Part shown: positions 1 through 64,000 of the stretch, piece after piece
Layout: the number at the start of each line of letters is the position of its first letter
How positions within the stretch are numbered: position 1 is the first letter of the stretch
NCBI GenBank assembly: GCA_002793515.1
Contig: PFEU01000018.1
Coordinates: 32,203 to 96,202 of the forward strand
Direction: 5' to 3'
Length of the DNA stretch: 64,000 bases
Source: Candidatus Uhrbacteria bacterium CG10_big_fil_rev_8_21_14_0_10_48_16
Lineage (GTDB): Bacteria; Patescibacteriota; Patescibacteriia; UBA9934; GWF2-40-263
Notes under the pieces: model-generated
What the model saw: only the letters and a program-made list of their open reading frames with translations
Told to the model about the DNA's origin: nothing
The model's database searches: none
Program-made: the position numbers and the translations under genes

Positions 1-58
1 AAATGAATGCCGATGCATTCATTCAAGGATATGGCGATATCCACGGAGCGGTGCTGAT

Positions 59-1585
59 CTAAGACTCACGTGACGCCATCACCCCCACGGGTTGCTTTGC
101 CGAGAAAATCTCTTCAATAAAAACAGTACTGCTTGAAACGTGCTGTTTTTTTAATGGAAGGAATGGGATTAAAAAGAGGAGGTACCCGAGCCCGATTGGA
201 TGATTTAAGTACGGGGAGAAAAAATGTGTCGCGAAGAGGAAGACAATCCCTGTCACCAGCGCATGGCCAAGCCAGGCTTGTTGGGTCCAGGTATACGCCC
301 AAAGACGCCGTGTAAGCTCGTAGCCGGCGAATAAGAATCCAATGGGTCCAAGAACCCCCATCTTCAGCCACAGCTCAAGCCAGCCCCATTCCATCGACAC
401 CGTCGTCCACATTCCATCGGGGTTAATCTCACGAGCCCGAGGATCATCTGTCTCAAACGTCACAGACTTCCCGAACCCGTGGCCCAGAAGCGGACTTTCA
501 AAAATCTCGTTCAACATAGGAGTCAAAAGATTCCATCGACTCGAGATTCCTACATCTTGTGAATCGGTTGTCCGATCTTTTAGGGAGTGCATCAGAGAAG
601 CACCTGTCAATCCTTTTCCTGGGAATGGAAACAGCGCGATGGAAACAAGAAGAAAAATACTCAAAGCAACGGTGAGAAACCCAAATCCCGTAAAACGAAC
701 CACCGTCTTGAATGAAGGTTTTACGGATCGATACAAGAGGACAAGAAGGAACACAACAGCAATGAAGAGTCCTACCCAAAAACTTCTGGAAAGCGCGAGG
801 AGAACAACCGCAAAAACAACAGCTCCAAGACCGATGATCCATCCCTTTTTCTGCGCGACACCTGTCATTGCCAAGAGAATCCACCCAAACAAAATCGTGA
901 ATACCTGCGACTGAAGAAAAATTCGATAGGCTCCTCCATCAAGTGCCGTAATCTCAGCCACACGGAGATCGCGAAAGAAGTAATACGTCACCTGCAGGAT
1001 TCCCTCCCCAAAATGGGAGAAAATAAATAGGAGAACAAAAGACAATCCCGCGACCCAAAGCGCCCCCGCCGTAAGAATCTGAAGAAGCTCATGACGATGC
1101 GTGTGCGTCCAAGAAATACTGAGAATCGGAAGCAGATACAATAAATAGAGATACGCATTCCCATCAGAAAATACCGCTGAAGGATCTCGAGACAGAACCC
1201 CAATGATGAGTCCAACAAAAGCGGCGAGTACGAGAAACACAAAGATTTGTGCTCGGCCGTCTTTCAGCACTGGCTTATAGCGTTTTGTGAGCCACCCAAT
1301 CCCCCACCCTGTCATGACCCCAGCAAAGATGGCCATCCGTAACGACACGGTAAATCCAGAGACATCTGTTTGCACAAGGACTCCGTGCGGATTACTAAAG
1401 AGTTCAATGAAGACAAGATAAAGTGCTTTGTCGGGGTGTTTGTACGAAAGGTAAACGCTTGCAAGAGCAATAATCCCCAAGATCATTCCTGAAAATGAGG
1501 AAAGGTATCCTATCAGTCCGAGGACATACAACCCTCCGATCACGAGAAGGGCACGCCAAAATGTATGAGAGAAAAACTGAGACAT
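59..1585 (-). CDS. O-antigen ligase (Wzy_C/WaaL)-like polytopic membrane protein
   Basis: 508 aa with many hydrophobic helices and a large periplasmic loop; sits in a polysaccharide locus next to glycosyltransferases and a flippase. The family call is from topology and context, not a strict motif. Confidence 0.45.
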   Translation of the reverse strand: MSQFFSHTFWRALLVIGGLYVLGLIGYLSSFSGMILGIIALASVYLSYKHPDKALYLVFIELFSNPHGVLVQTDVSGFTVSLRMAIFAGVMTGWGIGWLTKRYKPVLKDGRAQIFVFLVLAAFVGLIIGVLSRDPSAVFSDGNAYLYLLYLLPILSISWTHTHRHELLQILTAGALWVAGLSFVLLFIFSHFGEGILQVTYYFFRDLRVAEITALDGGAYRIFLQSQVFTILFGWILLAMTGVAQKKGWIIGLGAVVFAVVLLALSRSFWVGLFIAVVFLLVLLYRSVKPSFKTVVRFTGFGFLTVALSIFLLVSIALFPFPGKGLTGASLMHSLKDRTTDSQDVGISSRWNLLTPMLNEIFESPLLGHGFGKSVTFETDDPRAREINPDGMWTTVSMEWGWLELWLKMGVLGPIGFLFAGYELTRRLWAYTWTQQAWLGHALVTGIVFLFATHFFSPYLNHPIGLGYLLFLIPFLPLKKQHVSSSTVFIEEIFSAKQPVGVMASRES

Positions 1586-1589
1586 ACCG

Positions 1590-2501
1590 TTACCGAGGTT
1601 TAATAATGGAAGTCACGACGCTCATACACCAGAAGATCGGTTCGCCGAGGAGAAAGATCATACCACCCCACACCCCATAGTGCTTAAACATGTATCGACG
1701 AATGCTTCGACGAAGCATGGCTTGCTTCTTGATCGTCGCCACACGGTCAAAACTCGCTCCTTTTTTGTGCTTTGTATGAATATCTGAAAAATAGCGCACA
1801 CGCCAACCAGCATCCTTCGCCCGCTGGCAATAATCAACCTCCTCATACCACATGAAAAATCCGTCATCGAGAAGCCCAATCTCATCCAACACCTCACGTC
1901 GGATACAGAAGAATGCGCCCATCACTTGATCTACGTCGGCGGACTGCGTGTAGTCAAAATCACGCATAAGCCAGCGCTTCAGCGGGGGGAGATTTGGAAA
2001 TGGATGGTTCAGCTTGAGAAGAAGGAGAATCTGATCGCAAGGTTTGGGGAAAGACCAGACACAGTCTTGTTGAGACCCATCCATATTCTGTAAGGAAATT
2101 CCTCCGATTCCGACCTCAACATGTGTAATCATCTTTGCTTCAATCTGATCGAGCGCGTTATCTTCAAAAAGAATGTCTGGATTCACTAAAACCACGTAAT
2201 CACCGGTTGCGTTCTTGATGGCAAGATTACACCCACCGGCAAATCCAAGATTCTCCTTGCTTATAATCAGATGAACCTGAGGGAAGCGACGCACAAGTTC
2301 ATCCGTTGAATCCCCTGACCCGTTCTCCACGACAAACACCTCAATTTCTTCTTTAGTATGATAGGCGAACAAGGACTCCAGCATCTTAAGCGTGTAGTCC
2401 ATGGTTTTATAGTTGACGGTAACGGTAGAGATCATAGGTGATGTTTGGTTACGATCACGGCGCGTGATGCCTGATAATCTTTCATGCGTTTGGGCATCCA
2501 C
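1590..2501 (-). CDS. glycosyltransferase family 2
   Basis: N-terminal GT-A fold signature (VTVNYKT...VVENGSGDSTDE) with DxD-like acidic motifs. Confidence 0.7.
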   Translation of the reverse strand: MDAQTHERLSGITRRDRNQTSPMISTVTVNYKTMDYTLKMLESLFAYHTKEEIEVFVVENGSGDSTDELVRRFPQVHLIISKENLGFAGGCNLAIKNATGDYVVLVNPDILFEDNALDQIEAKMITHVEVGIGGISLQNMDGSQQDCVWSFPKPCDQILLLLKLNHPFPNLPPLKRWLMRDFDYTQSADVDQVMGAFFCIRREVLDEIGLLDDGFFMWYEEVDYCQRAKDAGWRVRYFSDIHTKHKKGASFDRVATIKKQAMLRRSIRRYMFKHYGVWGGMIFLLGEPIFWCMSVVTSIIKPR

Positions 2502-3136
2502 CCGAGACGGTTCCAGGGAATGTTGTACATCATCTTCGGCATCCAGGTTGAGAGTGCGGGGCGCCCAGTCTCCACAAGAATGCGATACAGTCGTTCATCG
2601 ACAAATATCCCCTTCTTCCCTTGCTCAGACATCGTGAGCCAGAGGTCCCAATCCTGAAAGCGTTTAAGAGCTGGATCAAAGCCAGGAAAGTCTCCTCGAC
2701 GAATAAGCGATGACGTATGGATGTAGTTATTGATTCGCAAGGCCTTTGGATCAAATGTCTTTCCTTGAAACAAGGTCTTCCCCCAGAAAAACGATGCATA
2801 CGCCCAAGACGCATCAGGATGCCCGTTCAATGCCCTCTCGAGAGACTCAAGCATACACGACTCCCCCACCACATCCGCATCCCAAAAGATAACGAGGTCC
2901 CCGGTCGATTCTGCGAACCCAGCATTTCGAGCCATGGGAGCTCCTTGGTTTGCTTGATAGAGATAGGTGATATCAGGCATGTAAGGCTTGAGCACTTCTT
3001 TTGTTCGATCCGTTGACCCATCATCCACGACTATAATCTCGTTTGGTAATCGACTCTGAGCCTTAACCGAATCAAGGACACGAGGTAGTGTCTTTGCATG
3101 CTGATAGGTGGGAATGATGACAGATATTCGATTCAT
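2432..3136 (-). CDS. glycosyltransferase family 2
   Basis: ISVIIPTYQ...EIIVVDDGSTDRT is a classic GT2 N-terminus; the 3' end overlaps the start of the downstream GT2, suggesting an operon. Confidence 0.75.
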   Translation of the reverse strand: MNRISVIIPTYQHAKTLPRVLDSVKAQSRLPNEIIVVDDGSTDRTKEVLKPYMPDITYLYQANQGAPMARNAGFAESTGDLVIFWDADVVGESCMLESLERALNGHPDASWAYASFFWGKTLFQGKTFDPKALRINNYIHTSSLIRRGDFPGFDPALKRFQDWDLWLTMSEQGKKGIFVDERLYRILVETGRPALSTWMPKMMYNIPWNRLGWMPKRMKDYQASRAVIVTKHHL

Positions 3137-4227
3137 AGATACGGATCGAGTTTACTCATCTGTGTTTGGCATAGGAATTGCTTCGCGTGTTCACGCGCCT
3201 GCTGAGAAAATGCCGTTCGCAGTTCCGTGTCACGATAGAGAGCCAGAATCGCGTTCGCAAGTTCTTGCTCCGAATCGTTCTGCAATAGAATTCCGGTCTC
3301 CCCATGAATAACCGCCTCATCAACCCCTTCGATCGATGTACTAATAGACGGGAGTCCCTGCTGACCAGCTTCAATGAATACGAGTCCAAACCCTTCTTTA
3401 TCAATAGGGTCTTTTGAGACAGGTTCTACGAAGACATCGGACTGCGCATACAAAGTTGTCCGCTCCTGATCTGTCACAGCACCATGAAAGATCACCTGTT
3501 CACCAATTCCAAGCGTCTCCACCATCGACCTGAGCGTCTCTTCCATCGGACCGGTCCCAACGATGTGATACGTGAAAGCACGAAGCTCCCCTGTTCCCTT
3601 GAGATGCGCAAGTGCATTTAACACATGCGCGTGCCCCTTTCGCTCTACAAGACGACTGACCGTAAGAAGCTGAAACGTCTCTACATCTGTCTTTTCCTGA
3701 ACAGGCGCAACAATCTCATTCACACAGGGGTACACAACCAAAACCTCTTTTACCCCATAGATTTGGGCAACTTCTCGTGCCAATGCCTGAGAATTCGCAA
3801 CAACAAGATGAGCCCCGTTCAACACCTTACGACTGAGATTTAATTTCCTCGCAGAAGACTGTGCCAAACGCACATCCATCCCATGGACAAACACCACATA
3901 AGGAACGCGTGTGAACATTTTTGCGATCCAGGCGGCTGATCCTATGGGAAGCACATGGCTCGTTAAGATCATGTCGTAACGCGCACGATACTTCCAGAGA
4001 TACTGAACCGTCTTCAGCCAGCGTGGCCACATCCATGTACTCAGGAGCGGTGCACGATAAATGGGATAGCCCGCCGTGGGATCAAACGTGTTCCATAGAG
4101 GATTCGGGTCTGTAAGTACCTCAATTCGATCTTGTAGATGATTTGCAACGGCCTTCAAATAGCGAGCTACCCCTCCCTCTTTGGGTGGGAAATCTGGAGT
4201 CACAAGGAGAATCTTTTTTCCATTCAT
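3133..4227 (-). CDS. glycosyltransferase family 4 (GT-B fold)
   Basis: C-terminal EGFGLVFIEAGQQGLP nucleotide-sugar binding motif typical of GT1/GT4; 364 aa. Confidence 0.7.
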   Translation of the reverse strand: MNGKKILLVTPDFPPKEGGVARYLKAVANHLQDRIEVLTDPNPLWNTFDPTAGYPIYRAPLLSTWMWPRWLKTVQYLWKYRARYDMILTSHVLPIGSAAWIAKMFTRVPYVVFVHGMDVRLAQSSARKLNLSRKVLNGAHLVVANSQALAREVAQIYGVKEVLVVYPCVNEIVAPVQEKTDVETFQLLTVSRLVERKGHAHVLNALAHLKGTGELRAFTYHIVGTGPMEETLRSMVETLGIGEQVIFHGAVTDQERTTLYAQSDVFVEPVSKDPIDKEGFGLVFIEAGQQGLPSISTSIEGVDEAVIHGETGILLQNDSEQELANAILALYRDTELRTAFSQQAREHAKQFLCQTQMSKLDPYL

Positions 4228-5648
4228 ATATTGCGAACGTACGTAAGATCCGACATCTTCAAAGATTTAGTCAAAACGAGCGCTCCAAGATAGACGAGTC
4301 CACCGATAGGAATCACCACTACCCATCCAACCACGGGTTTCAATCCAATTACCACAGCAAGCATCAGCAACCCACTCATGTAAATGGGGAGAATCGTTTT
4401 AAGAAGTACTCTAAGGGAAAAGCTCGGAAGCACAGAACGGACAAAATAGAGACCCGCAAGGAACATGAAGATAAAGCTTACAAGTGCCGCATACACCGCT
4501 CCAAGGATTGCTATGTGAGGAATCAACACAGCGTTGAACACAATATTTATCACCATAGTCAAACCCATAATGGCTGTCTTTGTCGATTGTCGCCCAGAAG
4601 CATTTAACAGAGCACCAATAGGAAAATCGAGAAAAATTGGGATAAGGACAAATATAAGCATCTGCAAGACAACCCCTGCCTCAAGATAATCCTCTCCCGC
4701 TAAAAGAACCGCATCAGGAGCAATGGCATAAATACCAAAAACGATCGGTGCAGAAAGGATCGCCATATACCACATCGAACGCATCAATATGCGCACCAAG
4801 GCTGACTCATCCTTCCCTACCACGGCACTCATCCCTGGGTATAAAGCGGCAATGAATGCGAGAGGAAGAAACTGAAAGGCATAGGTAAACTTATACGCAA
4901 TAGCATAGAGTCCGACCGCTGTGAGATCGAGCATCTTAGAGATAAAGATGGAATCAACATAGGAGTAGACTTTGACAAAGATTGCGGCGAGGGCAAAGGG
5001 AAAAGCGGTTTTTAGAAACCAAAGCGTTTGCGACTTGGACCACGTCGGCAAAAAAACGCGCCATCCAAGTCGTTTTGCGACTTGTACCCCTGCCACGCAG
5101 ACATTGATAAAGCTTCCTCCCATCAATGCCATAATGAGAAGCGGAAGCGAAGGATACAGCCAAAGGACAAGACCCCCAATCAATGCGGTCATCCCCATAC
5201 TCACAAACACTCCAACGGCCTCATATTGAAGGGCTTGAAAACCCCTGAGGACTCCATAGAGAAAGACCTGAAACGCATCTAGCAACAAGACCGCACAAGC
5301 CAACCAAATGAGGAATTGAATCTCTGGATCATATTGAAGAATGTATCCAGATACGATCGCTCCAAGAATGGCGAGGACGATCAAAGGGAATTTCAATCCA
5401 AGAGCGTAAGAAACGAGCTCTCCTGCTCGATTCTTATTTTTAGCTACTTCACGAATAACCACTGAGGTGATCCCAAAATCCGCAACCACAGAGAAAATGA
5501 CTGTGATCGAAATCGCCAAGAAATATTGTCCCGTTGCGTCTGGCGCCATGATTCTGGCGAGGAACAAAAAGTAGACAAAAGCGATTAACTTTTGTCCAAC
5601 AGAGGCGGCGGTTAAATAGAGGGTATTTTTCGCTACTCGATCAGTCAC
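4224..5648 (-). CDS. polysaccharide/oligosaccharide flippase (Wzx, MOP superfamily)
   Basis: 474 aa with about 12-14 TM helices and the N-terminal pattern of Wzx-like flippases; context with GTs and ligase. Confidence 0.6.
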   Translation of the reverse strand: MTDRVAKNTLYLTAASVGQKLIAFVYFLFLARIMAPDATGQYFLAISITVIFSVVADFGITSVVIREVAKNKNRAGELVSYALGLKFPLIVLAILGAIVSGYILQYDPEIQFLIWLACAVLLLDAFQVFLYGVLRGFQALQYEAVGVFVSMGMTALIGGLVLWLYPSLPLLIMALMGGSFINVCVAGVQVAKRLGWRVFLPTWSKSQTLWFLKTAFPFALAAIFVKVYSYVDSIFISKMLDLTAVGLYAIAYKFTYAFQFLPLAFIAALYPGMSAVVGKDESALVRILMRSMWYMAILSAPIVFGIYAIAPDAVLLAGEDYLEAGVVLQMLIFVLIPIFLDFPIGALLNASGRQSTKTAIMGLTMVINIVFNAVLIPHIAILGAVYAALVSFIFMFLAGLYFVRSVLPSFSLRVLLKTILPIYMSGLLMLAVVIGLKPVVGWVVVIPIGGLVYLGALVLTKSLKMSDLTYVRNI

Positions 5649-5674
5649 ACAGGACTATTGTAATGGATTTTCGC

Positions 5675-5712
5675 GAAAAGAAAAAGAAAATCCGCCAGTC
5701 TGATGGCGGAGC
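5675..5712. terminator. hairpin (TCCGCCA-gtctga-TGGCGGA) flanked by an A/T tract; terminator for the minus-strand GC-rich ORF
   Basis: Perfect 7-bp stem seen directly; the U-tract lies on the minus-strand transcript. Confidence 0.5.
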
Positions 5713-5736
5713 GTTGATGTTGGAGTTGGGAGCGTG

Positions 5737-6732
5737 CTACTCGTCTTCGAACTCCTCGGGGTCCTCAATCTCGACGATCGGGGACTTCGTGTGATGTCCT
5801 CGCCGAGCGAGTTCTGCCAGATCGACGGGCTTGAGGTCGACGAGATCCGGAGCGGCCATCATGGTGAGACCTTCTCCACCACCTTCCCGCAGACCCGCCA
5901 TCAGATTCTGGAGCGGATCCAGACCGAGGTTGGTGTGCCCTACCCGATCGAGGTCGTAGCCGAAGTCCCTGAGCTGACCAGAGACGAAGGCGTCCTGTGC
6001 GTACGTCGCCTTCCAGAGGCTGTGCAGGAGCTCGCCGAAGTACGTGTCGACGATCGTGATCAGCTGATCCCAGTGATCTCCGCCCGATTCCCACGGATCC
6101 ACCTCGGGGATGGGTTCGGTGGGCATGGTGGGATCTGAGGAGTATCCATGCTCATGCAGGTAGTGCTTGATCTTGGCGAATGGCCAGTTCTTGGCCTTCC
6201 ACATGTCCCATTCGTGGTGAAGTCGGGACGTAGAACTTCCCCGGGTGGGAAGCACTCCACGAACGCCTTCCTTGGTGACAACACCCATCATCTCGACGAA
6301 GGTTCCCTCGCGAGGAGGAGCGAGGACTGAGAGAGCTTGGCAACCCTTCTTGAGCCGACCGCTCGCGTCGTAGCGAACGTCGAGGCCTCCCTCCGCACTC
6401 GGAACGAACTTCGGGGCGGGCACATCGAGCGCACCCATCATGGTTCGGTTTATCCTCTTGGCGAAGAGACGCCTGAGGGTCGTCTCCGTGGCCGGGCTGA
6501 CCAGGAATTCCCAGCGGTCGGTGATGATGCCGGGGGTGATCTCCTGCTTCGTGACCGTCAGGCGGACACTCAGCGTGGCGGGAACGAGGAGCCCTCCGGG
6601 CTCCAGTCGGACCGTTCCGATTCCGAGCCTGCGGGCGAGATCGAGATCGTACTTGATCTCCTTTCGCCCACTGGATGCCTCGACCTGAGGTCGAAGCGAG
6701 ACCCTTGCGATGTGAACGGGGGGTTGAGTCAT
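5737..6732 (-). CDS. hypothetical protein, GC-rich insertion (about 60% GC vs about 46% backbone)
   Basis: Long ORF with strong coding periodicity. The ORF-track start at 6753 is a TTG. A canonical SD (GAAGGAGGTG) precedes the ATG at 6732, so MTQPPVHIARV... is the likely N-terminus. No family recognised. Confidence 0.5.
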   Translation of the reverse strand: MTQPPVHIARVSLRPQVEASSGRKEIKYDLDLARRLGIGTVRLEPGGLLVPATLSVRLTVTKQEITPGIITDRWEFLVSPATETTLRRLFAKRINRTMMGALDVPAPKFVPSAEGGLDVRYDASGRLKKGCQALSVLAPPREGTFVEMMGVVTKEGVRGVLPTRGSSTSRLHHEWDMWKAKNWPFAKIKHYLHEHGYSSDPTMPTEPIPEVDPWESGGDHWDQLITIVDTYFGELLHSLWKATYAQDAFVSGQLRDFGYDLDRVGHTNLGLDPLQNLMAGLREGGGEGLTMMAAPDLVDLKPVDLAELARRGHHTKSPIVEIEDPEEFEDE

Positions 6733-6780
6733 GTGTTCACCTCCTTCGCGCAAAATTTAAGCATAAATAGGAAACAAAGT

Positions 6781-6808
6781 CAAAGCCAGGGAGTAATCCC
6801 TGGCTTTG
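6781..6808. terminator. perfect hairpin CAAAGCCAGGGA-gtaa-TCCCTGGCTTTG, bidirectional terminator downstream of rpsI
   Basis: 12-bp perfect stem with a 4-nt loop and flanking A/T runs. Confidence 0.6.
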
Positions 6809-6825
6809 AAAATTGAATTGATTGT

Positions 6826-7230
6826 TTATCGCTTTGACCACTGTCCTGAACGTCGAGCTGACTTCTTTCCTGGCTTTTTTCGCTCCTTCACTCGTGGATC
6901 ACGAGTCACGAATCCGGCTTTCTTGAGTGTTGCTCGAAATTCTGGATTGAACTCCATGAGCGCTCGAGTGATTCCCAACCGGATAGCATCAGCCTGTCCG
7001 TGGATTCCACCTCCTGTCACATGCACGGTAATATCGAAAACGTTATCCATCCCTGTTTCACGAAGCGGAGCCTTTACCGCCTGTTGCATGATTTCGATTG
7101 GCAAGTATTCTTCTAACTCGCGCTCAAAAATCTTGATAGATCCAGATCCACCATTATGTAGACGAACACGAGCAACGGCTTGCTTTCGTCGTCCGATGGC
7201 TTCAATATATTTGATTTCGTTGGTACTCAT
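6826..7230 (-). CDS. rpsI: 30S ribosomal protein S9
   Basis: 134 aa with the basic C-terminal ...KKPGKKSARRSGQWSKR end characteristic of S9; follows rplM. Confidence 0.93.
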   Translation of the reverse strand: MSTNEIKYIEAIGRRKQAVARVRLHNGGSGSIKIFERELEEYLPIEIMQQAVKAPLRETGMDNVFDITVHVTGGGIHGQADAIRLGITRALMEFNPEFRATLKKAGFVTRDPRVKERKKPGKKSARRSGQWSKR

Positions 7231-7235
7231 ATCAG

Positions 7236-7595
7236 CTAGTTCGTTACGACAAGACGCTTTAGACGCTCGTTGCGGTGCTTGTTCTTTGGAAGCATACGAG
7301 ATACCGCTCGTCGAAGAACTTCACCAGGATCTTCATTCCAAACCTTACTCATTTTTTTCTCACGCAACCCTTGCGCGTATTCTGTGTGGTGATAATAAAC
7401 TTTTTGATCCATTTTCTTTCCCGTGACAACCATTTTGCTTGCATTGAGAACCTGAACATGATCTCCATCATCAATGTGAGGAGTGTAGGTAGACTTGTGC
7501 TTTCCAATCAAAAGTCTTGCAATCTCTGTGGCGAGACGACCAGGAGCTTTTCCTTCCGCATCAAGTGTGTGAATTTCTCGTGACATAACATTCAT
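7236..7595 (-). CDS. rplM: 50S ribosomal protein L13
   Basis: 119 aa L13-like sequence; conserved rplM-rpsI pair. Confidence 0.9.
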   Translation of the reverse strand: MNVMSREIHTLDAEGKAPGRLATEIARLLIGKHKSTYTPHIDDGDHVQVLNASKMVVTGKKMDQKVYYHHTEYAQGLREKKMSKVWNEDPGEVLRRAVSRMLPKNKHRNERLKRLVVTN

Positions 7596-7598
7596 AAA

Positions 7599-7949
7599 CT
7601 AGACAAGTTCAATCTGAACCATATCAGCCCCATCGTTCTTACGAGGTCCGATGTTGATGATTCTTGTATATCCACCTGGACGATTCTCGTAACGTACAGC
7701 GAGAACATCGAAAATTTTGTTGACAGGATGATCGGTGTAGAAAAAACTAAGAAGCTTTCGTCGAGAAGCAAGTGTCTGTGTTTTTCCAGAAGTGATAGCC
7801 TTTTCCACGAGAGGCTTGACCGCCTTTGCTTTCGCTTGGGTGGTGGTTACCTTTTCATGCAAAATGACACTTGCGGCAAGATTTCTAAGCAAGGCTTCTC
7901 GAGGAGCCTTCTCTCTTCCCAATTTTGTCTCTTTCTTTCGATGACGCAT
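7599..7949 (-). CDS. rplQ: 50S ribosomal protein L17
   Basis: 116 aa, MRHRKK...LGR...RNLA...YTRI L17 signature; directly downstream of rpoA. Confidence 0.9.
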   Translation of the reverse strand: MRHRKKETKLGREKAPREALLRNLAASVILHEKVTTTQAKAKAVKPLVEKAITSGKTQTLASRRKLLSFFYTDHPVNKIFDVLAVRYENRPGGYTRIINIGPRKNDGADMVQIELV

Positions 7950-7955
7950 ATAATT

Positions 7956-8708
7956 CTATTCCTCCGAAATTTCAGCCGTCCCAGCTTCTTCAAATGATTC
8001 AGCAGGTAAAGATGATGCCTGATTATTTGTCAAAATTGAGAAGTAGTCAATAAGAATCTTTGCAGACTCCTCAACTGCTTCCTTTGGAGTAATTGTTCCG
8101 TCTGTCTCTATATTCATGATCAACCGGTCGTAGTTGGTAATTTCACCAACACGTGTATTCTCAACTCGGTAGCCTACATTTCGTACAGGAGAGAACAGCG
8201 CATCGATTGAAATCGTTCCGAGATCTCGATTTTCTTCATTCGCTCGATCCTCACTTGTTGTATATCCACGCCCTCTTCGAACTGTGAGCTCCATCTCTAA
8301 TGAAGCACTATCCTCTGTAATTGTTGCGAGAACGAGGTCTGTATTGATGATTTCAACATCCGCATTTGGGGCAATATCTCCAGCGGTAACAACCTTTGAT
8401 CCGGAAACACTCAACGTAAGCTTTACTGGTTCGTCGGAAAAACATTTAAGACGAAGGGACTTGATATTAAGGATCATCTCGAGAGCATCTTCCTTCACTC
8501 CCTTTACCGCCTGAAACTCGTGGTTAACTCCCTTAATTTTGACAGCTGTGACAGCAGCTCCCGGAAGCGTTGATAAAAGGACACGTCGTAACGCGTTTCC
8601 TAAGGTTGTCCCGTATCCATAAAAACAAGGGTCAATGGTAAGAACGCCCTCATTTGCGCGTTCACCGTCCTCGTATTGAATACGTGATGGAAGAAGAATG
8701 TTCTCCAT
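7956..8708 (-). CDS. rpoA: DNA-directed RNA polymerase alpha subunit (N-terminal domain only, no alpha-CTD)
   Basis: 250 aa matching the alpha-NTD dimerisation/assembly domain; the ORF ends 7 nt before rplQ with no room for a CTD. Confidence 0.85.
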   Translation of the reverse strand: MENILLPSRIQYEDGERANEGVLTIDPCFYGYGTTLGNALRRVLLSTLPGAAVTAVKIKGVNHEFQAVKGVKEDALEMILNIKSLRLKCFSDEPVKLTLSVSGSKVVTAGDIAPNADVEIINTDLVLATITEDSASLEMELTVRRGRGYTTSEDRANEENRDLGTISIDALFSPVRNVGYRVENTRVGEITNYDRLIMNIETDGTITPKEAVEESAKILIDYFSILTNNQASSLPAESFEEAGTAEISEE

Positions 8709-8732
8709 ACTGGAAAGATTTAAAAATGATGA

Positions 8733-9347
8733 TTATCGAGAGTAAAACTCAACGATGAATGTTGGATCAAAACCTTGTTTGAGATCCTCGCCTTCTGGGA
8801 TCGCTGTAATCTTTCCAGTCATGGTCTTCTCATCTCGTGAAATCCAGCTTGGGAGAGTTCCCAGATTCATAGCCTCAGGGATTACTTTGATAATACCCTT
8901 TTCAACCTTTGAAGCCTTCACGGTAATCACATCACCTACGGACACAATAAAGGATGGAATATCAACACGCGCACCATTTACCTGAATAAATCCATGACTA
9001 ACCATCTGACGAGACTGTCGGCGAGTTCTTGCCCAACCGAGTCGGTAAATCACGTTATCAAGTCTGGTTTCAAGAAGTTGAACGAGGTTTTCAGCTGTAT
9101 TGCCTTCTCTTCGTGTTGCTTTCTCGAAATATCCAGCAAATTGCTTCTCCATCACCCCGTAAATCGCCTTCGCTTTCTGCTTTTCTTTTAATTGTTCACC
9201 AAAAGAAGAGAGTCGTGGACGACGACGAGCCTGTTTCGGACCATGTACACCAGGTGGATATGGACGTCGTTTAACGTACTTTTCCTTACCTAAAGTAATG
9301 CCTAATCGGCGAGAGAGTTTTACAATGGGAGTTCGCTTCGTTGCCAT
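8733..9347 (-). CDS. rpsD: 30S ribosomal protein S4
   Basis: 204 aa, LSRRLG...EKQ...YG...S4 domain; operon position between rpsK and rpoA. Confidence 0.9.
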   Translation of the reverse strand: MATKRTPIVKLSRRLGITLGKEKYVKRRPYPPGVHGPKQARRRPRLSSFGEQLKEKQKAKAIYGVMEKQFAGYFEKATRREGNTAENLVQLLETRLDNVIYRLGWARTRRQSRQMVSHGFIQVNGARVDIPSFIVSVGDVITVKASKVEKGIIKVIPEAMNLGTLPSWISRDEKTMTGKITAIPEGEDLKQGFDPTFIVEFYSR

Positions 9348-9350
9348 ATT

Positions 9351-9749
9351 CTAGACGCGACGTGGTTTAGGTTGACGACAGCCGTTATGTGGAAGAGGAG
9401 TGATGTCCTTAATAGCAAGAACCTGAAATCCATTTGCGTTAAGCGCACGGATTGCAGAGTCACGACCTGATCCGACTCCTTTTACAAAGACGTTAAGTTC
9501 TTTCAAACCTGTATCTTTTACCCGTTCAGCAGCATTCTTTACGACAATACTTGCTGCATAGGGAGTAGACTTCTTTGGTCCTTTAAATCCACAGTTTCCT
9601 GCGCTTGACCATCCAAGTGCATTTCCATTCAAGTCCGTAAGGGTCACAATCGTATTGTTATACGTTGACTGAATATAAGCACAGCCCTGTGACACTTGTC
9701 GGGCGACTTTTTTCTTTGCACGTGATTTTGAGTTGCTCTGAACAGCCAT
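9351..9749 (-). CDS. rpsK: 30S ribosomal protein S11
   Basis: C-terminal ...TPLPHNGCRQPKPRRV and GSGRDSAIRAL motifs of S11. Confidence 0.92.
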   Translation of the reverse strand: MAVQSNSKSRAKKKVARQVSQGCAYIQSTYNNTIVTLTDLNGNALGWSSAGNCGFKGPKKSTPYAASIVVKNAAERVKDTGLKELNVFVKGVGSGRDSAIRALNANGFQVLAIKDITPLPHNGCRQPKPRRV

Positions 9750-9754
9750 AAAGT

Positions 9755-10141
9755 TTAGGTCTTTGTAAGAGTTCGACGTCCACTACCAGTTGTTTTACGG
9801 ACATTTCCACGAACCGTTCGTGAATTGGATTTAGTTCGTTGACCTCGAGATGGCAACCCTTTTGTATGTCGAGACCCACGATAAGAAGAAATTTCCTTTA
9901 AGCGCTTAATGCTGGATGTTTTATCTCTACGCAAATCCCCTTCGAGTCGATAATTTTTCTCAAGGATTGTTCGTAGACTGTTTACTTGATCATCTGAAAG
10001 ATCCTTTGTCCGAATCGTTTCATCAATACCGGCTTCTTTGAGAACCTTTTTTGATGTGGTCAGACCGACACCAAAAACATAGGTCAAAGCAATGACGATG
10101 TGTTTATCCATTGGAATGTTGACTCCTGCAATACGTGCCAT
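9755..10141 (-). CDS. rpsM: 30S ribosomal protein S13
   Basis: [10 protein letters not shown]... N-terminus canonical for S13. Confidence 0.92.
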
Positions 10142-10146
10142 ATGTT

Positions 10147-10260
10147 TTACCCTTGTCGTTGTTTATGACGTGGATTTTTACAAATAACAACGACACGGCC
10201 TTCGCGTCGAAGAACTTTGCAATCGCGACAAATTTTCTTTGCTGATGATCGTACTTTCAT
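10147..10260 (-). CDS. rpmJ: 50S ribosomal protein L36
   Basis: Not in the ORF track (under 60 aa). Minus-strand translation gives [37 protein letters not shown], 37 aa with a Zn-ribbon CxxC...C...H; located between infA and rpsM as expected. Confidence 0.85.
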
Positions 10261-10296
10261 AATCATAAACGTCATCGAAACGATCGATGACGTTTG

Positions 10297-10518
10297 CTAA
10301 AATCGATAAACGACACGACCCTTTGTAAGGTCGTATGGACTGATCTCAACCTTCACGTCATCGCCTGGAAGAATTCTGATACGAAACTTTCGCATTTTTC
10401 CAGACAAGTGACCTGTGATGATCTGTCCGTTTTCTAGTTTTATTTTGAACTTTGCGGCAGGTAGAAGCTCTTCTACCGAGCCCCGCATCTCAATGAAATC
10501 TTTTGTCGTCTTTGCCAT
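10297..10518 (-). CDS. infA: translation initiation factor IF-1
   Basis: [15 protein letters not shown]...S1-like IF-1 sequence; the upstream 10 codons of the track ORF are probably not translated. Confidence 0.9.
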
Positions 10519-10673
10519 AGTGAAATAACGACAGAATTCTAGCATCAATTGCCAGAATCGGCAAGAAATAGTGGAGATTTAAGGCGCCGGTATTGTACTG
10601 ATGCGAGCCTTTGTTGTCAAGAATCTCTCCGTGGATAAATAAAAGGACGAAATTCCTTTTAGTTTAGCCAAAT

Positions 10674-12563
10674 TTATTCCAAAACCGCTTTAATTCTTCT
10701 AACCCCACTTGATGCTGATTCTTCTTTTGAAATCTTAAAGTGACCCAAAATACCGGTATGCTCTACATGCGGACCACCACAAACTTCTTTGCTATAAGAA
10801 CCACCCGTTGCTTCATCCCCAATAAAATACACTTTGATCTGATCTCCGAGCTCTGAATATTTATCCTCAAATAACCCGATTGCCCCTCGTTCTTTTGCTT
10901 GTTCAAGCGAAAGCATTTCAAAATGCACTAATAAATCCTTTTCAATTTGCTGATTCACAAGATCTTCAACAGCTTGAATTTGTTCCTGCGTCATCTTCTC
11001 AGCGTGTGAAAAATCAAAACGCAAGCGATCTGAGGTGATGTTTGAACCTTTCTGCTCTACATGCTCCCCTAGTACAGTGCGAAGAGCCTGATGAAGCATA
11101 TGGGTTGCGGTATGAAGTTTTACGGTCGCATCAGAATGATCCGCAAGACCACCAGCAAACTTTTGTGTAGAACCAGACCGAGAGAGGTCTTGATGCTTTC
11201 GAAACTCTTCCATGAAGATCGTTCGATCAACATGCTGACCTTGTTCTTCTGCCATTTCTTCACTCAGCTCTATAGGAAATCCATACGTTGAGTAAAGAAT
11301 AAACGCATCTTCTCCAGAAATCTTTCCTTTTTGTGAGAACATCTTTTCAAATTCACGTTCTCCTTTTAGAAGCGTTTTTGAGAACTTCTCCTCCTCGCGT
11401 GCGAGCTCTTCGAGAATTCGATCTTCTTTTTGCTTCAAATGAACATAATCCTTCTGGTACTCCCTTATATATAAACTCCCTATCTCAGAAACAAAGGCCG
11501 TATCGATCCCGAGTTTTTTTCCAAATCGGACGGCACGCCGAATTAAACGACGAACAAAATATCCTTGATCCTTATTCGAAGGGAAGACATCATCTCCAAT
11601 GAGAAACGTGGCCGCACACACATGATCAAGAATCACTCGCATCGAACGGGTAATCTCAGGACTTGATTCATAGGATGCGGATGAGAGGCTCTCAAGAGCC
11701 TCTTTTGCCGTTTGAAACGCATCGACCGCAAAAATATCTGGATTCCCATTGAGCGCAGCAGCGATACGGATAAGTCCTCCTCCAAAATCAACATTTTTCT
11801 GCGGAAGCCGTTCAAAACCATCTTCTGTCTTCTTATACTCCATGAAAACATTATTCCCGATCTCTAAAAATCTCCCACAGTCACAATTTACATGACAAGG
11901 AAGGTCTTTGAACTCAGAACGTTCATGTATACCTAAATCCATTCCAAAATCCCAAAACATCTCCGAATCAGGACCACCAGGCTCTCCCACAGGCATCTTG
12001 TCTGGAGTTCCGGAACGAGACCACCAATTCTTTGTCTCATCGTAGTAAAAGATTCGTCCGCCCTGCATCCCGTCACGCTCAGAAAAATCCACATCCAATG
12101 CCTCTATTCCCACATCGGAAAAAACCTTTTTCCAAATTCCTACAGCTTCTTCGTCTTTTGAAATCTGTGCATTCCCTCGGAATACAGTCACGTATAAATT
12201 TTGTGGATCTAATCCAATCGTTTGAGTCAAAAACTCAAACATCCATGGAATTTGTTCCTCCTTGAAGTAATCTCCAAGCGACCAATTTCCAAGCATCTCA
12301 AAAAATGTCGTGTGTCGATTATCTCCAACCTCCTCAATATCCTGAGAGCGAAAGCACTTCTGTGAATCGGCAAGTCTCACACCTTGTGGATGTGCTTCAC
12401 CAAGGAGATACGGAACCATTGGTTGCATTCCAGATCCGGTAAAAAGTGTTGTTGGATCATTCTCAGGAAGAAGCGAGGCAGATGGAATCACAACATGCCC
12501 ACGCTCCTCAAAGAATTTCAGGTATTTCGTTCGAATTTCGTGTATCGTCATAGCAGTACGCAT
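10674..12563 (-). CDS. alaS: alanine--tRNA ligase (short form, 629 aa)
   Basis: Class II aaRS N-terminus (FFEERGH...LLPENDPTTLFTGSGM...FRSQDIEEVGDNRHTTFFEMLGNWS) and editing-domain HxxxH (HTATHMLHQALR). Confidence 0.85.
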   Translation of the reverse strand: MRTAMTIHEIRTKYLKFFEERGHVVIPSASLLPENDPTTLFTGSGMQPMVPYLLGEAHPQGVRLADSQKCFRSQDIEEVGDNRHTTFFEMLGNWSLGDYFKEEQIPWMFEFLTQTIGLDPQNLYVTVFRGNAQISKDEEAVGIWKKVFSDVGIEALDVDFSERDGMQGGRIFYYDETKNWWSRSGTPDKMPVGEPGGPDSEMFWDFGMDLGIHERSEFKDLPCHVNCDCGRFLEIGNNVFMEYKKTEDGFERLPQKNVDFGGGLIRIAAALNGNPDIFAVDAFQTAKEALESLSSASYESSPEITRSMRVILDHVCAATFLIGDDVFPSNKDQGYFVRRLIRRAVRFGKKLGIDTAFVSEIGSLYIREYQKDYVHLKQKEDRILEELAREEEKFSKTLLKGEREFEKMFSQKGKISGEDAFILYSTYGFPIELSEEMAEEQGQHVDRTIFMEEFRKHQDLSRSGSTQKFAGGLADHSDATVKLHTATHMLHQALRTVLGEHVEQKGSNITSDRLRFDFSHAEKMTQEQIQAVEDLVNQQIEKDLLVHFEMLSLEQAKERGAIGLFEDKYSELGDQIKVYFIGDEATGGSYSKEVCGGPHVEHTGILGHFKISKEESASSGVRRIKAVLE

Positions 12564-12591
12564 TCTACAAAAGGGTTGATATCACGTCCAA

Positions 12592-14199
12592 TTAATTATC
12601 GGGTATGACTTCCTGAGGAGAAGACTGACGCATGGTACTGCGTTTAAAGCCTGCAAAGAACTTCGATTGTTCCTCTATACGCAACATCCAACCCATAAAC
12701 ACATAGACGAGCAAGCCGGCACCTCCAGCCAAAAACCCTTGAAGAAATACTCCCATAAAACTTTCGAGCGACAGGAACGATACGACAACCGGTTTTAACA
12801 ACTGCATCACAAAACCAGAAAGCATTCCTGAAATAGCGATTTTAAATACGACTGGAAGAATCGTAGATTCATTTAGAGTCCCCATACGTTGTCTGAGTGT
12901 GATCCAAAGAAGGAGCGCATTGATTGTCGAGGCAACAGAATACGCCATAGCGAGTGCTATCACACCAAAAGCATCTTTCAATAGAAACGCACTCAGAACT
13001 CCTATTAATGCAGAAACCACCGCAACCACAAGTGGGGTAATTGTATCGTGAAGCGCATAGAAGGCTCTTGCTAAGAGAAACACGAGCGATTGTGGAATGA
13101 ACGTTAGGGCAAAGAACGCGAGTGTGTCCGCCGTCGCGATGGTTGCCACCCAATCAAAAGCTCCAGCGCCAACGACCACCCGAACGATTTGAGCCCGCAT
13201 GATAAGAAAAAGGAGCGTCATGGGAACTAACAGGTACAAAAGCTGTCGTGTCGTCCCAGCAATAACTCGGATAAATTCCTCAAAATTCTTTTTATCTGCG
13301 AGTTCAGAAAGCGTTGGGAAAACGGCAATAGCAAAGGAAACTCCAATAATACCAACGGGGAAAAACTCAATATTATACGCAAACTGAAATACGGTAAGAC
13401 TTCCAGCCACAAACGTTGAGGCAATCACGGTCAACAAGATAAACATGAGCTGATTAACCGCAATTCCTATCGTTCGAGGACCCATCAACTTGGCCATTTT
13501 CACCACATCCTTCGAGCGAAGATCAAAAACAAATCGATACCGATATTCCGTATCTTTCAATCCTACAATCTGGACGAGTAAGTGAATGAAGGCTCCTAAC
13601 ACAACCCCCCAGGCGAGACCGACTGGCCCCATGAAATCAACCAACCAGAAAGCTCCTATGATAATTCCTACATTATAAAAAATCGGAGCCAGGGCGTAGA
13701 GGAAAAACTTTTTTAGACTCTGCAAAACAGATCCATAAATCATCGAGATCGCAAGGAACACCTGACCTAAAAACATGACACGCATGAATGATGCAACGCG
13801 AACTTGCTTGAACTCTTGAAACCCAGGAGCAACAACTTCGGAAAGTGGCCCAGAAAATAAGATAAGCAATATCGAGCTGACTACGACGATTCCACCGATC
13901 AAATGCACCGTGTTATTGGCAAACGCCCACGCCTTCTCTTTTCCTAAAGGATGATTGTAATGGGAAAGAAAGATCGGAATAAAACTGGCCGATAAAGCTC
14001 CAACAACAATCAAGCTAAACAATAAATCCGGAATCTTAAATGCCGCATAATAGACATCGAGCGTATCCCCCGCCCCAAACGCCCCTGCCAGAATACGATC
14101 TCGGATAAACCCGACGATCCGACTCATAAACGAAAGGACGCCCACAATCGTTGCGGCGCCTATAATCGTCTTTGATTCTTTTTGGATAAATCTCAACAT
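12592..14199 (-). CDS. murJ: lipid II flippase MurJ (MviN)
   Basis: SRIVGFIRDRILAGAFGAGDTLDVYYAAFKIPDLLF N-terminal signature, 14 TM; likely start is at MLRFIQKE, not the track start. Confidence 0.8.
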   Translation of the reverse strand: MLRFIQKESKTIIGAATIVGVLSFMSRIVGFIRDRILAGAFGAGDTLDVYYAAFKIPDLLFSLIVVGALSASFIPIFLSHYNHPLGKEKAWAFANNTVHLIGGIVVVSSILLILFSGPLSEVVAPGFQEFKQVRVASFMRVMFLGQVFLAISMIYGSVLQSLKKFFLYALAPIFYNVGIIIGAFWLVDFMGPVGLAWGVVLGAFIHLLVQIVGLKDTEYRYRFVFDLRSKDVVKMAKLMGPRTIGIAVNQLMFILLTVIASTFVAGSLTVFQFAYNIEFFPVGIIGVSFAIAVFPTLSELADKKNFEEFIRVIAGTTRQLLYLLVPMTLLFLIMRAQIVRVVVGAGAFDWVATIATADTLAFFALTFIPQSLVFLLARAFYALHDTITPLVVAVVSALIGVLSAFLLKDAFGVIALAMAYSVASTINALLLWITLRQRMGTLNESTILPVVFKIAISGMLSGFVMQLLKPVVVSFLSLESFMGVFLQGFLAGGAGLLVYVFMGWMLRIEEQSKFFAGFKRSTMRQSSPQEVIPDN

Positions 14200-14203
14200 G
14201 CAT

Positions 14204-15355
14204 CTATTGTCTCTTTTTCTTTCCGAGGGCAACAAAGAACCCAATCCCAACCAGTAACAGCACCACAAGAAGGGCGAGTGAAACGAGAATGATCGTATTC
14301 TCTAGGTGAAAGAATGGGACGAAAACAGTCGTTGTTTCATTTGAGACGATTCCTGCCCCATCGGTCATAGTCAATGTTACCGTATACGCACCAGAAGAAT
14401 TGTAGGTGTGCTGAACAGACGACTTTGAAGAAGTCACACCATCTCCAAAATCCCACACATAAACCATGGACGTATCTAGTACGGAGAGAACATCAAACGT
14501 GAATGTATTCCAATCATCCTGCCCGTATCTGAAAATCGCATTTGGTGAGATATGGATTTCCTCTAAGACAAGGGCTTCTTTTTCTTCAGGAACATTTGCC
14601 TCTACACGTTCTGGCTCGGATGAACTTTCTTTGATTGATTTTGCGACCTCCTCAACAATCCTTTTAAACGCGTCCGTGCTTGGGACTTCGGCTTTCGCCT
14701 GCTCCGGTGAATCTTCCGTCGTCACTTCAATCTCCGTCCTCTGCGGATCATTTGGATAGGCATCGTCTGAATCATCAACTCCATCTCCGTCTGAATCCAC
14801 CGTTGTAGGACTTGTGTGCAATTCTGCTTCTACCTCATCAGAAATCCCATCATTATCATCATCAGGATCACACGCATCCCCTTGGCCGTCCCCATCTGTA
14901 TCAAGTTGAGAAGCATTTGAAACAGAAATACAATTATCCTCATCATTCGCAACTCCATCTCGATCATCATCTATGATCGGATAGAGAATTTGTGTCACGG
15001 CGGAATCGTTCGCCATATTAACATCCGTCGGATCCGTCCCTCGAATCATGGCGAGGATATTAAACTTACTGGATGGAACAATAAAATCAACATAAACCTC
15101 TTCAGGATTTCCATCCTTGAGAAGTGATATGACCACCGGGTCATCAAGAAGCGTTGCTCCCTGATAGAACGAAACGTATCCGGAAACATCTTCATCTCCA
15201 ACGTTATTGACGGTTGCATAAATTCGAACCTGGTCACCGGCGACCAATGGATCGTGTGAAAAAAAGATATCTGTCTGACCGATCGCAAGATCCGCTGTGG
15301 CATGAGCGGGATAAGGGAAAAAAGCGAGAGCGATAATGAAAAGGAATCGTTTCAT
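14204..15355 (-). CDS. secreted surface protein with thrombospondin type-3 (Ca-binding) repeats, a PKD-like domain and a C-terminal TM anchor
   Basis: Signal peptide; repeated DxDxDGxxDxxD motifs (DTDGDGQGDACDPDDDNDGISD, DSDGDGVDDSDD); C-terminal hydrophobic helix plus KKKRQ. Confidence 0.6.
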   Translation of the reverse strand: MKRFLFIIALAFFPYPAHATADLAIGQTDIFFSHDPLVAGDQVRIYATVNNVGDEDVSGYVSFYQGATLLDDPVVISLLKDGNPEEVYVDFIVPSSKFNILAMIRGTDPTDVNMANDSAVTQILYPIIDDDRDGVANDEDNCISVSNASQLDTDGDGQGDACDPDDDNDGISDEVEAELHTSPTTVDSDGDGVDDSDDAYPNDPQRTEIEVTTEDSPEQAKAEVPSTDAFKRIVEEVAKSIKESSSEPERVEANVPEEKEALVLEEIHISPNAIFRYGQDDWNTFTFDVLSVLDTSMVYVWDFGDGVTSSKSSVQHTYNSSGAYTVTLTMTDGAGIVSNETTTVFVPFFHLENTIILVSLALLVVLLLVGIGFFVALGKKKRQ

Positions 15356-15909
15356 AAAATAACGGAGTCACCAGTTTGGATCCACTGTGGCGCTGCCTCA
15401 TCTTTTGTGAGGTGAAACGCCGGAATAAAAGTAGGATGAACACGCACCACCACATGATCGAACATCATCTGCTCGCGATCCTTCACACGAAGTGAGATCA
15501 CATCATGATGAGAAATGTTGAGCTCCTTTGCCATCTGAGGAGAAAGGTGAAGATGACGAATCGGAATGATGGTACTCGCTTTTGCACGAACCTCGCCAAA
15601 GTCAGTCTTAAGGATCACGGATGCAGAACGATCAAGATCCCCTGAAATGCGCAAAGGGGCATTGACCCCAATCGCAAAGGCGTCACTTGAAGAAAGTTCA
15701 ACTTGGGTATGACTTCGCACAGGGCCTATGACACACACTTTTTCAAACGTCCCAGATGGACCATGAATCGAAACCGTTTGTTTAGCAACAAATTGATTTC
15801 TTTGATCAATCACCGTACTTGTCTCGAGATCCGTCGATTGAAAAAGGATCAGTGCATCAGCCTCAGATACATGCACGTGTCGATGCTGTACTACGATAGG
15901 AATCGTCAT
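15352..15909 (-). CDS. PduL/EutD-like phosphate propanoyl/acetyl-transferase family protein
   Basis: Two repeated RH(V/L)H(V/L)S motifs (QHRHVHVSEADA; IRHLHLSPQMA) typical of the PduL double domain. Confidence 0.5.
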   Translation of the reverse strand: MTIPIVVQHRHVHVSEADALILFQSTDLETSTVIDQRNQFVAKQTVSIHGPSGTFEKVCVIGPVRSHTQVELSSSDAFAIGVNAPLRISGDLDRSASVILKTDFGEVRAKASTIIPIRHLHLSPQMAKELNISHHDVISLRVKDREQMMFDHVVVRVHPTFIPAFHLTKDEAAPQWIQTGDSVIL

Positions 15910-15910
15910 A

Positions 15911-16828
15911 TCAACTTCGAGAACGTCTGAGAATAACAAGAACCACCAAAGCCATCCCAACAAGCCCAAACACGTAGAACAGACCTACGATCTTTGCGTC
16001 TGAAGCATAGGGAAGCCATGGAACATTCATTCCATAGAATCCTGCGATCAAGGTTGGAACCATAAGGGATGCTGAAACAACGGTAAGCAACGTCACAACC
16101 TCATTCGTGCGATGTGACAAAAGGGCTTCATTCACGTCAAAAAGTCCATCAACAATCAATTTAAGATTGTCTGCTGCCATCCAGATCGTATCCAAAATAT
16201 CTTGAACATCATCAAAATACAGTGTCATGTCGTCTGAAATAAAGCTACGCTTCATGTTCATGAGACTGGAAAGAATTGTTCGTTGAGGATCAATCACATG
16301 ACGAAGAAACAAAATGTTTCTTCGCGCATGGCCCAAATCAACGGTGATTTTCTTATCGTGTCGTTTTTCAATGGCTTGTTCGAGACGACGCACTTCTAGG
16401 GTAAGGTTCGAGACCAGAGATACAGAATCACGAAATACTTCTGCCAGAATCTTATGAAGACAAAAGGCTGTCCCGTGTCCTAAAATCGATGAACGAAATT
16501 TCGCACTTTTCTCCATGCGTTCTGCAAAAGCCTCGAGAGCTGGAATGGGGGTATGTGTAATCGTCACAAGCCCTTCTGTACTCAAAAAGACGTACAGTTC
16601 CTCTCCAAATAAGTACCCCGTCTCTGAATCGATCATCGGGATATGAAACACAAAGAAGATGTAGTGTTTGTATGGATCCATCTTTGAAATTGGGGTCTCT
16701 GCACGAATGTCCTCGTAATCAAGATGATGAAATTTAAAACGTCCTTGAAGTTCTTCAAGATCTACATCTGTGACATGACCAATGTGATGCCAGTTGAGTC
16801 CTTTTGATTCAAGAATGATTGCCCCCAT
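15911..16828 (-). CDS. corA: magnesium/cobalt transporter CorA
   Basis: C-terminal two TM helices with the YGMNV (GMN) motif. Confidence 0.8.
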   Translation of the reverse strand: MGAIILESKGLNWHHIGHVTDVDLEELQGRFKFHHLDYEDIRAETPISKMDPYKHYIFFVFHIPMIDSETGYLFGEELYVFLSTEGLVTITHTPIPALEAFAERMEKSAKFRSSILGHGTAFCLHKILAEVFRDSVSLVSNLTLEVRRLEQAIEKRHDKKITVDLGHARRNILFLRHVIDPQRTILSSLMNMKRSFISDDMTLYFDDVQDILDTIWMAADNLKLIVDGLFDVNEALLSHRTNEVVTLLTVVSASLMVPTLIAGFYGMNVPWLPYASDAKIVGLFYVFGLVGMALVVLVILRRSRS

Positions 16829-16832
16829 AGAT

Positions 16833-17555
16833 TTACGTTTGTTTTTTATCCTTTGTTTTTGCGTGACCAAACGTATACCGAAACTTGTTATGTCGGATGG
16901 GACCCAAAAAGGCGAGGTGTAACTCTGCTAAGAGGTACTTGATCGCAATATTCATCCGCCCGTCACGATCTAGGCGTCGAATCGATACGGGAATTTTTGT
17001 TGAACGTAAAAATCCAAAAGTCCCGGCCTCTGAAGCACGTCTTGCATAATCATGATCCTCACAAAACAACACTGTTTCATCAAATCCTCCAATAGACTCA
17101 TGAAGGCTTCGACGCACGAGCATACAAAATCCAGGAGCGTGCGGATAAACCGAACCCCATGCCCGTGCATAGGTGTTGTACGCCTTATGTAAAAAATGAT
17201 CGATGAACTGATCAGAAAGTGGAAACACGTCACACGTCGCTAAGTCCAATTTCTTTTCCAACATCTCTCCAACCGCTTTCTCTAAAAATTCAGGATCACG
17301 AAGCTCCACATCTGCATCAAGGAATAATAGGAATTCTGTAGAAGCCTCACGTGCCCCTGCATTTCGCCCAAAGGAAATAAGTCCACCCTCTACGACCCTC
17401 GCATTAAACGAACGAGCAAGATCACGTGTGGCATCTGACGACTGCGCATCTGAAACAATAATTTCGACAGGTTGTAGTGTCTGCCTATGGATCGATGCAA
17501 GAAGTCGAGGGAGAGACTCTTCTTCGTTTTTTGTCGGAATAATGATAGTCAACAT
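16833..17555 (-). CDS. glycosyltransferase family 2
   Basis: MLTIIIPTKNEEESLPRLL...EIIVSDAQSSDATRD GT2 N-terminus. Confidence 0.7.
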   Translation of the reverse strand: MLTIIIPTKNEEESLPRLLASIHRQTLQPVEIIVSDAQSSDATRDLARSFNARVVEGGLISFGRNAGAREASTEFLLFLDADVELRDPEFLEKAVGEMLEKKLDLATCDVFPLSDQFIDHFLHKAYNTYARAWGSVYPHAPGFCMLVRRSLHESIGGFDETVLFCEDHDYARRASEAGTFGFLRSTKIPVSIRRLDRDGRMNIAIKYLLAELHLAFLGPIRHNKFRYTFGHAKTKDKKQT

Positions 17556-17565
17556 CGCACCTATT

Positions 17566-18015
17566 TTAGCGTGCCTTTCTTGTCAAAGCAAACAGCGCGA
17601 TCCCCGTAGCGACCGAGACGTTTAATGATTGTTTTTTTCCAGGCATGTCTATTTCGATGTACGCATCGCAGGCGTCTAAAATCTCTTGTTCGATTCCATC
17701 GACTTCATTTCCCAGGATAAGGGCGATTGGACGATCTGTGTGGAACGAATCGATTGAAACACTCCCCTTCCTGTTCTCTAATGCCACAATGACATACCCC
17801 TTCTTCGTTAATTCTGTGAGAACGTTTCGCACATCTTCTGTGTACTCCCATGGCACACGGTGTTCAGAGCCAAGGGAGACCTTTGCAATTTCTTTTCGAG
17901 GAGGAGTCCCGCTAAATCCGGTTAAATAAAGCTTTTCAATCGCAAAGACGTCGCAGGACCGGAAAATCGATCCGACGTTATGAAGCGAGCGTATATTGTG
18001 TGCAATCACGATCAT
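17566..18015 (-). CDS. SpoU/TrmH-family RNA 2'-O-methyltransferase (TrmL-like)
   Basis: 149 aa; SPOUT knot motifs (HNVGSIFRSCDVF...LILGNEVDGI...VSVATGIALF). Confidence 0.75.
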   Translation of the reverse strand: MIVIAHNIRSLHNVGSIFRSCDVFAIEKLYLTGFSGTPPRKEIAKVSLGSEHRVPWEYTEDVRNVLTELTKKGYVIVALENRKGSVSIDSFHTDRPIALILGNEVDGIEQEILDACDAYIEIDMPGKKQSLNVSVATGIALFALTRKAR

Positions 18016-18056
18016 ACCTTGAAATAAATGAGGAAAGAGCGTAGTCTTCCACCGTT

Positions 18057-19187
18057 ATGTCTATGTTGTGTCCTCACAAAGAGGTATGTGGATCCTGTTC
18101 TTGGTCCCATATCCCCTATCAAAAACAATTGAATCAGAAACTCTCTGATATCAACGGTTCTTTTGCCTTAAAAGATCTCGATTTGACGTGCCAAACCATT
18201 CTACCATCTCCGGTCACAGAACATTATCGAAACCGAATGGATTTCGTGATTGATTTCGAAGGACGGGTTGGTATGCGTGAAAAAGGAAAGTGGTGGAAGG
18301 TTATTGATGGTCACACCTGTTTCCTGGCAGATGCTTCCATTGAAAGGCTTTTTACCCACGTGCGAAGCTGGACAAAAACAGCAGGTCTCAGCTTCTACGA
18401 TCGAAAAGCGCATACAGGACTTTTACGCTACGCCGTTATTCGAGCCACACGCTCTGGCGAAACACTGATCAATATCGTCACTTCAACTCCTGCAACGGAA
18501 GAAGAAACGCTCTTCGTCCGTACAGCTCTCCAATCCCTTGCCACCGTGACAGGCGCAACAACACTCATCTGGTCACAAAATACGACCATCACCGATGTCA
18601 GTTACGGAGATATTCTTGAAACCATCTCAGGGCCAGGATACATCCAAGAAATAATCAGAGGATCAACATTTCGTATTAGCCCAAACGCCTTCTTTCAGAC
18701 CAACTCCCATGGCGCTGAACTGCTTCTAGATACCGTAGACGAATTCTGTGGCGATCTGAAAGGAAAAACCCTTCTTGATCTCTATTGTGGCTCTGGATTC
18801 TTTTCCATTGCCTTGGCCGGTCAAGCACAAAAAACGATCGGGATTGAAATGGTGGAGGAGGCCATTGCGGATGCTCGTATCAACGCAACCCTCAATCAGG
18901 TCGATGTCGCATTTCACGATGCGAAAACAGAAGATTTTGATTGGAAACAATTTCGTGCGGATGTTGTCATCCTTGATCCTCCTCGAAGTGGGATGCATGA
19001 TAAGGCACTTGCGGACATCCTTGCCACTCCTCCAAAAGAGATCGTGTACGTCTCCTGTAACTTCAAAAACTTTGCCCGAGAGATGGTACAATTACAGAGA
19101 ATCTATCACGTAGACAACATGCGAGCGATCGATATGTTCCCCCACACCCCACATGTTGAACTCGTTTCTAAACTTACTCGCAAATAA
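18057..19187 (+). CDS. 23S rRNA (uracil-5)-methyltransferase RumA/RlmD family
   Basis: N-terminal 4Cys cluster (CPHKEVCGSCSW), SAM motif LLDLYCGSGFFS, catalytic VVILDPPRSG. Confidence 0.8.
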   Translation: MSMLCPHKEVCGSCSWSHIPYQKQLNQKLSDINGSFALKDLDLTCQTILPSPVTEHYRNRMDFVIDFEGRVGMREKGKWWKVIDGHTCFLADASIERLFTHVRSWTKTAGLSFYDRKAHTGLLRYAVIRATRSGETLINIVTSTPATEEETLFVRTALQSLATVTGATTLIWSQNTTITDVSYGDILETISGPGYIQEIIRGSTFRISPNAFFQTNSHGAELLLDTVDEFCGDLKGKTLLDLYCGSGFFSIALAGQAQKTIGIEMVEEAIADARINATLNQVDVAFHDAKTEDFDWKQFRADVVILDPPRSGMHDKALADILATPPKEIVYVSCNFKNFAREMVQLQRIYHVDNMRAIDMFPHTPHVELVSKLTRK

Positions 19188-19191
19188 TCGT

Positions 19192-20043
19192 ATGCCTAAA
19201 TCTGGATTCGTCGTCATGATTGGTCGTTCAAATGTTGGGAAATCAACATTAATGAACTCCATCGTAGGTTCAAAAATCGCCATCACGACCCCAAAGCCTC
19301 AAACCACACGACTTCCCATTCAAGGGATCGTGACACGTGACAAAGGTCAGATGGTGTTTGTTGATACTCCTGGAATTCTAAAAGGTGCAAAGGACATGCT
19401 CTCAAAACGTCTTGCAGATTCCGTGCGCGCATCGCTTGAGGATGTGGATGTTATTGCCTACATTGTCGATCCAACGCGAGAAATTGGCCAAGAGGAACGA
19501 GAGGTCATGCGTATGATTGAATCCATTGATAAGCCGAAGGTTCTCGTCATTAACAAAATCGATCTCGAACACAAACCGTTTATCGACTTTTACCGCGATC
19601 TCTCAGAAAACTATACAGCGACCATTGAAGTATCCGCTCTCAGAGGAACCCATGTTCACACACTCATTGACAAATTTTATGAGTTTCTTCCAGAAGGTGT
19701 GTATTACTACCCTGAACATCAACTCACAAACATGCCCAACAAGACATGGTTGGCGGAATTGATCCGTGAAAAGTTGTTTCTACGCTTGCGCCAGGAGCTT
19801 CCCTACACCACACATGTCGAAGTGACGGAAGTCGAAGAGCGGGAAAACGGGATGATGTATGTTGCGGGAACCATCTTTACCACCGAAGAACGTTATAAGA
19901 GCATGATTATTGGTAAGGGTGGCCGAGGCATTCGTGAGATTGGACAATCCACCAGAAAAGAACTTGAAGCGGTGATGGGAACAAAGGTGTTTCTCGACCT
20001 CACGGTGGAAGTAGATGCCTATTGGATGAACCGATTCGAATAA
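19192..20043 (+). CDS. era: GTPase Era
   Basis: KSGFVVMIGRSNVGKSTLMN G1, DTPG G3, NKID G4 and C-terminal KH domain; the ATG sits 5 nt after the rumA stop. Confidence 0.9.
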   Translation: MPKSGFVVMIGRSNVGKSTLMNSIVGSKIAITTPKPQTTRLPIQGIVTRDKGQMVFVDTPGILKGAKDMLSKRLADSVRASLEDVDVIAYIVDPTREIGQEEREVMRMIESIDKPKVLVINKIDLEHKPFIDFYRDLSENYTATIEVSALRGTHVHTLIDKFYEFLPEGVYYYPEHQLTNMPNKTWLAELIREKLFLRLRQELPYTTHVEVTEVEERENGMMYVAGTIFTTEERYKSMIIGKGGRGIREIGQSTRKELEAVMGTKVFLDLTVEVDAYWMNRFE

Positions 20044-20062
20044 GATGACGAAAAGGCCCTAA

Positions 20063-20090
20063 GAAAAAACGAGCTACTCGCTCGTTTTTT
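20063..20090. terminator. bidirectional terminator AAAAAACGAGC-tactc-GCTCGTTTTTT
   Basis: Perfect hairpin with A-tract and T-tract, between convergent genes. Confidence 0.6.
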
Positions 20091-21063
20091 GATTAATCTG
20101 TGTAATCTCATACCCGCCAAATCCCTGAACAATCCCATCCCTACTTAGAAGTTCAAGATTCCCTTGTGACAACGGCGTGAGTTGAATTTTGAGAATGATT
20201 GGATTTTCTGGATTAGCTAAAATTTTATAGCTCGCAAAAGCATTCTTCGCTTCTACCACCTGAACGGTGGTTTTCACCCCATCAACCAACAACGTATAGT
20301 CACCCCATTTTGGATTCGCTTCAAGCCGAGAAAGAGAATTACTTTCTAAAGCTGTTTCTTCCGTCACGCCTGTTTCTTCTTCTCCAGATTCTTCAGAGGA
20401 AGAAGGGAGAAATGGGGTGATGAATGATGAAACTGAATCCATAAACGACTCAACCTCATCTGTAACGGCTTCGACCTTCATGAGTGATTCATCAAACAAC
20501 CCGAGACTCACCGTGGTTGATCGCGTGTTAACAAGCTCATCGAAATGATTACGTGCCAACCAGATGAGCGATGACTCAACCACCCCACCCTCTCCAATGG
20601 GCCAAGCCGATGGAAGCATGAGCGTATCCGCACTCGCTAATACGTGGCTTGAAAGAGTTCCTTCAACGATTTCTTGTTCATAGGTCGGTTCAGGAGGTTC
20701 TGGAATCTCCAATCCAACAGGAGATTGAGCATAGAGTGCATCATACTCGGCTTTTTCTTGCTTTGAGGCCTCTGTCTCAACATCGGTTGCAATCGTCCAG
20801 GAGAGAGCAACTCGTTCTCCTGAAACCCACTCGACAATCATCACGTCTCGCACTTCTTCCTCTCCTCCAAACCACCCAACAAGCGTCCCTCCGACTCCCA
20901 ACACCGTTGGTCTCACCATCACATGTGACCCATTCGCAAGCGTAAGTGAGTTCGCCGCTTCCTCTGGACTCATGATCGAGACAGGAGTCGTAACACATCC
21001 TGAGCCTATAAAAACGAAGGCGAGAAATCCTGTTACGAACATCCATCTCGAATGGTGAAACAT
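20074..21063 (-). CDS. hypothetical lipoprotein
   Basis: N-terminal signal with lipobox-like IGSGC; acidic, low-complexity Ser/Glu-rich C-terminal half. Confidence 0.4.
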   Translation of the reverse strand: MFHHSRWMFVTGFLAFVFIGSGCVTTPVSIMSPEEAANSLTLANGSHVMVRPTVLGVGGTLVGWFGGEEEVRDVMIVEWVSGERVALSWTIATDVETEASKQEKAEYDALYAQSPVGLEIPEPPEPTYEQEIVEGTLSSHVLASADTLMLPSAWPIGEGGVVESSLIWLARNHFDELVNTRSTTVSLGLFDESLMKVEAVTDEVESFMDSVSSFITPFLPSSSEESGEEETGVTEETALESNSLSRLEANPKWGDYTLLVDGVKTTVQVVEAKNAFASYKILANPENPIILKIQLTPLSQGNLELLSRDGIVQGFGGYEITQINQKTSE

Positions 21064-21072
21064 ATTGATTGT

Positions 21073-21342
21073 TTATTCTTCTGTTAATTCTTTTCCTTGT
21101 GCCCACGCACGAACCCGTTCCTCTGGAGCTGAACCACAGATAAACTGATCATTTTTTGAGTTGTAAAAATACGGAACCCCTCCACATCTGCCCTTATCGA
21201 CTCCTTCAAGTTGCTTGGCATGTTCTTCATTATGCCACGTCTCGAGCTTTGTAATCTCTATCCCTTCCTGTATGAGTGTATCAACAAGAGGCATCATATC
21301 ATGACAGTGCGGACATTCTTCTCCGTAGTAAAAAAACAGCAT
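21073..21342 (-). CDS. glutaredoxin/thioredoxin-fold protein (CPHC active site)
   Basis: MLFFYYGEECPHCHDM... about 90 aa thioredoxin fold; upstream track codons probably untranslated. Confidence 0.55.
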   Translation of the reverse strand: MLFFYYGEECPHCHDMMPLVDTLIQEGIEITKLETWHNEEHAKQLEGVDKGRCGGVPYFYNSKNDQFICGSAPEERVRAWAQGKELTEE

Positions 21343-21402
21343 AACGTGAGATGATAAGTAATAAAGTAGGATTAAATCCTTAATACCTGCTAGAATCTTA
21401 TC

Positions 21403-22005
21403 ATGCTCCAAAAGATTCTCACAGCCGTCCTGTTCGTAGCGATTCTTGGCTTGCTTGTTGCCCAGCGTTTTTTTTCGATTGAAACTCCCCTCCCCACTCG
21501 AATTACGGCCGTTCATGGTGAAAGCCTGTATCACATCGACGCACTCCTCGAACGAGGACAATCCATCACGACTTCTGATGAATACCTTTCCTTTTATATT
21601 GGAAGTGACACACAGATCTATATGGCACCTCGAACACGCATCGAGTTAGCAAGAACATACGAAAGCGAACTTGAACTTCGATTCACAAAAGGACGAATCG
21701 TTGTCGTCGCCGACTCGCATACGCCTGTAACGATCAAGACAAACCATACACATCATCGGGTTTACCAAGACTCAGCATCCTTTATCAACTATGACTTTCT
21801 CGAGACGATCCACATCATCCCCCTAACGGGATACATCCAGACAACCATCGATTCCACTGGAGAGAGCCTTCTTACTCCTGAAGCCCTGTCCATCCACGAA
21901 ACAGATCCTGTCACCGTCGAGACGATTCAAGTAAACCTCCTCGCTGGAGATGCAACAGATTTCTATCAATGGACCGAAATCTTTCCAGACTTGATTACTC
22001 AATAA
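21403..22005 (+). CDS. hypothetical membrane-anchored protein
   Basis: N-terminal TM helix, no recognisable domain. Confidence 0.35.
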   Translation: MLQKILTAVLFVAILGLLVAQRFFSIETPLPTRITAVHGESLYHIDALLERGQSITTSDEYLSFYIGSDTQIYMAPRTRIELARTYESELELRFTKGRIVVVADSHTPVTIKTNHTHHRVYQDSASFINYDFLETIHIIPLTGYIQTTIDSTGESLLTPEALSIHETDPVTVETIQVNLLAGDATDFYQWTEIFPDLITQ

Positions 22006-23074
22006 TCCCCCCACCTAACACTTTCTCTCCAGCATACAAAACAATCGACTGTCCTGGAGTGACCGCGCGCTGAGGCTCATGAAATGTCACCTCGATTTGA
22101 TCATCAGAAAGTGACGTAATGGTGCATTCCTGAGAGGTTTGTCGATAGCGGATGCGAGCAAGACACGCGTACGGAGCCGTTGGTTTTTCAAACCAGTTCA
22201 ACTGAGAAGCCGTAAGGCTTTTTTTGAATAGTGCGGGATGATAATTACTTGAAACGACGAGCTCATTTGTCTCCACACGTTTCTCAACGACATAATAAGG
22301 CGTCCCTCCCCCAATCCCGAGTCCTTGGCGCTGACCAAACGTGTAGAACGCAAGACCCTCATGGGTCCCAATAACCTCTCCATCAACAGTCACCACGTTT
22401 CCAGGATTTTTTGGGAGACGTTCCTGCAAAAAGGTGCGCATATCAACTTCTCCCACAAAACAGATTCCTGTTGAATCCTTTTTGTCTGCGACCTCTAACC
22501 CGTGTTCTTTGGCCTTCTTTCTGACCTCAGACTTCTCCATCTCTCCGATCGGGAAGAGCACACGTGAAACAACCTCAGGGTTCATGGCCCAAAGAAAATA
22601 GCTCTGGTCCTTGTTGGTATCTAGACCGGTGTACAGCATCCCGTCGATTGAACGTGCGTAATGGCCGGTTGCCACGAAGTCACATTTCAATCGATCTGCT
22701 TCTTTCATGAATCGATCAAACTTAATGTACTTATTGCACATCACATCTGGGTTCGGTGTTCGTCCTGCCTCAAATTCGCGAAACATACTTTCCACAACAT
22801 CCCGTCGATATTCTTCTTCAAAATCAAATGTGACAAACGGGATTCCCAGCTTTGCTGCCACACGTGCCGCATCTCGACGTTCTTCCTTCCATCCACACTC
22901 TTTAAATTCCTCTCCGACCTGTTCCTCATCGGTTGATCGAGGTCCGCAAACGGATCCTGACCAATTCTTCATAAATGCCCCAATGACCTCATACCCCTGC
23001 TCAATCAAAAGAATGGCAGACACACTTGAGTCCACCCCTCCTGACATTCCGAGTAAGACTTTTTGCTTGTTCAC
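21995..23074 (-). CDS. mnmA: tRNA-specific 2-thiouridylase
   Basis: PP-loop LGMSGGVDSSV, catalytic cysteines, C-terminal barrel. Confidence 0.85.
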   Translation of the reverse strand: MNKQKVLLGMSGGVDSSVSAILLIEQGYEVIGAFMKNWSGSVCGPRSTDEEQVGEEFKECGWKEERRDAARVAAKLGIPFVTFDFEEEYRRDVVESMFREFEAGRTPNPDVMCNKYIKFDRFMKEADRLKCDFVATGHYARSIDGMLYTGLDTNKDQSYFLWAMNPEVVSRVLFPIGEMEKSEVRKKAKEHGLEVADKKDSTGICFVGEVDMRTFLQERLPKNPGNVVTVDGEVIGTHEGLAFYTFGQRQGLGIGGGTPYYVVEKRVETNELVVSSNYHPALFKKSLTASQLNWFEKPTAPYACLARIRYRQTSQECTITSLSDDQIEVTFHEPQRAVTPGQSIVLYAGEKVLGGGIIE

Positions 23075-23085
23075 AGAGATCGAAC

Positions 23086-24393
23086 CTACCTGATATCCTC
23101 AAATTTGCCAACATCCTCACGTAAGATAAAAAAATCTGTGAACTGGAGTTTTTCGTTATATTTCTGCAACAGATCAGAATACTGAAAGATCGGAACAAGC
23201 GTATGCCCATGAATGGTTTTCTTCTTTACATAGATCTTTTGCGCTTTCTCTGGACCTTCTCCTAAATGCGTTAGTTCTTTTTGAATCGTGTGGGTAAACC
23301 ACCGAACCCCGTTCGCATCACATAACTGCTTTAGCTCCTCAAGCGTCTTTTGATCCTCTTCTACAACCATGTCATGGAGGCGCAAGAGACGTCTTGCTGT
23401 AAGACGTCGCATGAGATGGACCGACCAGTAATGTTGATCGTTTCGTGAAGCCTCAAACAATTGCTCAATGACCGCCCCATCATGAAGGGCCGTATAGGCA
23501 TAGGGGTCCGTTGGAATAACCAGATTGATTTCCTTTTGGATAATGGCTTGCTCAAGATAGTGTGTGAAGCCTGCTTTTGTCTTATGGCAATACACTTGAT
23601 CGATCATGTGATATCGCGCAAGAAGCAAATCTTCAAAGGCACGAACTCCGTTCTCAGAAATTGTGAATACAAGCTCATCCTCACGCTCCTCAACTCCCAT
23701 ACTTGAAATAAGCCAGTCGATATCATACTGCCCATACGCCACCCCACAGTAATAGCTATCGCGAAGAAGGTAATCCATTCGATCGCAATCCACTTCTCCA
23801 GACACCAGCCCTTTCAAAACTTTTTGTAGACTTGGAACTTTTTCGCTCCGTGCGTTTAGCCACGCGGAGGGCTTGGCATCTGCATGAACCAGCGAACAAA
23901 TATCTTGTGCCATCTCTTCTGAGAGGATCCCTTCCTTTGCGAGCGTTTGAATCAAAAGAACACTGTAATCCTCATGCACAGCCTGACGATTCTCTGGAGT
24001 TCCTCGCCACCACGTCCAATTGATCGGAAGGGTCTCGAGTTTTGGAAAGACAATTTCTGACGCATGAGAAAAGGGTCCGTGCCCAATATCATGAAGAAGT
24101 CCCGCAAGCCGAACACGTGTACGAAGTTCGTTAAGCTCATCTGAACTCAAACGTTCTCGAAAAATATTCGAACTACTCGTTATGCGACCAAACAATCTTC
24201 CCGCCACATGCATCGCCCCAAGGGCATGCGTAAAACGATCATGGAGGGCTCCTGGATAGACATACGATTGGATGAACCCTAGTTGAGAAATAAAGCGTAA
24301 TCTCTGAAAAAACGGATGATCAATGATCTTCCGTTCAAAGGCATCAAATGAAATTCGTTTATGAATGGGGTCTCGAAGTTCGTAGGAGCTCAT
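23086..24393 (-). CDS. HD-domain phosphohydrolase (dNTP triphosphohydrolase-like)
   Basis: HD motif (RFTHALGAMHVAG...LLHDIGHGPFSH). Confidence 0.7.
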   Translation of the reverse strand: MSSYELRDPIHKRISFDAFERKIIDHPFFQRLRFISQLGFIQSYVYPGALHDRFTHALGAMHVAGRLFGRITSSSNIFRERLSSDELNELRTRVRLAGLLHDIGHGPFSHASEIVFPKLETLPINWTWWRGTPENRQAVHEDYSVLLIQTLAKEGILSEEMAQDICSLVHADAKPSAWLNARSEKVPSLQKVLKGLVSGEVDCDRMDYLLRDSYYCGVAYGQYDIDWLISSMGVEEREDELVFTISENGVRAFEDLLLARYHMIDQVYCHKTKAGFTHYLEQAIIQKEINLVIPTDPYAYTALHDGAVIEQLFEASRNDQHYWSVHLMRRLTARRLLRLHDMVVEEDQKTLEELKQLCDANGVRWFTHTIQKELTHLGEGPEKAQKIYVKKKTIHGHTLVPIFQYSDLLQKYNEKLQFTDFFILREDVGKFEDIR

Positions 24394-24399
24394 AGATCC

Positions 24400-25197
24400 C
24401 TAGCTTAGCAGGAGGATCGCCATACCGACAACTATCCGAAACACCGATAACTCCGCAAAACTATAACGCTTCAGAAAAACAAGAAGAAATCTCACGGTGA
24501 GGTAAGCACTGATCATCGCAACCATGAACCCCACAAGGAGTGGCATCGCCTCGATCACCTGTTCTCCACGTGCCACACTCCCGAGTTTCAAAAAGCCTGC
24601 GGCAGCAATAGTTGGAATGGCTAATAAAAACGAAAACCGAGCAGCGGTCTCACGAGAAAGTCCCGTTGCAAGCCCCGCGGTGATGGTTATTCCTGAACGT
24701 GAGGTTCCAGGGATAAGTGCGATGACTTGAGCAAGACCAATCATAATCGCACGCTTTAACCCAACATCTTGTGGTCGATCCTTTTTTGTTTTGGCGTATC
24801 GGTCAACAAGATACAAAACAACTCCCCACACAATAAACGACCACGCAACAACGGTCGCAGAACGAAATTCAACCTCAAGAATATTCTGCACAAGATAGCC
24901 GATCGCCATGACAGGAATGGTCGCAAGAACGATCCAGACCGCAAGTTTACGCCAAGCAACCGATGCGTGATCCTTTGCTGGAACAAGAAGCGCGAGACTC
25001 ATCGCCTTCACCTCTGGCCACAGAGCCACAACAATGGCCAAAAGGGACGCAATGTGAAGAAAGGCATCAAACGCAAGACTTTGCACCTGCCAACCGAAAA
25101 ATTCGGGAATCAAAATCAAAAAGCCTGAACTTGAAATGGGAAGAAACTCGGTAATCCCTTGAACCAATCCCAAAATGACCGCTTGAAAAATAGTCAT
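24400..25197 (-). CDS. uppP: undecaprenyl-diphosphatase
   Basis: GITEFLPISSSGFL and PGTSRSG BacA motifs. Confidence 0.85.
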   Translation of the reverse strand: MTIFQAVILGLVQGITEFLPISSSGFLILIPEFFGWQVQSLAFDAFLHIASLLAIVVALWPEVKAMSLALLVPAKDHASVAWRKLAVWIVLATIPVMAIGYLVQNILEVEFRSATVVAWSFIVWGVVLYLVDRYAKTKKDRPQDVGLKRAIMIGLAQVIALIPGTSRSGITITAGLATGLSRETAARFSFLLAIPTIAAAGFLKLGSVARGEQVIEAMPLLVGFMVAMISAYLTVRFLLVFLKRYSFAELSVFRIVVGMAILLLS

Positions 25198-25200
25198 AGT

Positions 25201-27438
25201 TTACTCAAAACGAATGGTTTGCCCTGTCTTTAAACTTCCTGATTGCGTTGTGGGTTTTGACTCCTGCGGTGCTGGAGCTGATTCCCTAACCGGTTGTTTT
25301 GGGGTCACGACTGGTGCCGGGCGATCAGAGGGTGATTTCGAGACTATAGGGCGTTGTGATCCAACAGATGGTTCTGGTGTCGTCCTGGCCGGGGCTGTTG
25401 TTCCTGTTTGCGCAGACGTAACCCCTCTTGAAGCATCAGGTGATTTTCGTTTCCGTTTGCGCTTGCGTTTCGTTGGATCCGATGATGTCTGAGACGGACC
25501 CGAGGGATCTGGACGTGTCTCCCCTCTTCTCTTTGCTCGAATCTTCTCAAGACAGTTCTGACAAAATAGGGGTCTTGATGGATCAAGCTTTACTCCAGCA
25601 CTAAACAGCGTGGCGCAATCAGAGCAGGTATATTCGTACGAATCTTTTTGTTTCTCTGTTGTGACTGACGGAACAGGAACAGGTTCCTTCCGTTCTTGTT
25701 TGACTGGTACAGGAATCGGCTCTGGGTCCAGAATGCGCTCAACAATAACGGTCGGCTCTCCCTCAACCGCTGGTTCGACACGAACTTCTTCCCTTGTCTC
25801 CCTTTCCGGTTTCACTAACGAACCAAGACTAATGGAAGGTTCATCAGGAAGTCGTTCGATGCTTGCTCCTTCTGACGGGCTCGGTGATTTCTCAACCTGT
25901 TTCGTTTCAGCACGACTTGCTCCACTCCGATCTGATGTTTTCCCCTTTTTCCCTTTACGTTCCTCTCGAACAATCGTAATACAATCATCACAATAGATAG
26001 GCCGAGATCGATCCAGTTCCACAGGAAGAACCACTTCCGTGTTACATCGCGTACAGTTATATTCAAACCTTGGTTTTCCGCCTGATGCTTGCGTGCTTGC
26101 CTGTTTCTTTTGTTCCGCGACCTTCATCATCTCATCCACATCCGCATTCGCCATCCCACTCCAAACAAGAATCTTGTCTTCAATCGCAGAACGTGGTTGA
26201 GCATACCGTTCTCGAGAGATCTTAATGACTTTTTGTGCTGAATTTGTGATCTGCGCAATAGGAGGAAGAGTGATGGCCGAAAATGGTTGGCTTGTCACCC
26301 CATCGATCAACAGCTTGATGTAGATATTATATTTTGGCAGGTTGATAATGTCCTCTGGGGTAAATCGTGGCATGAACTCTGCCTCCATAAACATGGCGTC
26401 CGGTGAACCTACACGAAACGTAATCATGGTTCCTACGTTTCCAAATACGGCATCACGTACCGGCTCTGTGAGCTGGGCAATATACTGGTGCGCCATAGTC
26501 AAACACAGACGATACTTTCGTGCCTCAGACAAAATACTGGCAAATGACTCAACCGCAAAGTTTTGAAATTCGTCGACGTAGAGGTAAAAATCCAATCGCT
26601 GATCTTCAGGAATATCCACACGTTCCATGGCAGCAAGTTGAATTTTCGTAATGACCAATCCACCCAACAACCGCGAATTATCCTCTCCAATACGACCTTT
26701 TGAAAGGTTAATAATGAAAATCTTTTCGGTATCCATGATCTCACGGATATTGATCGTTGATTTCACCTGCGCCACGATATTTCGAATCACTCCTGCAGAC
26801 AAGAACTGACCGATCTTATTTTGAATGGCCGCCGTTGCTTCGGTCGCATACTTTTCTGTCCAACTTGCAAACTCTGTCACCCAAAACTGTTTCACCACAG
26901 GATCCTTCACATTTCCCACCATCCGCTTTCGATATTCTGCATCCGACATCATGCGATTAATTCCAAGCATGGTCTGACCCTGGTTATCCAAAAGGGCCAA
27001 CAACGTATTGTTGAGAATGTACTCCATTCGACTAGACCACATGTTCTCCCAAATTTTTGCGAAGACCGCCATCATTCCCGATGCCACAAGATGCTTATGG
27101 CGCTCATCTACCGCCTCGAGAATATTGAATCCAACCGGATATTCAAGGTCAGCCGGGTTGAAATACACCACATCATTTAACCGCCAACTTGGGATGAAAT
27201 CGATCAATTTTTCAGCGGTGTCTCCATGTGGATCCACATAACAACACCCATGCCCTGCGTAGATATCAGACAGCGTAAGATTTTCAAGCAGAACACTCTT
27301 TCCCATACCTGTCTTTCCAATCACATACATGTGACGGCGTCGGTCGTCCGTTTTGATTCCAAACTTCGTCATCTGATTTCGGAAGTTTGTTTTCGCGAAG
27401 TAATTTACTTCGTTCTCGTGATCATGATTATATGACAT
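25201..27438 (-). CDS. TraD/VirD4-like (type IV coupling protein family) P-loop ATPase with two C-terminal zinc-ribbon repeats and a basic low-complexity tail
   Basis: Walker A YVIGKTGMGKS, Walker B LYVDEFQNF, ...HQY...; two CxxC...CxxC modules (CTRCNTE...CDDC; CSDCAT...CQNC); K/R/P/S-rich tail. Confidence 0.6.
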   Translation of the reverse strand: MSYNHDHENEVNYFAKTNFRNQMTKFGIKTDDRRRHMYVIGKTGMGKSVLLENLTLSDIYAGHGCCYVDPHGDTAEKLIDFIPSWRLNDVVYFNPADLEYPVGFNILEAVDERHKHLVASGMMAVFAKIWENMWSSRMEYILNNTLLALLDNQGQTMLGINRMMSDAEYRKRMVGNVKDPVVKQFWVTEFASWTEKYATEATAAIQNKIGQFLSAGVIRNIVAQVKSTINIREIMDTEKIFIINLSKGRIGEDNSRLLGGLVITKIQLAAMERVDIPEDQRLDFYLYVDEFQNFAVESFASILSEARKYRLCLTMAHQYIAQLTEPVRDAVFGNVGTMITFRVGSPDAMFMEAEFMPRFTPEDIINLPKYNIYIKLLIDGVTSQPFSAITLPPIAQITNSAQKVIKISRERYAQPRSAIEDKILVWSGMANADVDEMMKVAEQKKQASTQASGGKPRFEYNCTRCNTEVVLPVELDRSRPIYCDDCITIVREERKGKKGKTSDRSGASRAETKQVEKSPSPSEGASIERLPDEPSISLGSLVKPERETREEVRVEPAVEGEPTVIVERILDPEPIPVPVKQERKEPVPVPSVTTEKQKDSYEYTCSDCATLFSAGVKLDPSRPLFCQNCLEKIRAKRRGETRPDPSGPSQTSSDPTKRKRKRKRKSPDASRGVTSAQTGTTAPARTTPEPSVGSQRPIVSKSPSDRPAPVVTPKQPVRESAPAPQESKPTTQSGSLKTGQTIRFE

Positions 27439-27446
27439 GTGAATAT

Positions 27447-29189
27447 CTAGATAGGTAAATTTGGAGGGACGCTCTCTGAATCCTCTTCGGAACGTCCTTC
27501 TGAAATAGATGGTTCCACTAATCCCTGGAGCGGATCTATGTCTTCGTGCGGAGATAGCTCTTGTTCTTCTTCGACGTACCTTTCTCGCTCATCTTCAATC
27601 GTTGAAACATGTTGTTTAATCGGAGAATGAATGCGTGGAAGCGATTTTACCTGTTGCTCATCAGAAAGAGGCGCAAACGCAATCCCTGGAGGCACAAATA
27701 ACCCATCGTCTAGATCGTGAATCCCTTGATCGATCGGCATTCCCTGAGCCGCTTCTTCTCTCGCACGCCCCATACCGGACAATGTCTCTTCCAAAAAGGT
27801 AATCGGCAAGCCTGTCGGTGGTTCGGCACGTTTGGATTCGCTCTTTTTCACAAGTGGAGCCTTCATCGTAATCGTTGGGAAGTGCCACAGCGTCGCAAGT
27901 TCTTCCACATTCAAAAACACAGGAGTTGCTCCAACCCCCCAACTTCGATTCTGATACGCACTCATGAGCCGATGTTGTTTTTTTGTATACACCCAGCGCA
28001 TCCAGAAATAATCATCCTTCGGAACCTGAGGAATATAGAGCGTAAACTTATTGAAGTTCAAATGGGAATATGCACTAAACACTCCTTTCACAATGGCCGT
28101 TCGTTCTACTTTTACAAACGCATTCTTCTGCGCAACATATAACACACGGACCTTCACTCCATGACCCACCTTTGTTGCTTTTGTGAGAATGGCTTCAGCT
28201 TCATCTTTTTGTGGCAACGTAATCTTAAACGCTTTCCATGGATCATCTTCTCCTGCAGGAACGTTTGTTCCAAGAAGGTTGCTTAAATCGATTCCCGTTG
28301 CATGCTCTAACAATCCTGCAGGCCAAGAAACCGTTGAATTGAGTGTTCCAAGAAACGCACTCTGTTTCGGCTTATCCTCATCTCCATACACCTTCCGAAC
28401 ATAATCAACGCTTTTCTTTTGCCAGTCATTACTTGATGGTTGGACCAAAAACTGAATCCAGAAATGTTCTCCTGCACGCATTTTAGCGAGCTGTTCAAGC
28501 GTAAGTCCCAACGGATCTTTAATTTCCTGAGTCATTCGATCCTCAAAATCAACATATGTCCGAATAGGAAACATCTGGTTTTTATCAAGAGTCACCTCTG
28601 CTCCCCACATTTCGTGTGTGTCGTTTGGAAACTCGTTTGGAAACTTATTCGCATAATCTTCCACCTCTGAAATTTCAGCTTCAGGGTAATGCGCATAAAT
28701 TCCTGCTTCAACCACATCTCGAAATCGCGTCTGGGTTCGAACCAAAAACTGAATATACCCTTCCGTAGAAACAATCTCGAATGAGAATACCGGGTGAAGC
28801 TTTCCGTAAATCCAATGCTCCTTCCAGGTAATGGTCGACTTCGCTGCATACAAAGAAGCAAAGAGATTCTCCAACGCTTTTGGCGTCTGTTCTGTCATGC
28901 TTGGAACATCAATTGCGAGAATCGTGAATTTCAATTTCCCAACAAAAATTCCACGACGGTAGTTTAACCACATTTCTCGAAACCCCCATCCGAGCGTAAG
29001 CGCAATTGGAATCCACCCAAACCAAATGAGCAGATCAAAAAGAATGAGATCAATCGGTTGAGCAAAGAACGAGACGTTACCTGAAACCGTCTCAGTTGCT
29101 TGGCTTACGATGGGGATGGCAAGCAAAGGTAGCATAAAGATAAACCCATTGTAGCAAAAAACTGGGTTCTCACCCAGTCTTTTATTCAC
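27447..29189 (-). CDS. membrane protein of unknown function, partner of the TraD-like ATPase
   Basis: Three N-terminal TM helices then a large soluble domain and acidic C-terminus; 9-nt gap to the ATPase gene, suggesting an operon. Confidence 0.4.
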   Translation of the reverse strand: MNKRLGENPVFCYNGFIFMLPLLAIPIVSQATETVSGNVSFFAQPIDLILFDLLIWFGWIPIALTLGWGFREMWLNYRRGIFVGKLKFTILAIDVPSMTEQTPKALENLFASLYAAKSTITWKEHWIYGKLHPVFSFEIVSTEGYIQFLVRTQTRFRDVVEAGIYAHYPEAEISEVEDYANKFPNEFPNDTHEMWGAEVTLDKNQMFPIRTYVDFEDRMTQEIKDPLGLTLEQLAKMRAGEHFWIQFLVQPSSNDWQKKSVDYVRKVYGDEDKPKQSAFLGTLNSTVSWPAGLLEHATGIDLSNLLGTNVPAGEDDPWKAFKITLPQKDEAEAILTKATKVGHGVKVRVLYVAQKNAFVKVERTAIVKGVFSAYSHLNFNKFTLYIPQVPKDDYFWMRWVYTKKQHRLMSAYQNRSWGVGATPVFLNVEELATLWHFPTITMKAPLVKKSESKRAEPPTGLPITFLEETLSGMGRAREEAAQGMPIDQGIHDLDDGLFVPPGIAFAPLSDEQQVKSLPRIHSPIKQHVSTIEDERERYVEEEQELSPHEDIDPLQGLVEPSISEGRSEEDSESVPPNLPI

Positions 29190-29199
29190 CCCCTCCTCG

Positions 29200-30090
29200 T
29201 TACTTTTTCTTTCGCAATTCCCAAGCTACTAAGAGTGGGCTCGCAAGAAAAATAGATGAGTAGGTTCCCACACCGATTCCGATCATAAGGGCACAGGCAA
29301 ACGGACGTGTACTGTCTCCCCCAAAAAGGAAGATGGCGAGTAATGCAAGAATGGTTGTCAAACTTGTGTTTATAGATCGCGTGATCGTTTGTTCAATACT
29401 GACCTCAACCGTTTCTTCAAACGTATCCCCCACACGCTTCAACAAGTTTTCTCGTGTTCGATCAAAGACCACCACGGTATCGTTAATGGAGTACCCGAGA
29501 ATCGTCAAAATAGCAGCCACAAACGCGGTTCCGATCTCCCATCCATAAACATATCCGAGAACGGAAAAGGCTCCCACGGTAATAACGACGTCATGAAACG
29601 CCGCAAAAATCGTTAAGAATCCATATTTCCACGAGGCAACAGGCTCTGTCACTTTTCGGAATGCCCAAGCAATATACAACCCGATTAAGAGAAGCGTCAC
29701 AACAATCCCCGTTGTAGCCGTTCGTCGAAGCTCTTCCCCAACAACCGGCCCGATCGAGTCAAAACGAAGTTCCTCCACTTCCCCAATCTGTCCTTCAAGA
29801 GCGGTAAGAAGTGTTTGGTGTTCTTCTTCTGTAAGATCTTCTGTGCGAATAATGAGACCTTGTTCACCACTGGCTTGAATGCTCAAGTTTGTGTAGCCCA
29901 CGTCTGCCATGGACACCCGAACTTCCTCGGCTTGAACAGGTTGTTGCACTTCAACCTCCAAAAGACTTCCTCCAGTGAAATCAATTCCGAAGCGTAATCC
30001 AATGAATGCCACAGCGAGAATGCTCGAGAGCACCAAAACTCCTGAAAGGACAAACCACGTATTTCGATTAGCAATAATATTGATCTTCAT
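29200..30090 (-). CDS. secF: protein translocase subunit SecF
   Basis: SecF TM architecture and motifs; follows secD. Confidence 0.85.
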   Translation of the reverse strand: MKINIIANRNTWFVLSGVLVLSSILAVAFIGLRFGIDFTGGSLLEVEVQQPVQAEEVRVSMADVGYTNLSIQASGEQGLIIRTEDLTEEEHQTLLTALEGQIGEVEELRFDSIGPVVGEELRRTATTGIVVTLLLIGLYIAWAFRKVTEPVASWKYGFLTIFAAFHDVVITVGAFSVLGYVYGWEIGTAFVAAILTILGYSINDTVVVFDRTRENLLKRVGDTFEETVEVSIEQTITRSINTSLTTILALLAIFLFGGDSTRPFACALMIGIGVGTYSSIFLASPLLVAWELRKKK

Positions 30091-30091
30091 A

Positions 30092-32146
30092 CTATGATCG
30101 TTTAACACCAAAAAGGATTGGTTTGCGCATCCCCTTCCAGAACAACAGCGACTTCAGATAGACACGTGAGACGGTGATGGCCGTGAACATGCTGAGAATC
30201 ACACCGATCGACAGTGTAAGAGCAAACCCTCGAATAAAGCTAGAACTGAACCAATACAGAACTCCAGCAGCAATCAGCGTCGTAATGTTTCCATCACGAA
30301 TGGCCGTCCATGCCCGCTTAAATGCCTCATCAACCGCAGAGATAAAATCCCGGCCAGAGGCATACTCTTCCTTGAACCGTTCAATAATGAGCACGTTTGC
30401 ATCAACCGCAATTCCAAGGGAAAGGACGAGACCCGCAATCCCAGCCAACGTGATCGTCACACCGAACAGGCGATACGCGGCCAAGTTCAGGAACGCAAAG
30501 AGGATTAACGCGATCATCGCAACAAGACCAGGAAGCCGGTAGAAGGCCACCATATAAAGACCGACAAGCAAGAACCCAAAAAGGGCTGCAACAATACTCT
30601 TCTCAAGCGAAACTGATCCAAGTGTTGGTCCAACGGTTTGTTGAGAAAGAAGGTCCACAGGCACAGGAAGAGCTCCTGCATTCAAGCGTTGCGCCAAGAG
30701 TTTCGCTTCTTCCACGGTAAAATCTCCGGTGATGACCGCTCGTCCGCCGTAAATGGCTTGTTGAACTACCGGCGTTGAAATCGCTTCTCCATCCAGGAAG
30801 ATAGCGATCGGCTCGCCCACATGTTCTTCCGTGAGTTGCGCAAATAACTCTCCCCCTTCTGTATTGAACGTCAATGCCACATAGGCCCCACCGGTGTTTT
30901 GATCGAACTCAACACCTGCTCGCTCAAGATACTTTCCAGATAATTCTGTATTGATCCATGGGGATGGGGCTGGAACGATGTCATAAATATCACTCAGTGG
31001 CATGAGAATCCTCTGAATGGTGTACGCAGGGGCGGTCCGTTGATCGCTCTTATAGATCAAATGATATCCAAACTCTGTGAGGACCGGACTCGAAATCTCT
31101 CCCACCTCCAATCCACCAGCAGCAAGTCCAAACGATGCCACGTAGCGGTCAGCGGTAGACCATCCAAGCTCCCCGCTATTGGAAAGAACAGATGGGTCTG
31201 TTGAATATTGCTGAGCAAGTTCTGCGAAGTTTTCTGCCGTGACCTGCTCTTTTACCTCATTAATCTGAATGGATGCCTCAATTTCTGAAATACCACTTGT
31301 ACATCCAGTCGTGCCCTCAAAACAAATGAGGATGTGCGATAGAAGCATTTCTGTTTGTTCTCCGGCACTCAAGTATTTGAAAACACTGACTCCATCATCA
31401 TTCTCCAATAAGTTCCCGTTCACCTGTCCTGGATAGAGTCCCCGTTGCTGAATCAAAACGAAGTAATCAAAGAAGTAGGAATCCGCCGTAATGTTCTCAA
31501 AAATTCCCTTTGAGACATCCTTATCTTTCTCGATACTAAACTCAGAAACAAGCGCATCGAAATCCTCTCCCGCAAGGGCACGGCTCAACACCGTATTTGC
31601 AATGGCGCGTTCTTCTATATTGCGTGTCTCAAGAAGAGCGAGCTCTTCTTCTGTTGGATCTTCTTCAAGCTCCTGTCCAGGCTCCTTAAATTCAAGAACA
31701 GGCGTTTCTCCAATCAGATCAATGGCATCAGACACATCCAACACTCCTGCGAGTTCAATAATGATGCGATAGGTTCCTCCGGTGGTAGTTGTCTGCACAA
31801 CCGGCTCAGACACACCAAATGCATTGACTCTACGCTCAATCACATCACGCACGCCCTCAAGGGCCTCAACACGATCTTCCTCAGGAATCTGAGACATGTC
31901 TGCTTCGTAAATGAGATGTGTCCCCCCTTGAAGGTCAAGACCGAGTCTAAATGGCTCCTCAGAAACCGTTGGTGGAAGCCAACCTGTCTTTGCTTGAACA
32001 AACTCCGCCCCCTGATTCCATACACCAGGAAACCCATAGAACCCCATGACCAGGGTTGCGATGAGTGCTACGACAGCAAAAAATCGAGGTTTCCACGTGC
32101 TTGGCTGAACTTTTTTTATCTTTTTCTTTAATTTCCAGGTTTGCAT
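30092..32146 (-). CDS. secD: protein translocase subunit SecD with an inserted PpiC/parvulin-type PPIase domain
   Basis: SecD N- and C-terminal TM bundles. The periplasmic region contains SHILICFEG...SNSGELGWSTADRYVASFG...ISSPVLTEFGYHLIY, matching the parvulin His/GxLGW/GYH signature. Confidence 0.8.
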   Translation of the reverse strand: MQTWKLKKKIKKVQPSTWKPRFFAVVALIATLVMGFYGFPGVWNQGAEFVQAKTGWLPPTVSEEPFRLGLDLQGGTHLIYEADMSQIPEEDRVEALEGVRDVIERRVNAFGVSEPVVQTTTTGGTYRIIIELAGVLDVSDAIDLIGETPVLEFKEPGQELEEDPTEEELALLETRNIEERAIANTVLSRALAGEDFDALVSEFSIEKDKDVSKGIFENITADSYFFDYFVLIQQRGLYPGQVNGNLLENDDGVSVFKYLSAGEQTEMLLSHILICFEGTTGCTSGISEIEASIQINEVKEQVTAENFAELAQQYSTDPSVLSNSGELGWSTADRYVASFGLAAGGLEVGEISSPVLTEFGYHLIYKSDQRTAPAYTIQRILMPLSDIYDIVPAPSPWINTELSGKYLERAGVEFDQNTGGAYVALTFNTEGGELFAQLTEEHVGEPIAIFLDGEAISTPVVQQAIYGGRAVITGDFTVEEAKLLAQRLNAGALPVPVDLLSQQTVGPTLGSVSLEKSIVAALFGFLLVGLYMVAFYRLPGLVAMIALILFAFLNLAAYRLFGVTITLAGIAGLVLSLGIAVDANVLIIERFKEEYASGRDFISAVDEAFKRAWTAIRDGNITTLIAAGVLYWFSSSFIRGFALTLSIGVILSMFTAITVSRVYLKSLLFWKGMRKPILFGVKRS

Positions 32147-32260
32147 AGAGAAAAAATATAACGGCGGTAGTGTATGCGATTGAAGGCTTGATCGCAAGTG
32201 GACAACCATTGACGAAGTTCTCTGTAAATGATCTGATAGCCCCTAACCACGGGAGAAATC

Positions 32261-33550
32261 ATGCCATTGTTCAGCCCGGACAGGTGGGTGTATGACCCAC
32301 GCCATCCAGCGACAGTGCTGGATCAGCTCCCGAGGGAGCTCTTTCCACACACGACCACCGCAGATCTCATCGCACACCTTCGTATGGGCGGTGGAAAGTC
32401 CCTCGGGCTTTCCCTGTGTGAGATTCTGACGCACGGATCGGAACACTTCCGCGTCCCAGACTGGCTCTCGTTGCCTGGAACCTATGCGTGGCACCAGCCA
32501 ATCCCTGCCACAACTCAATGGCTCTCTAGCAGAGAGGGTCAACTCAAGGTCCGTAGCTCGACTCGACGGGAAGACTGGCTCACAGGTCAGAGCGGTGAAC
32601 AACACTCGAGGACCGTGAAGGATCTCACGCGAGCACTCCACCATGCGAGCGAGGTCTCCGGTGGGCAACACCCAGTCGTCCTTCAGGATTTTGTCGAAGG
32701 GATCGGGATCGTCGTCGACCTCGCCTACAGCCAGATCCTGGGACAACCGATTGCTCGGGTCTCGACGGGAAGAGAGTGGAAACGCGATTGTGGAGAGCAA
32801 ATCTTCACGTCCGCCACACGGGATCACGAAGGCAGACACGAGATCATCGACCCAATCAGCGGAACCTATCTTCTGGACCGCACAACGGGACATCTCTTCG
32901 AAGGGTCGTGCCTAAGACTTCCTCTTCAGGAGATCGTTGGCGAACTCTGGGAACGCGTTAACGCATTCGGTATCACCTTCGGGGTGCAGTGCGAAATCGT
33001 GGTTCATCCAGACGCTCCAGAAATCTGGTGGCTTGTCCAAATCCGACCCTCCCCTGATCGAGTCCGATCCCACGGGATCAACCTGGAACCCCTTCCAGGG
33101 GCAATGATCACGACCCCTGCAGTGAGTCGAGCGTTCGACCATCGTGGGCTCGCGACCTGTACCACCCCCGAGTCATACACCTGGTTGTTCAACGCATCAA
33201 CCGGAGGTATCACCGACACCATCGAGAGAGAGGGGTGGGAATTCCGTCCCTCAAACATCCTTATCTGGCACAAAGATCCAATCCCTGACTTCGACTCCTG
33301 GATGCTTGAGATGGCATTCACGGTCGGGGTGAAGGTCCAGATCACGAGACGAGTGATCGTCATCAGTACCACCCATAGTGGAATCAACGCACGCGTCCTC
33401 ATGCCCGAACAAAGCGATGTCACCTCACTCGGAGGAATCATCGCCGTCCCTGACGGGCTCCATGACCAACTCGTGCATGAGCTCCAAGGACAGGACAAGG
33501 TCATTCACGCGATCTCCGACGGTCTCGTCGGACAAGTCGCACTCCTCTAA
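32261..33550 (+). CDS. stand-alone PPDK_N / PEP-utilising enzyme ATP-grasp (nucleotide-binding) domain protein; GC-rich insertion
   Basis: MGGGKSLGLSL...KVRSSTRREDWLTGQSGEQ matches the GGK...VRSSAxxED...AGQ signature of the PEP synthase/PPDK N-terminal domain; no phospho-His or PEP-binding domain; about 61% GC. Confidence 0.55.
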   Translation: MPLFSPDRWVYDPRHPATVLDQLPRELFPHTTTADLIAHLRMGGGKSLGLSLCEILTHGSEHFRVPDWLSLPGTYAWHQPIPATTQWLSSREGQLKVRSSTRREDWLTGQSGEQHSRTVKDLTRALHHASEVSGGQHPVVLQDFVEGIGIVVDLAYSQILGQPIARVSTGREWKRDCGEQIFTSATRDHEGRHEIIDPISGTYLLDRTTGHLFEGSCLRLPLQEIVGELWERVNAFGITFGVQCEIVVHPDAPEIWWLVQIRPSPDRVRSHGINLEPLPGAMITTPAVSRAFDHRGLATCTTPESYTWLFNASTGGITDTIEREGWEFRPSNILIWHKDPIPDFDSWMLEMAFTVGVKVQITRRVIVISTTHSGINARVLMPEQSDVTSLGGIIAVPDGLHDQLVHELQGQDKVIHAISDGLVGQVALL

Positions 33551-33608
33551 ACCCATTTCTGGGTTTTTTTCTTTCTAAAAACCACTGGATGATTCCAGTG
33601 GTTTTTCT
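33549..33608. terminator. tandem hairpins AAACCCA-tttc-TGGGTTTTTTT and AAAAACCACTGG-atgatt-CCAGTGGTTTTT (bidirectional)
   Basis: Two perfect stems with U-tracts between convergent genes. Confidence 0.6.
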
Positions 33609-33609
33609 C

Positions 33610-34494
33610 TTACCAAGAACTGCTTGCCCCTCCTCCTCCGGAAGATCCTCCTCCAAATCCCCCTCCACCACCGAATCCTCCTCCAGAAGAACTTCCCCCA
33701 CCCGAACTCCACCAACCTCCCCCACTCCGCTTTCTTCCTTTTGGAAACGTACTGACCGAAAGAATCTTATGGAGAAATAAGGTGAACGGCACATTAATCA
33801 CCCAGGCAATCCAATCATTTCCAACACTCAACAACAAGAAAAAGGCAAGGATGGGAAGAATGGGAAATTTCTGGATTCGCGTTCGAAGATCTCTCTTAAG
33901 TGAGGCGTAAATAGCAGAGATAAAAACGAACATGAAATAGACGATAAATCCCACAACAACACTCGCAATGAAGACGGAATCCTCTTCCTCCTCCAAGGGT
34001 TGTGCGAACCCATACTCATCAGCTTCTGCTTGAATTTCTCGCGTGAGCTCATCAATGGAAAAATTAATCCCCATCTCATAGTCTCCCTCTTTGAAGTACG
34101 GAATGGCAATGGCATTCAAAATGGCAATCGAGTCTGCGTCTGTGATACGCCCCTCAAGACCATATCCTACCTCAATCCGTGCGACTCGATCCTCATACAC
34201 CACAAGGAACAACACGCCATTGTCTGATTCGTTTTGTCCAATCCCCCACGTACGAAATACCTCATTTGCATAAGACTCTAGATCTTCATCCTCAAGCGTA
34301 TTGATCGTGAGAACCCCAATTTCAGCTGTGGTCACTTCTTCCAATTGTGTAAGTTTTTGGATGAGCTCTGTTTCAAATTCAGGAGATAAAATTTCCGCCT
34401 GATCTAACACATACTCCTGAGGGGCGGCTGGAACGTTGAGCGCAAAAACCTGCAACGGAAGAAAAAGGAGCACGGCGACCAAATAGCGTTTCAT
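33610..34494 (-). CDS. TPM-domain protein (TLP18.3/Psb32/MOLO-1 phosphatase family) with a Gly-rich tail
   Basis: Signal peptide; TPM core (LTINTLEDEDLESYANEVFRTWGIG...GVLFLV...RIEVGYGLEG); C-terminal GGGFGGGG low-complexity. Confidence 0.75.
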   Translation of the reverse strand: MKRYLVAVLLFLPLQVFALNVPAAPQEYVLDQAEILSPEFETELIQKLTQLEEVTTAEIGVLTINTLEDEDLESYANEVFRTWGIGQNESDNGVLFLVVYEDRVARIEVGYGLEGRITDADSIAILNAIAIPYFKEGDYEMGINFSIDELTREIQAEADEYGFAQPLEEEEDSVFIASVVVGFIVYFMFVFISAIYASLKRDLRTRIQKFPILPILAFFLLLSVGNDWIAWVINVPFTLFLHKILSVSTFPKGRKRSGGGWWSSGGGSSSGGGFGGGGGFGGGSSGGGGASSSW

Positions 34495-34497
34495 AGT

Positions 34498-35094
34498 CTA
34501 GAACTCAAACTCAACGATCGGCGCGACTTCGGTTCCCTCAGCAGACTCAAAGTATGGGTAGGCAATAAATCCAAACATGCCTGCAACAAAACGACCAGGA
34601 ATGAGCTGAATAGCGGTGTTATATAAACGGACGAGATCGTTGTAATCTTTTCGAGCGACCGCAATACGATTCTCTGTTCCTTCAAGCTGAGATTGAAGCG
34701 CGACAAAGTTTTCGGTTGCTGTCACAGCTGGGTACGCTTCCATGGTCACAAGCAATCGAGATAACGCTGAGTCAAAGGAATTTGATGCGGAAATTTGATC
34801 TTCACGTGTCGCCGTCGAACTTGATTGTGTATTCAACCAATTTGTACGAGCTTCTGTCACTTCGACAAGAAGACTTTTCTCGAATCCCGCCGCTCCTTCC
34901 ACCGTTGCCACCAATTGAGGAATCAGATCGGCACGACGTTGATACTGCGTTTCGACTTGGGCCCATCCGCTGTCCGCACTGGTCCGAAGGGTCACAAACT
35001 CGTTATAGGTTCCAACAAGCCAAAAGACGACCGCAAGACCGATAAGGCCTAACACGCACAGAATGATCAGCGAAAGAGATAGTTGTTTCTTCAT
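34498..35094 (-). CDS. lemA: LemA family protein
   Basis: N-terminal TM then YNEFVTLRTSADSGWAQVETQYQRRADLIPQLV LemA core; likely start is MKKQLSL (the track ORF has a spurious 108-aa extension). Confidence 0.8.
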   Translation of the reverse strand: MKKQLSLSLIILCVLGLIGLAVVFWLVGTYNEFVTLRTSADSGWAQVETQYQRRADLIPQLVATVEGAAGFEKSLLVEVTEARTNWLNTQSSSTATREDQISASNSFDSALSRLLVTMEAYPAVTATENFVALQSQLEGTENRIAVARKDYNDLVRLYNTAIQLIPGRFVAGMFGFIAYPYFESAEGTEVAPIVEFEF

Positions 35095-35462
35095 AAAGGA
35101 GATAAAGACGAATAAAGATAATAGAGCATACTTAACTGAAGAAGAACGATGACCCACACAATCAACTGAAATGCTGTTTTTCGACTTTTGTGACGAAGGG
35201 TATACATCGCGGTCACCATTCCAACAGAACCCCCTAATACGGTCATGAGAAACAACGAACGTTCTGAAAGTCGTCGACCGGATTGCACGGCCTGAATCTT
35301 GTCGATCATCATCACGAGATAGGTAGATACATTTAACCCGAATATCGCAACGAGCGGAAGAGGAAAGGGATAGACCATCTGGATCCCAAACCCAAGAAGA
35401 ACAGCGAGGACGAAACACATCAGAAGCCCCTTCTGGTCCACTGGTCGTAAAAGTGATGACAT
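35091..35462 (-). CDS. DUF1294-family small membrane protein
   Basis: RRLSERSLFLMTVLGGSVGMVTAMYTLRHKSRK matches the DUF1294 R-x-E...GG...RHK(T/S)xK signature; overlaps the lemA start by 4 nt. Confidence 0.6.
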   Translation of the reverse strand: MSSLLRPVDQKGLLMCFVLAVLLGFGIQMVYPFPLPLVAIFGLNVSTYLVMMIDKIQAVQSGRRLSERSLFLMTVLGGSVGMVTAMYTLRHKSRKTAFQLIVWVIVLLQLSMLYYLYSSLSPL

Positions 35463-35469
35463 AGAATGA

Positions 35470-36672
35470 CTAAGGATCTAAACGAAGAGTCGGTTCACCC
35501 GTTGGAGAAGGATCATCAAATTCATACTTATCAGGCCAATTGGTTTTCGAACGCAAGAGACGCAAGAGATTCCGTGACGTTTCATCTCCCATAAATTCAG
35601 GTTCAGAACTAAGCTCGATCCGATCCGTGATTCCAAGAATTTTTGCAATACCATTCACGGTCCTTTCGAAATTCACGGCATTGAGCAAATCACTCACCTC
35701 TCTTCGATCAACCCACGTTCGGTAATCACGCACTCTCTCTACCGCCTTTCGCGCCCCAGTCCATTCATTCCTTGCATAAGGATCAAGGAATACATATTTC
35801 CATTCTCCCGTCTCATCTTTATAAATACGGACATTCCCCCCTCCTGCGAGATCTAACATCTCATGTGATTTGTCCGTAAATGCAATAATCTTTTGGATCA
35901 ACTCTTTAAATACACGTGCAAGCTTTGGATCGGTTTTCGCTTTTTCGATAAGTCGAACCGTTCCTACATGGAGGAAGCGAGAAAAGAGCTTAAAGTCTAT
36001 TTCCCCTTCAGCCGACTGTATCATTTGATTCAGTCGTGCATAATCGGCGGGAGCGATATTAAACCGTTCAACATATCGGAAACCCAGGGAATGCGAGTCT
36101 GGATTCTCTCCGTCTTCTTTTTCGTTTTTCGCCATCTCGGGTATAGGTTTTTGATATCGAATAATGGTTGGAATCAATACAGGCTCTTTCGGAGCATAAT
36201 CCTCCAATTCCAGCTCCTGTAAAACCAATCGAGTAATCTCTGGAGTAACAGGAACATCTCGAATCACACCTCGAGATCTTAAAATGGTCTCTTTTGGAAA
36301 AAACCGTCCGAGTTTCCGGAAGAACGCTCGTTCACGCGCAAGACCATCCTCCATGTGCTCCCGGTCAAGACGCGCGTCCTCTATCCGATTCTCCTCTTGT
36401 ATCATTCTGTCTACAGGGTCGGGATTCAAATAGTCACGTTGAGCAAGAGCCTCTCTGATAATCCCTCTGCGAAGAAAATGCATCTGCGCTTTTATTAGAA
36501 GGTCTCGGTACGCTCCTTCCTTTCCTTCTTTTTGCTTCACACGAAAAACAATATGTTCCCCTCCAGAACCTGCAAACTCAAGTTCCCCAAGTCCAGGTTG
36601 TTTGCTTCGTTCTTCCGTATACGTTCTCGCAACCTCAGGGATACGTTCAATAAGTGGTCGTTCTTCGCTCAT
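35470..36672 (-). CDS. hypothetical protein with possible protein-kinase-like fold
   Basis: Gly-rich loop GSGGEHIVFRV, LLIKAQ (VAIK-like Lys), HEMLDLAGGGNVRIY (HxD...N catalytic-loop-like), FLDPYA (DFG-like). Motif-level inference only. Confidence 0.35.
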   Translation of the reverse strand: MSEERPLIERIPEVARTYTEERSKQPGLGELEFAGSGGEHIVFRVKQKEGKEGAYRDLLIKAQMHFLRRGIIREALAQRDYLNPDPVDRMIQEENRIEDARLDREHMEDGLARERAFFRKLGRFFPKETILRSRGVIRDVPVTPEITRLVLQELELEDYAPKEPVLIPTIIRYQKPIPEMAKNEKEDGENPDSHSLGFRYVERFNIAPADYARLNQMIQSAEGEIDFKLFSRFLHVGTVRLIEKAKTDPKLARVFKELIQKIIAFTDKSHEMLDLAGGGNVRIYKDETGEWKYVFLDPYARNEWTGARKAVERVRDYRTWVDRREVSDLLNAVNFERTVNGIAKILGITDRIELSSEPEFMGDETSRNLLRLLRSKTNWPDKYEFDDPSPTGEPTLRLDP

Positions 36673-36723
36673 ACATCAAAATTCAACATCGTTCTTCAAA
36701 AATTCTATCACAAACGCCAGAAG

Positions 36724-37314
36724 TTAGGTGGCTTGAACTTCTTCCAGCATTTCCAATGTCTTCTTCAACGGAAGACCCATCAGGGCTTCCAATTCCCCAT
36801 CAATATGCACGTAGGGTCTAAACAATGGATGATCAGCAGCGAGACCTCCGGCAAAATGGAACGCTTCGCCTGACTCAACAAATGTTTCGATGTTCTCCTG
36901 CGGAATCGGATCAAAAGTAACGGCTACTTCTTCAATCGCATAGACACGCTTTCCGTTTGCGGTATTGCAGACAACCGTCGCAGACGTAGCAACCTGAGGA
37001 GTCGACGCATAGGTCGCAATAAACGCATATGCCTCTTCCTTGCTCGCCGGCTTTTCTCGAACCTCTCCATCAACCACCATCACCTGATCCGAGCAAATGA
37101 TCACCGCTTGTCCGGTCACTTGCTCAAGCACCGCATCCATTTTTGCTTGAGCGATAGCGCGCACTAACTCACGTGGGTCATCTCGGCGAATGGCGCGTTC
37201 ATCAATATCCGGTGAGATCACCGAAAACACCATTCCCATCTCTTCTAACACCGCTTTTCGACTCGGAGAACTTGATCCTAAAATAAGATTCATAAAATGT
37301 GTTAATAGTTCCAT
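36724..37314 (-). CDS. maf: Maf-like nucleoside triphosphate pyrophosphatase
   Basis: ILGSSSPSRKAVLEEMG...Maf signature. Confidence 0.8.
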   Translation of the reverse strand: MELLTHFMNLILGSSSPSRKAVLEEMGMVFSVISPDIDERAIRRDDPRELVRAIAQAKMDAVLEQVTGQAVIICSDQVMVVDGEVREKPASKEEAYAFIATYASTPQVATSATVVCNTANGKRVYAIEEVAVTFDPIPQENIETFVESGEAFHFAGGLAADHPLFRPYVHIDGELEALMGLPLKKTLEMLEEVQAT

Positions 37315-37344
37315 TACTCTATCATAAAACCGCCCGAAGGCGGT

Positions 37345-37680
37345 CTAGTGAAGCTTTCTTCCAAGGGGAATTTCTTTTTCTGGCATGACAAGGATAACGT
37401 TGTCGTTCTCATCAGTGCATCCCAGTGTAAGCACTTCCGATTTGTGCGGACCGATCTGCTTAGGTTCGAAGTTCACGACCGCCATCACCTGCTTCCCAAC
37501 CAACTCTGGCCCCTCATAGTTGGGAGCAAGCTTAGCGAGTGATTTCTTTGTTCCAATCACAGGACCGAAATCGATCTGAAGAATATGTGTCGAGTATCGT
37601 CCCTCAGGAAATGGCTCAACCGATAACACTTGGCCAACTCGAATATCAACGTTTTCAAACTCTTCGTAAGTAATGGTCAT
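37345..37680 (-). CDS. tRNA-binding domain protein (CsaA/Trbp111/EMAP-like OB fold)
   Basis: IRVGQVLSVEPFPEG...K...L...VDFG OB-fold tRNA-binding signature. Confidence 0.7.
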   Translation of the reverse strand: MTITYEEFENVDIRVGQVLSVEPFPEGRYSTHILQIDFGPVIGTKKSLAKLAPNYEGPELVGKQVMAVVNFEPKQIGPHKSEVLTLGCTDENDNVILVMPEKEIPLGRKLH

Positions 37681-37700
37681 ATGATCTTGGGTCGAACATC

Positions 37701-40430
37701 TCACACTCCATGACACTTCTTATACTTCTTTCCTGATCCACAAGGGCAGGGTTCATTTCGTCCGACTTTTGGTTCCTCTGAGACCGTTCTCTCGAGACCA
37801 TTGTCACTCGTCTTCTTGGCTCCCTGAAGTGTCACCCCCGCTCGTTGGAACACAGATTTTCCAAGCTCTACTTGGACTTTCATGTCTACCGCGTGCTTGG
37901 CGTACTTAAAGAAGGTTTGCGTAATTTCTGTGTTGATAGACCCAAGTAACTGATGGAAAATGTTGTACCCCTCCTTTTTATATTCGACGAGAGGATCTCG
38001 TTGACCGTATCCCTGAAGACCAATCCCTGTTCGCAACGCGGTCATGGATGCGAGATGATCAATCCAGAGCATGTCGATCGCTCGCAAAAGAACTCCGCGC
38101 TCAATCGCATACACACTCTTCTTATCTTCAAACACGTCATACAACGAATCATACTGTGTTCGAATAAGATCCATGATCGTTCCAATCACCTCCGAGCGCC
38201 CTTGAGCAAGCTCTTCTTTGTCTTTTGTCGCCTCATGGCCAATCTGGGAAAGTTCTGCTTTCTGTTGGTCACTCAATGCGACGATCGTATGAACCGATTC
38301 CACAATCTCTTTCACATCCCAACTTCCGGCTGGACCCATTTCCGAAGAATGGAACAACACAATCTGTTCAACCTCTCCTTCAATAATATCAAGGATGCGA
38401 TCTCGCAATTTCTCTGGTTCATGAGCAAAAGTCTCAAGCACTTCACGACGACGCGCGTAAATAATCTCACGATGCTTGTTCAACACATCATCGTATTCAA
38501 GCAAGTGCTTACGCGAATCAAAGTGATGTCCCTCCACACGTGTCTGTGCCTTCTCAATAGAACTTGAAATCATCTTTGCCTCAATCGCCTGATCCTCTGG
38601 AATGCCAAGACGATCCATCATGCCCTTAGCTCGATCCGAACCAAAAATACGCATGAGACCATCCTCCATAGAGAGATAGAACTGCGTGTATCCAGGATCA
38701 CCTTGTCGACCTGAGCGTCCTCGCAACTGATTATCAATACGTCGTGAGTCATGACGCTCTGTTCCGATCACATGCAATCCCCCGAAGGCAACTACTTCGG
38801 TTTCCTCTTCCTTGGTTGAAGGATTCCCCCCGAGTTTAATGTCAACTCCTCGCCCTGCCATGTTTGTCGCAATCGTCACAGATCCCTTTCGTCCAGCCTG
38901 CGCAATGATCTCTCCTTCTCGCGTATGGTTCTTCGCGTTCAACACTTCGTGACGGATTCCAGACTTGGTAAACAGTTGGGACAAAATCTCGTTTTTATCA
39001 ACACTCACCGTTCCAATTAAGACTGGCTGACCCTTCTCTTGATAGGCTTTTACATCCCGAGCAAGGGCGAGGAATTTCCCAGCCTCGGTCTTATACACGC
39101 GATCCTGAGCGTCCACGCGAGCAATAGGTTTGTTCGTCGGAATCTCGACCACTTCGAGATTGTAAATTTTTCCAAACTCTTCGGCTTCGGTTGCCGCTGT
39201 TCCCGTCATTCCTGAAAGTTTGTGGTACATGCGGAACAAGTTCTGGAAGGTAATCGTTGCCATGGTTCGGCTCTCGTTCTTGATCTCCACGCCCTCTTTC
39301 GCCTCAATCGCCTGATGAATTCCTTCTGAAAACCGACGTCCTTGCATGAGGCGTCCCGTAAACTCATCAACGATAAGCACCTCTCCATCTTTCACCACGT
39401 AATGCACGTCACGCTGGTAGTTTGCACGCGCACGCAAGGCGGTGTCGGCAAAACGTTGATAGATGCCTTGATCGATCGCATAGAGATTTTCAATCCCCAA
39501 CGCTCGCTCGATCTTCTCAATCCCCGCTTCCGTGAGCGTGGAAGCGCGCATCTTCTCATCGATGTTGAAATCCTCCTGCTCCTTAAGGGTGGTGGCGATC
39601 TGCGCAAACCGCACATACAAGTCATTCGATTTTTCTGCGGGAGCTGAGATAATCAACGGCGTTCGAGCTTCATCGATTAAAATAGAGTCGATTTCATCAA
39701 TGATCGCATAGTGAAGTTCACGCATGACACATTGATCAAGAGTCGGCGCCATGTTGTCACGAAGATAATCGAATCCAAACTGATTGTTGGTTCCGTACGT
39801 AATGTCTGCGTCATACGCTGTTTTTCGATCACAGGGACGCAGATAATCTTCACGAACCGCAAAACTTCCTTTTTGATCCCGCTCTTTATCTGCACGTGCT
39901 TCTTCTGTGCTTCCTTCTTCGTGTCTAAAAGAGGGATCATAGATAAGCCCCCCATCTTGTTGGATACAACTAACACTCATGCCAAGAAAATCAAACACTT
40001 GCCCCATCCATACAGCGTCACGTCGAGCCAAATAGTCGTTCACGGTCACAAGATGACACCCCTGTCCTCGAAGCGCATTGGTATATAACGCAAGAGTTGC
40101 GGTGAGTGTTTTTCCTTCACCGGTACGCATCTCCGCAATCTGACCGCGATGCATCACAAGACCCCCAATCAACTGAACATCATAATGCCGTTGACCGAGC
40201 GTACGTTTCGCTGCTTCGCGAACGACCGCAAAAGCCTCATGAACAAGATCATCCAGCACCGCCCCTTCTGAAAGTCGTTGTTTGAACTCGCTCGTTTTTG
40301 CCTTGAGTTCCTCGTCCGTGAGTCCTTGGACGGATGCTTCAAGCGCATTAATCTTCACGACATCTTTATCGAGTTCTCCTAACAGTTTTTTATTTGGATC
40401 TCCGAAAAGAACCTTTAAGATCTTTGACAT
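37701..40430 (-). CDS. secA: preprotein translocase ATPase SecA
   Basis: 909 aa; DEAD-like motor motifs, C-terminal Zn finger [14 protein letters not shown]. Confidence 0.95.
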
Positions 40431-40463
40431 ACGCGCACGATTATCCTATTTTTCAGCGGAAAA

Positions 40464-40498
40464 AGCAAACAACGGGGATTCACCCCCGTTGTTTTTTC
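40464..40498. terminator. bidirectional terminator AACAACGGGG-attcac-CCCCGTTGTTTTTT
   Basis: 10-bp perfect stem plus T-tract. Confidence 0.6.
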
Positions 40499-40845
40499 TA
40501 TTTTTTATCTGGTCGTTCTGCTCGCTTGTGCTTATCGGTTAATTTATCTTTATACCCTTTGAGTTGTCTTCGAATCTGATCCCGAGCCACTACAATGGCA
40601 TGATAGAGATCTTCTTCTTCGGTCGTCGCACGCAATTCACTCCCTGGGACATGTAATTGAAATTCCGCTTTATAGTAAGGTCCTTTCAAGTGATGTTTCG
40701 TGGATTTTCCTACTTCTACCCTTAATTCTGCTGTTGGTTCAAATCCCTTTGTGAGTCTCTCAAGCGCTTGTGATTGAGAGATCACACGAGATTTAATCGC
40801 ATCTGTAAGAGGGATGTTTGTGCCCTTGATTGAGATAATTCGCAT
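40498..40845 (-). CDS. hpf: ribosome hibernation promoting factor (RaiA/HPF)
   Basis: 115 aa with the HPF beta-alpha-beta-beta-beta-alpha pattern and a basic C-terminus. Confidence 0.8.
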   Translation of the reverse strand: MRIISIKGTNIPLTDAIKSRVISQSQALERLTKGFEPTAELRVEVGKSTKHHLKGPYYKAEFQLHVPGSELRATTEEEDLYHAIVVARDQIRRQLKGYKDKLTDKHKRAERPDKK

Positions 40846-40851
40846 AAGATC

Positions 40852-41814
40852 TTAAAAGCCTACATACATTATTTCCTCCTGTAATAGGATACCATATTCA
40901 TTCCGAGCACGCGTCTTAATGAGCGCTACGAGTTGCCCCACATCATCAGCGGTGGCTGAATCGACATTGAGCACAAAATTTCCATGAACCTCACTGACTT
41001 GGGCGCCTCCAATCTTCATTCCCTTGAGATCTAGTTGATCAATGAGCCAACCAGCAGAAAGATGCCGTTGCGACTGCATCTCTAAAGGTATATCGAGTTT
41101 ATCCTTAAGTCGTTGCAGTTCTTCGTCGCTTTGGATCTCATAATTTTTAAACATACATCCCGCTGAGCCCGCCCCAAGAGGTTGAGAAGTTTTTCGCTTC
41201 ATCAATTTGTCATCAATCTCCATTTTCAGTTCCGTCGCATCCCCTTCTTCAAGTTCAAATACGACGGAAAGCACAATGTCCTGTGAATGCTTAATCGCTG
41301 ACTCGCGGTATCCAAATTTCAAATCTTCTTTTTTCAACTCAATCACTTCTCCGTCACGAAGAACATCTACGCTCACCAGATAATCCTTCATCTCCCCGCC
41401 AAAGCACCCAGCATTCCCACGCACCCCTCCCCCGATGGTTCCCGGAAGGGTGATCGCCCAAGAGAGACCTTTGAGTCCCAGCATGGATGTTGCGCGTGCA
41501 AGAGCTGAAGCAAGTACCCCTGCGTCTGATCGTACACGCGTTCCTTGAATTTCATACGTCCGCATGGCCATTTTAATCATGATGCCATCAAACCCTTTAT
41601 CTGACACAAGGATGTTTGATCCTCCGCCAAACACAAACGTTTGCACGTGTTCTCTTTTTGCGAGTTCAAGGACGCTCTTGATCTCTTCGATGGAACGGAC
41701 CTCGACAAACCATTTCGCAGGGCCTCCAATACGAAAATTCGTATGCTTCCCCATGGGTTCTTGTTCCGTAACGCGCGCCCCAACAATTTCTTGAAGTTGT
41801 TCTGTGATCGTCAT
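40852..41814 (-). CDS. murB: UDP-N-acetylenolpyruvoylglucosamine reductase
   Basis: FAD-binding GGGSN motif and MurB C-terminal domain. Confidence 0.85.
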   Translation of the reverse strand: MTITEQLQEIVGARVTEQEPMGKHTNFRIGGPAKWFVEVRSIEEIKSVLELAKREHVQTFVFGGGSNILVSDKGFDGIMIKMAMRTYEIQGTRVRSDAGVLASALARATSMLGLKGLSWAITLPGTIGGGVRGNAGCFGGEMKDYLVSVDVLRDGEVIELKKEDLKFGYRESAIKHSQDIVLSVVFELEEGDATELKMEIDDKLMKRKTSQPLGAGSAGCMFKNYEIQSDEELQRLKDKLDIPLEMQSQRHLSAGWLIDQLDLKGMKIGGAQVSEVHGNFVLNVDSATADDVGQLVALIKTRARNEYGILLQEEIMYVGF

Positions 41815-43181
41815 ACAAGTTTTCGAGCCAGGGTATCGATGTCTCCTGCCCCCATGATCAGTAACACATCCCCTGGTTTTACAAGGTCACGAAGCATGTT
41901 TTCTGCTTCGTGAAAGTCTTTTGCAAAAAGAGCTTTTTTCCCAGAATCTTTTGCTTGAATCGCCTTTACAAGATCTTGTGAACTCACCTCATGATCCTCA
42001 TTGCGTCCAGCCACATCATAAATCTCGTGTACGATCAGTACATCTGCAAGAGGAAGGGCTTCAACGAACTCAGAAAATAATTTCTTGGTGCGATCATGTT
42101 GATGCGGTTGGTAACAAAGCACTACGCGACGCCCAGGAAAAAATTCACGGACAGCCTGAACCGTTTGAGCAATCGCACTTGGATGATGTCCGTAATCTGA
42201 AATGACATCCACTTCTTTCCACACGCCGACTCGCTCAAACCGGCGCCAGATTCCAGAAAAGGTTTGAAGAGCTTGACGACACGTCTCGAAAGGGACTCCG
42301 AGTTCCATGGCCGCACTTGTTGCTGCCAACGCATTCATCACATTGAACTCCCCTGGAATGCGCAACGCCAATTCACCCATACGCACATCCGAGACTTCTT
42401 TTCGATACACAGACACCCGTTGCACTCCCGCTTCTGTCACTCGATCACGTCCGGAATAGTCTGTGTCGATCCCCATGCCAAATCCAATTCCACGCTTCAA
42501 CTCGATCGCCTTTGTTCCAGCATCCATGGCGTTATAGATTGTCATGCCATTTCCCTGAAGTTTGTTTACGAACGTCTGGAATGTCTCTTGAATGTGTTCA
42601 AGATCGCGATAATAATCGAGGTGATCTTCCTCAATATTTGTCAGGACAATCATTTCCGGTTCTAGGTGCATCATGTTTGCTCGATACTCGCACCCTTCCA
42701 CCACAAAGAAACGCCCTTTTCCAAAACGGATATTCCCTTCTTCAAAACCTGGCACGAGTGAACCCACCAATACCGTCGGATCATATCCGGCTTCAACCAA
42801 CATGAGCCCGAGCATTGCTGTTGTCGTACTTTTCCCATTCGTTCCTGTCACCACAATCGTGGAGAACGATTTCGAAATTTCTCCAAGCACCTCAAAATTG
42901 AGTCGATCTGGAATACCTCGATCTCGAGCAAGCGAGCGTTCGACATTTGTTTCTGGAACAGCCGAAGAGTAAATAAGCAGATCCACATCTTCTGAGAGAT
43001 TCGAATCCGCATGACCAGAGAAAATTTTTGCTCCCCGAACCTCAAGATCGTGCGTCATGGCAGTTAATTCGATATCCGAACCACTTATGCGAACGCCTTC
43101 ATGAAGAAACCATTTTGCCAGGGCAGACATCCCAATGCCTCCAATTCCCACAAAATGAACGTGTTTATACGATTGAAACAT
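41811..43181 (-). CDS. murC: UDP-N-acetylmuramate--L-alanine ligase
   Basis: HFVGIGGIGMSALA, GTNGKSTT; start probably MFQSYKHVHF (track start is TTG further upstream). Confidence 0.85.
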   Translation of the reverse strand: MFQSYKHVHFVGIGGIGMSALAKWFLHEGVRISGSDIELTAMTHDLEVRGAKIFSGHADSNLSEDVDLLIYSSAVPETNVERSLARDRGIPDRLNFEVLGEISKSFSTIVVTGTNGKSTTTAMLGLMLVEAGYDPTVLVGSLVPGFEEGNIRFGKGRFFVVEGCEYRANMMHLEPEMIVLTNIEEDHLDYYRDLEHIQETFQTFVNKLQGNGMTIYNAMDAGTKAIELKRGIGFGMGIDTDYSGRDRVTEAGVQRVSVYRKEVSDVRMGELALRIPGEFNVMNALAATSAAMELGVPFETCRQALQTFSGIWRRFERVGVWKEVDVISDYGHHPSAIAQTVQAVREFFPGRRVVLCYQPHQHDRTKKLFSEFVEALPLADVLIVHEIYDVAGRNEDHEVSSQDLVKAIQAKDSGKKALFAKDFHEAENMLRDLVKPGDVLLIMGAGDIDTLARKLV

Positions 43182-43259
43182 ACAAGAACAGTCTATCATA
43201 TCGATCCTGCGTAAACGATATAGACTCCATACAAAAGAAAAAGCGCCGACCAAAGAGGT

Positions 43260-44576
43260 CTAGCGCAGGATGGGGTGTATGCCGTGGGTGTTCACCGTGC
43301 GTGATACCCAGGTCAGGATCTGTTCGTCATGGACCGTGGTCCACACGACTCCTCCGTCGGAATCCATGTGGAGGTTCCAGGCAAGGGGAACTGCCGTCCC
43401 TCGATGCCCGCGGAAGTGTGGGACGTCGTAGATACCTTCGTGTTGGATGTGGGCTTGGATGCGACCATCGTTGCCGAGAAGGACCTCACGGACCTCCGTT
43501 CCAGCCGTTGGTGTCCAGTCGACGTTTGAGCCGACGAATCGACTCGTCGCGAAGCGTCTGCGAGCAGGATCCTGGATGATTCCTGCGACGACAGACAGTT
43601 CGTCTGGTGACCAAGCGACGGTTGCGGGGTCCAGGGTGAAGGACCCTTCGTGGATGACTTCCCCGGTACTGAGCGTCAGTCGACGCACATCCGGAGATGC
43701 TCCGCGGGGATGCGTGAGCATCAGGAGCGTTCCCCCCTTGGGAGAGGACCACACGCCGTGGAACTCCCCATCGATTGAAATCCGTTCAGGCTCTTCGCCG
43801 AACGCTCGACGGTTGAGCTCGACGAGCCAGGACTGCGTCCCGCGGTTGACCGCGAGCATCAGTCGGCCCTGCCAACGGACGAGCCCTGCTGAACGCTGAG
43901 CGTCCCCAGGGTTGACCTGAAGGAAGGAGGTGGCTCCGTGCTCCGTAGCCTGGTAGGCGTAGAGAAGCCCACCGAATGACTCAAGCACACACAGCGTGTC
44001 TTCTTCGCAGACGCGCACGGTTGCCCAAGCATCGACCGGCCAAAGTCCCCACGAGGTGAGGTACAGCTTCTGACCGGGATGCTGTGCAGACGTTCCGACA
44101 GGAACGCGGTTGGGCCGTGGGCCCACAGCGAATTCCAGTCGATCGAGTCGGTGAAGGAACTGACTTGCGTCTTGCGTGAGACGCCAGACTCCCGGCGGAT
44201 GACCTTCCACCCTTCCCCAGACGAGGAGGTCTTCACTCCCCACCCTGAGGATCCGTGTCCCACTTGCTCCCGGCCCGAAGGGACTAAGGAATGCGGGACC
44301 CACCGGACCGAAGGTGGAGTGATAGACGCGCTCGCCAGCAGGATAGGTGCGAATGACTTGTCCGATGAAGAGACCACAGGAACTTGCAACGAGCTGATCC
44401 CCGGAGATCAGCTGAAGAATTCTCAGCGGGGTAGCGGTCTCTGGGATATCGCCGACGCGGATCATCTCCCCCGTGAAGTCGGGGGTGTTCATCCGTACGA
44501 CGTGACTCCGGGGAGGAATCGTGGATTGATGCACGGGAACCTCCATTCTCAGTGGCACACAAGATCGTGTGGTCAT
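43260..44576 (-). CDS. hypothetical protein, GC-rich insertion (about 62% GC)
   Basis: 438-aa ORF with Trp/Gly-rich repeats suggestive of a beta-rich fold; no motif recognised; followed on its transcript by the hairpin GCGCcGACC-aaaga-GGTCtaGCGC plus U-tract at 43236-43270. Confidence 0.4.
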   Translation of the reverse strand: MTTRSCVPLRMEVPVHQSTIPPRSHVVRMNTPDFTGEMIRVGDIPETATPLRILQLISGDQLVASSCGLFIGQVIRTYPAGERVYHSTFGPVGPAFLSPFGPGASGTRILRVGSEDLLVWGRVEGHPPGVWRLTQDASQFLHRLDRLEFAVGPRPNRVPVGTSAQHPGQKLYLTSWGLWPVDAWATVRVCEEDTLCVLESFGGLLYAYQATEHGATSFLQVNPGDAQRSAGLVRWQGRLMLAVNRGTQSWLVELNRRAFGEEPERISIDGEFHGVWSSPKGGTLLMLTHPRGASPDVRRLTLSTGEVIHEGSFTLDPATVAWSPDELSVVAGIIQDPARRRFATSRFVGSNVDWTPTAGTEVREVLLGNDGRIQAHIQHEGIYDVPHFRGHRGTAVPLAWNLHMDSDGGVVWTTVHDEQILTWVSRTVNTHGIHPILR

Positions 44577-44736
44577 CTAAACCTAGCGATTTTCTGCCCC
44601 GTTGTCAATGCTCAGAGCACGACGTAGAATAGAGAATACACGGTAGGGATAAACCTCCAACTGACACCAAAACCTATGTTGTAATAAGAAAGACATGAAA
44701 ACGGACTTAATCCATGTCTTTTTATGTACAACACCT

Positions 44737-45978
44737 ATGAACATCTCTACCTTTGATCCAGATCTCTCTACCGCCCTCAACAAAGAACTTGCTCGCCAAC
44801 AAGAAGGCCTCGAAATGATTCCTTCTGAAAACTTCGTTTCCCCAGCCGTTCTTGAGGCACTGGGATCGATCGCCACAAATAAGTATTCTGAGGGGTACCC
44901 AGGAAAGCGCTATTACGGAGGCTGTCAAGAAATCGACGTCATCGAACAACTGGCGATCGATCGTGCAAAAAAACTTTTTAATGCAGAGCACGTAAATGTT
45001 CAACCCCTTTCTGGGGCTCCAGCGAACCTTGCGGCGTATGTCGCTCTTGTCCCTCCCGGTGGAACGATTCTTGGAATGGACCTCTCACATGGAGGACATC
45101 TCACCCATGGACATCCGGTCACTCACATCGCAAAAGTCTGGAACTTCATTCGCTATAAAACCACACCTGAAGGGCTTATCGATTACGACGAAATCGAGCG
45201 CATGGCGCGCGAACATAAGCCAAATTTGATCCTTGTTGGATATTCTGGATACTCCCGTGAAATCGATTACGCACGCATCAAACGCATTGCCGATGAGGTC
45301 GGATCGCTCACCATGGCGGACATGGCCCACATCGCTGGGCTTATTGCTGCAGGAGAAATGAATAATCCTGTTCCAATTTTTGACGTTGTTACGACGACAA
45401 CACATAAAACCTTGAGAGGACCACGAGGAGGAATGATTCTCTGTAAAAAAATCCATAAAAAAGCCATCGACAAAGCCGTCTTCCCAGGACTTCAAGGGGG
45501 GCCTCATGAGAACGTCATTGCAGCGAAGGCCATTGCGTTTAAAGAAGCGATGCTTCCAGAGTTTAAAACATACGCTCAACAAATTAAGAAGAACGCAAAA
45601 GTGCTCGAGGGAGTTTTTCAGTCACGCGGATACAATCTCATGTTTGGCGGAACGGATAATCACCTCCTTCTGGTTGATGTGACCCCGAAAGGCGTGACTG
45701 GTCAACAAGCTGAAATTGCGCTCGATAAGGCTGGAATCACCGTCAATAAAAACATGATTCCAGATGACCCTCGATCCCCAATGGATCCATCAGGAATCCG
45801 ACTTGGAACTCCCGCTGTGACCACACGGGGAATGAAGGAGGAGGAGATGAAGCAGATCGGTGTCTGGATGGACGAGGCGATAACGATGTGGCAAGACGAT
45901 GCAAAACTCGAAACCATCCGCCAGGAAGTAAAAACCATGACCAACCGTTTTCCGCTTTATCCAGACTTGACGTACTAA
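44737..45978 (+). CDS. glyA: serine hydroxymethyltransferase
   Basis: PLP motif ...TTTTHKTLRGPRGG..., MIPSENF N-terminus. Confidence 0.9.
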   Translation: MNISTFDPDLSTALNKELARQQEGLEMIPSENFVSPAVLEALGSIATNKYSEGYPGKRYYGGCQEIDVIEQLAIDRAKKLFNAEHVNVQPLSGAPANLAAYVALVPPGGTILGMDLSHGGHLTHGHPVTHIAKVWNFIRYKTTPEGLIDYDEIERMAREHKPNLILVGYSGYSREIDYARIKRIADEVGSLTMADMAHIAGLIAAGEMNNPVPIFDVVTTTTHKTLRGPRGGMILCKKIHKKAIDKAVFPGLQGGPHENVIAAKAIAFKEAMLPEFKTYAQQIKKNAKVLEGVFQSRGYNLMFGGTDNHLLLVDVTPKGVTGQQAEIALDKAGITVNKNMIPDDPRSPMDPSGIRLGTPAVTTRGMKEEEMKQIGVWMDEAITMWQDDAKLETIRQEVKTMTNRFPLYPDLTY

Positions 45979-45989
45979 ACACAAACACC

Positions 45990-46127
45990 CCTCAGGGCTG
46001 TCTCAAAACTCGCGATCTCGACTTTCACGGGCGCCCGTCGACCCCACTCTCCCTACGTTTAGTAGGGTTCGTGGGGATCGACAGCCCGTTCAAGCCGATC
46101 TCATCGAGTTTTGAGACAGCCCCCTCA
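45990..46127 (+). mobile_element. MITE-like 128-bp element with perfect 18-bp terminal inverted repeats (GGGCTGTCTCAAAACTCG / CGAGTTTTGAGACAGCCC) and a 5-bp direct duplication CCTCA, inserted into the glyA terminator
   Basis: TIR-L 45995-46012, TIR-R 46105-46122; CCTCA at 45990-45994 and 46123-46127. Removing the element and one CCTCA copy restores CACCCC-tcac-GGGGTG-TTTTTT, a canonical terminator. The interior is GC-rich with nested palindromes (CGGGCGCCCG; CCCTAC-gttta-GTAGGG). Confidence 0.55.
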
Positions 46128-46141
46128 CGGGGTGTTTTTTG

Positions 46142-46738
46142 TTACAACGATTTTATAAACGCTTTCAGTTTCTCAAATGCTCGACCGCGGTGACTGAGAC
46201 GATTTTTTTCTTCGTCTGTCATTTGAGCAAATGTCTGATCAAATCCAGATGGTTGAAAGATGACGTCGTAAGGAAGTTTTGAACGAGGCGTTCCTCGTGG
46301 CTCAACAATCACCTCTCCCTCCACCAATCCTTCAAACGTCCATGATTCATGTTGGGGAGATACGAGCGCGGCCACCGAATGAAATGTCGCTCCACGCTTT
46401 CCCTCTTCCACACCCCTCAGTTGCTCAAGGGTGTGCTTGATCAGTTGTTCATCACTCGCCCCTTCTCCTGCCCAACGCGCGGTATAGACTCCCGGTCGGC
46501 CATCAAGCGCATCAATCGTGATGCCTGAATCATCCGCCACTGCCCACTCTCCCGTTTGCTGAGTCACAAACTGCGCCTTCTTAAGCGCGTTCTCGACAAA
46601 GGTTGTTCCATCCTCCACAACATCATCCATGACCCCTACTTCCTCTGCACTCAAAACCTCAACTCCTGCATCCGCAAAAAGCTGTTGAAGCTCTTTTATC
46701 TTCCCCACATTATGAGTCGCAAATATCAATCGTTTCAT
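46142..46738 (-). CDS. rdgB: non-canonical purine NTP pyrophosphatase (RdgB/HAM1)
   Basis: FATHNVGKIKEL...Ham1 motifs. Confidence 0.85.
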   Translation of the reverse strand: MKRLIFATHNVGKIKELQQLFADAGVEVLSAEEVGVMDDVVEDGTTFVENALKKAQFVTQQTGEWAVADDSGITIDALDGRPGVYTARWAGEGASDEQLIKHTLEQLRGVEEGKRGATFHSVAALVSPQHESWTFEGLVEGEVIVEPRGTPRSKLPYDVIFQPSGFDQTFAQMTDEEKNRLSHRGRAFEKLKAFIKSL

Positions 46739-46782
46739 ATTGAAAAATAGTATAACAAATGCTACTCTTCTCGTCGTTAACT

Positions 46783-47619
46783 ATGGCAAAACTCCTTGAT
46801 GGAAAAGCGCTTGGTCTTCGTATTCGCGAAAAGATCAAGTCCCGTATTGAAACGCTCCCAAGTCAACCTGGCTTAGGAGTGATTTTAGTTGGAAACGATC
46901 CGGCCTCGCACTTGTATGTGAGTCTCAAACAACGTGCATGTGAAGAAGCGGGCATTCATTTTGAAGTCTTCCTCTATCCGTCTAGCACACTTGAAGAAGA
47001 TTTGATTGAAAAAGTTCATGAGCTTAACGCTCGAACAGACATCAACGGTATTTTGGTACAACTCCCCCTTCCTTCGCAAAGCGCAGACCGTGTCATTGCC
47101 GTCATCGATCCTCTCAAAGATGTTGATGGATTTCATCCAAAAAATCTTGAACGTCTACGTCGAGGAGAACCCTGCATCGCTTCCGCTGTTGCCCTCGGTG
47201 TCATGCGTCTTATCCGCGAAGCGGTGGGCGAAGGAGCTCTCCCTCCAAACGCGCTGATTGTTTCCTCTCCTCTTTTTGCCGAGCCCCTCAAACTTCTTCT
47301 TCAAGAGGGAGGCGTTGCGACAGACGTGACCCCAGCCGAAGACTCAGAGCTCGCAAGCAAAACACGATCGGCGGATATTCTGATTGTCGCAGAAGGAATG
47401 CCAAAATTGATTACCGGCGACATGGTTAAACCCGGGGCGATTATGATTGATGTTGGAACCACTCGCATAGATGAAGGTTTGGTTGGAGATATAGACTTTG
47501 ATTCCGTCGAACCCATCGTGAGCGCCATCACTCCTGTCCCTGGAGGCGTTGGTCCCATGACCGTCGCTATGCTCCTCGTGAATATTCTCAAAGCCTACAC
47601 ACTCCAACAACAGGATTGA
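46783..47619 (+). CDS. folD: bifunctional methylenetetrahydrofolate dehydrogenase/cyclohydrolase
   Basis: LLDGKA...GxxSxLYV...FolD N-terminus, Rossmann GRSxxVG-like motif. Confidence 0.88.
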   Translation: MAKLLDGKALGLRIREKIKSRIETLPSQPGLGVILVGNDPASHLYVSLKQRACEEAGIHFEVFLYPSSTLEEDLIEKVHELNARTDINGILVQLPLPSQSADRVIAVIDPLKDVDGFHPKNLERLRRGEPCIASAVALGVMRLIREAVGEGALPPNALIVSSPLFAEPLKLLLQEGGVATDVTPAEDSELASKTRSADILIVAEGMPKLITGDMVKPGAIMIDVGTTRIDEGLVGDIDFDSVEPIVSAITPVPGGVGPMTVAMLLVNILKAYTLQQQD

Positions 47620-47684
47620 CGACTTAGTGTTTTCTGTGTAGGTTTGCTTGTTCGTGAGACTCCCTCGCGACCTGACCAACCCCC

Positions 47685-48038
47685 ATGGAGGACACCGTGC
47701 TCATTCTTCACTCTCCTGGTAAGGCACAGCGCCGATTCCGGACGACCATTCTCGATGGCGATCGCTCGCTCGGGCTCTTCTTGAAGGAAGAGGGACGTCT
47801 CCAGGGCTTCCTGGAGATCAACGCTTCCACTCCCGTGAGCGCCCTCGCCCATCTGGTGCGACGGTGGGCAAAGGCCCATGACATCAGTCGGTGGTTCACC
47901 ACCAAGATGATCACCATGGTCGAGGAGGAATTCGAGACGCTGACCGAACTCCAGAAGCACGGCCCCGACATCAGCCTCGGCTGGTTCGGAAGCGACACCG
48001 ATCGCAGGCCCCCCGAGATCTACGAGACCATCCACTAG
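47685..48038 (+). CDS. small hypothetical protein, GC-rich insertion
   Basis: 117 aa, about 62% GC; followed by two hairpin terminators. Confidence 0.35.
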   Translation: MEDTVLILHSPGKAQRRFRTTILDGDRSLGLFLKEEGRLQGFLEINASTPVSALAHLVRRWAKAHDISRWFTTKMITMVEEEFETLTELQKHGPDISLGWFGSDTDRRPPEIYETIH

Positions 48039-48123
48039 CGACCACGTCGCTCCACGCATACCGACGAACCACTCGTCGGCTCTCCCCCCACCTTCTCGGT
48101 GGGTTTTACTTTATTTGCGAATC

Positions 48124-48151
48124 AAAAAACAGCCCTTTCGAGCTGTTTTTG
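48124..48151. terminator. bidirectional terminator AAAAACAGC-cctttcga-GCTGTTTTTG (plus upstream hairpin CCCACC-ttctc-GGTGGGTTTT at 48089-48110)
   Basis: Stems and U-tracts seen directly. Confidence 0.55.
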
Positions 48152-48154
48152 TAT

Positions 48155-48550
48155 TTAGACGGTTGTGGGAGAGCGATGCGCCGCAAGACCTCCTACAAGA
48201 ATCGCGACGAGATTGATCCAGTTTACATTGATGGTATTGAGATTCAGAATGCTTTGCCACGTTGCTCCATACACAGGTCCCACCAGAAGCACCGAGAAAA
48301 AGAACATCAGAATCATCCATCCAAATGCGGTGACGAACCGAGCCGTCCAATCATTTCGTGCCTTTCGAAAATAAAGATAACTCACCAGCAATGCCCACAG
48401 AGGGGTAAACACATTCCCTGCGATAAAAAGAAGTGGATGCGTTGTCACTTGATAGACCGTGACGAGGATGAGTGAACCGGGATACCAAACAATAAAGAAC
48501 AGCGCAAAAAACCCGACCCAGCGTTTGTTTAGAATTGATCGTACCTCCAT
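48155..48550 (-). CDS. small integral membrane protein
   Basis: 4 TM helices; no family recognised. Confidence 0.4.
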   Translation of the reverse strand: MEVRSILNKRWVGFFALFFIVWYPGSLILVTVYQVTTHPLLFIAGNVFTPLWALLVSYLYFRKARNDWTARFVTAFGWMILMFFFSVLLVGPVYGATWQSILNLNTINVNWINLVAILVGGLAAHRSPTTV

Positions 48551-48556
48551 AGGATT

Positions 48557-49732
48557 CTATCTTATCAAAGTTGTGAAAACCTCCAAAATAATTCCTCCAC
48601 TGAATACCGTAATAATAATCCAAGTGAGCGGAGCGGGAAAGTTAATACAGTGGTGTTCTCTGCAGAGTCCCTTGCGACGAAGCGACCAGTAGGTCAGGGC
48701 CACCAAAATTCCGAGGAACCCTCCAAAGACTCCTCCAACAAATCCAATAATATGAATGAACTCGCGCATCCCAAGGGCGAACAGTAGAATTGGAACGGCG
48801 CTTACCAATAACCAGGAAAGTCGGTGCTTGAGATGAAAATCAAATTTAAAGGTATTCAGGAGTTCAATTCCTAGAACCATGTAAATCGAAAGGATGGTCA
48901 GTGTTCCCAATACCGTCGCTACCACAAGAAACGTTTCTCCTAGATACGGGACAAGACCGTCAAACGCGGAACTCGTCGTTTCACTTCCTGTTACTCCGAC
49001 AACCGCAAACGCAAACAAGGCGTAGAGCGATAAAACAATCGTCATCGCAACGATAATCACGGATGCAAGTTGGCGTTTGTGTTTTTTCCCAAGAACATCT
49101 TTGAGTTCCGGGACAATCCCCATCCCTGCCAGTGAGAACAAAATCACTCCGTACGGAGTAAACGCCTGGGAAACATTGAGTGTGGTGTAATGCGCAAAAG
49201 AAATTTCAGGAATGCTTGCAAGAACAATAAAGGTAAAAAGAAAGAGGAGGGCGAGAACAACAAGATATTCAATCTTAGACGCGAACGTTAATCCTCCATA
49301 AATCAAGAGCGTTCCAATCCCCGCCACAACATACGAATAGACCGCGACCTCTCCTCCAAGCACCGGAGACAACAACAAGTGGAGGAAGGTTCCCCCAACG
49401 ACCATGTAGGCCAACATCGCCCCCCAGATTCCTAGTCCAAGTGCGGTAAGCGTAATCCATTTCCACAAGGGACCAACATACATCTCCACATACGCGACAA
49501 GTCTGTGGTGACCTGGAGTTTGTACAACAACCTCTCCCAACATGAGCTGAAGCGTCACCAAAATTCCTCCAATAAAAAGAAGCTCTAGGAGCCCCAATCC
49601 GAAACCACTTTGGGCAAACGCATACGGCAACCCAAAAACACCGACACCGATAATGGCGCCGATCATCATTCCGACAGAACGTAGAAATGGACGATTTGGA
49701 TGAATCATGAAGAATCCACAGGTTACTGACAA
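48557..49732 (-). CDS. amino-acid permease (aromatic/serine transporter-like, 11 TM)
   Basis: GAIIGVGVFGLPYAFAQSG N-terminal motif typical of Trp/Tyr/Ser permease-type transporters. Confidence 0.55.
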   Translation of the reverse strand: MSVTCGFFMIHPNRPFLRSVGMMIGAIIGVGVFGLPYAFAQSGFGLGLLELLFIGGILVTLQLMLGEVVVQTPGHHRLVAYVEMYVGPLWKWITLTALGLGIWGAMLAYMVVGGTFLHLLLSPVLGGEVAVYSYVVAGIGTLLIYGGLTFASKIEYLVVLALLFLFTFIVLASIPEISFAHYTTLNVSQAFTPYGVILFSLAGMGIVPELKDVLGKKHKRQLASVIIVAMTIVLSLYALFAFAVVGVTGSETTSSAFDGLVPYLGETFLVVATVLGTLTILSIYMVLGIELLNTFKFDFHLKHRLSWLLVSAVPILLFALGMREFIHIIGFVGGVFGGFLGILVALTYWSLRRKGLCREHHCINFPAPLTWIIITVFSGGIILEVFTTLIR

Positions 49733-49740
49733 ATTATAAC

Positions 49741-51288
49741 ATGGATCCGCTTGCGCTGACTGCTTCTCATGCTACTATGCCCTCATCTATGGCCGGACAA
49801 GAACGCATCCCTCCACAAAATCTTGAAGCAGAGCAATCATTGCTTGGATCGCTTCTGATTGATAAGGACGCCATGATTAAAATTGGAGATCGTACAACGC
49901 CTGACGATTTCTACCGAGACTCGCATCGACACATTTTTGAAGCCATGATGCAACTCTACGAGCATCATGACCCAATCGACATCCTTTCTCTTGGAAACCG
50001 ACTTGAAGAACAGGGGCTCCTTCAACGCGTGGGTGGACGCGCGTATCTTGTCGAGCTTTCCAATACGGTTCCTACGTCCGCAAACGTCGCGCACTACGCA
50101 GACATCATTCAAAAGAAGGCAACGCTTCGACGCATCCTGACAGCCGCAACGGAAATTACCCGTATTGGATATGCAGAAGAGGAAGATGTTGAAGCAAGTC
50201 TCGATCAAGCCGAACGAGCCCTCTTTGGTGTTTCAGAAAAGTTCAACAAGAATACCTTTGTTCATATTAAGTCCGTGTTACATGATGCGTTTGATCGCAT
50301 CGATGAACTGCATCGTGACCGCGGAAAGTTGCGGGGAGTCGCAACCGGATACCGAGAGCTCGACGCGCTGTTAGCAGGATTTCAAAAATCGGACCTCATC
50401 ATCTTGGCGGCTCGACCTTCTGTGGGAAAAACGTCGTTTGCCTTGGATATTGCTCGGCAAATTGGCGTGTCTACAAAGGTTCCTGTTGGCTTCTTCTCCC
50501 TCGAAATGAGCAAAGAACAGCTTGTCGATCGTATGATTTGTGCGCAGGCAAACGTCGATCTTTGGAAACTTCGCACCGGACGTCTTTCTGATCGAGATGA
50601 TGATTTCCCTCGTATTGGAACCGCTCTCGGACAGCTCTCGGAAGCTCCGATCTTCATCGATGACGCAGCGGGACTGAACATTATGCAATTGCGTACCAAA
50701 GCGCGCCGTCTCAAAAATGAGCATGGTCTTGGGGTCCTCATGGTTGACTACCTGCAGTTGATGGAAGGACGCACAAGTAAAGGATCTGACAACCGTGTCC
50801 AAGAGGTTTCAGAAATTTCTCGGGGACTCAAAATGATTGCGAAGGAACTTAATATTCCTGTCCTCGCGCTCGCACAGCTTTCTCGTGCGGTAGAACAAAC
50901 CAAACCGGCAATCCCTCGACTTTCTCACTTGCGAGACTCCGGTTCTATCGAACAAGACGCCGATGTGGTGATGTTCATTTATCGAAAGTCTGCTGATCGT
51001 GGCTATCGCCCAGAGGATATTCCCCCTGAAGAAGCGAACATCGCCGAGATTCATATCGCCAAACATCGAAACGGTCCAACAGGAATGGTTCGTCTCTTCT
51101 TTGATAAGACACGCGCATCATTTCAGAATCTTGAGTTGCGTCCTGGCTCAGCGCCACCTCCACCAGCGGATGACAATTCAAGTGGATTTGCTCCTCTTGC
51201 TCGACCACAGCATTCCACTCCCCTAGCTCCACCACCCATCGATCCTAATCCACATATTGAATCGTCCCCTACAGGTGCGGTAAACTAG
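49741..51288 (+). CDS. dnaB: replicative DNA helicase DnaB (with Pro-rich C-terminal extension)
   Basis: PQNLEAEQSLLGSLL N-terminus, Walker A ARPSVGKTSFAL, RecA-like motifs. Confidence 0.9.
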   Translation: MDPLALTASHATMPSSMAGQERIPPQNLEAEQSLLGSLLIDKDAMIKIGDRTTPDDFYRDSHRHIFEAMMQLYEHHDPIDILSLGNRLEEQGLLQRVGGRAYLVELSNTVPTSANVAHYADIIQKKATLRRILTAATEITRIGYAEEEDVEASLDQAERALFGVSEKFNKNTFVHIKSVLHDAFDRIDELHRDRGKLRGVATGYRELDALLAGFQKSDLIILAARPSVGKTSFALDIARQIGVSTKVPVGFFSLEMSKEQLVDRMICAQANVDLWKLRTGRLSDRDDDFPRIGTALGQLSEAPIFIDDAAGLNIMQLRTKARRLKNEHGLGVLMVDYLQLMEGRTSKGSDNRVQEVSEISRGLKMIAKELNIPVLALAQLSRAVEQTKPAIPRLSHLRDSGSIEQDADVVMFIYRKSADRGYRPEDIPPEEANIAEIHIAKHRNGPTGMVRLFFDKTRASFQNLELRPGSAPPPPADDNSSGFAPLARPQHSTPLAPPPIDPNPHIESSPTGAVN

Positions 51289-51294
51289 AACCCT

Positions 51295-51606
51295 ATGTTC
51301 AACAAACTCAAACACATCAAGGATCTAAAAAAACAGGGAAAGGTCATGCAGAATGAGCTTGCCAGTGTCGTGCATGAAGGATCTTCCGCGCATGGAAAGG
51401 TAAAAATAGTCGTGAACGGAAATCGAGACCTTGTGGAAGTCACTATTGATCCAGAATTTCTCTCTGACGCAAAGAAGCTCGAAGAAGCGATTAAGAGCGC
51501 CTGGAAAGATGCAACAGGGATGAAGTTTCAAATGAAGCTCGCAAAGAAAATGCAGGATATGGGCGGACTCGACATGCTAAAAAACCTAGGGGGAGGTGGA
51601 GAATAG
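51295..51606 (+). CDS. ybaB: nucleoid-associated protein YbaB/EbfC
   Basis: 103 aa, GKVKIVVNGNRDLVEVTIDPEFL signature. Confidence 0.85.
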   Translation: MFNKLKHIKDLKKQGKVMQNELASVVHEGSSAHGKVKIVVNGNRDLVEVTIDPEFLSDAKKLEEAIKSAWKDATGMKFQMKLAKKMQDMGGLDMLKNLGGGGE

Positions 51607-52213
51607 ACCTGTGCGTCGGTTCCCTGAACCTATTTCAAATCTTGTCGCGGCGTTTGCGCGACTTCCTGGCGTAGGGCCAAAGACGGCCCTACGTTATGTT
51701 TTTTATCTTCTTCAACAACCAAAATTCGATCTCGACGTGATGGCACGCGCACTCACACAACTCGGAGAGCGCATTCAAACCTGCTCCCGATGTTACACCT
51801 ACACAGAAAGCGAAACGTGTGAGATTTGTTTGGATCCAAAGCGTGATCCCTCTCTCTTGTGTGTCGTCGAAGAAGCACGCGACATCTCCACGATCGAAGC
51901 GACTGGAATGTATTCTGGGTTCTATCATGTCCTCGGGGGAACCCTGAATCCCATCGAAGGCATGACGCCCGACACCATCCGCTTGCGCCAGCTTAAGGCT
52001 CGATTAGAGACGAGTCCGGACGTAAAGGAAATCATCCTCGCCCTCTCTCCCACCGCACACGGAGAAGCCACCATCATGTTCATCCAAAAACAACTTGCCT
52101 CCCCTGGTCGCACCATGACGCGCCTCGCCCGAGGACTCCCACTCGGTGCCACCCTCGAATTCGCCGATGAAGTAACCCTCACTGACGCGCTCAAAGGAAG
52201 AAAGAAACTTTAA
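51596..52213 (+). CDS. recR: recombination protein RecR
   Basis: HhH LPGVGPKTA, C4 Zn finger CSRC...CEIC, Toprim. Confidence 0.9.
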   Translation: MENRPVRRFPEPISNLVAAFARLPGVGPKTALRYVFYLLQQPKFDLDVMARALTQLGERIQTCSRCYTYTESETCEICLDPKRDPSLLCVVEEARDISTIEATGMYSGFYHVLGGTLNPIEGMTPDTIRLRQLKARLETSPDVKEIILALSPTAHGEATIMFIQKQLASPGRTMTRLARGLPLGATLEFADEVTLTDALKGRKKL

Positions 52214-52299
52214 TTCTGGTCGATGGTGACAACGAGAGTGTTGCCTAAAATAAAACGCACGCTGTTCGTGTTTCGACGAGGCGTGCGCCGTGGGTGGAC

Positions 52300-52665
52300 T
52301 CAGAGATGCGATGCGGGTGTGCTGTTCTCCTTCTCGAAAGTTGTGGGGACGTACCCCACCAGGATCATGCCCTCCGAGCACGTGAGAATATGCTCCTCAT
52401 GCGGGGAAAACATGAACATGACAGGAGCCTGGAGCTCACGCTCCTGAACACCGTCGACCTGTGTCCAGGTTCGAACCCGGCACCGCCCCTGGATGAGGAA
52501 GAACCCTTCCGCATGGGGATGGGAGTGGTTGCCCAGTTGCACTCCATCCTTCTGTGTGATGAGTACTTTCCCCTCCACCGTGTGCGGAAAATCCGCAGAA
52601 GGACGGAACGCTGTCAGCGTCCGCCTCTCGTCCGTATGACTGTCTGCCACAGGGAATATCTCCAT
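52300..52665 (-). CDS. cupin-domain protein, GC-rich (about 60%)
   Basis: Cupin motifs G(x)5HxH...E and P-G-x-x-H-x-H-x-N (HSHPHAEGFFLIQGRCRV; FMFSPHEEH); strong SD AAGGAAGGAA before the ATG. Confidence 0.55.
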   Translation of the reverse strand: MEIFPVADSHTDERRTLTAFRPSADFPHTVEGKVLITQKDGVQLGNHSHPHAEGFFLIQGRCRVRTWTQVDGVQERELQAPVMFMFSPHEEHILTCSEGMILVGYVPTTFEKENSTPASHL

Positions 52666-52973
52666 GTCGTTCCTTCCTTATTTTAGTTTTTTGACTAAAT
52701 TCAACGTACAACAATTAGGCCCGTATGTCAATCGAACGAGAGGAAAGACTGATTTAAAATAACCCATAATATAAGGAGAAAGCGATATGTTCTGTGCCTT
52801 CCATCTAAATTCTGTACTGGAAACTGCAAGCCTGAGGCGGTAACATAGATTTGTTGTGATGTGAAACTAATGCTCCAAACCTTCACGCCTTTCAATTGTT
52901 TTTTGCACAACAAAGGGATACACGGTTTGGGTCTCAGTTCAGGTCTCACCCCTCCGTAAACCATTCGAGATTC

Positions 52974-53010
52974 ACTGCAAACGACATTAGACAATTATCG
53001 CGCGTTAAGC
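52974..53010 (+). repeat. partial attC-like site 0 (ACTGCAAACGACATTAGAC...GTTAAGC) upstream of the first cassette ORF
   Basis: Shares the ACTGCA...(A/G)(A/C)(C/T)(G/A)TTAG(A/C)(C/T) pattern with sites A-C; GTTAAGC fits GTTRRRY. Confidence 0.25.
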
Positions 53011-53042
53011 GAAACAAGTGTGAACATCATATAATTCGATCT

Positions 53043-53822
53043 ATGTTTGGATTACTACGTTTTGAATATTACCTAGCAGGCAGACAGCTATGGTTTAGTA
53101 AAGCTGGACACTTATACTCTCCAAAACTAATGCTTGGCTATGCAATTGAGACAAGTCTTAAACATGGCCTTTTAATTATTGAGGATGCAGGAGTCAGCTT
53201 GGACCAAGATGCAAAAAGTATCCGAGGTAAAAGTCATGATTTAAAAGAGCTACTAAGCACATGTGTTAGATATAATCTCTTCTCAACAATAGATACTTCG
53301 GACGACTTTTTGGACTTTGCTACCAAAGGACTCAACAGCCGATATCCAAAACATATACGAGATAATTTTGATGAAGCTAGCAACAGAGATCCTTATTTAC
53401 TCACAATTAATGTTGGAGAAACTATAGGATACTATGATGATTTAATGCTCAAACTTGATGATGAAATCTGGTCTATAACAAATAAACCAGAATTTTCTGT
53501 TGGATTTCGTGGATCATCACAGGCAAGTTCAGCCACAGGGAAAATATTTTTTCATTGTAACCTTCCTGCAATGCAGAGACTTAAAAAGTACCATGCAACC
53601 GTATCAGAACATAGATCTCATCACGTTAGTGATATTGAATCACTGAATAAGGGGGAGGAATTTTTGTGGAAATATGAAGACCGGTCAACGATAAGTAAAT
53701 CTACTTCTTATGACTCATCAACATTCAAATATAAAAGTGTTGAAGAGACAGAGATTACACTTCACGATGGAACTAAAATTATTGATTATGGTCCGCAACT
53801 AAAAATGTGGTTTCACATTTAA
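53043..53822 (+). CDS. cassette ORF A: hypothetical protein (AT-rich island)
   Basis: 259 aa from MFGLLRFEYYLAG...; the track ORF begins at 52896 but would cross attC-like site 0; no SD; about 35% GC. Confidence 0.4.
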   Translation: MFGLLRFEYYLAGRQLWFSKAGHLYSPKLMLGYAIETSLKHGLLIIEDAGVSLDQDAKSIRGKSHDLKELLSTCVRYNLFSTIDTSDDFLDFATKGLNSRYPKHIRDNFDEASNRDPYLLTINVGETIGYYDDLMLKLDDEIWSITNKPEFSVGFRGSSQASSATGKIFFHCNLPAMQRLKKYHATVSEHRSHHVSDIESLNKGEEFLWKYEDRSTISKSTSYDSSTFKYKSVEETEITLHDGTKIIDYGPQLKMWFHI

Positions 53823-53826
53823 CTAC

Positions 53827-53883
53827 GCCTAACACTGCATATCCAAAATACTAGCTACTTCGGATCATGCAGAAACGTTAGAT
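53827..53883 (+). repeat. attC-like site A (57 bp): GCCTAAC-ACTGCATATCC...GGATcATGCAG-aaac-GTTAGAT
   Basis: The ends match the integron attC core consensus (RYYYAAC and GTTRRRY) exactly; the internal imperfect palindrome CTGCAT-ATCC / GGAT-c-ATGCAG carries one unpaired base. Confidence 0.5.
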
Positions 53884-53915
53884 ACCATACACCTTACCAA
53901 TTAAAGAAGAAAAAC

Positions 53916-54410
53916 ATGCAGGATTTACTCGAACAAATAGAAAAAGGGCTTGAGGCTAATCTTTATTACTTATCACTTTTTGTAGCCTTGGCTATTCCAG
54001 ATATATGTGGAGCAATTGACGCATCGGATGGCGAAGCTTCAAAAGCAAAATATATAAAATGGTTCGATGAACACTTACAAACCAAATATAGCACTTCGTT
54101 TAATGGTGAACTTTGCTATTATTTTAGGTGCTCGCTTCTTCATCAAGGTTCATCTCAACATTCGAAAAGTAGATACAAACGAATAATGTTCATTGAACCA
54201 GACAGAAGCATAAGAATTCATCGAAGTATTATGAATGATGCTTACTTCATAGACGTAAAAGACTTTTGTAATGATATGGTCGAAGCCTGCAAAGGATGGC
54301 TGCAAAAAGTGGAAACGACACCTTTATTCCAAACAAATTCTATTAAATTTATAATGCGTTATCCTCAAGGCCTCAAACCTTATGTTAGCGGAGTTCCAGT
54401 AATCGGCTGA
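53916..54410 (+). CDS. cassette ORF B: HEPN-like protein (Rx4H motif)
   Basis: 164 aa; N-terminal helix LYYLSLFVALAIPDICGAI and ...YYFRCSLLHQGS containing R-x4-H as in HEPN RNase domains; motif-level only. Confidence 0.4.
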   Translation: MQDLLEQIEKGLEANLYYLSLFVALAIPDICGAIDASDGEASKAKYIKWFDEHLQTKYSTSFNGELCYYFRCSLLHQGSSQHSKSRYKRIMFIEPDRSIRIHRSIMNDAYFIDVKDFCNDMVEACKGWLQKVETTPLFQTNSIKFIMRYPQGLKPYVSGVPVIG

Positions 54411-54416
54411 CACAGC

Positions 54417-54503
54417 ACTTAACACTGCATAAACGGTTACGCTTCATTTCTTTCCGCTTCGCCCATATTGATTCGCAACATCAGATATACGCAGACGTTA
54501 GCT
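54417..54503 (+). repeat. attC-like site B (87 bp): ACTTAAC-ACTGCATAAACG...ATATACGCAGAC-GTTAGCT
   Basis: The 5' end matches RYYYAAC; the 3' GTTAGCT is one mismatch from GTTRRRY; imperfect palindrome CTGCATA / TACGCAG with an extra G. Confidence 0.45.
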
Positions 54504-54608
54504 AAACTATCTCTTTTCTTTTTTAAACCATCCCTCCTTCACTAAGACTATAACAAACAAATACCAAATTATTTAAAAACTTAGTGAACGTCTTTTTTTA
54601 TCAATAAT

Positions 54609-54991
54609 ATGATGAAAGTAGAGTTTAAAAAATCTAAATTGCATGGCATTGGTATTTTCGCCATGGCTGATATTCAAGCTGATGAAATTATTGAAATCTG
54701 TCCAATAATAATGTTGAATGCAAAAGATACAAACGAGATCGATAAAACACATTTGTATGATTATTATTTCAGTTGGAGAGAACAAGGTTCTGCAATTTCT
54801 TTAGGATATGCTCACTCTATAATCATTCTTACGAACCCAATGCTAAATACGATAAAGATTTTGTAAACAATCGGATTGTTTTTACATCAGTTAAAACAGT
54901 TAAAAAGGGCGAAGAAATTACTGTGAATTACAATGGAGATCCTGATAAGAAAGAAAAGGTTTGGTTTGAAAAATCAGAATTGAATAGCTAA
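54609..54991 (+). pseudogene. cassette ORF C: SET-domain lysine methyltransferase interrupted by a +/-1 frameshift near 54808-54815
   Basis: Frame 1 gives the N-SET part (KSKLHGIGIFAMADIQADEIIEICPIIML...); the downstream frame gives LYNHSYEPNAKYDKDFVNNRIVFTSVKTVKKGEEITVNY, the NHSCxPN/ELxxxY SET core. The two halves overlap in DNA at ...ggatatgctcactctataatcat..., consistent with a single-base indel. Confidence 0.6.
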
Positions 54992-55053
54992 AGTGAACTC
55001 CAAGCTTGCTCCGTTTCACTCTGCAAAACACCGCAAATACTGAAATGTTAGCT
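54986..55053 (+). repeat. attC-like site C (68 bp): AGCTAAAG...CTGCAAAACACCGCAAATACTGAAAT-GTTAGCT
   Basis: The 3' end GAAATGTTAGCT is nearly identical to sites A (GAAACGTTAGAT) and B (AGACGTTAGCT); the 5' AGCTAAA pairs with the 3' TTAGCT. Confidence 0.4.
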
Positions 55054-55311
55054 GAAATATGTATACCCTAGAATTATCAAACCCTATGAAGTTTGAGATA
55101 ATTTATCTAAACGAGTAAACACACATCACATCATATAAGACACATAAAAAACTTCCGATGTTGGTTATGTTTTGTATAAGAAAAGCCCCGAGTGAAGTCG
55201 AGCAGTGGCTCTTCTCCACGCGGGGCGCGTGTCATCACACCGGTTCGACCTAGCTCATGCGTCCACTAGACGATGACTCCTCGGTCGAGTTGGTGTGGGG
55301 ATGTGGGTTGT

Positions 55312-55899
55312 CTACCCGTTGGCGTCCGCCTTGCTGGGAGCGTCGTGCTCGGCGAGGACGTCGTCCCAGGTGCTGAGGAAGATCTCGCCCATGTCGGGTC
55401 GGTAGATCAGGGCGTGCGTGGTCCAGAACTCGAGCGAGTCCTGGCGCTCGTTGGTATCGGGCTTGGTGTTGCACGGCTCGTTGGGAGCGATCACGCCCGG
55501 GTAGCAGGTGACGAGCATGAACTCATCAAGGAAGACCTTCTTGCCATCCTCCCACTTGAACTTCGGCTGAACGACGACGACCAAGGTCGAGACGTCCGGG
55601 ATGCTGTTCGTCGGGAGGAGGAGGACTCGACTGGGGCCCTTGCGCGGGCCCCGACGGACGAACTGGAGCTCCTCGTTGGTGTGAGAAGCGAGGGTGGTGA
55701 CCAGCGTCGCCGGAGCGATCGACCGGCCCATCTGGACCTCGAAGGCCTTCTTGTCCGTCACGTTGGTCAGGTCGAGTCCCCCGATGCATCCCTCGAAGAG
55801 GACGACCAGGTTCTCGTCTCGTGCCCAGTACTCCTGGGCGTTGGGGTAGGGAAAGACGGATGAACCGTCACGGGTCGTGTAAACGTCACCGAGAGGCAT
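55312..55899 (-). CDS. hypothetical protein, GC-rich insertion (about 62% GC)
   Basis: Likely start is MPLGDVYTT preceded by the SD GGAGGG; the track start at 55971 overlaps a terminator hairpin; followed on its transcript by the hairpin CGCGCCCCG...CGGGGC plus U-tract near 55200-55250. Confidence 0.35.
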   Translation of the reverse strand: MPLGDVYTTRDGSSVFPYPNAQEYWARDENLVVLFEGCIGGLDLTNVTDKKAFEVQMGRSIAPATLVTTLASHTNEELQFVRRGPRKGPSRVLLLPTNSIPDVSTLVVVVQPKFKWEDGKKVFLDEFMLVTCYPGVIAPNEPCNTKPDTNERQDSLEFWTTHALIYRPDMGEIFLSTWDDVLAEHDAPSKADANG

Positions 55900-55950
55900 G
55901 AAGCCCTCCTGTCCTCGACCAGGGATTGGCGAGAGACAAACCAAGGTATC

Positions 55951-55990
55951 AAAAAACAGGCCCTTTGTCAATGCATAGGCCTGTTTTCTT
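55951..55990. terminator. bidirectional terminator ACAGGCC-(15 nt loop)-GGCCTGTTTTCTTT
   Basis: 7-bp GC-rich stem with T-tracts on both strands, downstream of the ABC exporter. Confidence 0.5.
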
Positions 55991-55995
55991 TCCTT

Positions 55996-57774
55996 TTACT
56001 CCAGGAATCCGCCGGCTTGGATCTCCCACAACTTCTTGTAGATATTGGTCTTCTTTTTAAGAAGTTGATCGTGTGTGCCGGAATCAACAACTTGACCTTC
56101 ATCGATCACGAGAATGCGATCCATCTTCATGATGGTCGACAGACGATGCGCAATGACAATGGTGGTTTTTCCTTTCATCAGCTCCTCAAGCGCTTGCTGG
56201 ATCAGCAACTCAGATTCTGAATCAAGACTGGAGGTAGCCTCATCAAGGACAAGAATTGGTGCGTTCTTGAGAATGGCTCGAGCAATGGCAATCCGCTGAC
56301 GCTCTCCCCCCGACAACTTTACCCCACGCTCTCCCACGAAGGTTTCATAGCCTTGGGAAAGACTCTCAATAAACTCATGAGCGTGTGCCTTTTTCGCGGA
56401 TTCAATCACCTCTTCATCTGTCGCGTCTCTTCGTCCGTACCGAATATTTTCCATCACAGTTCGATGGAACAAGATCGGTTCCTGAGGAACAAGAGCAAGA
56501 TTTTCACGCAGACTCTCCTGCGTGACCTTTGCGATGTTTTGGTTCCCGATGAGGATCTTTCCTCTCTCCACATCATAGAAGCGGAACAGAAGTTTTGTGA
56601 TGGTCGACTTCCCCGCCCCAGAAGGACCCACCAACGCGATTTTTTCTCCTGACTCAATAACAAGATTCATGTCACGAAGAATACGCCGAGTCTTATTGAA
56701 GCTAAAAAAGACATTCTGAAACTCAATCCTTCCTGTTTGAACTTGAAGTTCTTTCGCTGTTCGCGCATCTTTAATCTCGATAGGCATCTGAAGAATCTCC
56801 ACCATCTCATCTGCATCCGCCAGTGCGGTAAACACACGACGAACCGCACGACCAAAGTCCCAAATCTTCATGAAAATTCCAATGAGATATCCTTGAATCA
56901 ATGCAAAGTCTCCAATGGTGAGCACGCCTTGTTGCCAAAGTTTCACCGCGTAATACATGATGATAAACTCAATGGCAAACATGAACGCGGATTGAAATGC
57001 TTCAAGAATCTCGGCAAGATTCCACGTGAACGTATTGGATCTTCGAAGTCGCTCCGTGACCTCTTTGTACAATGTTTTCTCGAAGCCTTTTCCCGTAAAC
57101 AACTTAACCGTCACGGCATTGGTAATAGAATCTGCAGCGATTCCTGTTGCTTCGGAATCAATCGCGGCGCGTCTGAAATCATACTTAAGCTTCCATCGTG
57201 CATAGAGAATATTAAACACCATGAACGACACGACCCACACAAGAAGAATCAGGGCCAAGAAGGTACTGCGCGTTGCCAGCACAATCAAATTCCCCGTAAG
57301 AACGATGGTCAGAGGAATAAAGTGATACTGAATCTGATCGGCTACATCCTCAAACGATCGCGAGAGTCGACTCACTTTTCTCACCAATGACCCAGCGAAA
57401 TTGTTAGAAAAGAATTTGTACGAATGTTCATGCAGATGTGCCAACGAGGTCTGTTCTAGATCTGCCATCATGCGTGGCTGAAACCAGTTACTGATCAGAT
57501 TTGATACACGCCACATCACCCACATTCCCCCATGTATGACCGCCACAATAATCAATGTCCCTACAAGAAGCGATGGAAGCTGATCTGGATCAGCAGGAAG
57601 ATCACCGGAGAGCAGATCGAAAAATCGCTTGTAGAACAGTGGAGCGATCACGTCGAGAATATTTGAAATCCCAATCAAGAAGAGAATCAAAAAGAGACGT
57701 CCTTTATATCGACGCGCATGTTCCCAATACACTTTGAGAATTTGACGTGTTTGAATTTTTTCTGTGTTTTTCAT
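55996..57774 (-). CDS. ABC transporter permease/ATPase fusion (MsbA/exporter type)
   Basis: 6 TM N-domain; Walker A GPSGAGKST, signature LSGGERQR, Walker B ILVLDEATS. Confidence 0.85.
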   Translation of the reverse strand: MKNTEKIQTRQILKVYWEHARRYKGRLFLILFLIGISNILDVIAPLFYKRFFDLLSGDLPADPDQLPSLLVGTLIIVAVIHGGMWVMWRVSNLISNWFQPRMMADLEQTSLAHLHEHSYKFFSNNFAGSLVRKVSRLSRSFEDVADQIQYHFIPLTIVLTGNLIVLATRSTFLALILLVWVVSFMVFNILYARWKLKYDFRRAAIDSEATGIAADSITNAVTVKLFTGKGFEKTLYKEVTERLRRSNTFTWNLAEILEAFQSAFMFAIEFIIMYYAVKLWQQGVLTIGDFALIQGYLIGIFMKIWDFGRAVRRVFTALADADEMVEILQMPIEIKDARTAKELQVQTGRIEFQNVFFSFNKTRRILRDMNLVIESGEKIALVGPSGAGKSTITKLLFRFYDVERGKILIGNQNIAKVTQESLRENLALVPQEPILFHRTVMENIRYGRRDATDEEVIESAKKAHAHEFIESLSQGYETFVGERGVKLSGGERQRIAIARAILKNAPILVLDEATSSLDSESELLIQQALEELMKGKTTIVIAHRLSTIMKMDRILVIDEGQVVDSGTHDQLLKKKTNIYKKLWEIQAGGFLE

Positions 57775-57791
57775 AAAAGAAAATCGCCGGG

Positions 57792-58112
57792 TTAAGCGGC
57801 GATTTTTTCAATCTTGACTCGAGTGAATGGCTGTCTGTGCCCAACGTTTCGTCGGTATCGAGACTTTGACTTATACTTGATAACCGAGACTTTGTCCGCT
57901 CGATCATGCTCAAGAATTGTCGCCGACACTTTTGCGCCGCTAAGAATTGGTGTTCCAATTTGTGTTGCTGTTCCTTCATCATCAGAAACAAGAAGCACAT
58001 CAAAATTGATGGTTGCTCCTACTTCTGATTCAAGCTTTTCAATCTTAAGCTCCTGTCCTTCACGGACGATGTACTGCTTCCCCCCTGCTTTAATGACGGC
58101 GAATGTTGCCAT
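57792..58112 (-). CDS. rplU: 50S ribosomal protein L21
   Basis: MATFAVIKAGGKQYIVREGQELKIEKL...L21 signature. Confidence 0.9.
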   Translation of the reverse strand: MATFAVIKAGGKQYIVREGQELKIEKLESEVGATINFDVLLVSDDEGTATQIGTPILSGAKVSATILEHDRADKVSVIKYKSKSRYRRNVGHRQPFTRVKIEKIAA

Positions 58113-58189
58113 ATCGAGTGTTCCGCGGTTCCTTCAAGCCATAAGGCAAGCGTGTACCAGCGATTTCGTTAAGTAATAACGGGGGTATT

Positions 58190-58645
58190 CTACTGACTGA
58201 CGACTCGTATGTCAAGAATATCACCCATTTTTACAGAATGGCTGTTGATAAACCCAGCAGAAACCTCTAAAACCGCATCTACGGGAGCGGGAGACGTATA
58301 CACCGTCACGACAGGGTCCTCAGGCTGTGCATCCTCGACAAATCCAATAACCTCCCCCTCAAGCAACCAGATAATGTCGATGGGAAAGTTCATCTCCTTC
58401 ATCCAATAGCGCTGGATCTCACGCGTCTCATGAAGAAACAGAAGTCCTTCGCGCTCCTCTAGGTGCTCGCGTCCAGACAAACCCTGAACGCGTTCCGCAT
58501 GCTCATCAGCAATATCAACCACGACTTCTGCTCCATTGGGAAACACAACGATGGATCGTTCCGTCTCAGGGGCTTGAGACGAGCGGAGGGACAACACTCC
58601 CATCACCCCAAGAATAAAAAAGATGGGAAGGATGAGTTTACGCAT
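58190..58645 (-). CDS. DUF192 domain secreted protein
   Basis: Signal peptide; ...QGLSGRE...LLFLHE...MKEMNFPIDIIWL matches the DUF192 pattern. Confidence 0.55.
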   Translation of the reverse strand: MRKLILPIFFILGVMGVLSLRSSQAPETERSIVVFPNGAEVVVDIADEHAERVQGLSGREHLEEREGLLFLHETREIQRYWMKEMNFPIDIIWLLEGEVIGFVEDAQPEDPVVTVYTSPAPVDAVLEVSAGFINSHSVKMGDILDIRVVSQ

Positions 58646-59672
58646 GTCGATCTTTTTGTACGAGGAGCAATGCCCCAAGTCCCATGATGAGCGAGAGGAT
58701 CAAGAGTGCCACAAGCTTCTCCTGACTCTGAAGAAACAACGCGCTCACACCGAACGCCGTCGCAATCGTTACATAGAGAAGAACAATCGGCGTCTGACCC
58801 CATCCGAGTTTTAGAAGGCGATGATGCAGATGCTTTTTGTCTCCTTTGAATATTCGTGAAAATCCTCCTTCTTGTAATCGACGACTGACCACCCAGATAG
58901 CATCTAGAAGAGGAATTCCTAAAACAAGAAGCGCCGTTGCAACTTTCCCTCCCGAAATCACGGCAAGGACTCCCAACATATATCCCACAAAGACACTCCC
59001 TCCTTCTCCGAGAAAAATGGAAGCGGGATGGATGTTCCAAAAAAGAAAACCGACATATGCCCCAAGCGTCACCACAGAAAGGAGGGCGACGTCCGGCTGA
59101 AAATACATTGATGTCAATGATAACAATAGAATCATCAAGGCTCCAACACTTGTGACAGACGTAGCGAGACCATCGAGGCCATCGAGAAATTTTGTTGTGT
59201 ACATGACCACCAGCAACCAGATAAATACCAGAATATTTGATTGCCACGATGTGAGGATGAGCACGCCTCCAAACGGATTTGTGAGCTTGTCTACCTCGAT
59301 TCCAAACCCGATCGCGACACAGGTCGCGAGGACCGGAGCGATAATCGCTGTTCGTGGCGGGAGCTCGTATCGGTCATCTAAAAACCCCCCTATCATCAGA
59401 ATACATCCCCCGAGAATCACTCCGATATAATGATTCACGGTAATGGCTCCAGATGTCAGAAGGTCTCCGGAAGCGAGGATCCCGATCGTCGTTACAGCAA
59501 TGGCGAGGAAAATGGCTATTCCCCCGAGCTGGGCCACGGGACGCTGATGAATCTTCCTCGAGATAGTCGGCTTATCAATGATATTAAAACGAATCGCCAA
59601 TCGTCTGACGACAATCGTTAGAGAAAATGAGAGGACAAATGAGAGGGCTCCCCAGAGAATAAGCGTGGTCAT
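58638..59672 (-). CDS. polyprenyl-phosphate N-acetylhexosamine-1-phosphate transferase (WecA/MraY family)
   Basis: 10-11 TM; cytoplasmic-loop motifs including LDDRYEL (DDxxE-like) and NxxNxxDGxDGL-like FLDGLDGLATSV. Confidence 0.7.
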   Translation of the reverse strand: MTTLILWGALSFVLSFSLTIVVRRLAIRFNIIDKPTISRKIHQRPVAQLGGIAIFLAIAVTTIGILASGDLLTSGAITVNHYIGVILGGCILMIGGFLDDRYELPPRTAIIAPVLATCVAIGFGIEVDKLTNPFGGVLILTSWQSNILVFIWLLVVMYTTKFLDGLDGLATSVTSVGALMILLLSLTSMYFQPDVALLSVVTLGAYVGFLFWNIHPASIFLGEGGSVFVGYMLGVLAVISGGKVATALLVLGIPLLDAIWVVSRRLQEGGFSRIFKGDKKHLHHRLLKLGWGQTPIVLLYVTIATAFGVSALFLQSQEKLVALLILSLIMGLGALLLVQKDRHA

Positions 59673-62314
59673 AATTCAACCCCCTTTTCAATACGAATCT
59701 TTCCACCTGCCTCAAGAACAATCCTATCGCGCCGTCTGACGTTTCCTTCCAGAAGCGCATTTGCAATCGCGTTATCAACCTCTTCTTGAACCAGACGTCT
59801 CAGTGGTCGTGCGCCAAACTTAGGATCAAAGCCACGCTCAGCCAGCTCTGCCACGGCTGACTCCTCTGCCGTAAATCCAATCCCTTTTGGTTCCAAGCGG
59901 GTCGCAACAGCAGACATGAAGATCTTGGTTATCTCCTTTACATCGTCCGGGGTAAGTGGCTTAAAGACGATAATTCCATCAAAACGGTTTAAGAATTCAG
60001 GTCGATAAATCCCCTGAAGTTCTTCTTCGATTAACTGCGTCTTGATTGTCTCCATGGAATCTCCTCGAGCGACTGCGTCTTGAATGTACTGAGTTCCTGC
60101 GTTCGAAGTTGAAATAACAATGGTATTTGTAAAATCAATCGTGCGTCCCACGGAATCCGTTAGACGACCATCTTCAAATACCTGAAGGAATACATTGAGA
60201 ATATCAGGATGCGCCTTTTCGAGTTCATCCAGAAGCACGATGGCAAACGGCTGTTTACGCACCGCCTCTGTCAATAGCCCTCCTTGGTTTGACCCGGGAG
60301 CTCCAAGAAGCCGATTAATACTCGACGCTTCTTGATACTCAGACATGTCCATGCGGATCATCATGTTCTCATCACCGAAATAGGTTTCAGCCACGGTCTT
60401 TGCCAGCTCCGTCTTTCCCACACCTGTCGGACCAAGAAAAAGGAAGGTCGCGATTGGGCGCCCCTGCGAACGCAAATCTGTGCGAGCCCGTCGAAGAGCG
60501 GAAGCTACCGCCTTAACGGCTTCATCCTGACCAATCACGCGTCCATGCATCTTATCTTCCAATGAAAGTAGCTTGTCCTTTTCATCTTCGGCAACGGACA
60601 TGGTTGGAATCCCTGTTTTTGAGCTCACAATCGAGGCAACATCCTCCCCGGTCACAAGCGCATCTTCTCCCTTTGTTTTTGAAACTTGAAGACCGGCTTC
60701 TCGAGCCACCTCAATCGCTTTCTTTGGAAGATACGTTTCATGCATGTAGCGATCTGAAAGAGTCACCGCTTTCTCAACCGCTTCATAAGTAAAAATCACA
60801 TTATGTTCGTACTCGATGCTTCCAATTTTTGACTGAAGCATGTGAATCGCAGATTCCTGATCTGGCTCAAGCAGATCCACCTTTTGAAACGACCGTCCTA
60901 AAATAGAGCGCTCAACAAGACGTGTGTATGCCTGCGAAGTGGTTGTGGCAATCGCGAACGTCCCACTTCGAGAGAGGAAATCGACAAGCGTTGCTCCAAG
61001 ATCCGTGGCCTCTGTGGTTCCCTGTGCCACAAGCTGATCAATGTCCGTAATCGCGAGAATAATATTTCGAGAACGAGCGACTTCAGAAAAAATTTGCAAG
61101 AGTCGCTCCTGTGCCTGTGAGGGATTCGCTCCGGAGACAAGATGCGGGATGGAAATGCGAACCAGGCGCCGATCCTGAAGAATCTTCGGAACTTCTTCTC
61201 TGACCATCAGGTCCGCAATCCCGGCGAGGACCGTGGATTTTCCAACCCCCTCTGGCCCCACAAGAACGACACTTTGACGTCCGCCTTCAATGACGCGAAA
61301 AATTTCTTCTACCTGTGACTCTCGATCAATCATCATTGGCAGGCGCCCACTCACGGCGGCAGTTGTCAGATCTTCTGAGACCGCATCAAGCATAGGAGTG
61401 GCGATACTCGTCATTGCGCGGTTCATCGGACCTGTTGGTTTATACATGGCGGCCTTGCGAGATTGTTTGTAACGCTCACGCATGTTCTCATGAATCCGCA
61501 ACCAGGCAATCATGTTATGAAACTTCGTCTCGTCGACACCCTTATCAAGGAACAATTCTCGAATAAATGCATCTTGCTCATACACCCCCGCAAAAATCTC
61601 GAGGGAACTTATCTCGCTTCGATCTTCGGATACCGCCCGACGAAATGCTTCGAGAAACACACGCTCTCCTTCCAAAGATAAACGTGGGGGCTTCCCAAGC
61701 TCTCTGGTTTGAAGACGGCGTCCAACAGCGTCTTGCAAATCCGCAAAAGAAAGACCTAAACGTCCGAAGACGACCGAGACATCCGAAGCATCTATGGTTC
61801 CGACAAAAATATGAAGGAGTTCGACATTCTTGTGACCAAATTTTGTTGCGAGCTCAAACGCCCGTTCGATCGAGGCGGTCGCGTCCGCAGAAAATAGATC
61901 CGCAAGATTCACATGTGTCCCCTCGCTTTGAAACGACACAACCTCTGGAACCTCCTCTGATCCTGTTGGCATGACGGCCGAGAGCGTTCCTACAAGCGAC
62001 TGATGGAAGTAAAGAAACGCCACAAATAACCCTGTGGCATACAGAAAGACTCCCGTCCATGAAGGGTCAACCCAAAACGCACTCGTCAACACCGAAGAAA
62101 ATCCTTGTACAAACAACAGAACGAGCGTGATCAATCCTGCCACCACCAACTTTCCAAACGCCACTCCACTTAACAGTTTTGAGGCCGAGAGTCGAGCGGA
62201 ACGTTCTCGAACATGTTCCTCGTCCATAAACGCCGACCAGGAGTAGCTCTTTCCATCAAGTTGTACTTCAAATTCTGGCATAGCGTTACAGAACACCAAT
62301 AAGATGTGAAACAA
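59669..62314 (-). CDS. Clp/Hsp100-family double-AAA+ ATPase (ClpC-like) with N-terminal transmembrane segment
   Basis: Two AAA modules (VLVGPEGVGKST...; FLFLGPTGVGKTELAK...), Clp_N repeat (ELLHIFVGTID...); residues about 30-110 contain 2-3 hydrophobic helices. Confidence 0.75.
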   Translation of the reverse strand: MFHILLVFCNAMPEFEVQLDGKSYSWSAFMDEEHVRERSARLSASKLLSGVAFGKLVVAGLITLVLLFVQGFSSVLTSAFWVDPSWTGVFLYATGLFVAFLYFHQSLVGTLSAVMPTGSEEVPEVVSFQSEGTHVNLADLFSADATASIERAFELATKFGHKNVELLHIFVGTIDASDVSVVFGRLGLSFADLQDAVGRRLQTRELGKPPRLSLEGERVFLEAFRRAVSEDRSEISSLEIFAGVYEQDAFIRELFLDKGVDETKFHNMIAWLRIHENMRERYKQSRKAAMYKPTGPMNRAMTSIATPMLDAVSEDLTTAAVSGRLPMMIDRESQVEEIFRVIEGGRQSVVLVGPEGVGKSTVLAGIADLMVREEVPKILQDRRLVRISIPHLVSGANPSQAQERLLQIFSEVARSRNIILAITDIDQLVAQGTTEATDLGATLVDFLSRSGTFAIATTTSQAYTRLVERSILGRSFQKVDLLEPDQESAIHMLQSKIGSIEYEHNVIFTYEAVEKAVTLSDRYMHETYLPKKAIEVAREAGLQVSKTKGEDALVTGEDVASIVSSKTGIPTMSVAEDEKDKLLSLEDKMHGRVIGQDEAVKAVASALRRARTDLRSQGRPIATFLFLGPTGVGKTELAKTVAETYFGDENMMIRMDMSEYQEASSINRLLGAPGSNQGGLLTEAVRKQPFAIVLLDELEKAHPDILNVFLQVFEDGRLTDSVGRTIDFTNTIVISTSNAGTQYIQDAVARGDSMETIKTQLIEEELQGIYRPEFLNRFDGIIVFKPLTPDDVKEITKIFMSAVATRLEPKGIGFTAEESAVAELAERGFDPKFGARPLRRLVQEEVDNAIANALLEGNVRRRDRIVLEAGGKIRIEKGVEL

Positions 62315-62660
62315 ATCCGATGACGCTCACAGGGAGCAGGAAGACGTACACAACGGCCAAAATTCCAGCGACAACTGTCCAGAGCAACACCCCAAGAGAC
62401 CGCGCGAGCAACACAAAGAATCGCACAATAAAACTAATCAGACGTCCTGTGATAGATGCATCTCCATACATCGGCACAAAGAGATTCTTTGACCACACAT
62501 CCACCCCGAAATATCTGACACTTTCTGCAACGGAATGCAAAAGTTTCCCAAACGTCTGTTTAAGACCAGTGGTGTACCACCACAAAGGCAACCGTCCAAG
62601 TTCTTTCATCGACTCTAGAACGGCCGTCTTAAAAATCAGAACATTCGAGGGTTTTGTCAT
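62286..62660 (-). CDS. small membrane protein
   Basis: 124 aa, 2-3 TM; overlaps the clpC-like start. Confidence 0.3.
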   Translation of the reverse strand: MTKPSNVLIFKTAVLESMKELGRLPLWWYTTGLKQTFGKLLHSVAESVRYFGVDVWSKNLFVPMYGDASITGRLISFIVRFFVLLARSLGVLLWTVVAGILAVVYVFLLPVSVIGFVSHLIGVL

Positions 62661-62688
62661 GTCATTATAATATCACAAAAACCGCCCG

Positions 62689-63903
<1,215 letters not shown>

Positions 63904-64000
63904 TCATTTGGTGGCAAGGCCATCACCCTCCAAAGTGGGGACGAAGTCCTCATCGAATGTCCGAACGGTCGGGCGTGGCTGATGCTCCTCTTCGGTGTGC

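Follow-up and report, generated by a model that had tools for sequence, protein, structure and literature searches.

A minimal dikinase-like protein encoded divergently from secDF in Uhrbacteria-like Patescibacteria

Our analysis of a 64,000-nucleotide stretch of DNA (the window) from Uhrbacteria (Patescibacteria), an uncultured, ultra-small bacterium, points to a gene whose 429-residue product is probably a minimal, strongly diverged member of the PEP-utilising dikinase superfamily. In this protein, an ATP-grasp domain is joined directly to a small swivel domain that carries a conserved histidine, His372. The balance of the evidence also favors a gene that is vertically inherited, fast-evolving and lineage-specific in Uhrbacteria-like Patescibacteria, with its own promoter, SD sequence and terminators, and divergent from secDF. 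An earlier reading of the same DNA, made from the sequence alone, had delimited the open reading frame correctly. It took the product for a stand-alone PPDK_N domain, devoid of swivel and PEP-binding domains and probably horizontally acquired. Of this sequence-only reading, the dikinase-type ATP-grasp domain and the missing PEP-binding domain stand, whereas the lack of a swivel domain and the horizontal acquisition do not.

Table 1. Features of the dikinase-like gene and its surroundings (nucleotide positions in the window; aa, residues of the 429-residue protein)
Feature	Position	Strand	Remarks
Putative secD promoter, divergent and back-to-back with that of the dikinase-like gene	32169..32208	-	-35 TTGCGA 32197-32192, 17 nt, -10 TACACT 32174-32169
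GTGGACAACC block	32198-32207		between the two -35 elements; conserved
Putative promoter of the dikinase-like gene	32209..32237	+	-35 TTGACG 32209-32214, 17-nt spacer, weak -10 TCTGAT 32232-32237
SD-like GGGAG	32251..32255	+	5 nt before the ATG; GGAG(G) at the same place in orthologues
Coding sequence and stop codon	32261..33550	+	open reading frame; 429-aa two-domain dikinase-like protein, ATP-grasp then swivel with conserved His
N-terminal ATP-grasp nucleotide-binding domain, PPDK_N-like	32261..33100	+	aa 1 to ~280; GGK, VRSS..ED, S116, Q142, E245, QxRP
K46	codon 32396-32398	+	GGK motif
R98-D105			VRSS..ED motif of the ATP-grasp domain
Q260-P263			QxRP motif of the ATP-grasp domain
C-terminal swivelling beta/beta/alpha domain	33101..33547	+	aa ~281-429; His372 as putative phospho-carrier
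His372	codon 33374-33376	+	putative phospho-carrier, 99% conserved among 90 members
SDGxVGQ motif	aa 419-425		C-terminal swivel domain
Intrinsic terminator, hairpin 33549-33566 plus T-run	33549..33573	+	starts at the last base of the stop codon; -7.4 kcal/mol, z -3.75
Strong bidirectional terminator hairpin	33577..33606	both	-18.9 and -18.6 kcal/mol per strand, z about -6.4
TPM-domain gene	33610-34494	-	convergent with the dikinase-like gene

Domain layout and conserved residues

The AlphaFold2 model of the protein, built from an 18-sequence alignment (pLDDT 86, pTM 0.86; residues 372-389 are the only poorly modelled segment), together with Foldseek searches divides the chain into an ATP-grasp domain and a swivel-fold domain. 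The two are contiguous and connected by a linker of ~20 residues. Foldseek confirms the ATP-grasp fold: the top matches are Ddl, RPH is the single-module match that aligns over the greatest length (351 columns), and the fold was closest to the nucleotide-binding domain of PPDK, PpsA or RPH. The structural comparison upholds the ATP-grasp part of the sequence-only reading, but not a stand-alone ATP-grasp domain, as a swivel fold is present too.

Compared to PpsA and PPDK, the ATP-grasp domain is ~60 residues shorter, the swivel domain carries a 30-residue helical insert in the model (aa 303-324), and the C-terminal PEP/pyruvate TIM barrel (PF02896) is missing. This Pfam family has no match in the protein, and the chain stops at residue 429, right after the swivel domain, so the earlier claim that there is no PEP-binding domain was correct. 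Also missing from the AlphaFold2 model is the ~430-residue rifampin-binding domain that lies between the two modules of RPH (L. monocytogenes, PDB 5hv1/5hv6).

The GGK...VRSSxxxED signature noticed at the outset is present, as GGGK at aa 43-46 and KVRSSTRREDWLTGQSGEQ at aa 96-114, and is conserved in the family. Among 90 family members, G45, K46, R98, S100, D105 and G112 are 96-100% conserved, which places these motifs beyond chance. In fact, the whole PPDK_N set occurs in order, namely the GGK lysine (K46, 99%), the VRSS arginine (R98, 99%), the ED pair (E104/D105; D105 100%), G-x3-[ST] (G112 99%, S116 84%), the Mg-binding glutamate (E245, 99%) and QxRP (Q260 98%, R262 99%, P263 100%). Residues of this set are 84-100% conserved and in register with PpsA and RPH-like sequences. 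Q142 is conserved in 99% of the members.

The reference proteins for these comparisons came from E. coli ppsA and a diverse set of twelve plasmid-borne genes for PpsA, RPH-like and split PPDK_N/PEP-utiliser proteins (13 in all, the RPH-like proteins being 860-950 aa long). An HMM of the family, trained on 90 full-length members, falls in register with 11 of the 13 (per-sequence P 7e-7 to 3e-3), with GGK on GGK, VP on VP, VRSS..ED on VRSS..ED, and E...VQxRP on (D/L)xE(W/F)...VQxRP. Aligning the N-terminal domain with a PPDK_N alignment in hhalign gave P 5.8e-4 (score 34.3), compared to P 0.29 (score 15.5) for a reversed-template control. The full protein is collinear with PpsA residues 1-490 over 361 columns (P 0.0075, compared to 0.22 for the reversed control). 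The hhalign results are collinear only with reference alignments built from the plasmid-borne PpsA, RPH-like and PPDK_N genes, and the family profile against the single PpsA sequence gave a match of only 33 columns (E 0.059). By HH-suite standards these statistics are weak, yet each alignment sets the same residues on known catalytic ones, and the residues that fall on catalytic sites are the most conserved of the family. In particular, conserved residues of the 429-residue protein correspond to Lys22, Arg117, Thr136 and Glu297 of RPH, which have documented roles at the ATP phosphates and Mg2+ (PMC4844700), and H372 probably corresponds to His825.

Neither PF01326 nor PF00391 matches the protein or any of 18 homologues at E<=10, a difference from RPH, and Pfam membership therefore cannot be claimed; the sequence-only reading had itself named the lack of a PF01326 match as a finding that would refute it. 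PF02896 likewise matches none of these sequences at E<=10. NCBIfam has no match to the protein or the 18 homologues, and PDB searches (phmmer with the protein, hmmsearch with the 18-sequence family profile) returned nothing relevant. Scanning the protein, its homologues and the fused relatives with Pfam, NCBIfam and PADLOC was uninformative, save for a sub-threshold His_Phos_1 match in one distant relative, P0057.

The part of the chain in which a phospho-histidine domain had been missed, aa ~281-429, folds as the swivelling beta/beta/alpha structure of a PF00391-type domain and contains His372 within a family motif, N-[ST]-x-H-G. Aligning this domain with a PEP_mobile alignment gave P 0.025, compared to 0.63 for the reversed control. 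Three separate hhalign runs set H372 on PpsA H421, with P-values of only 0.0075-0.059, and hhalign also pairs ILIW (333-336) with DVLV of PpsA, VQIT with AIVT, IIAV with PAVVG, and SDGLVGQV with EGDTGYVY. The GGxTSH motif and the conserved helix after the histidine (HAAIxAR) are absent from the family. Where RPH has these elements, the 429-residue protein has N-[ST]-x-H-G followed by a flexible loop of ~20 variable residues (372-389, pLDDT <50).

Family, descent and regulatory signals

A word-indexed search returned 18 homologues (26-100% identity), all without Pfam domains, and those that are named belong to Candidatus Uhrbacteria or 'Patescibacteria group' MAGs. An exhaustive profile search of 1.84 billion representatives yielded 105 clusters at 50% identity, nearly all of them 400-490 aa long and matched end to end. 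The homologues are full-length (420-450 aa), contrary to the earlier concern that they might be PpsA fragments from misassembly. No paralogue was found within the window, no relatives among viral contigs, phage records or plasmids, and no description of the family in Patescibacteria in the literature. We define an unannotated family with named members in Patescibacteria, and the 429-residue protein is best described as a strongly diverged version of the VadK-like, two-domain dikinase layout. The genomes of Patescibacteria are tiny, and many of their genes, a large share, are without assigned function. An orphan family of ~105 clusters with no Pfam model would here gain a testable biochemical identity, that of a minimal ATP-grasp plus phospho-histidine dikinase with predictable chemistry, and could be the starting point for a Pfam or NCBIfam model of its own.

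The window belongs to the core of the chromosome and encodes AlaRS, MurJ, BacA, SecDF, SecA, MurB, MurC, SHMT, FolD, DnaB and ClpB-like proteins. The dikinase-like gene occupies the same place in 13 distinct loci of related genomes, divergent from secD (a SecD-PPIase fusion), beyond which follow secF, DUF8128, a TraG/VirD4-like gene and bacA. On the other side, a TPM-LemA-DUF1294 operon runs towards it in most loci. Pairwise identities of the dikinase-like protein are 34-57%, compared to 63-83% for SecD, and yield the same sister pairs (Spearman 0.55, p 6e-4). This congruence argues for vertical descent with faster evolution. A mobile-element test found no flanking repeats around the gene. Taken together, the synteny, the congruence with SecD and the lack of repeats give no support to a recent horizontal acquisition, and the notion of a recently acquired singleton does not survive the comparison of neighborhoods.

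The gene had rightly been called GC-rich: its GC content is 57.4%, compared to 46% in both 5-kb flanks, and its GC3 is 0.64, compared to 0.46 in secD. The excess in the window gene is specific to C3 (0.40 versus 0.20), with T3 reduced. In nine out of nine loci compared, GC3 exceeds that of secD, secF and DUF8128 by 9-35 points (0.67 versus 0.32 in L027). Because the excess is found in every orthologue, it is no mark of recent arrival, and in these genomes a local GC anomaly is no reliable guide to recent horizontal transfer.

A block of ~55 nt within the 114-bp spacer between secD and the dikinase-like gene (32147-32260) is conserved in nine loci, the window being compared with eight orthologous upstream regions (L001, L004, L005, L007, L009, L027, L031 and L033). 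The block, which reads CGGCGnTAGTGTA-17 nt-TCGCAAGTGGACAACCnTTGAC(A/G) and is better conserved than the dikinase-like coding sequence, is most readily interpreted as a back-to-back pair of sigma70-like promoters, one for secD and one for the dikinase-like gene. On the secD side, the sequence is conserved with an exact 17-nt spacer in nine out of nine loci, the window included, and the block presumably acts as a promoter. On the other side, TTGAC(A/G) is kept in seven out of eight orthologous loci compared, with a T..GAT-like hexamer 17 nt downstream; this putative plus-strand promoter falls below the threshold of a consensus scan and is proposed from its conservation. The GTGGACAACC sequence between the -35 elements could be an operator. 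We also considered the intergenic block as an RNA hairpin and dropped this candidate, since the apparent stems show no covariation and a promoter pair with an exact 17-nt spacer explains the block better. Rfam found nothing in the window.

The gene does have the SD sequence and the dual terminators with which it had been credited: GGAG-type sequences precede the start codon in orthologues as well, and two hairpins lie 3' of the stop codon. The second of these folds equally on both strands and is therefore taken as a bidirectional terminator common to the convergent TPM gene.

Proposed chemistry and competing explanations

By analogy with PPDK, PpsA and RPH, we infer the following catalytic cycle, including its dikinase stoichiometry. 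Mg-ATP would bind to the ATP-grasp domain through contacts with K46, R98, S116, E245, Q260 and R262. The swivel domain would then dock, and His372 would attack the β-phosphate to give AMP and pyrophosphoryl-His, after which the γ-phosphate would leave as Pi. Finally, the domain would swing out and His372~P would pass its phosphate to an acceptor outside this polypeptide, perhaps another protein or else a small molecule bound in trans. On this analogy, the protein probably takes a phosphate from ATP onto its own His372 and then hands it to a target in trans.

A truncated PPDK of M. tuberculosis, VadK (Rv1127c), consists of the ATP-binding and His domains only, is autophosphorylated at His422 with Mg-ATP, and has been proposed to act in trans on partner enzymes or proteins (PMC13400623). 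The 429-residue protein as modelled likewise has an ATP-binding domain and a predicted phospho-His domain and no PEP/pyruvate domain, and both this layout and the proposed trans acceptor match VadK. The two also differ. VadK is a recent, recognizable PPDK derivative of 490 aa, found in actinobacteria beside methylcitrate-cycle genes, whereas the family described here, known from sequence and model, has members of ~430 aa, lies beyond the reach of Pfam, has its named members in Patescibacteria and adjoins secDF. The two-domain layout without a substrate domain has only recently been shown to be functional, in VadK. Its recurrence in a second lineage, very remote from that of VadK, suggests that free-standing modules for phospho-His charging may be a solution that arises repeatedly. 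In split dikinases such as HpeHI, the modules work as separate polypeptides (PMC12167813). In the split small-molecule dikinases HpeHI and phenylphosphate synthase, the substrate-binding domain is the fusion partner of the swivel domain, whereas here it is the ATP-grasp domain, and no HpeH-like partner is encoded near the dikinase-like gene.

Other explanations must be weighed against this minimal dikinase. A stand-alone PPDK_N kinase, with an ATP-grasp domain only, a small molecule or protein as its direct substrate and a recent horizontal transfer as its origin, would account for the motifs and the ATP-grasp fold, which are real, for the GC content (57% versus 46%), and for the position of the gene as the sole plus-strand gene in a long minus-strand run. 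We nevertheless regard it as highly improbable, because the ~150 residues past the ATP-grasp domain form a swivel fold with a 99% conserved histidine that hhalign sets on the catalytic histidine of PpsA, and because a recent transfer is at odds with the same position in 13 distinct loci, the SecD-congruent divergence, the GC3 excess in every orthologue, and the absence of flanking repeats and of phage, plasmid or viral homologues. It is also unlikely that the protein is a carboxylate-amine or peptide ligase of the ATP-grasp fold (Ddl, RimK or RiPP-ligase type) in which a PA-like or swivel-like C-terminal module is non-catalytic and the histidine is structural or substrate-binding. Foldseek does rank Ddl on top. 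However, the motifs of the protein (the N-terminal GGK, VRSSxxxED, the GLGE-like STGRE and E..QxRP) are those of PPDK_N, and collinear alignments are obtained with PpsA and RPH-like proteins and not with reversed controls. The AlphaFold2 model opens with a long GGK-bearing helix, and no Rossmann-like pre-ATP-grasp domain precedes the fold. In addition, the combination of an ATP-grasp domain with a swivel domain is the hallmark of dikinases.

The lack of a substrate domain and of a conserved partner gene would instead suit a self-contained ATP pyrophosphatase, sensor or pseudo-enzyme, a regulatory switch with no dedicated phospho-acceptor in which His372~P is cycled or hydrolyzed, or the nucleotide is merely bound. 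RPH mutants keep ATP pyrophosphatase activity without phosphorylating the substrate (PMC4844700), and outside the conserved positions the sequence evolves fast (32-57% identity, compared to 63-83% for SecD). This explanation appears rather improbable, as the full catalytic set and the histidine are strictly conserved in ~100 clusters, which argues for complete chemistry, and the histidine-phosphatase fusion in relatives (see below) suggests a phosphorylated product or partner. A more specific idea, which we offer as a long shot, is that of a previously unrecognized phosphorelay module, seen to date in bacteria of the candidate phyla radiation, in which the ATP-driven swivel His~P charges the active-site nucleophile of a separate protein of the histidine-phosphatase/mutase type or another kind. 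Three distant relatives carry such a partner fused at the N-terminus. If so, phosphate would pass from His to His in a system for priming or regulation that is separate from both the PTS and two-component systems, and the C3-rich codons and rapid evolution at a fixed site by secDF would reflect a special regime of expression or selection.

Fused relatives and other genes of the window

Three distant members of the family (P0057, P0059 and P0093; L025) have an RHG histidine-phosphatase-fold domain fused N-terminally to the dikinase-like module. The fold search named this extension, and a PDB profile search with the same extension gave nothing useful. We compared these proteins with the kinase-histidine-phosphatase fusions PFK-2/FBPase-2 and PPIP5K/Vip1, from which they differ in that the kinase module combines a dikinase-type ATP-grasp domain with a swivel His and the phosphatase domain comes first in the chain. 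The 429-residue protein of the window, unlike these three relatives, has no histidine-phosphatase domain at all. Another N-terminal extension, of ~250 aa, is found in P0080 and P0088, and a C-terminal one, of ~230 aa, in P0064. By eye, the latter looked HAD-like (DLNN..., IIDD), a candidate dropped for want of Pfam support. A search of the window for the partner domains of the fused relatives (the His-phosphatase, the P0064 C-terminal and the P0080/P0088 N-terminal extensions) found none.

The more distant members P0017, P0018 and P0064 sit in other genomic contexts. P0018 (326 aa; L013, 1379-2670), directly downstream of a Ser/Thr protein kinase gene, is without the N-terminal part and overlaps an ORF of 118 aa that lies upstream, which points to a gene that is split or frameshifted. 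One locus with the same TraG-like/DUF8128/secF/secD/dikinase-like synteny, L033 (CAZIDX010000001.1), is labelled 'uncultured Gammaproteobacteria bacterium'. Its SecD is 71% identical to that of the window, and the taxonomic label is probably wrong.

Within the window, the SecD reading frame (30092-32209, minus strand) has a PPIC-type peptidyl-prolyl isomerase (rotamase) domain inserted at aa 284-390. Its longest version starts at 32209 and overlaps the promoter block; the true start is probably Met22 at 32146, giving 684 aa as in orthologues. Directly downstream of secDF (24400-29189, minus strand) lie bacA, a TraG/VirD4-like coupling-protein ATPase with zinc ribbons (745 aa) and a DUF8128-like protein (580 aa). 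This cluster is present in every related locus long enough to cover the flank. The DUF8128-like protein has no match in the Pfam scan of the window, and its orthologues carry PF26449. Inside the TPM gene, a repeat with a 15-nt period (33631-33700) encodes a Gly/Ser-rich C-terminal tail (GGGSSSGGGFGGGGGF...). A 400-aa ORF between DUF1294 and Maf (35470-36672, minus strand) is without Pfam or PADLOC match and has counterparts at the equivalent position in L009 and L032, with 39% identity.

Three Pfam-less ORFs on the minus strand (5737-6753, 43260-44576 and 55312-55971; 338, 438 and 219 aa) have the same unusual composition as the dikinase-like gene, with GC 61-62%, GC3 0.66-0.84 and C3 0.39-0.51, compared to a C3 of ~0.20 in housekeeping genes. 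Two of the three are Lys-poor, as is the 429-residue protein, and in sequence they are unrelated to one another and to the dikinase-like protein. Finally, a stretch of low GC content (53000-55000; 34-36% versus ~47%), into which the Pfam-less ORF at 52896-53822 (plus strand, GC3 0.28) falls, is possibly a foreign or AT-rich island.

Follow-up and report, generated by a model that had tools for sequence, protein, structure and literature searches.

ERIC/IRU sequences are 127-bp imperfect palindromes of enterobacteria, and Correia elements are found in Neisseria; both duplicate TA, occur in multiple copies per genome and are compatible with terminator or RNA-stability roles, as is the element described here. 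We know of no dedicated transposase for either of them. REP/REPIN sequences, associated with RAYT, are hairpin doublets with a conserved structure; to our knowledge, REPINs carry GTAG at their outer ends, and neither they nor HUH/Y1 transposition in general create target duplications. Bacterial MITEs, in turn, are short, non-coding, intergenic elements with perfect terminal inverted repeats (TIRs) and a target duplication, which fold into a hairpin over their whole length and vary in presence or absence between close relatives. They are found in over half of prokaryotic genomes, and 97% of them are genus-specific (PMC11602168).

All these MITE traits are found in a 128-nt foldback from a Uhrbacteria genome, at positions 45995-46122 of the 64-kb stretch of DNA that we analysed (hereafter, the window), which has perfect 18-nt termini and CCTCA on either side. 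The element most resembles ERIC/IRU and Correia sequences in size (128 vs ~127 bp), full-length imperfect palindromic build, location in presumably transcribed spacers at gene ends, unusually conserved sequence and internal-insertion variants, but it differs from them in duplicating CCTCA and in its host, a CPR bacterium, and we know of no sequence similarity with them. Unlike with typical MITEs, we found no parent IS among the genes of the window or at the loci sharing the 18-nt terminus, the element is single-copy in ~76 kb, and its terminus is common to elements with unrelated interiors in other phyla. Conversely, the restriction of its core to Uhrbacteria matches the genus-specificity of MITEs (PMC11602168). 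We consider, with a probability of about 0.7, that the element is a non-autonomous MITE-like foldback of a Uhrbacteria-endemic family, recently inserted into the loop of a terminator and mobilised in trans by a DDE-type transposase.

The left TIR, GGGCTGTCTCAAAACTCG, occupies positions 45995-46012 of the plus strand, and the right TIR, at 46105-46122 on the minus strand and reading CGAGTTTTGAGACAGCCC on the plus strand, is its exact reverse complement (18/18 complementary positions), as the preliminary description of this DNA had reported. Motif searches with GGGCTGTCTCAAAACTCG retrieved only these two matches in the 64-kb window, even allowing for three mismatches; none of 100 shuffles yielded two matches, and 64 kb of DNA should contain by chance only around 1.4e-4 perfect 18-nt inverted pairs whose members are no more than 150 nt apart. 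CCTCA occurs at 45990-45994, where it spans two stem bases and three loop bases of the terminator, and again at 46123-46127, as determined from the sequence, a direct-repeat measure and the alignment with an empty site containing it only once. The claimed duplication of CCTCA on both sides was therefore upheld, whereas its length is 5 bp only on the assumption of symmetric termini: owing to the C-run at the right end, the flanking direct repeat can extend to 7 nt at most (CCCCTCA), and from 3 to 7 bp are formally possible. The element is well within the size range of MITEs (~50-500 bp), has a GC content of 0.59, compared with 0.47 for the window, and is non-coding, the sole ORF crossing it being a long mechanical read-through frame from inside glyA.

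The empty site was found in L048, a contig from a sister genome with DNA 94.5-95% identical over 7 kb and a 99% identical GlyA. Here, the spacer between glyA and the Ham1 gene is of only 30 nt, reads ACACCCCTCACGGGGTGTTTTTT and contains the empty-site sequence TAAgtataaACACCCCTCACGGGGTGTTTTTTGTTACAACG, with one CCTCA. Pairwise alignment of this contig with the window showed a single gap of exactly 133 nt, corresponding to the element plus one CCTCA. The existence of this allele with a single CCTCA supports the insertion of a non-autonomous transposable element, which had been proposed from the letters of the window. More distant relatives, with GlyA identities of 90% and 87%, contain other short terminator hairpins at this position and lack the element, and a gain in the lineage of the window is therefore the parsimonious reading; a precise loss of the element in the sister genome is formally possible. 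The element is not an assembly artefact, because assemblies of the same strain, at least 10 of them independent (from ENA, JGI and Logan), carry it in identical form, together with an identical GlyA.

Insertion might also have occurred without any transposase, if during replication a nascent strand stalled at the terminator hairpin copied a palindrome located elsewhere and returned through the microhomology of CCTCA, which would then appear as a target duplication. This template switching is in line with a reduced genome and with called window genes among which no transposase was seen, with a direct repeat that can be read as 3 to 7 nt, and with nested palindromes such as that of 34 nt in the L052/L061 copy and the multilayer one in L013, both described below. 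However, the inserted DNA is bounded exactly by perfect 18-bp inverted termini, no donor sequence was found within the 76 kb searched, and dispersed repeats of other genomes have this terminus as their boundary, which is not explained by a random switch; we thus deem this origin distinctly improbable.

The host site lies between glyA, for serine hydroxymethyltransferase (44695-45978, plus strand; from the ORF list, Pfam SHMT and Uhrbacteria SHMT homologues), and a convergent gene of the Ham1/RdgB family (46142-46738, minus strand; from the ORF list and Pfam Ham1p_like), which have a bidirectional terminator in common. By its GlyA homologues, the organism belongs to Candidatus Uhrbacteria, within the CPR/Patescibacteria. 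In the empty site of L048, this terminator is a hairpin with an ACACCCC/GGGGTGT stem and a TCAC loop (-14.0 kcal/mol). The element splits it, as the preliminary description had noticed: the 5' half of the stem, ACACCCC, is at 45985-45991 (plus strand), and the 3' half and its T6 tract occupy 46129-46140 (plus strand; from the sequence, the fold and a terminator scan), with GGGGTGT at 46129-46135 and T6 at 46135-46140. In the minimum free energy fold of the window sequence, the old terminator stem, of 9 bp, still closes around the element hairpin just before the U-tract. Additionally, a simple terminator scan retrieved a local alternative hairpin, GCCCC-CTCAC-GGGGT, followed by T6 (46119-46133, plus strand). 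From this closure of the stem and the local hairpin, it is likely that the insertion was nearly neutral for glyA and the Ham1 gene, and termination of both convergent genes is probably kept.

The gene content of the glyA neighbourhood is variable among relatives, because the Ham1/rdgB gene is missing beside glyA in L052/L053/L061 and in L062 (L052 4243-4330; L062 2947-3057). As to glyA itself, the ORF starting at 44695 encodes 427 aa, compared with mostly 411-415 aa, and a few longer products, in the Uhrbacteria relatives listed below 99% identity, which cover 94-99% of this ORF. Because the relatives are of 413 aa, the true start of glyA is probably around 14 codons downstream of the annotated one, leaving 44695-44736 as excess.

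The element entered the 4-nt loop of the bidirectional terminator in the lineage of the window, in our reading through a staggered cut of the target, whose repair would have duplicated CCTCA. The enzyme would have been supplied in trans, most likely a DDE-type transposase recognising the termini; we hold this to be the most likely mechanism, with moderate confidence. As the element is itself a hairpin, a transcript containing it could still adopt a single long stem-loop structure, with the old terminator stem at its base and the U-tract next to it; the shorter local hairpin GCCCC/GGGGU beside the U-tract could also form. Since termination is probably kept, a terminator loop would be among the few harmless landing sites of a genome in which this spacer has only 30 nt.

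The whole 128 nt can adopt, on either strand, the form of one long imperfect hairpin, with arms that align at 49 of 65 columns, agreeing with the highly structured 92-nt core proposed earlier. Folding energies were -93.7 kcal/mol (z = -13) for an RNA of 163 nt including the element and -43.8 kcal/mol (z = -10) for the element as DNA. Inside the termini, a conserved core of 98 nt (46010-46107, plus strand), with the motif TCGCGATCT...ACGGGCGCCCG...ATCTCATCGA, was delimited by blastn-short, alignments, matches to nhmmer and covariance models, and identity values. The core contains an inner foldback (46029-46087, plus strand), identified from the sequence, a search for the tip motif and the fold, and conserved in L050; the outermost 8 nt of the element's terminus recur at the right end of this foldback, as GACAGCCC. 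Within the inner foldback, the sequence reads as an apex hairpin, CCCTAC-GTTTA-GTAGGG (46051-46067, plus strand).

A short-word BLAST of the core against the fetched loci produced a 29-nt match, with 93% identity, in L050. Homologous foldbacks occur in the spacer between murB and hpf of L050 and L052/L061, directly after the murB stop codon, and they are homologous to the window element over the core (46010-46107). Two additional Uhrbacteria species are represented by these contigs; over alignable DNA, the identity of each with the window is ~71%, and that between the two is 81.5%. The outer stems of these homologues differ from those of the window element and are AT-rich, and they lack a flanking duplication. 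The element is absent from the murB-hpf site of the window strain, L048 and L060, and the contig of L062 ends inside murB, leaving the spacer outside its reach. In the window, this site (40846-40855) has 6 nt from the murB stop to the hpf (S30AE) start, inside a 10-nt palindrome, TAAGATCTTA, and it is here that L050, L052 and L061 have the element. Searches with a covariance model and an nhmmer profile added no copy to those above, either in the window or among the remaining Uhrbacteria loci, nor was there a second copy in this genome within the 64-kb window and its ~12-kb flanks (~76 kb). The search for additional copies that the preliminary description had advised was thus successful only in part, with homologous elements in related species, at murB-hpf, and none in the 76 kb available for the genome of the window.

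Identity in the core between the window and L050 was of 76/98 positions (77.6%), which is not significantly different from the background of 70.8%. Between L050 and L052, it reached 93/98 (94.9%) over a background of 81.5% (P about 1e-4), indicating that the core is more conserved than the neighbouring genes. The outer stems of these two orthologous copies (L050 361-489 and L052 337-487) are of 19 bp and 17 bp, respectively, and ~60% identical, yet each of them reads as perfectly self-complementary around a core that is 95% identical, which suggests either copying from arm to arm or very strong selection. The L052 copy also contains within one arm an extra 34-nt palindrome, AACCCGCCCGAACGAACGTTCGACGGTCGGGCGG (371-404), identical in L061 (~5914-5947) and absent from L050 and from the window copy, and thus is a palindrome inserted into a palindrome. 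We discarded the idea that the core had been inserted at TCGA with a duplication of TCG; it had no independent support, the junctions being homologous in all three copies.

In a three-sequence alignment, 98.6% of the pair cells were paired, and 14 of 48 base pairs had changed on both sides with pairing kept. This degree of pairing was reached in none of 500 shuffles, and slid controls did not come close either. The changes were nearly all from Watson-Crick to Watson-Crick pairs (17 cells, compared with one G.U), with a one-sided G.U change in one pair only. With three sequences, these results are suggestive and no statistical proof, but they do show that the pairing of the hairpin has been kept through compensatory change. 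We could not deduce the strand from the G.U pairs, since the window has three of them on its minus strand, whereas the homologues have two on the plus strand.

A functional structured RNA conserved in Uhrbacteria, either a 3'-UTR or intercistronic hairpin or an sRNA, with the termini as its closing helix, would be expected to show such covariation, which strongly supports one long hairpin. Conservation of the core above that of the neighbouring genes between L050 and L052 points in the same direction, as does its predicted co-transcription at both loci, in the same strand, with the upstream gene whose stop codon it directly follows. Nevertheless, the element occupies two unrelated loci, is flanked by a target duplication, and is missing both in the sister genome, with its 95% identity, and in several relatives at the orthologous murB-hpf site. 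Besides, G.U intermediates are usual in the compensatory change of RNA, and here they are virtually missing. A search of the whole window against Rfam 15 did not produce any match at the gathering threshold, and the element and its two homologues yielded only chance-level matches at E<=10. The preliminary description had considered that its proposal would fall with a known RNA family and no empty site anywhere; instead, there is an empty site in L048, and Rfam returned nothing meaningful. In particular, the lack of the element in a genome with 95% identity excludes a conserved housekeeping ncRNA. Together, we judge a primary RNA function highly improbable, and the element may have acquired an RNA role secondarily.

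The predominance of Watson-Crick changes fits a single-stranded DNA hairpin stage better than the classical double-strand cut-and-paste. Mobility as a single-stranded DNA hairpin, in the style of REPIN/RAYT or of IS200/IS605 derivatives, would involve an HUH tyrosine enzyme recognising the folded DNA and its insertion into single-stranded hairpin loops, such as that of an extruded terminator. The whole element is indeed a foldback, its outer stem keeps structure and not sequence, its both-sided changes almost lack G.U intermediates, and its target here is a hairpin loop; likewise, in L022 and L044 a bare terminus hairpin sits inside flanking inverted repeats. REP-like features also appear, since the apex reads GTAGGG on both strands and, in L024, L029 and L032, the elements bounded by this terminus hold GTAG and GC-hairpin units typical of REPs. 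However, the clean CCTCA duplication is at odds with this type of transposition, GTAG is at the apex instead of at the outer ends as in REPINs, and no Y1 or RAYT gene is found among the called genes of the window. Assignment to the REPIN/RAYT systems was rejected for these same reasons, and we regard an HUH-mediated origin as unlikely compared with mobilisation of a MITE-like element by a DDE-type transposase.

To examine the distribution of the terminus, we scanned for the exact 18-mer and obtained 18 loci in the GTDB species genomes, none from Uhrbacteria, 19 loci in JGI metagenome contigs, a collection that excludes the contigs of the window strain, and none in IMG/VR, where the core pattern did not give any match either. 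The 18 GTDB loci are, by our own estimate, close to the chance expectation for this collection, and most singleton matches lie within ordinary ORFs and look like chance. However, a reverse-complement partner occurred within 250 nt in ~15 of the 37 loci, compared with ~0.4 expected by chance, as estimated. Short palindromes unrelated to our element are delimited by the 18-nt terminus in Acidobacteriota (242 and 97 nt), in a Clostridiales MAG (126 nt) and in one Hyphomicrobiales MAG, which contains three dispersed copies of ~203 nt whose homology begins exactly at the terminus, defining sharp repeat boundaries. The terminus is also found bare, as the 32-nt palindrome GGGCTGTCTCAAAAC-TC-GTTTTGAGACAGCCC, which in L022 and L044 is enclosed by inverted repeats.

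The interiors of these elements are unrelated, with a GC content mostly near that of their hosts, and they share only ~15 nt, (G)GGGCTGTCTCAAAAC, with conservation stopping after ~15-18 nt. A flanking direct repeat was missing in 12 of 14 same-terminus elements from other phyla, and among all the terminus-bounded elements such repeats occur only in the window and in L015. In the window copy, a terminus of wide distribution is thus joined to a core specific to Uhrbacteria. No full-length IS with these ends, and no other Uhrbacteria copy, was retrieved by the exact 18-mer from the GTDB species genomes, the JGI metagenomes or IMG/VR, nor was there a cognate IS or transposase at the 37 loci from genomes and metagenome contigs, and the viral scan was empty. 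Likewise, the called genes of the window did not include any transposase or recombinase domain. PLSDB plasmids, searched by BLAST for the element and for the bare terminus palindrome, and phages, searched for the palindrome, produced chance-level matches only, and literature searches for the terminus string retrieved only primers and a CRISPR spacer.

Several of these loci have a complex organization. L013 contains at 430-671 a 242-nt multilayer palindrome, with an RNA fold of -164 kcal/mol, made of several small hairpin modules nested between the same termini. L024 (2084-2209), L029 (1591-1709) and L032 (2047-2184), and also L016, L035 and L036, contain inverted pairs of TGTAGCGGCG plus GC-rich hairpins, which look like REP/REPIN units and are at varying distances from the terminus. 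The context of the 18-mer in SUG319 consists only of stacked hairpins and a UDG gene. In L017 (Streptomyces sp. NPDC048737), the 18-mer is within a res-like array of GTCTC(R)AAAAC half-sites (230-365), which includes the 26-bp site GTCTCGAAAACC-AA-GGTTTGTGAGAC and is directly upstream of a gene with a Resolvase domain (369-1034).

This array in front of a Resolvase gene, and the bare 32-nt form in other genomes, which is a 15+2+15 palindrome similar to a crossover site, would suit a phase-variable switch in which half-sites for a serine recombinase (resolvase/invertase) surround an invertible segment of 92 nt. However, ~17 exact matches are to be expected by chance, that in Streptomyces being one of them, each terminus of the element has only one half-site, and we found no recombinase gene in the window. 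Moreover, the segment is nearly palindromic, so its inversion would change almost nothing, and the observed event is a presence/absence with duplication and not an inversion. We thus rejected the membership of the element among invertons, and find such a switch scarcely credible.

The ends of known transposons offer further resemblances. The first 18 nt of the element are similar to the IR of Tn21-type transposons, GGGGTCGTCTCAGAAAACGG (PMC7371123, PMC13367494), and Tn3-family elements and TIMEs also share with it G-rich tips and a duplication of 5 bp (here CCTCA, with an ambiguity of 3-7 bp). Nevertheless, IRs in the Tn3 family are of ~38 bp, starting with GGGG and ending in ACGNTAAG, whereas conservation across the elements sharing our terminus spans only ~15-18 nt. 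We rejected a Tn3-derived origin, as a TIME, owing to the mismatch over the inner 20 nt, which comprise the TAAG motif; the called genes of the window did not include a Tn3 transposase either. The IR of ISApl4, from the IS1016 group of the IS1595 family, is GGGGCTGTACTAGA (PMC12561309); it agrees in 10 of 14 positions, the first eight among them, with GGGGCTGTCTCAAA, the consensus end of our element family. The element also conforms to this group in having a short IR (14-18 bp) with GGGGCTG... ends, although its left end in the window has only three G's. Members of the IS1016 group generate AT-rich duplications of 7-9 bp, usually 8 bp (PMC12561309); an IS1016-type origin was rejected on duplication length, which here is of 5 bp if symmetric and at most 7 bp, and the duplication is GC-rich. 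The IRs of Tn21-type transposons and of the IS1016 group, as well as the resolvase half-sites, all resemble the ends of the element, and none fits fully. Integron attC sites were also discarded, by inspection, because TCAAAAC and GTTTTGA violate both boxes (R'' RYYYAAC and R' GTTRRRY), and there is no cassette or integrase context around the element among the called genes of the window.

Several phyla have the terminus module GGGCTGTCTCAAAAC, either by itself, as a 32-nt palindrome, or around unrelated palindromes. The window copy may be a modular, nested construct, in which the structured Uhrbacteria core would be combined with such a terminus module of 15-18 nt; both modules would belong to a palindromic class so far unrecognised that would home to the loops or centres of other hairpins, such as terminator loops and other palindromes, via a single-stranded stage, with its arms mutually corrected. 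If true, this would explain both the perfect but fast-evolving outer stems and the compensatory changes restricted to Watson-Crick pairs. We consider it unlikely, and favour a MITE-like foldback mobilised in trans by a DDE-type transposase.

CPR/Patescibacteria genomes are small and densely packed, and our case, cleanly documented by an allele with the element and one without it, by a duplication and by homologues at another locus, shows that they still receive mobile DNA. MITEs are already known as a kind of element; the novelty lies in the present family and in its activity, here documented for a CPR genome, and in a full-text literature search we found no paper describing MITEs in CPR/Patescibacteria, the only match just naming both terms. 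The location of the element suggests that mobile DNA may survive inside a terminator loop, when a hairpin insert leaves termination intact. The family could be used as a presence/absence marker for Uhrbacteria populations, and it is a small natural test case for the upkeep of arm complementarity in long palindromes. Additionally, the conservation of the core above the level of genes and the presence of the terminus across phyla are leads to a hidden transposase or to a structural role as RNA or DNA.

We made a few other observations in the window. The look-up of a 404-aa ORF near its right end (62689-63903, minus strand) gave no record. A TrwB/TraG-like coupling-protein ATPase (PF10412) is encoded at 25201-27438 (minus strand), amid housekeeping genes, adjoining a gene for a DUF8128 protein (27447-29189, minus strand). 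Finally, positions 33629-33703 contain, inside an ORF, a run of CCT/CCA-rich direct repeats of 15-30 nt that would code for a proline-rich stretch.

Follow-up and report, generated by a model that had tools for sequence, protein, structure and literature searches.

What brought together, in the 3.8 kb between recR and an ABC exporter gene of a Candidatus Uhrbacteria genome, two GC-rich minus-strand ORFs and an AT-rich plus-strand segment, and do they all belong to one array of gene cassettes? The window, i.e. the whole stretch of DNA analysed, is 64 kb long and comes from a tiny bacterium that lives in groundwater. The explanation that we favor, with a probability of about 75%, is that the interval is an insertion slot with two resident GC-rich genes, a cupin-like ORF and a 196-codon ORF named GC196, and that the AT-rich island between them is a small decaying array of three integron-type cassettes with no integrase within 64 kb. 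[quoted passage not shown] 2016, PMC4889954).

Sliding windows and exact segments placed the four composition blocks where the initial annotation had located them, with G+C contents near its estimates. Outside the region the 500-nt windows of the 64 kb have a mean GC of 0.475 (sd 0.040). Compared to the rest of the window, the cupin-like ORF (52300-52665, minus strand) has a GC of 0.577 (z +2.5), the AT-rich island (52737-55169) 0.354 (z −3.0), and the GC196 block (55202-55905) 0.628 (z +3.8). The island stands out in both analyses: it contains all ten of the lowest-GC 500-nt windows, no 500-nt window elsewhere in the 64 kb is below 0.39, and the tetranucleotide distance from the remaining window peaks at 52751-55250 (z 3-4.7). 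The GC-rich blocks are less exceptional, as GC is equally high at 5.7-6.8, 32.2-33.5, 43.3-44.6, and 47.6-48.1 kb. High GC alone is not a reliable sign of recent import in this genome, since the syntenic homologues of two further GC-rich ORFs, 43260-44576 and 47685-48038, proved GC-enriched in each of the relatives compared.

Cassette structure of the AT-rich island

The island includes the following features.

52737-53003, no strand: proximal AT-rich part, non-coding; homology to the related locus L084 stops at 52736 (blastn, alignment)
53004-53010, plus: GTTAAGC, possible R'-type core and left end of cassette 1, 33 nt upstream of ORF1
53043-53822, plus: ORF1, cassette 1, 259 aa, GC 0.36
53827-53883, plus: attC1, 57-nt imperfect hairpin, R'' GCCTAAC and R' GTTAGAT
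53916-54410, plus: ORF2, cassette 2, 164 aa, HEPN-like candidate RNase of a cross-phylum cassette gene family
54417-54503, plus: attC2, 87 nt, R'' ACTTAAC and R' GTTAGCT
54609-54991, plus: cassette 3, SET-domain methyltransferase pseudogene, frames 54609-54866 and 54773-54991
54993-55053, plus: attC3-like remnant, R' GTTAGCT at 55047-55053, poor R'' (AGTGAAC), pattern match at 55039-55051
55054-55169, no strand: distal AT-rich tail, with GACACATAAAAAACT at 55139-55153

The three ORFs are co-oriented, and within 2-7 nt of each stop codon there is a site that starts near R'' (RYYYAAC) and ends with GTTAG(A/C)T. Of these sites attC1 alone is well formed: its two cores agree exactly with RYYYAAC and GTTRRRY, and the bottom-strand DNA folds with −10.1 kcal/mol (z −5.1), a stability reached by none of 200 shuffled sequences. 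The other two sites are decayed. attC2, which can be aligned with the attC at 10098-10196 of locus L089, retains the core and the L boxes (CTGC/GCAG), the central stem has decayed, and its stability is no greater than that of shuffled sequences (z 0.14); attC3 has no stable hairpin, its fold being no better than shuffles (z 0.39). Two motifs, TAACACTGCAT and GCAGA(A)ACGTTAG, are common to attC1 and attC2 and absent elsewhere in the window. The suggestion that the segment extends an existing cassette array was not borne out: the window contains no other array, and TAACACTGCAT occurs only at 53830 and 54420. The two ends of the island, 52737-53003 and 55054-55169, are not accounted for by cassette structure, and no clean attC x genome junction could be shown. 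The former has no convincing ORF or attC, and the core at 53004-53010 has no matching R'' or hairpin, the fold of 52930-53030 being unstructured (z +1.5); GACACATAAAAAACT, in the latter, is also present at the end of the L089 array.

ORF1 is called as a 259-aa product in all independent assemblies and has no match in Pfam, NCBIfam, PADLOC, or PHROGs. The SET gene is split by a 1-nt frameshift near 54800-54815, identical in all assemblies, so that positions 1-43 of the Pfam SET profile match in one frame and positions 63-105 in the other. Homologues of ORF2 in 80 metagenome loci often carry GTTAGGC or GTTAGAC at a distance of 30-40 nt 5' of the ATG and, 3' of the stop codon, a canonical attC; L167 includes six attC in 5.4 kb and L174 three, and the structure of the attC arrays around these homologues is supported by covariation. 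When the ORF2 cassette is compared to its 85% and 77% relatives (L089/L095, L096) the homology begins exactly at the G|TT core, upstream of which the DNA is unrelated. The attC 5' signature CTAACAC(T/A)G(C/T)(A/G)TAT is found at four sites in this organism and one other (L089-L095), which is probably a CPR bacterium too. The ORF2 family is also present in phage genomes; therefore cassette status is not its sole route of mobility.

The island could instead be a generic acquired islet, such as a phage or plasmid fragment, with ordinary terminators or repeats as hairpins and a coincidental likeness to attC. The occurrence of the ORF2 family in phages would agree with this, as would the fact that only one of the three sites folds significantly, the atypical polarity of attC1, whose single bulged base is on the other arm than in canonical attC sites, and the result with a covariance model derived from 13 canonical attC sites unrelated to one another, for which attC1 is the top match in the whole window, both strands considered, with a score that is not significant (10.3 bits, E 3.2). 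Furthermore, a Pfam scan of 40 window ORFs, among them every ORF of recombinase-like size plus several that are smaller, detected no tyrosine recombinase (precomputed Pfam calls covered the genes between ~42 and 64 kb). Against it, consensus R''/R' cores are exactly where expected after each stop codon, ORF2 homologues reside in unmistakable attC arrays, the edge of cassette homology is at G|TT in three independent contexts, the island has no phage or plasmid hallmark genes, and the hairpins between its ORFs lack T-tracts. We consider the generic islet improbable, and the integron-type cassettes the better description of the island.

Resident genes of the recR/ABC exporter slot

The features on both sides of the island are as follows.

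51596-52213, plus: recR, conserved left flank, Pfam RecR domains in precomputed gene calls
52246-52289, minus: intrinsic terminator of the cupin-like gene, stem CGCACGC/GCGTGCG and then a T-run on the minus strand
52300-52665, minus: cupin-like ORF, 121 aa, GC 0.577, GC3 0.69, slot resident in this lineage
55170-55215, minus: GC196 terminator (hairpin/T-tract ~55176-55215), from blastn, fold, terminator scan, and the L084 sequence
55312-55902, minus: GC196, 196 aa, uncharacterised family, GC 0.63 and GC3 0.87 in the sense frame
55953-55987, no strand: bidirectional terminator hairpin AAAACAGGCC/GGCCTGTTTT of the ABC gene, an inverted repeat
55996-57774, minus: ABC exporter, conserved right flank, Pfam ABC_membrane and ABC_tran in gene calls

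Each GC-rich ORF has the strong SD and the hairpin/T-tract terminator attributed to it earlier. AAGGAAGG precedes the ATG of the cupin-like ORF, and the DNA of 52215-52300, which includes its terminator, folds with −12.6 kcal/mol (z −1.7); GGAGG precedes the GC196 ATG at 55902, and the terminator of this gene folds with −18.1 kcal/mol (z −2.3). A GC196 start at TTG 55971 was rejected in favor of the ATG at 55902. The coding strand of GC196 is the minus strand, as the sense translation matches the homologue in the related locus L015 (46% identity, E 1e-48) better than the antisense translation does (31%, E 3e-8). The best structural match of GC196 is an uncharacterised Cryptosporidium protein (2pd0). 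The cupin-like ORF shows weak matches, under gathering scores, to Cupin_2 and ectoine synthase, and its homologues with 61-71% identity in other CPR genomes are found in other contexts and are GC-rich there too (that of L088 has a GC3 of 0.80 within a 37% GC locus).

In L084, whose flanks are 93-94% identical to the window at the nucleotide level, a cupin gene (94% amino acid identity) adjoining recR and a GC196 homologue (36%) occupy the same positions, and a NUDIX gene replaces the cassettes. Homology between both sequences breaks at 52736 and 55906 (blastn), and a 32-nt portion of the GC196 terminator, 55170-55201, is 100% identical in L084 with the adjacent genes differing. In L015 the GC196 homologue adjoins the ABC gene and the cassettes are absent. 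GC196 is one allele of a hypervariable gene family whose place is always beside the ABC gene, and recombination may exchange these alleles, breaking at the SD/ATG and within the terminator.

The initial annotation had proposed that the GC-rich ORFs may extend the cassette array. The part of this claim that stands concerns the AT-rich segment; both GC-rich ORFs are resident genes rather than cassettes. A single array of cassettes of mixed origin and orientation spanning the whole 3.8 kb is very unlikely, even though the cassettes are directly flanked by the GC-rich ORFs, members of the cupin family move among CPR genomes and are GC-rich in unrelated contexts, and inverted cassettes having their own promoters are known in integrons. 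Neither ORF has R''/R' cores or attC-like hairpins beside it, and the 3' end of each is marked by an ordinary intrinsic terminator. Both hold their position in L084, and GC196 also in L015, where the cassettes are absent, and the L084 homology breaks within the slot instead of at the outer edges of the two GC-rich genes.

The interval is, as had been proposed, a true insertion hot spot, whose contents differ from genome to genome. In ~30 Uhrbacteria loci the order aa-permease-dnaB-ybaB-recR-[gap]-ABC-rplU-DUF192-MraY-like-ClpB is conserved, with recR 61-86% identical and the ABC exporter 56-90% identical, both syntenic. The gap varies between 12 nt and 4.6 kb: 9 loci have a gap of 12-64 nt, 13 loci one of 0.13-0.87 kb, and 7 loci one of 1.5-4.6 kb. 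Its contents belong to at least 15 unrelated gene families. Empty gaps (L003, L005, L007, L011, L013, L014, L016, and L029) include nothing but a terminator, of which the hairpin at 55953-55987 is the counterpart. A search of the window found no tRNA.

The arrangement of the interval is not kept across the clade. There is a very slight chance that it is ancestral and vertically inherited, its composition reflecting gene-specific constraints only. Such a reading is partly true for the GC-rich genes, as the cupin and GC196 are positionally conserved in some relatives and further GC-rich ORFs in the window show synteny and GC enrichment in all relatives, and it is refuted for the AT-rich island: none of the 30 related loci has ORF1, ORF2, or the SET gene, genomes with 94% identical flanks have different slot contents, and the nearest relatives of ORF2 belong to other lineages and phyla.

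A chimeric assembly joining DNA of different organisms, to which the sharp GC steps at the junctions and the ends of some short contigs of other samples near them (52237, 55208, 55236, and 55266) could point, is refuted as far as assemblies can show, since five independent contigs, drawn from four ENA assemblies and one JGI assembly, span 51500-56500 across every junction with no mismatches over 5 kb, and both flanks with the same architecture are also found in L084. These contigs, with MEGAHIT-style and SPAdes-style names, come from different samples and assemblers, and additional partial contigs, including Logan and other JGI assemblies, are also 100% identical.

Proposed origin and comparison with known systems

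The interval, located between convergent core genes, is a gene-turnover slot of Candidatus Uhrbacteria, whose ancestral or minimal state is one bidirectional terminator. Insertions there disturb no operon, and the conserved flanks permit slot exchange by homologous recombination. The three layers in this genome are the recR-side cupin-like gene, the 2.4-kb AT-rich cassette block, and GC196. The cassettes were probably made in the integron of another host having AT-rich cassettes. They could have arrived by integrase-mediated insertion outside an integron, between attC and a genomic GWT site, a reaction that Loot et al. describe (bioRxiv 10.1101/2022.09.11.507474), or else as one block by homologous recombination through the flanks, and they may now be decaying because an integrase is lacking.

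Chromosomal hot spots of horizontal gene transfer flanked by core genes are a concept of comparative genomics, and the slot is a real yet fairly ordinary example. It shares with them the conserved flanks, recR and the ABC exporter, and the fact that it is empty in some genomes and occupied by unrelated accessory genes in others. Unlike them, it is very small, 4.6 kb at most, and separates two genes with convergent 3' ends; its borders carry no tRNA, integrase, or repeat, and a position-fixed hypervariable gene, GC196, is nested in it. The known systems closest to this gene are the RelE/ParE/CdiA-CT (BECR-fold) RNase toxins, from which its protein differs in being twice the size of the RelE type and in having no sequence-family match and no partner gene. 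For ORF2 the closest known systems are the HEPN-domain RNase toxins and abortive-infection proteins.

The island is best compared with CALINs and with the small genome-inserted cassette groups of the SALIN/attG route (Loot et al., bioRxiv 10.1101/2022.09.11.507474). Like these, it has two to three ORFs that share one orientation and lack promoters, with an imperfect palindrome of attC type and RYYYAAC/GTTRRRY cores after each of them, and it has neither a nearby intI nor transposon flanks; its small size and signs of decay fit as well, and one of its cassettes belongs to a family found in canonical arrays of many phyla. It differs in its host, a bacterium of the CPR (Uhrbacteria), which the RefSeq surveys consulted do not include, in that two of the three attC sites are degenerate and attC1 has its bulge on the non-canonical arm, and in that the array lies within a multi-layer hot spot between two resident variable genes.

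A variable slot between recR and the ABC exporter gene

Judging by its RecR relatives, the window belongs to Candidatus Uhrbacteria, a lineage of the CPR/Patescibacteria, and a protein identical to one from the window is annotated in Candidatus Uhrbacteria bacterium CG10_big_fil_rev_8_21_14_0_10. The gene order amino acid permease, dnaB, ybaB, recR, ABC exporter, rplU, DUF192, MraY-like and ClpB is conserved in about 30 Uhrbacteria loci, in which the space between recR and the ABC exporter gene measures 12-64 nt (9 loci), 0.13-0.87 kb (13 loci) or 1.5-4.6 kb (7 loci). In the window it measures 3.78 kb. Empty gaps contain one bidirectional terminator and nothing else, and the hairpin at 55953-55987, next to the ABC exporter gene, is its counterpart in the window. 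Filled gaps include at least 15 unrelated gene families. Scans for tRNA genes, Rfam elements and Pfam domains detected neither tRNAs nor Rfam elements nor recombinases at the borders of the slot, and the tRNA and Rfam scans gave no matches in the whole window. The locus has the conserved flanks, the empty state in some genomes and the unrelated contents in others that define a hot spot of horizontal gene transfer flanked by core genes. The proposal in the initial annotation that this is an insertion hot spot is therefore sustained by a series that goes from empty gaps to unrelated gene families across about 30 loci.

Features of the slot (window positions; attC calls are based on motifs and folding)
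52300-52665, minus strand, cupin-like ORF adjoining recR, GC 0.577
52737-55169, AT-rich block (the island), GC 0.354
53043-53822, plus strand, ORF1 (cassette 1)
53827-53883, plus strand, attC1; R'' GCCTAAC and R' GTTAGAT, both perfect with respect to RYYYAAC/GTTRRRY
53916-54410, plus strand, ORF2 (cassette 2)
54417-54503, plus strand, attC2; R'' ACTTAAC perfect, R' GTTAGCT 6/7
54609-54991, plus strand, SET-domain gene (cassette 3)
54993-55053, plus strand, attC3-like remnant; R'' AGTGAAC poor, R' GTTAGCT 6/7
55202-55905, GC-rich block, GC 0.628
55312-55902, minus strand, GC196, a 196-amino acid ORF adjoining the ABC exporter gene

Sliding windows and exact segments located the four blocks of different composition where the initial annotation had placed them. 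The mean G+C content outside the region is 0.475 with a standard deviation of 0.040 (500-nt windows). The ten 500-nt windows with the lowest GC in the 64 kb are all located in the AT-rich block, which also differs from the remainder of the window in tetranucleotide composition (distances up to z 3-4.7). The GC-rich blocks have equals elsewhere in the window, at 5.7-6.8, 32.2-33.5, 43.3-44.6 and 47.6-48.1 kb.

A chimeric assembly can be excluded to the extent that assemblies allow, because five contigs with names of the MEGAHIT and SPAdes styles, which come from one JGI and four ENA assemblies, cover positions 51500-56500 with no mismatch, and several partial contigs, some of them from Logan and further JGI assemblies, are 100% identical as well. 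Every junction was thus reproduced in independent assemblies. Contigs from other samples stop near the borders of the slot (L001 at 52237, L067 at 55208, L072 and L075 at 55236, and L073 at 55266), and two more, L065 and L066, stop at 54824 and 54814, in the region of the SET gene frameshift. Strain variants that occur together, or poor coverage of AT-rich DNA, may account for these breaks.

The cassettes of the AT-rich island

The island includes three co-oriented ORFs, each followed 2-7 nt after its stop codon by a site that starts close to an RYYYAAC core and finishes with GTTAG(A/C)T; as in attC sites, R'' and R' form inverse repeats at opposite ends. The site attC1 folds as an imperfect hairpin with spacers of 1 and 4 nt (-10.1 kcal/mol, z -5.1), and none of 200 shuffled sequences was as stable. 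The site attC2 retains the cores and the CTGC/GCAG boxes and has lost the central stem (fold z 0.14, not above shuffles); the fold of the third site does not exceed shuffles either (z 0.39). The motifs common to attC1 and attC2 are absent from the rest of the window. A covariance model, R1, was built exclusively from 13 canonical GC-rich attC sites taken from loci of ORF2 homologues; 81% of the cells of its alignment are paired, and the covariation score was reached by none of 500 shuffles. Since RNAalifold missed the L-box helix of this alignment, the structure was set by hand and checked by pair counts. The top R1 match in the window on either strand was attC1 on the plus strand, but with a score that is not significant (10.3 bits, E 3.2). 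A detector that combined AAC...GTT ends with constrained folding proved far too permissive and was dropped: it reported 31 'sites' on one strand of the window and 41 on the other, attC1 not among them.

The most convincing evidence for cassettes comes from ORF2, which belongs to a family of more than 200 members (45-85% identity) found in Acidobacteriota, Aminicenantes, Desulfosporosinus and CPR genomes. A metagenome scan yielded 359 stretches confirmed as relatives by tblastn, from which 80 loci were kept. In many of these a GTTAGGC or GTTAGAC is located 30-40 nt 5' of the ATG, and the stop codon is immediately followed by a canonical attC, with as many as six attC sites in 5.4 kb in L167 and three in L174. 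The homology between the ORF2 region of the window and those of L089/L095 (85% amino acid identity) and L096 (77%) begins exactly at the G|TT of the core, which reads GTTAGAT, GTTAAGT and GTTATGT, respectively, and the DNA upstream is unrelated. Cassettes that move by site-specific recombination are expected to leave such a footprint. An attC 5' signature is common to the window and the organism represented by L089-L095 and absent from the other loci. This organism probably belongs to another CPR lineage, because its folD is 54% identical as compared to 56-73% among related loci.

Cassette clusters that lack an integron integrase (CALINs) are defined by at least two attC sites less than 4 kb apart with no integron integrase nearby. 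The island contains attC1, attC2 and the remnant, and no tyrosine recombinase was found by Pfam among 40 ORFs of the window or in precomputed Pfam calls for the genes at 42-64 kb. A regular expression for box II of tyrosine recombinases gave no match in 174 loci, a result not counted as evidence as the pattern is possibly too strict. A complete integron would include intI with an adjacent attI and a Pc promoter; the 64 kb hold no recombinase, and the position divergent from the array is occupied by the cupin-like ORF rather than intI. The AT-rich block is therefore a small integron-type cassette array that is CALIN-like and not a complete integron, because there is no integrase within 64 kb. 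Its identification as a cassette island stands, given the attC-type sites after each ORF and the occurrence of ORF2 homologues in attC arrays. The two ends of the island (52737-53003 and 55054-55169) do not fit any cassette model.

Relatives of ORF1 were detected in none of the libraries used. The SET-domain methyltransferase gene (54609-54991) is a pseudogene, because its two halves score above the Pfam SET cut-off of 22.4 bits (23.8 and 37.0 bits) and lie in different frames, as a result of a 1-nt frameshift common to all assemblies.

Several observations concern related arrays. In L089 (7351-8495) and also in L090-L093 and L095, an 85% identical ORF2 cassette is the first after a divergent small cupin gene, beside folD. 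A conserved unit of cupin gene plus array in the window and L089 was rejected as a coincidence, as the two cupins have no detectable similarity (E 22). The L089 array extends about 6 kb further with AT-rich YgjV, methyltransferase and PPDK-like genes and more attC-like sites. An identical 15-mer, GACACATAAAAAACT, is found at 55139-55153 in the window and at 14206-14220 in L089, in both cases at the distal end of the array and shortly ahead of a terminator; it may be due to chance or be a shared end element. In L094 (Acidobacteriota, JBFLYD010000048.1), positions 78-3914 include an ORF2 homologue co-oriented with MjaV-like, mCpol and MazE/PIN genes and followed by an attC at 1459-1525, a cassette context rich in defence and toxin genes.

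The GC-rich genes

The initial annotation had described an SD sequence and a hairpin/T-tract terminator for each GC-rich ORF, which are legible in the sequence and fold as expected, and had suggested that these genes extend the cassette array. The latter part of its interpretation did not stand, while the hot spot and the AT-rich cassettes did: the cupin-like ORF and GC196 are not cassettes, as they have no attC-like flanks, each has its own SD and terminator, and their positions are kept in L084, a related slot from a metagenome. The flanks of L084 are 93-94% identical to those of the window at the nucleotide level; it has a cupin gene adjoining recR (94% amino acid identity) and a 203-amino acid homologue of GC196 (36%) adjoining the ABC gene, and its middle consists of a single AT-rich NUDIX gene in place of the three cassettes. 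Homology between both slots ends at 52736 and restarts 4 nt 5' of the GC196 ATG, at 55906; in addition, 32 nt of the GC196 terminator (55170-55201) are conserved at 100%. The difference between GC196 and its L084 counterpart looks like a replacement of alleles of the size of the coding sequence, one break point being located at the SD/ATG and the other within the terminator. The slot can be regarded as two independently variable modules between conserved anchors, namely the AT-rich middle and the GC196 allele, because L084 keeps the cupin and GC196 positions but swaps the middle, and the GC196 alleles diverge.

A third GC196 allele, 46% identical, occupies the same position in the slot L015. 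In GC196, GC1 and GC2 are backbone-like and GC3 is 0.87, as compared to 0.80 in L015 and 0.52 in L084, and these differences point to alleles of different provenance. GC196, which is 195 amino acids long in the public annotation, is encoded by the minus strand. Several public gene calls place an overlapping 196-amino acid ORF on the opposite strand (55273-55863, plus), which conservation and GC3 show to be an antisense artefact.

The label 'cupin-like' for 52300-52665 is tentative because its Pfam scores are below the gathering cut-offs (Cupin_2, 20.6 bits with a cut-off of 27.2; Ectoine_synth, 20.7 with a cut-off of 27). The family is found in unrelated contexts in other CPR genomes. In L088 (Candidatus Magasanikbacteria, JBAYIZ010000003.1) a homologue with a GC3 of 0.80 lies in a 37% GC locus (5245-12366), with DUF3800, GDSL lipase, TspO, NYN, DUF2779, RhuM and SocA_Panacea genes as neighbours; this locus looks like a mobile or defence island.

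High GC content is also found in four further patches of the window, whose ORFs had no match in Pfam.

ORFs of the four additional GC-rich patches (GC 0.57-0.63; genome, 0.47)
5737-6753
32243-33550
43260-44576, 438 amino acids
47685-48038, plus strand, 117 amino acids

The high GC of the 438- and 117-amino acid ORFs is likely to be inherited and not a sign of recent import, because in all the relatives examined their syntenic homologues are 3-14 GC points above the respective backbone. High GC in this genome is not proof of recent import. A public 154-amino acid call on the minus strand (47595-48059) overlaps the conserved 117-amino acid gene and, judging by conservation and GC3, is another antisense artefact.

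attC polarity and relation to known systems

In canonical attC sites the 5' arm of the top strand, which carries the ORF, is expected to bear the extrahelical bases (on the bottom strand, which is the recombined one, this corresponds to the 3' arm), and the sites beside ORF2 homologues in L126, L131, L140 and L167 have two or three single-nucleotide bulges on the 5' arm. The sole bulged base of attC1 is instead located on the 3' arm (ORF strand), a polarity also found in L098 (1226-1291) and L089 (13415-13508). The opposite-arm bulges of these sites may represent decay or a distinct structural subclass. If functional, this polarity would bear on the choice of the recombined strand by the integrase.

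ORF2 is a candidate for the HEPN superfamily, which is characterised by a four-helix core and a conserved Rx4-6H motif. It is plausible that the slot is a defence or toxin islet; PADLOC and NCBIfam gave no match for ORF1, ORF2, GC196 or the GC-rich ORFans. A broader reading, which we consider improbable, is that CPR bacteria use the global cassette pool through a distinct attC subclass (signature CTAACACTG..TAT, 1/4-nt spacer, opposite-arm bulge) and an unrecognised integrase or reversed strand polarity. This would apply to Uhrbacteria and a second, probably CPR, lineage (L089-L095), and the slot would be a miniature defence/toxin islet with a HEPN-like ORF2 and a BECR-like hypervariable GC196 in a symbiont genome of about 1 Mb.

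As a CALIN-like array, the island is an assembly-validated example of the acquisition of integron-type cassettes by reduced CPR genomes; such cassettes are common to this genome and to Acidobacteriota, Firmicutes, other CPR lineages and phages, and here they occupy a neutral slot whose flanks are convergent core genes. The locus also calls for caution in the detection of horizontal transfer by composition in CPR genomes: the AT-rich block is foreign, whereas the GC-rich genes, which are just as striking, keep their positions, and other GC-rich genes of the window are syntenic and GC-enriched in all relatives.

Literature searches on integrons in CPR/Patescibacteria gave resistome surveys only, none of which describes them specifically. 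Small CALINs, as well as single cassettes located outside integrons, are already known (Loot et al., bioRxiv 10.1101/2022.09.11.507474; Ghaly et al.), and one proposal is that they originate from insertion at genomic GWT sites mediated by an integrase (Loot et al., bioRxiv 10.1101/2022.09.11.507474). The locus described here is a CALIN-like cassette cluster inside a hot spot flanked by core genes and belongs to known kinds; what goes beyond the ordinary is the CPR host, the atypical attC polarity and the swapping of GC196 alleles of the size of the coding sequence.

Follow-up and report, generated by a model that had tools for sequence, protein, structure and literature searches.

Between recR and an ABC exporter gene, a contig of 171.6 kb from a Candidatus Uhrbacteria CG10 metagenome-assembled genome (MAG), a bacterium of the CPR, carries a block of DNA in which genes of one orientation are each followed by a sequence resembling the attC recombination sites of integrons. 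The question raised by this locus is whether these units are integron gene cassettes and, if so, whether they could still be mobilised. The stretch analysed, hereafter called the window, was 64 kb long, and all coordinates refer to it.

The insert between recR and the ABC exporter

The original prediction described a mosaic, AT-rich island at this position, and the base composition agreed with it, the GC content being 0.30-0.37 at 53.0-55.0 kb vs. about 0.46 for the background. The insert as a whole was lineage-specific, and the following features were located in it:

52214-55995, no strand: lineage-specific insert of 3.8 kb, between recR (51596-52213, plus strand) and the ABC exporter gene (55996-57774, minus strand)
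52300-52665, minus strand: cupin-like ORF, GC-rich (0.58), divergent from the array
52690-53003, plus strand: array leader, AT-rich and non-coding as read from the sequence
53004-53010, plus strand: orphan core-site-like GTTAAGC, fitting GTTRRRY, 32 nt before the ATG of ORF A, no partner arm
53043-53822, plus strand: ORF A, 259 aa, predicted cargo of cassette 1, function unknown
53827-53883, plus strand: site A, attC-like, 57 nt (R'' GCCTAAC at 53827-33, R' GTTAGAT at 53877-83)
53878-54497, plus strand: cassette 2 (leader, ORF B, site B), bounded by the crossover points TTAGAT ... G
53916-54410, plus strand: ORF B, 164 aa, HEPN-like, with an invariant R71-x4-H76
54417-54503, plus strand: site B, attC-like, 87 nt (R'' ACTTAAC at 54417-23, 7/7 positions; R' GTTAGCT at 54497-503, 6/7)
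54609-54991, plus strand: SET-domain gene, frameshifted (ORFs 54609-54866 and 54773-54991), predicted cargo of cassette 3
54986-55053, plus strand: site C, degenerate attC remnant, 68 nt (AGCTAAA at 54986-92, 5/7; R' GTTAGCT at 55047-53, 6/7)
55185-55226, minus strand: terminator-like site of the minus-strand 219-aa gene, a GC-rich hairpin followed by a T-run (inverted repeat I6)
55312-55971, minus strand: orphan ORF of 219 aa, GC 0.62 and GC3 0.84, codon-position GC favouring the minus strand

The dnaB-ybaB-recR / ABC-L21 synteny was retained in sister Uhrbacteria-like genomes, with a gap between recR and the ABC gene of only 30-106 nt in seven of them (L118, L119, L129, L148, L174, L150 and L130), and in other relatives the gap was filled by 0.3-4.6 kb of unrelated DNA. 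At this junction, homologues of any island gene were found in none of the sister genomes compared, so the island is absent from the sisters and not a conserved, syntenic one. The recR/ABC junction is a general insertion hot spot and no integron platform. An assembly chimera was ruled out because 15 independent contigs share the same junctions; these contigs, from other samples but of the same population, were 99.98-100% identical across the locus, and among them no polymorphism in presence/absence or order was seen. No tRNA genes were found, and the island is therefore not a tRNA-targeted one; at E <= 10, Rfam gave no relevant match between 51.5 and 56.5 kb, and at the gathering thresholds it gave 0 matches in the whole window.

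The two GC-rich genes at the margins of the insert were probably acquired separately. For the cupin-like ORF, the matches to Cupin_2 and to ectoine synthase were weak, all of them under the curated cut-offs. A divergent cupin gene lies in the same position in a second Uhrbacteria locus (L014), and the possibility that it is a conserved part of a platform was rejected upon finding that the two cupins are not homologous. The 219-aa ORF, which probably lies outside the cassette array, had no family match in Pfam, NCBIfam or PADLOC and was absent from the sister genomes; the GC-rich orphan ORFs do not form one paralogue family. The terminator-like site at 55185-55226 forms the right edge of the AT-rich block and is the only such site near the array.

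Cargo genes and attC-like sites

Three units were recognised on the plus strand, with ORF A (53043-53822), ORF B (53916-54410) and a third gene (54609-54991), each consisting of one promoterless ORF with an attC-type site directly downstream and all of them co-oriented; a promoter scan gave no matches in the array above chance level. Of the three co-oriented ORFs predicted, the third proved to be a SET-domain gene split by a frameshift, its N- and C-terminal halves matching Pfam SET in two different frames. The frameshift was identical in all same-population contigs spanning it, and the gene is a pseudogene. ORF A had 0 matches in Pfam, NCBIfam or PADLOC, no significant fold match and only 7 distant homologues (30-34% identity), with no relatives found on viral contigs; in three homologue contexts (L115-L117) no attC was seen by model or by eye, and it is site A alone that marks ORF A as cassette cargo. 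Searches for close copies of ORF A or of the SET gene in other contexts found none, and ORF B had no PADLOC or NCBIfam match.

A partial fourth site had been noted upstream of ORF A, and GTTAAGC is indeed present there, its partner arm being absent. Its spacing to the ATG of ORF A (32 nt) equals that between R' of site A and the ATG of ORF B, suggesting that this motif may be the left boundary of cassette 1. In the leader to its left, the sequence CTGCAAACGACATTAGAC (52975-52992) is similar to the 3' ends of site A and site B, but a recognisable attC was not present there: the leader did not fold (z = +1.8), was matched by none of the covariance models described below and had no homology to L014.

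The core-site-like ends of sites A, B and C lay where they had been predicted. They follow RYYYAAC and GTTRRRY, with all 7/7 positions matching at each end of site A and with mismatches at sites B and C, and the site lengths of 57, 87 and 68 nt lie in the 57-141 nt range of attC sites. On its plus strand the island had three occurrences of the pattern RYYTAAM...GTTAGNY, of which two were overlapping starts at site A and one was site B, vs. 0.05 expected, and a 12-mer, TAACACTGCATA, is common to sites A and B, these being its only exact copies in the 64 kb. As regards the distance of 4-8 nt proposed between stop codon and palindrome, sites A and B begin 4 nt and 6 nt after the stop, respectively, whereas site C overlaps the stop codon.

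Palindromes of 57, 87 and 68 bp had been described, and folding supported the first of them. The bottom strand of site A, folded as DNA, gave -10.1 kcal/mol (z = -3.9), and 0 of 200 shuffled sequences folded as well; its hairpin has 6 bp in the R box and 10 bp in the L stem, separated by a 3-nt one-sided bulge (top-strand spacer 1 nt vs. 4 nt) and not by the internal loop of about 5x6. In contrast, sites B and C folded no better than shuffles (z ~0), had no R/L hairpin in the minimum-energy fold, and are structurally degraded. Site A also departs from the prediction in its unpaired bases, which had been likened to extrahelical bases: the single bulged base is on the L' arm, opposite the unpaired columns 16 and 39 of the class 1 alignment, so that neither the canonical spacer nor the extrahelical-base positions for strand choice are present. 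The same layout (R box 6-8 bp, 5'-side bulge 3-4 nt, L stem about 10 bp) was found in sites of the arrays L018, L035 and L014, and the short-spacer layout of site A may therefore represent a variant class rather than a defect.

Three surrogate attC covariance models, trained without window sequence, stood in for attc_4.cm of IntegronFinder. R1 was built from 20 class 1 attC sites from plasmids (including aadA1, dfrA1 and blaVIM-1), with a structure 81% paired and covariation present; R2 was an iterated model of 25 environmental attC sites; and R3 was built from five non-window short-spacer sites, which were trimmed because their full-length MAFFT alignment was structurally inconsistent, its structure being limited to the 14 base pairs common to every row. 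Site A was the top match of the whole window for all three. With R1 it scored 15.9 bits (E = 0.12 in the whole window and 0.015 in an 8-kb local search), and site B, at 9.7 bits, ranked second in the window on both strands (E = 4.3 and 0.53, respectively), the whole-window values being borderline for both. R1 aligned the two sites through the R boxes and adjacent spacer only, because the spacer of site A is shorter and its bulge is on the other arm. R2 ranked site A first at 14.6 bits but brought no gain over R1 and lost site B. R3 aligned site A over its full length, L stem included (23.0 bits, E = 5.8e-4), and it was specific, its only matches in 0.8 Mb of other loci being a site from its training set and two attC sites of canonical type. 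Site B was not recovered in full by R2 or R3, and site C was matched by none of the models. With these surrogates, the check by covariance model that had been proposed favoured site A, was borderline for site B with R1, and failed for site C. After ordinary genes in the window R1, R2 and R3 had no matches, and the recR/ABC inserts of the sister genomes held no convincing attC-like sites (best R1 match only 14.5 bits, E = 0.41; 0 regular-expression matches).

The ORF B cassette in other genomes

In at least nine other, phylogenetically diverse genomes, significant attC sites flanked a homologue of ORF B. R1 detected 25 attC sites in loci carrying ORF B homologues, all on the plus strand and with E-values down to 1e-7, many of them directly flanking the homologue, and the homologues so flanked were 40-56% identical to ORF B. 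At one of these loci (L064, Methylocaldum) the homologue lies in an array with an IntI gene 0.8 kb upstream and divergent; its product has the insertion specific to IntI and gave 1e-97 in the match to IntI1. Elsewhere, ORF B homologues are thus genuine and widespread cassette cargo. The family is also phage-borne, distant relatives (24-44% identity) occurring on at least 80 IMG/VR viral contigs; the family is present in archaeal genomes as well, and in one locus (L019) the homologue adjoins a DDE transposase. Homologues of ORF B were also present at seven further loci from CPR and one from DPANN, in which R1 and R3 found no attC-like sites.

The closest comparison was provided by L014, which belongs to a different Uhrbacteria lineage, as placed by RpoA homologues, and has the cassette at a different locus. 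DNA homology of 85% begins at GTTAGAT/GTTAAGT, with the GTT of R', and extends as far as CACAGCACTTAACA; it ends after R'' (ACTTAACA), i.e. the inverse core, and resumes at GACGTTA. Outside the crossover points of cassette 2 no window-L014 homology was found, the neighbours differing on both sides, and the ORF B cassette is therefore a unit bounded by G|TT. The centre of its attC could not be aligned between the two despite an ORF 85% identical, a divergence that simple co-inheritance of ORF and attC does not predict.

The sites themselves were related as well. Site B was homologous to L014_3 from end to end, and both were similar to L018_2, an attC-like site of an Acidobacteriota array, site B in its 3' part; the 3' 48 nt of site C were homologous to L014_3, site A to site B, and the 3' half of site A to L014_1 (p < 0.003 vs. 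shuffles in all cases).

Origin of the array and comparison with known systems

As predicted, no integrase was found in the window. phmmer with IntI1 and a three-sequence profile HMM (E <= 10) revealed no tyrosine recombinase in the 64 kb, and a further 10 kb past the right end contained only housekeeping genes, so that the region without a recombinase covers 52 kb on the upstream side of the array and about 19 kb on the downstream side. Next to the first cassette, where a divergent intI could be expected, are the cupin gene and recR, and upstream of that cassette neither an attI site nor a Pc promoter was identified, only the orphan GTTAAGC at 53004 being visible. It is known that attI sites are not conserved between integron classes. 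Clusters of attC sites without an integrase are termed CALINs by IntegronFinder, the definition requiring two or more attC sites spaced by less than 4 kb and no intI gene inside that same distance (PMC9024848). With R1 as surrogate, sites A and B were both detected at E <= 1 locally, 534 nt apart and without intI, and would qualify provided that the IntegronFinder model agrees. Since attC-like sites bound the cassettes and no integrase is nearby, the array is best read as one of CALIN type, as the original prediction had proposed.

We therefore consider it probable, at roughly 75%, that the segment at about 53.0-55.05 kb is a relic array of CALIN type, made up of three gene cassettes of the integron kind and lacking a neighbouring integrase. 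The cassette reading of the original prediction is thereby supported in a weaker, fossil form. The cassettes would consist of ORF A with site A, the HEPN-like ORF B with site B, and the SET pseudogene with site C. An integron integrase would mobilise such units by recognising attC as a folded bottom strand, with its R box, unpaired spacer and L stem, and would exchange strands between the G and TT of GTTRRRY. Presumably the cassettes were assembled or acquired here by way of such an enzyme, from a pool that may be common to another Uhrbacteria lineage and to Acidobacteriota- and Nitrospirota-type arrays. The array appears frozen now, because no IntI is nearby, only site A is foldable, sites B and C have decayed, the SET gene is a pseudogene and the locus is invariant in the population; excision or reshuffling would require an integrase in trans and would probably involve site A only.

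It seems unlikely that the cassettes are still mobile in a working integron, with an IntI encoded elsewhere in this Uhrbacteria genome and acting in trans. Such an integron would account for a site A that is structurally intact and significant in the model search, for a cassette that two Uhrbacteria lineages carry at separate loci and among different neighbours, and for an attC family common to these lineages, similar to the homogeneity of sedentary chromosomal integrons; however, it is opposed by the lack of a recombinase over the 52 kb upstream and about 19 kb downstream, the degraded sites B and C, the pseudogene cargo, the 15 same-population contigs free of presence/absence or order polymorphism, and the other CPR loci with the ORF B family, which have no attC sites. 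Equally doubtful is its extension, that Uhrbacteria own a functional integron system with a distinctive attC type (R box, 3-4 nt one-sided bulge replacing the usual unpaired spacer, L stem of about 10 bp), an integrase elsewhere, and the recR/ABC junction as one insertion site.

Less probable still is an origin of the island from a different kind of mobile element, for instance as a fragment of a prophage or defence island, in which the core-like motifs would be coincidental or serve another recombinase. The distant ORF B relatives on viral contigs, the HEPN-like ORF B as typical defence or toxin cargo, the DDE transposase in L019 and the unrelated inserts at the recR/ABC hot spot could all be explained in this way, but genes for phage proteins, transposases or recombinases are absent from the island, homology breaks off precisely at the GTT core on one side and the inverse core on the other, the closer ORF B homologues are those flanked by significant attC sites, and site A matches attC models made from independent sites. 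It is very improbable that the palindromes belong to a lineage-specific terminator or REP-like family, because, despite their position directly after stop codons and the stable hairpin of site A, they have no T-run and stems that are not GC-rich, a terminator scan did not report sites A-C, sites B and C form no hairpins, the 12-mer common to site A and site B has no third copy in the 64 kb, and no model match lies behind ordinary genes, so that within the window the palindromes are neither terminators nor widespread, contrary to what had been named as a ground for rejecting the cassette reading.

Integron cassettes are a major route by which bacteria sample foreign genes, as recently shown for archaea too. 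A decayed cassette array in Uhrbacteria would mean that CPR bacteria, with their tiny genomes, also receive genes from the integron pool, and if a functional Uhrbacteria integron should prove true, gene capture would operate in ultra-small symbiotic bacteria and would link them to the cassette pools of Acidobacteriota and Nitrospirota. Full-text literature searches found no description of integrons or CALINs in CPR; this agrees with the original prediction, which had held integrons to be essentially undescribed there, and the host was confirmed as CPR. In addition, the ORF B family represents a widespread HEPN-like cassette protein family without annotation.

With class 1 attC sites, the sites described here have in common the RYYYAAC/GTTRRRY ends, the A after AAC, the C before GTT, an imperfect hairpin in the case of site A, the position directly after the stop codon and the strand polarity. 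The central spacer is 5/6 nt in class 1 sites vs. 1/4 nt in site A, and the unpaired bases are on the R''/L'' arm vs. a bulge on the L' arm in site A. Models trained on class 1 sites see the short-spacer geometry via the R boxes only, and such sites may thus be under-detected.

The Vibrio superintegron with its VCR repeats is a sedentary chromosomal integron, and in such integrons the attC sites of different cassettes in related hosts resemble one another. By analogy, site B resembles L014_3 and site A resembles L014_1 regardless of cargo, and the cargo is likewise mostly of unknown function or toxin-like, whereas the array here is tiny and has no intI, attI or Pc platform; since the site family also occurs in an Acidobacteriota array (L018_2), it is not strictly host-specific.

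Like the CALINs defined with IntegronFinder (PMC9024848), the array has two or more attC-type sites in a space of 4 kb, each in the same orientation as a single ORF that lacks a promoter, and with no intI nearby, and it has unknown or toxin-like cargo in a patchy, horizontally acquired island. It is unlike them in that site A alone, of the three, has an intact structure, that the surrogate models detect site B at a borderline level and miss site C, and that the host is a CPR bacterium. In archaea, Ghaly et al. (2022) found mostly CALINs, in MAGs including those of ultra-small DPANN, with arrays of often considerable length, IntI genes in part of the genomes, and attC sites common across phyla, which were read as cassette flow across deep taxonomic boundaries (PMC9668308). 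The Uhrbacteria locus differs from these in being a decayed array of three units, without IntI and in a CPR host, whereas the MAG setting and the occurrence of its attC sites across phyla are the same.

Host and layout of the recR-ABC exporter region

The first two genes of the array, ORF A (COV05_04160) and ORF B (COV05_04165), encode proteins identical to those encoded on a 171.6-kb contig of Candidatus Uhrbacteria bacterium CG10_big_fil_rev_8_21_14_0_10, which makes the host a member of the CPR, as had been predicted. The array has a GC content of 0.30-0.37 (53.0-55.0 kb) vs. about 0.46 for the window, begins with an AT-rich leader of 313 nt, and lies in the following arrangement.

Features of the recR-ABC exporter region
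51596-52213, recR, left neighbour of the block
52300-52665, minus strand, cupin-like ORF, GC-rich, left flank of the AT-rich stretch
53004-53010, orphan motif GTTAAGC, 32 nt ahead of the ORF A ATG
53827-53883, plus strand, site A (GCCTAAC...GTTAGAT), 4 nt past the ORF A stop codon
54417-54503, plus strand, site B (ACTTAAC...GTTAGCT), 6 nt past the ORF B stop codon
54986-55053, plus strand, site C (AGCTAAA...GTTAGCT), overlapping the stop codon of the third gene of the array
55312-55971, minus strand, 219-aa ORF, GC-rich, right flank of the AT-rich stretch
55996-57774, ABC exporter gene, right neighbour of the block

The third gene, listed beforehand as ORF C, turned out to encode a SET domain but to be interrupted by a frameshift, which was present in all same-population contigs spanning it. 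Fifteen contigs from other samples were 99.98-100% identical over the stretch that each covers; the locus is fixed within the lineage. It was also observed that five independent same-population contigs (L004, L006, L008, L010 and L177) all end within 60 nt (55208-55266), at the point where the AT-rich block gives way to the GC-rich gene and beside a GC-rich hairpin; heterogeneity among strains, or an artefact of assembly or coverage, could be the cause.

Gene order in relatives (58 loci retrieved, RecR identity of 40-85%) was kept as dnaB-ybaB-recR followed by ABC-L21, with a recR-ABC gap of 30-106 nt in L118, L119, L129, L148, L174, L150 and L130, and of 0.3-4.6 kb of unrelated DNA in the others. 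None of the five genes of the block (cupin, ORF A, ORF B, SET gene and 219-aa ORF) had a homologue at these 58 loci, nor did the recR-ABC inserts there contain convincing attC-like sites. Because it is absent from all relatives examined, the block at 52214-55995 is specific to this lineage, and the island is not a conserved syntenic segment. The junction itself (52213/55996; L118-L175), empty in at least 7 loci and carrying unrelated inserts in at least 11 others, is thus a place where content varies generally among Uhrbacteria-like relatives, a hot spot.

In public gene calls, a 196-aa ORF is annotated at 55273-55863(+), overlapping the minus-strand ORF at 55312-55971; GC3 was 0.84 for the minus-strand ORF vs. 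0.59 for the plus-strand one, and a terminator-like hairpin on the minus strand (55185-55226) lies 3' of the former, so that the minus-strand ORF is probably the real gene. Similar GC-rich stretches (0.56-0.63; genome about 0.46) of one or two ORFs each occur here and there between housekeeping genes, at 5737-6753(-), 32243-33550, 43260-44576(-), 47595-48059(-), 52300-52665(-) and 55312-55971(-). None had a significant Pfam match, the cupin alone having weak sub-threshold ones, and they are not paralogues of one another, which rejects a single family; they have the appearance of independent gains from donors of high GC content.

Anatomy of the sites and covariance models

Direct reading of the sequence confirmed the predicted attC-core-like motifs. 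Placement of a site after each stop codon held for sites A (4 nt) and B (6 nt) but not for site C. The spacing of 32 nt between the orphan motif and ORF A recurred between the R' end motif of site A and the ORF B ATG. A loose R''...R' pattern (RYYTAAM...GTTAGNY) occurred three times on the plus strand of the island vs. 0.05 expected, these being two overlapping starts at site A and one at site B. Of the three imperfect palindromes proposed, only site A folded as such: its bottom strand gave -10.1 kcal/mol (z = -3.9; 0 of 200 shuffles folded as well), whereas sites B and C folded no better than shuffled sequence. The fold of site A follows a layout that recurs in sites of L018 (an Acidobacteriota array), L035 (a Nitrospirae locus) and L014 (a second Uhrbacteria genome): the R box, 6-8 bp long, is followed by a bulge of 3-4 nt on one side only and by an L stem of some 10 bp. 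Class 1 attC sites, in contrast, have an unpaired spacer of roughly 5x6.

Since Rfam offered nothing relevant for the sites, attC models were built here. For R1, class 1 integrons were recovered from plasmids via an intI1 query, and 20 different well-known cassette attC sites were extracted, including those of aadA1, aadA2, aadB, dfrA1, dfrA12, dfrA15, dfrA16, dfrA27, dfrB2, blaVIM-1, blaIMP-1, blaOXA-1, catB3, arr-3, aac(6') variants and qacL; the R-box/L-box structure of the alignment was 81% paired with clear covariation. As a control, R1 found 25 attC sites, all on the plus strand and with E down to 1e-7, in 81 loci with ORF B homologues. In an unfiltered search of the whole 64-kb window, both strands included, R1 gave site A as best match (plus strand, 15.9 bits, E = 0.12) and site B as second (plus strand, 9.7 bits, E = 4.3); over 8 kb only, a restriction of the R1 search imitating the local mode of IntegronFinder, E was 0.015 and 0.53, respectively. 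Both matches covered the R boxes and adjacent spacer bases only, the L boxes being skipped because the site A fold has a short one-sided bulge, unlike the class 1 spacer. R2, built from the 25 environmental sites, again placed site A on top (14.6 bits) and lost site B. R3, built from five non-window short-spacer sites, aligned site A end to end, including the bulged C, with 23.0 bits (E = 5.8e-4, whole window), matched site B only partially, and proved specific: in 0.8 Mb of other loci, its matches were limited to the training member present there and two attC sites of canonical type. A weak R3 match at 60112-60165(+) (12.7 bits, E = 0.5, AAATAAC...GTTAGAC), in a clpB-like gene on the opposite strand, is probably due to chance. 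With these surrogate models, site A was the top match of all three and site B the second match of R1; site C escaped R1, R2 and R3. There is a strong case that site A belongs to the attC family, with non-canonical spacer and bulge geometry.

A lineage-specific terminator family had been named as an alternative. It was rejected: the stems are AT-rich, no T-run is present, and a terminator scan did not report sites A-C. A genome-wide repeat was likewise rejected, since the exact 12-mer TAACACTGCATA, common to sites A and B, has no other copy in the 64 kb and the models gave no match behind an ordinary gene of the window. Separately, an ORF A homologue was noticed in L116 (8001-10420), as one of three genes of a small AT-rich island, the other two encoding a DUF4238 protein and a 123-aa ORF product, flanked by lipoate/glycine-cleavage genes and a prenyltransferase gene; there, a similar palindrome (AAAATAGGGACAG...CCTATTT) lies 3' of each gene and seems to represent terminators peculiar to that host rather than attC.

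The ORF B family and a second Uhrbacteria copy

The ORF B family has over 200 members, each about 165 aa long, from Nitrospirota, Acidobacteriota, Chloroflexota, Cyanobacteria, Proteobacteria, Verrucomicrobiota, Firmicutes, several CPR lineages and Archaea. Significant attC sites flank a homologue in at least 9 genomes; in L018 and L035, a GCCTAAC...GTTAGGC site lies 6 nt past its stop codon, and in Methylocaldum (L064) it sits in an array adjoining an integrase with an IntI1 match of 1e-97 and the IntI-specific insertion. In Desulfosporosinus sp. HMP52, a Firmicute (L058), a tyrosine recombinase (3823-4689, minus strand) lies 1.3 kb upstream of the homologue; because this enzyme is without the IntI-specific insertion and no attC was detected at that locus, the family travels with other recombinases too. 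The family is unannotated, has invariant motifs PDIxG and CYxFRCSLLH (R-x4-H) with HEPN-like fold matches, and also occurs in archaea (genomes of Pacearchaeota and Bathyarchaeota) and on numerous viral contigs of IMG/VR; its members are candidate toxins or defence RNases.

An ORF B copy (P0002, 85% identical) was found in L014, whose RpoA shares 72-74% identity with RpoA proteins named Uhrbacteria, at a different locus, where its neighbours are folD and a cupin gene to one side and a ygjV-like gene to the other. Aligned with the window, the DNA homology starts abruptly at GTTAGAT/GTTAAGT, runs through ORF B to ...CACAGCACTTAACA, and resumes from GACGTTA, with no homology beyond these limits, which is the boundary expected of a unit moved by crossover between G and TT. 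Site B was similar over its full length to L014_3, the site after a methyltransferase cassette, and L014_3 was itself homologous to a site of the Acidobacteriota array, L018_2; site C matched L014_3 over its 3' 48 nt, and the 3' half of site A that of L014_1 (all p < 0.003 against shuffles). By sequence comparison, the sites of the window, L014 and L018 form one family. The attC sites of the two ORF B cassettes (window 54417-54503, 87 nt; L014 10502-10634, 133 nt) have common ends and different centres, that of site B being homologous to the attC of the methyltransferase cassette (12098-12195), which suggests exchange or homogenisation between attC sites. Directly upstream of the first cassette, where an integron would have intI, both Uhrbacteria arrays carry a small divergent cupin-fold gene (window 52300-52665(-), L014 9351-9743(-)); the two cupins had no sequence similarity.

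Integrase search and nature of the array

The prediction that no integron integrase lies in the window was upheld: neither phmmer with IntI1 nor a profile of IntI1 and two recombinases found elsewhere (E <= 10) detected any tyrosine recombinase, whether in L014 or in the 64-kb window. The expected intI position is held by the cupin gene and recR, and the 10 kb past the right window end encode DnaJ, Hsp70, GrpE, HrcA and other housekeeping proteins, with no recombinase found there either. Because intI was searched for and not found, the array is not filed as a complete integron.

We consider it probable, at roughly three chances in four, that the island is a CALIN-type array (an attC cluster without integron integrase) in a CPR genome, made up of three integron cassettes, with no integrase nearby and now decayed. 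Site A is an intact attC-like site, site B is degraded and site C is a remnant; the cargo consists of a protein without known function, a HEPN-like protein and a SET pseudogene. Most likely, an integron integrase once captured the cassettes from a pool common to another Uhrbacteria lineage and to Acidobacteriota- and Nitrospirota-type arrays, and the array then decayed with no integrase present. No description of CPR integrons or CALINs came up in our literature search; the closest precedents are the CALINs of archaea, including DPANN (PMC9668308), and those broadly distributed in Bacteria (PMC9024848).
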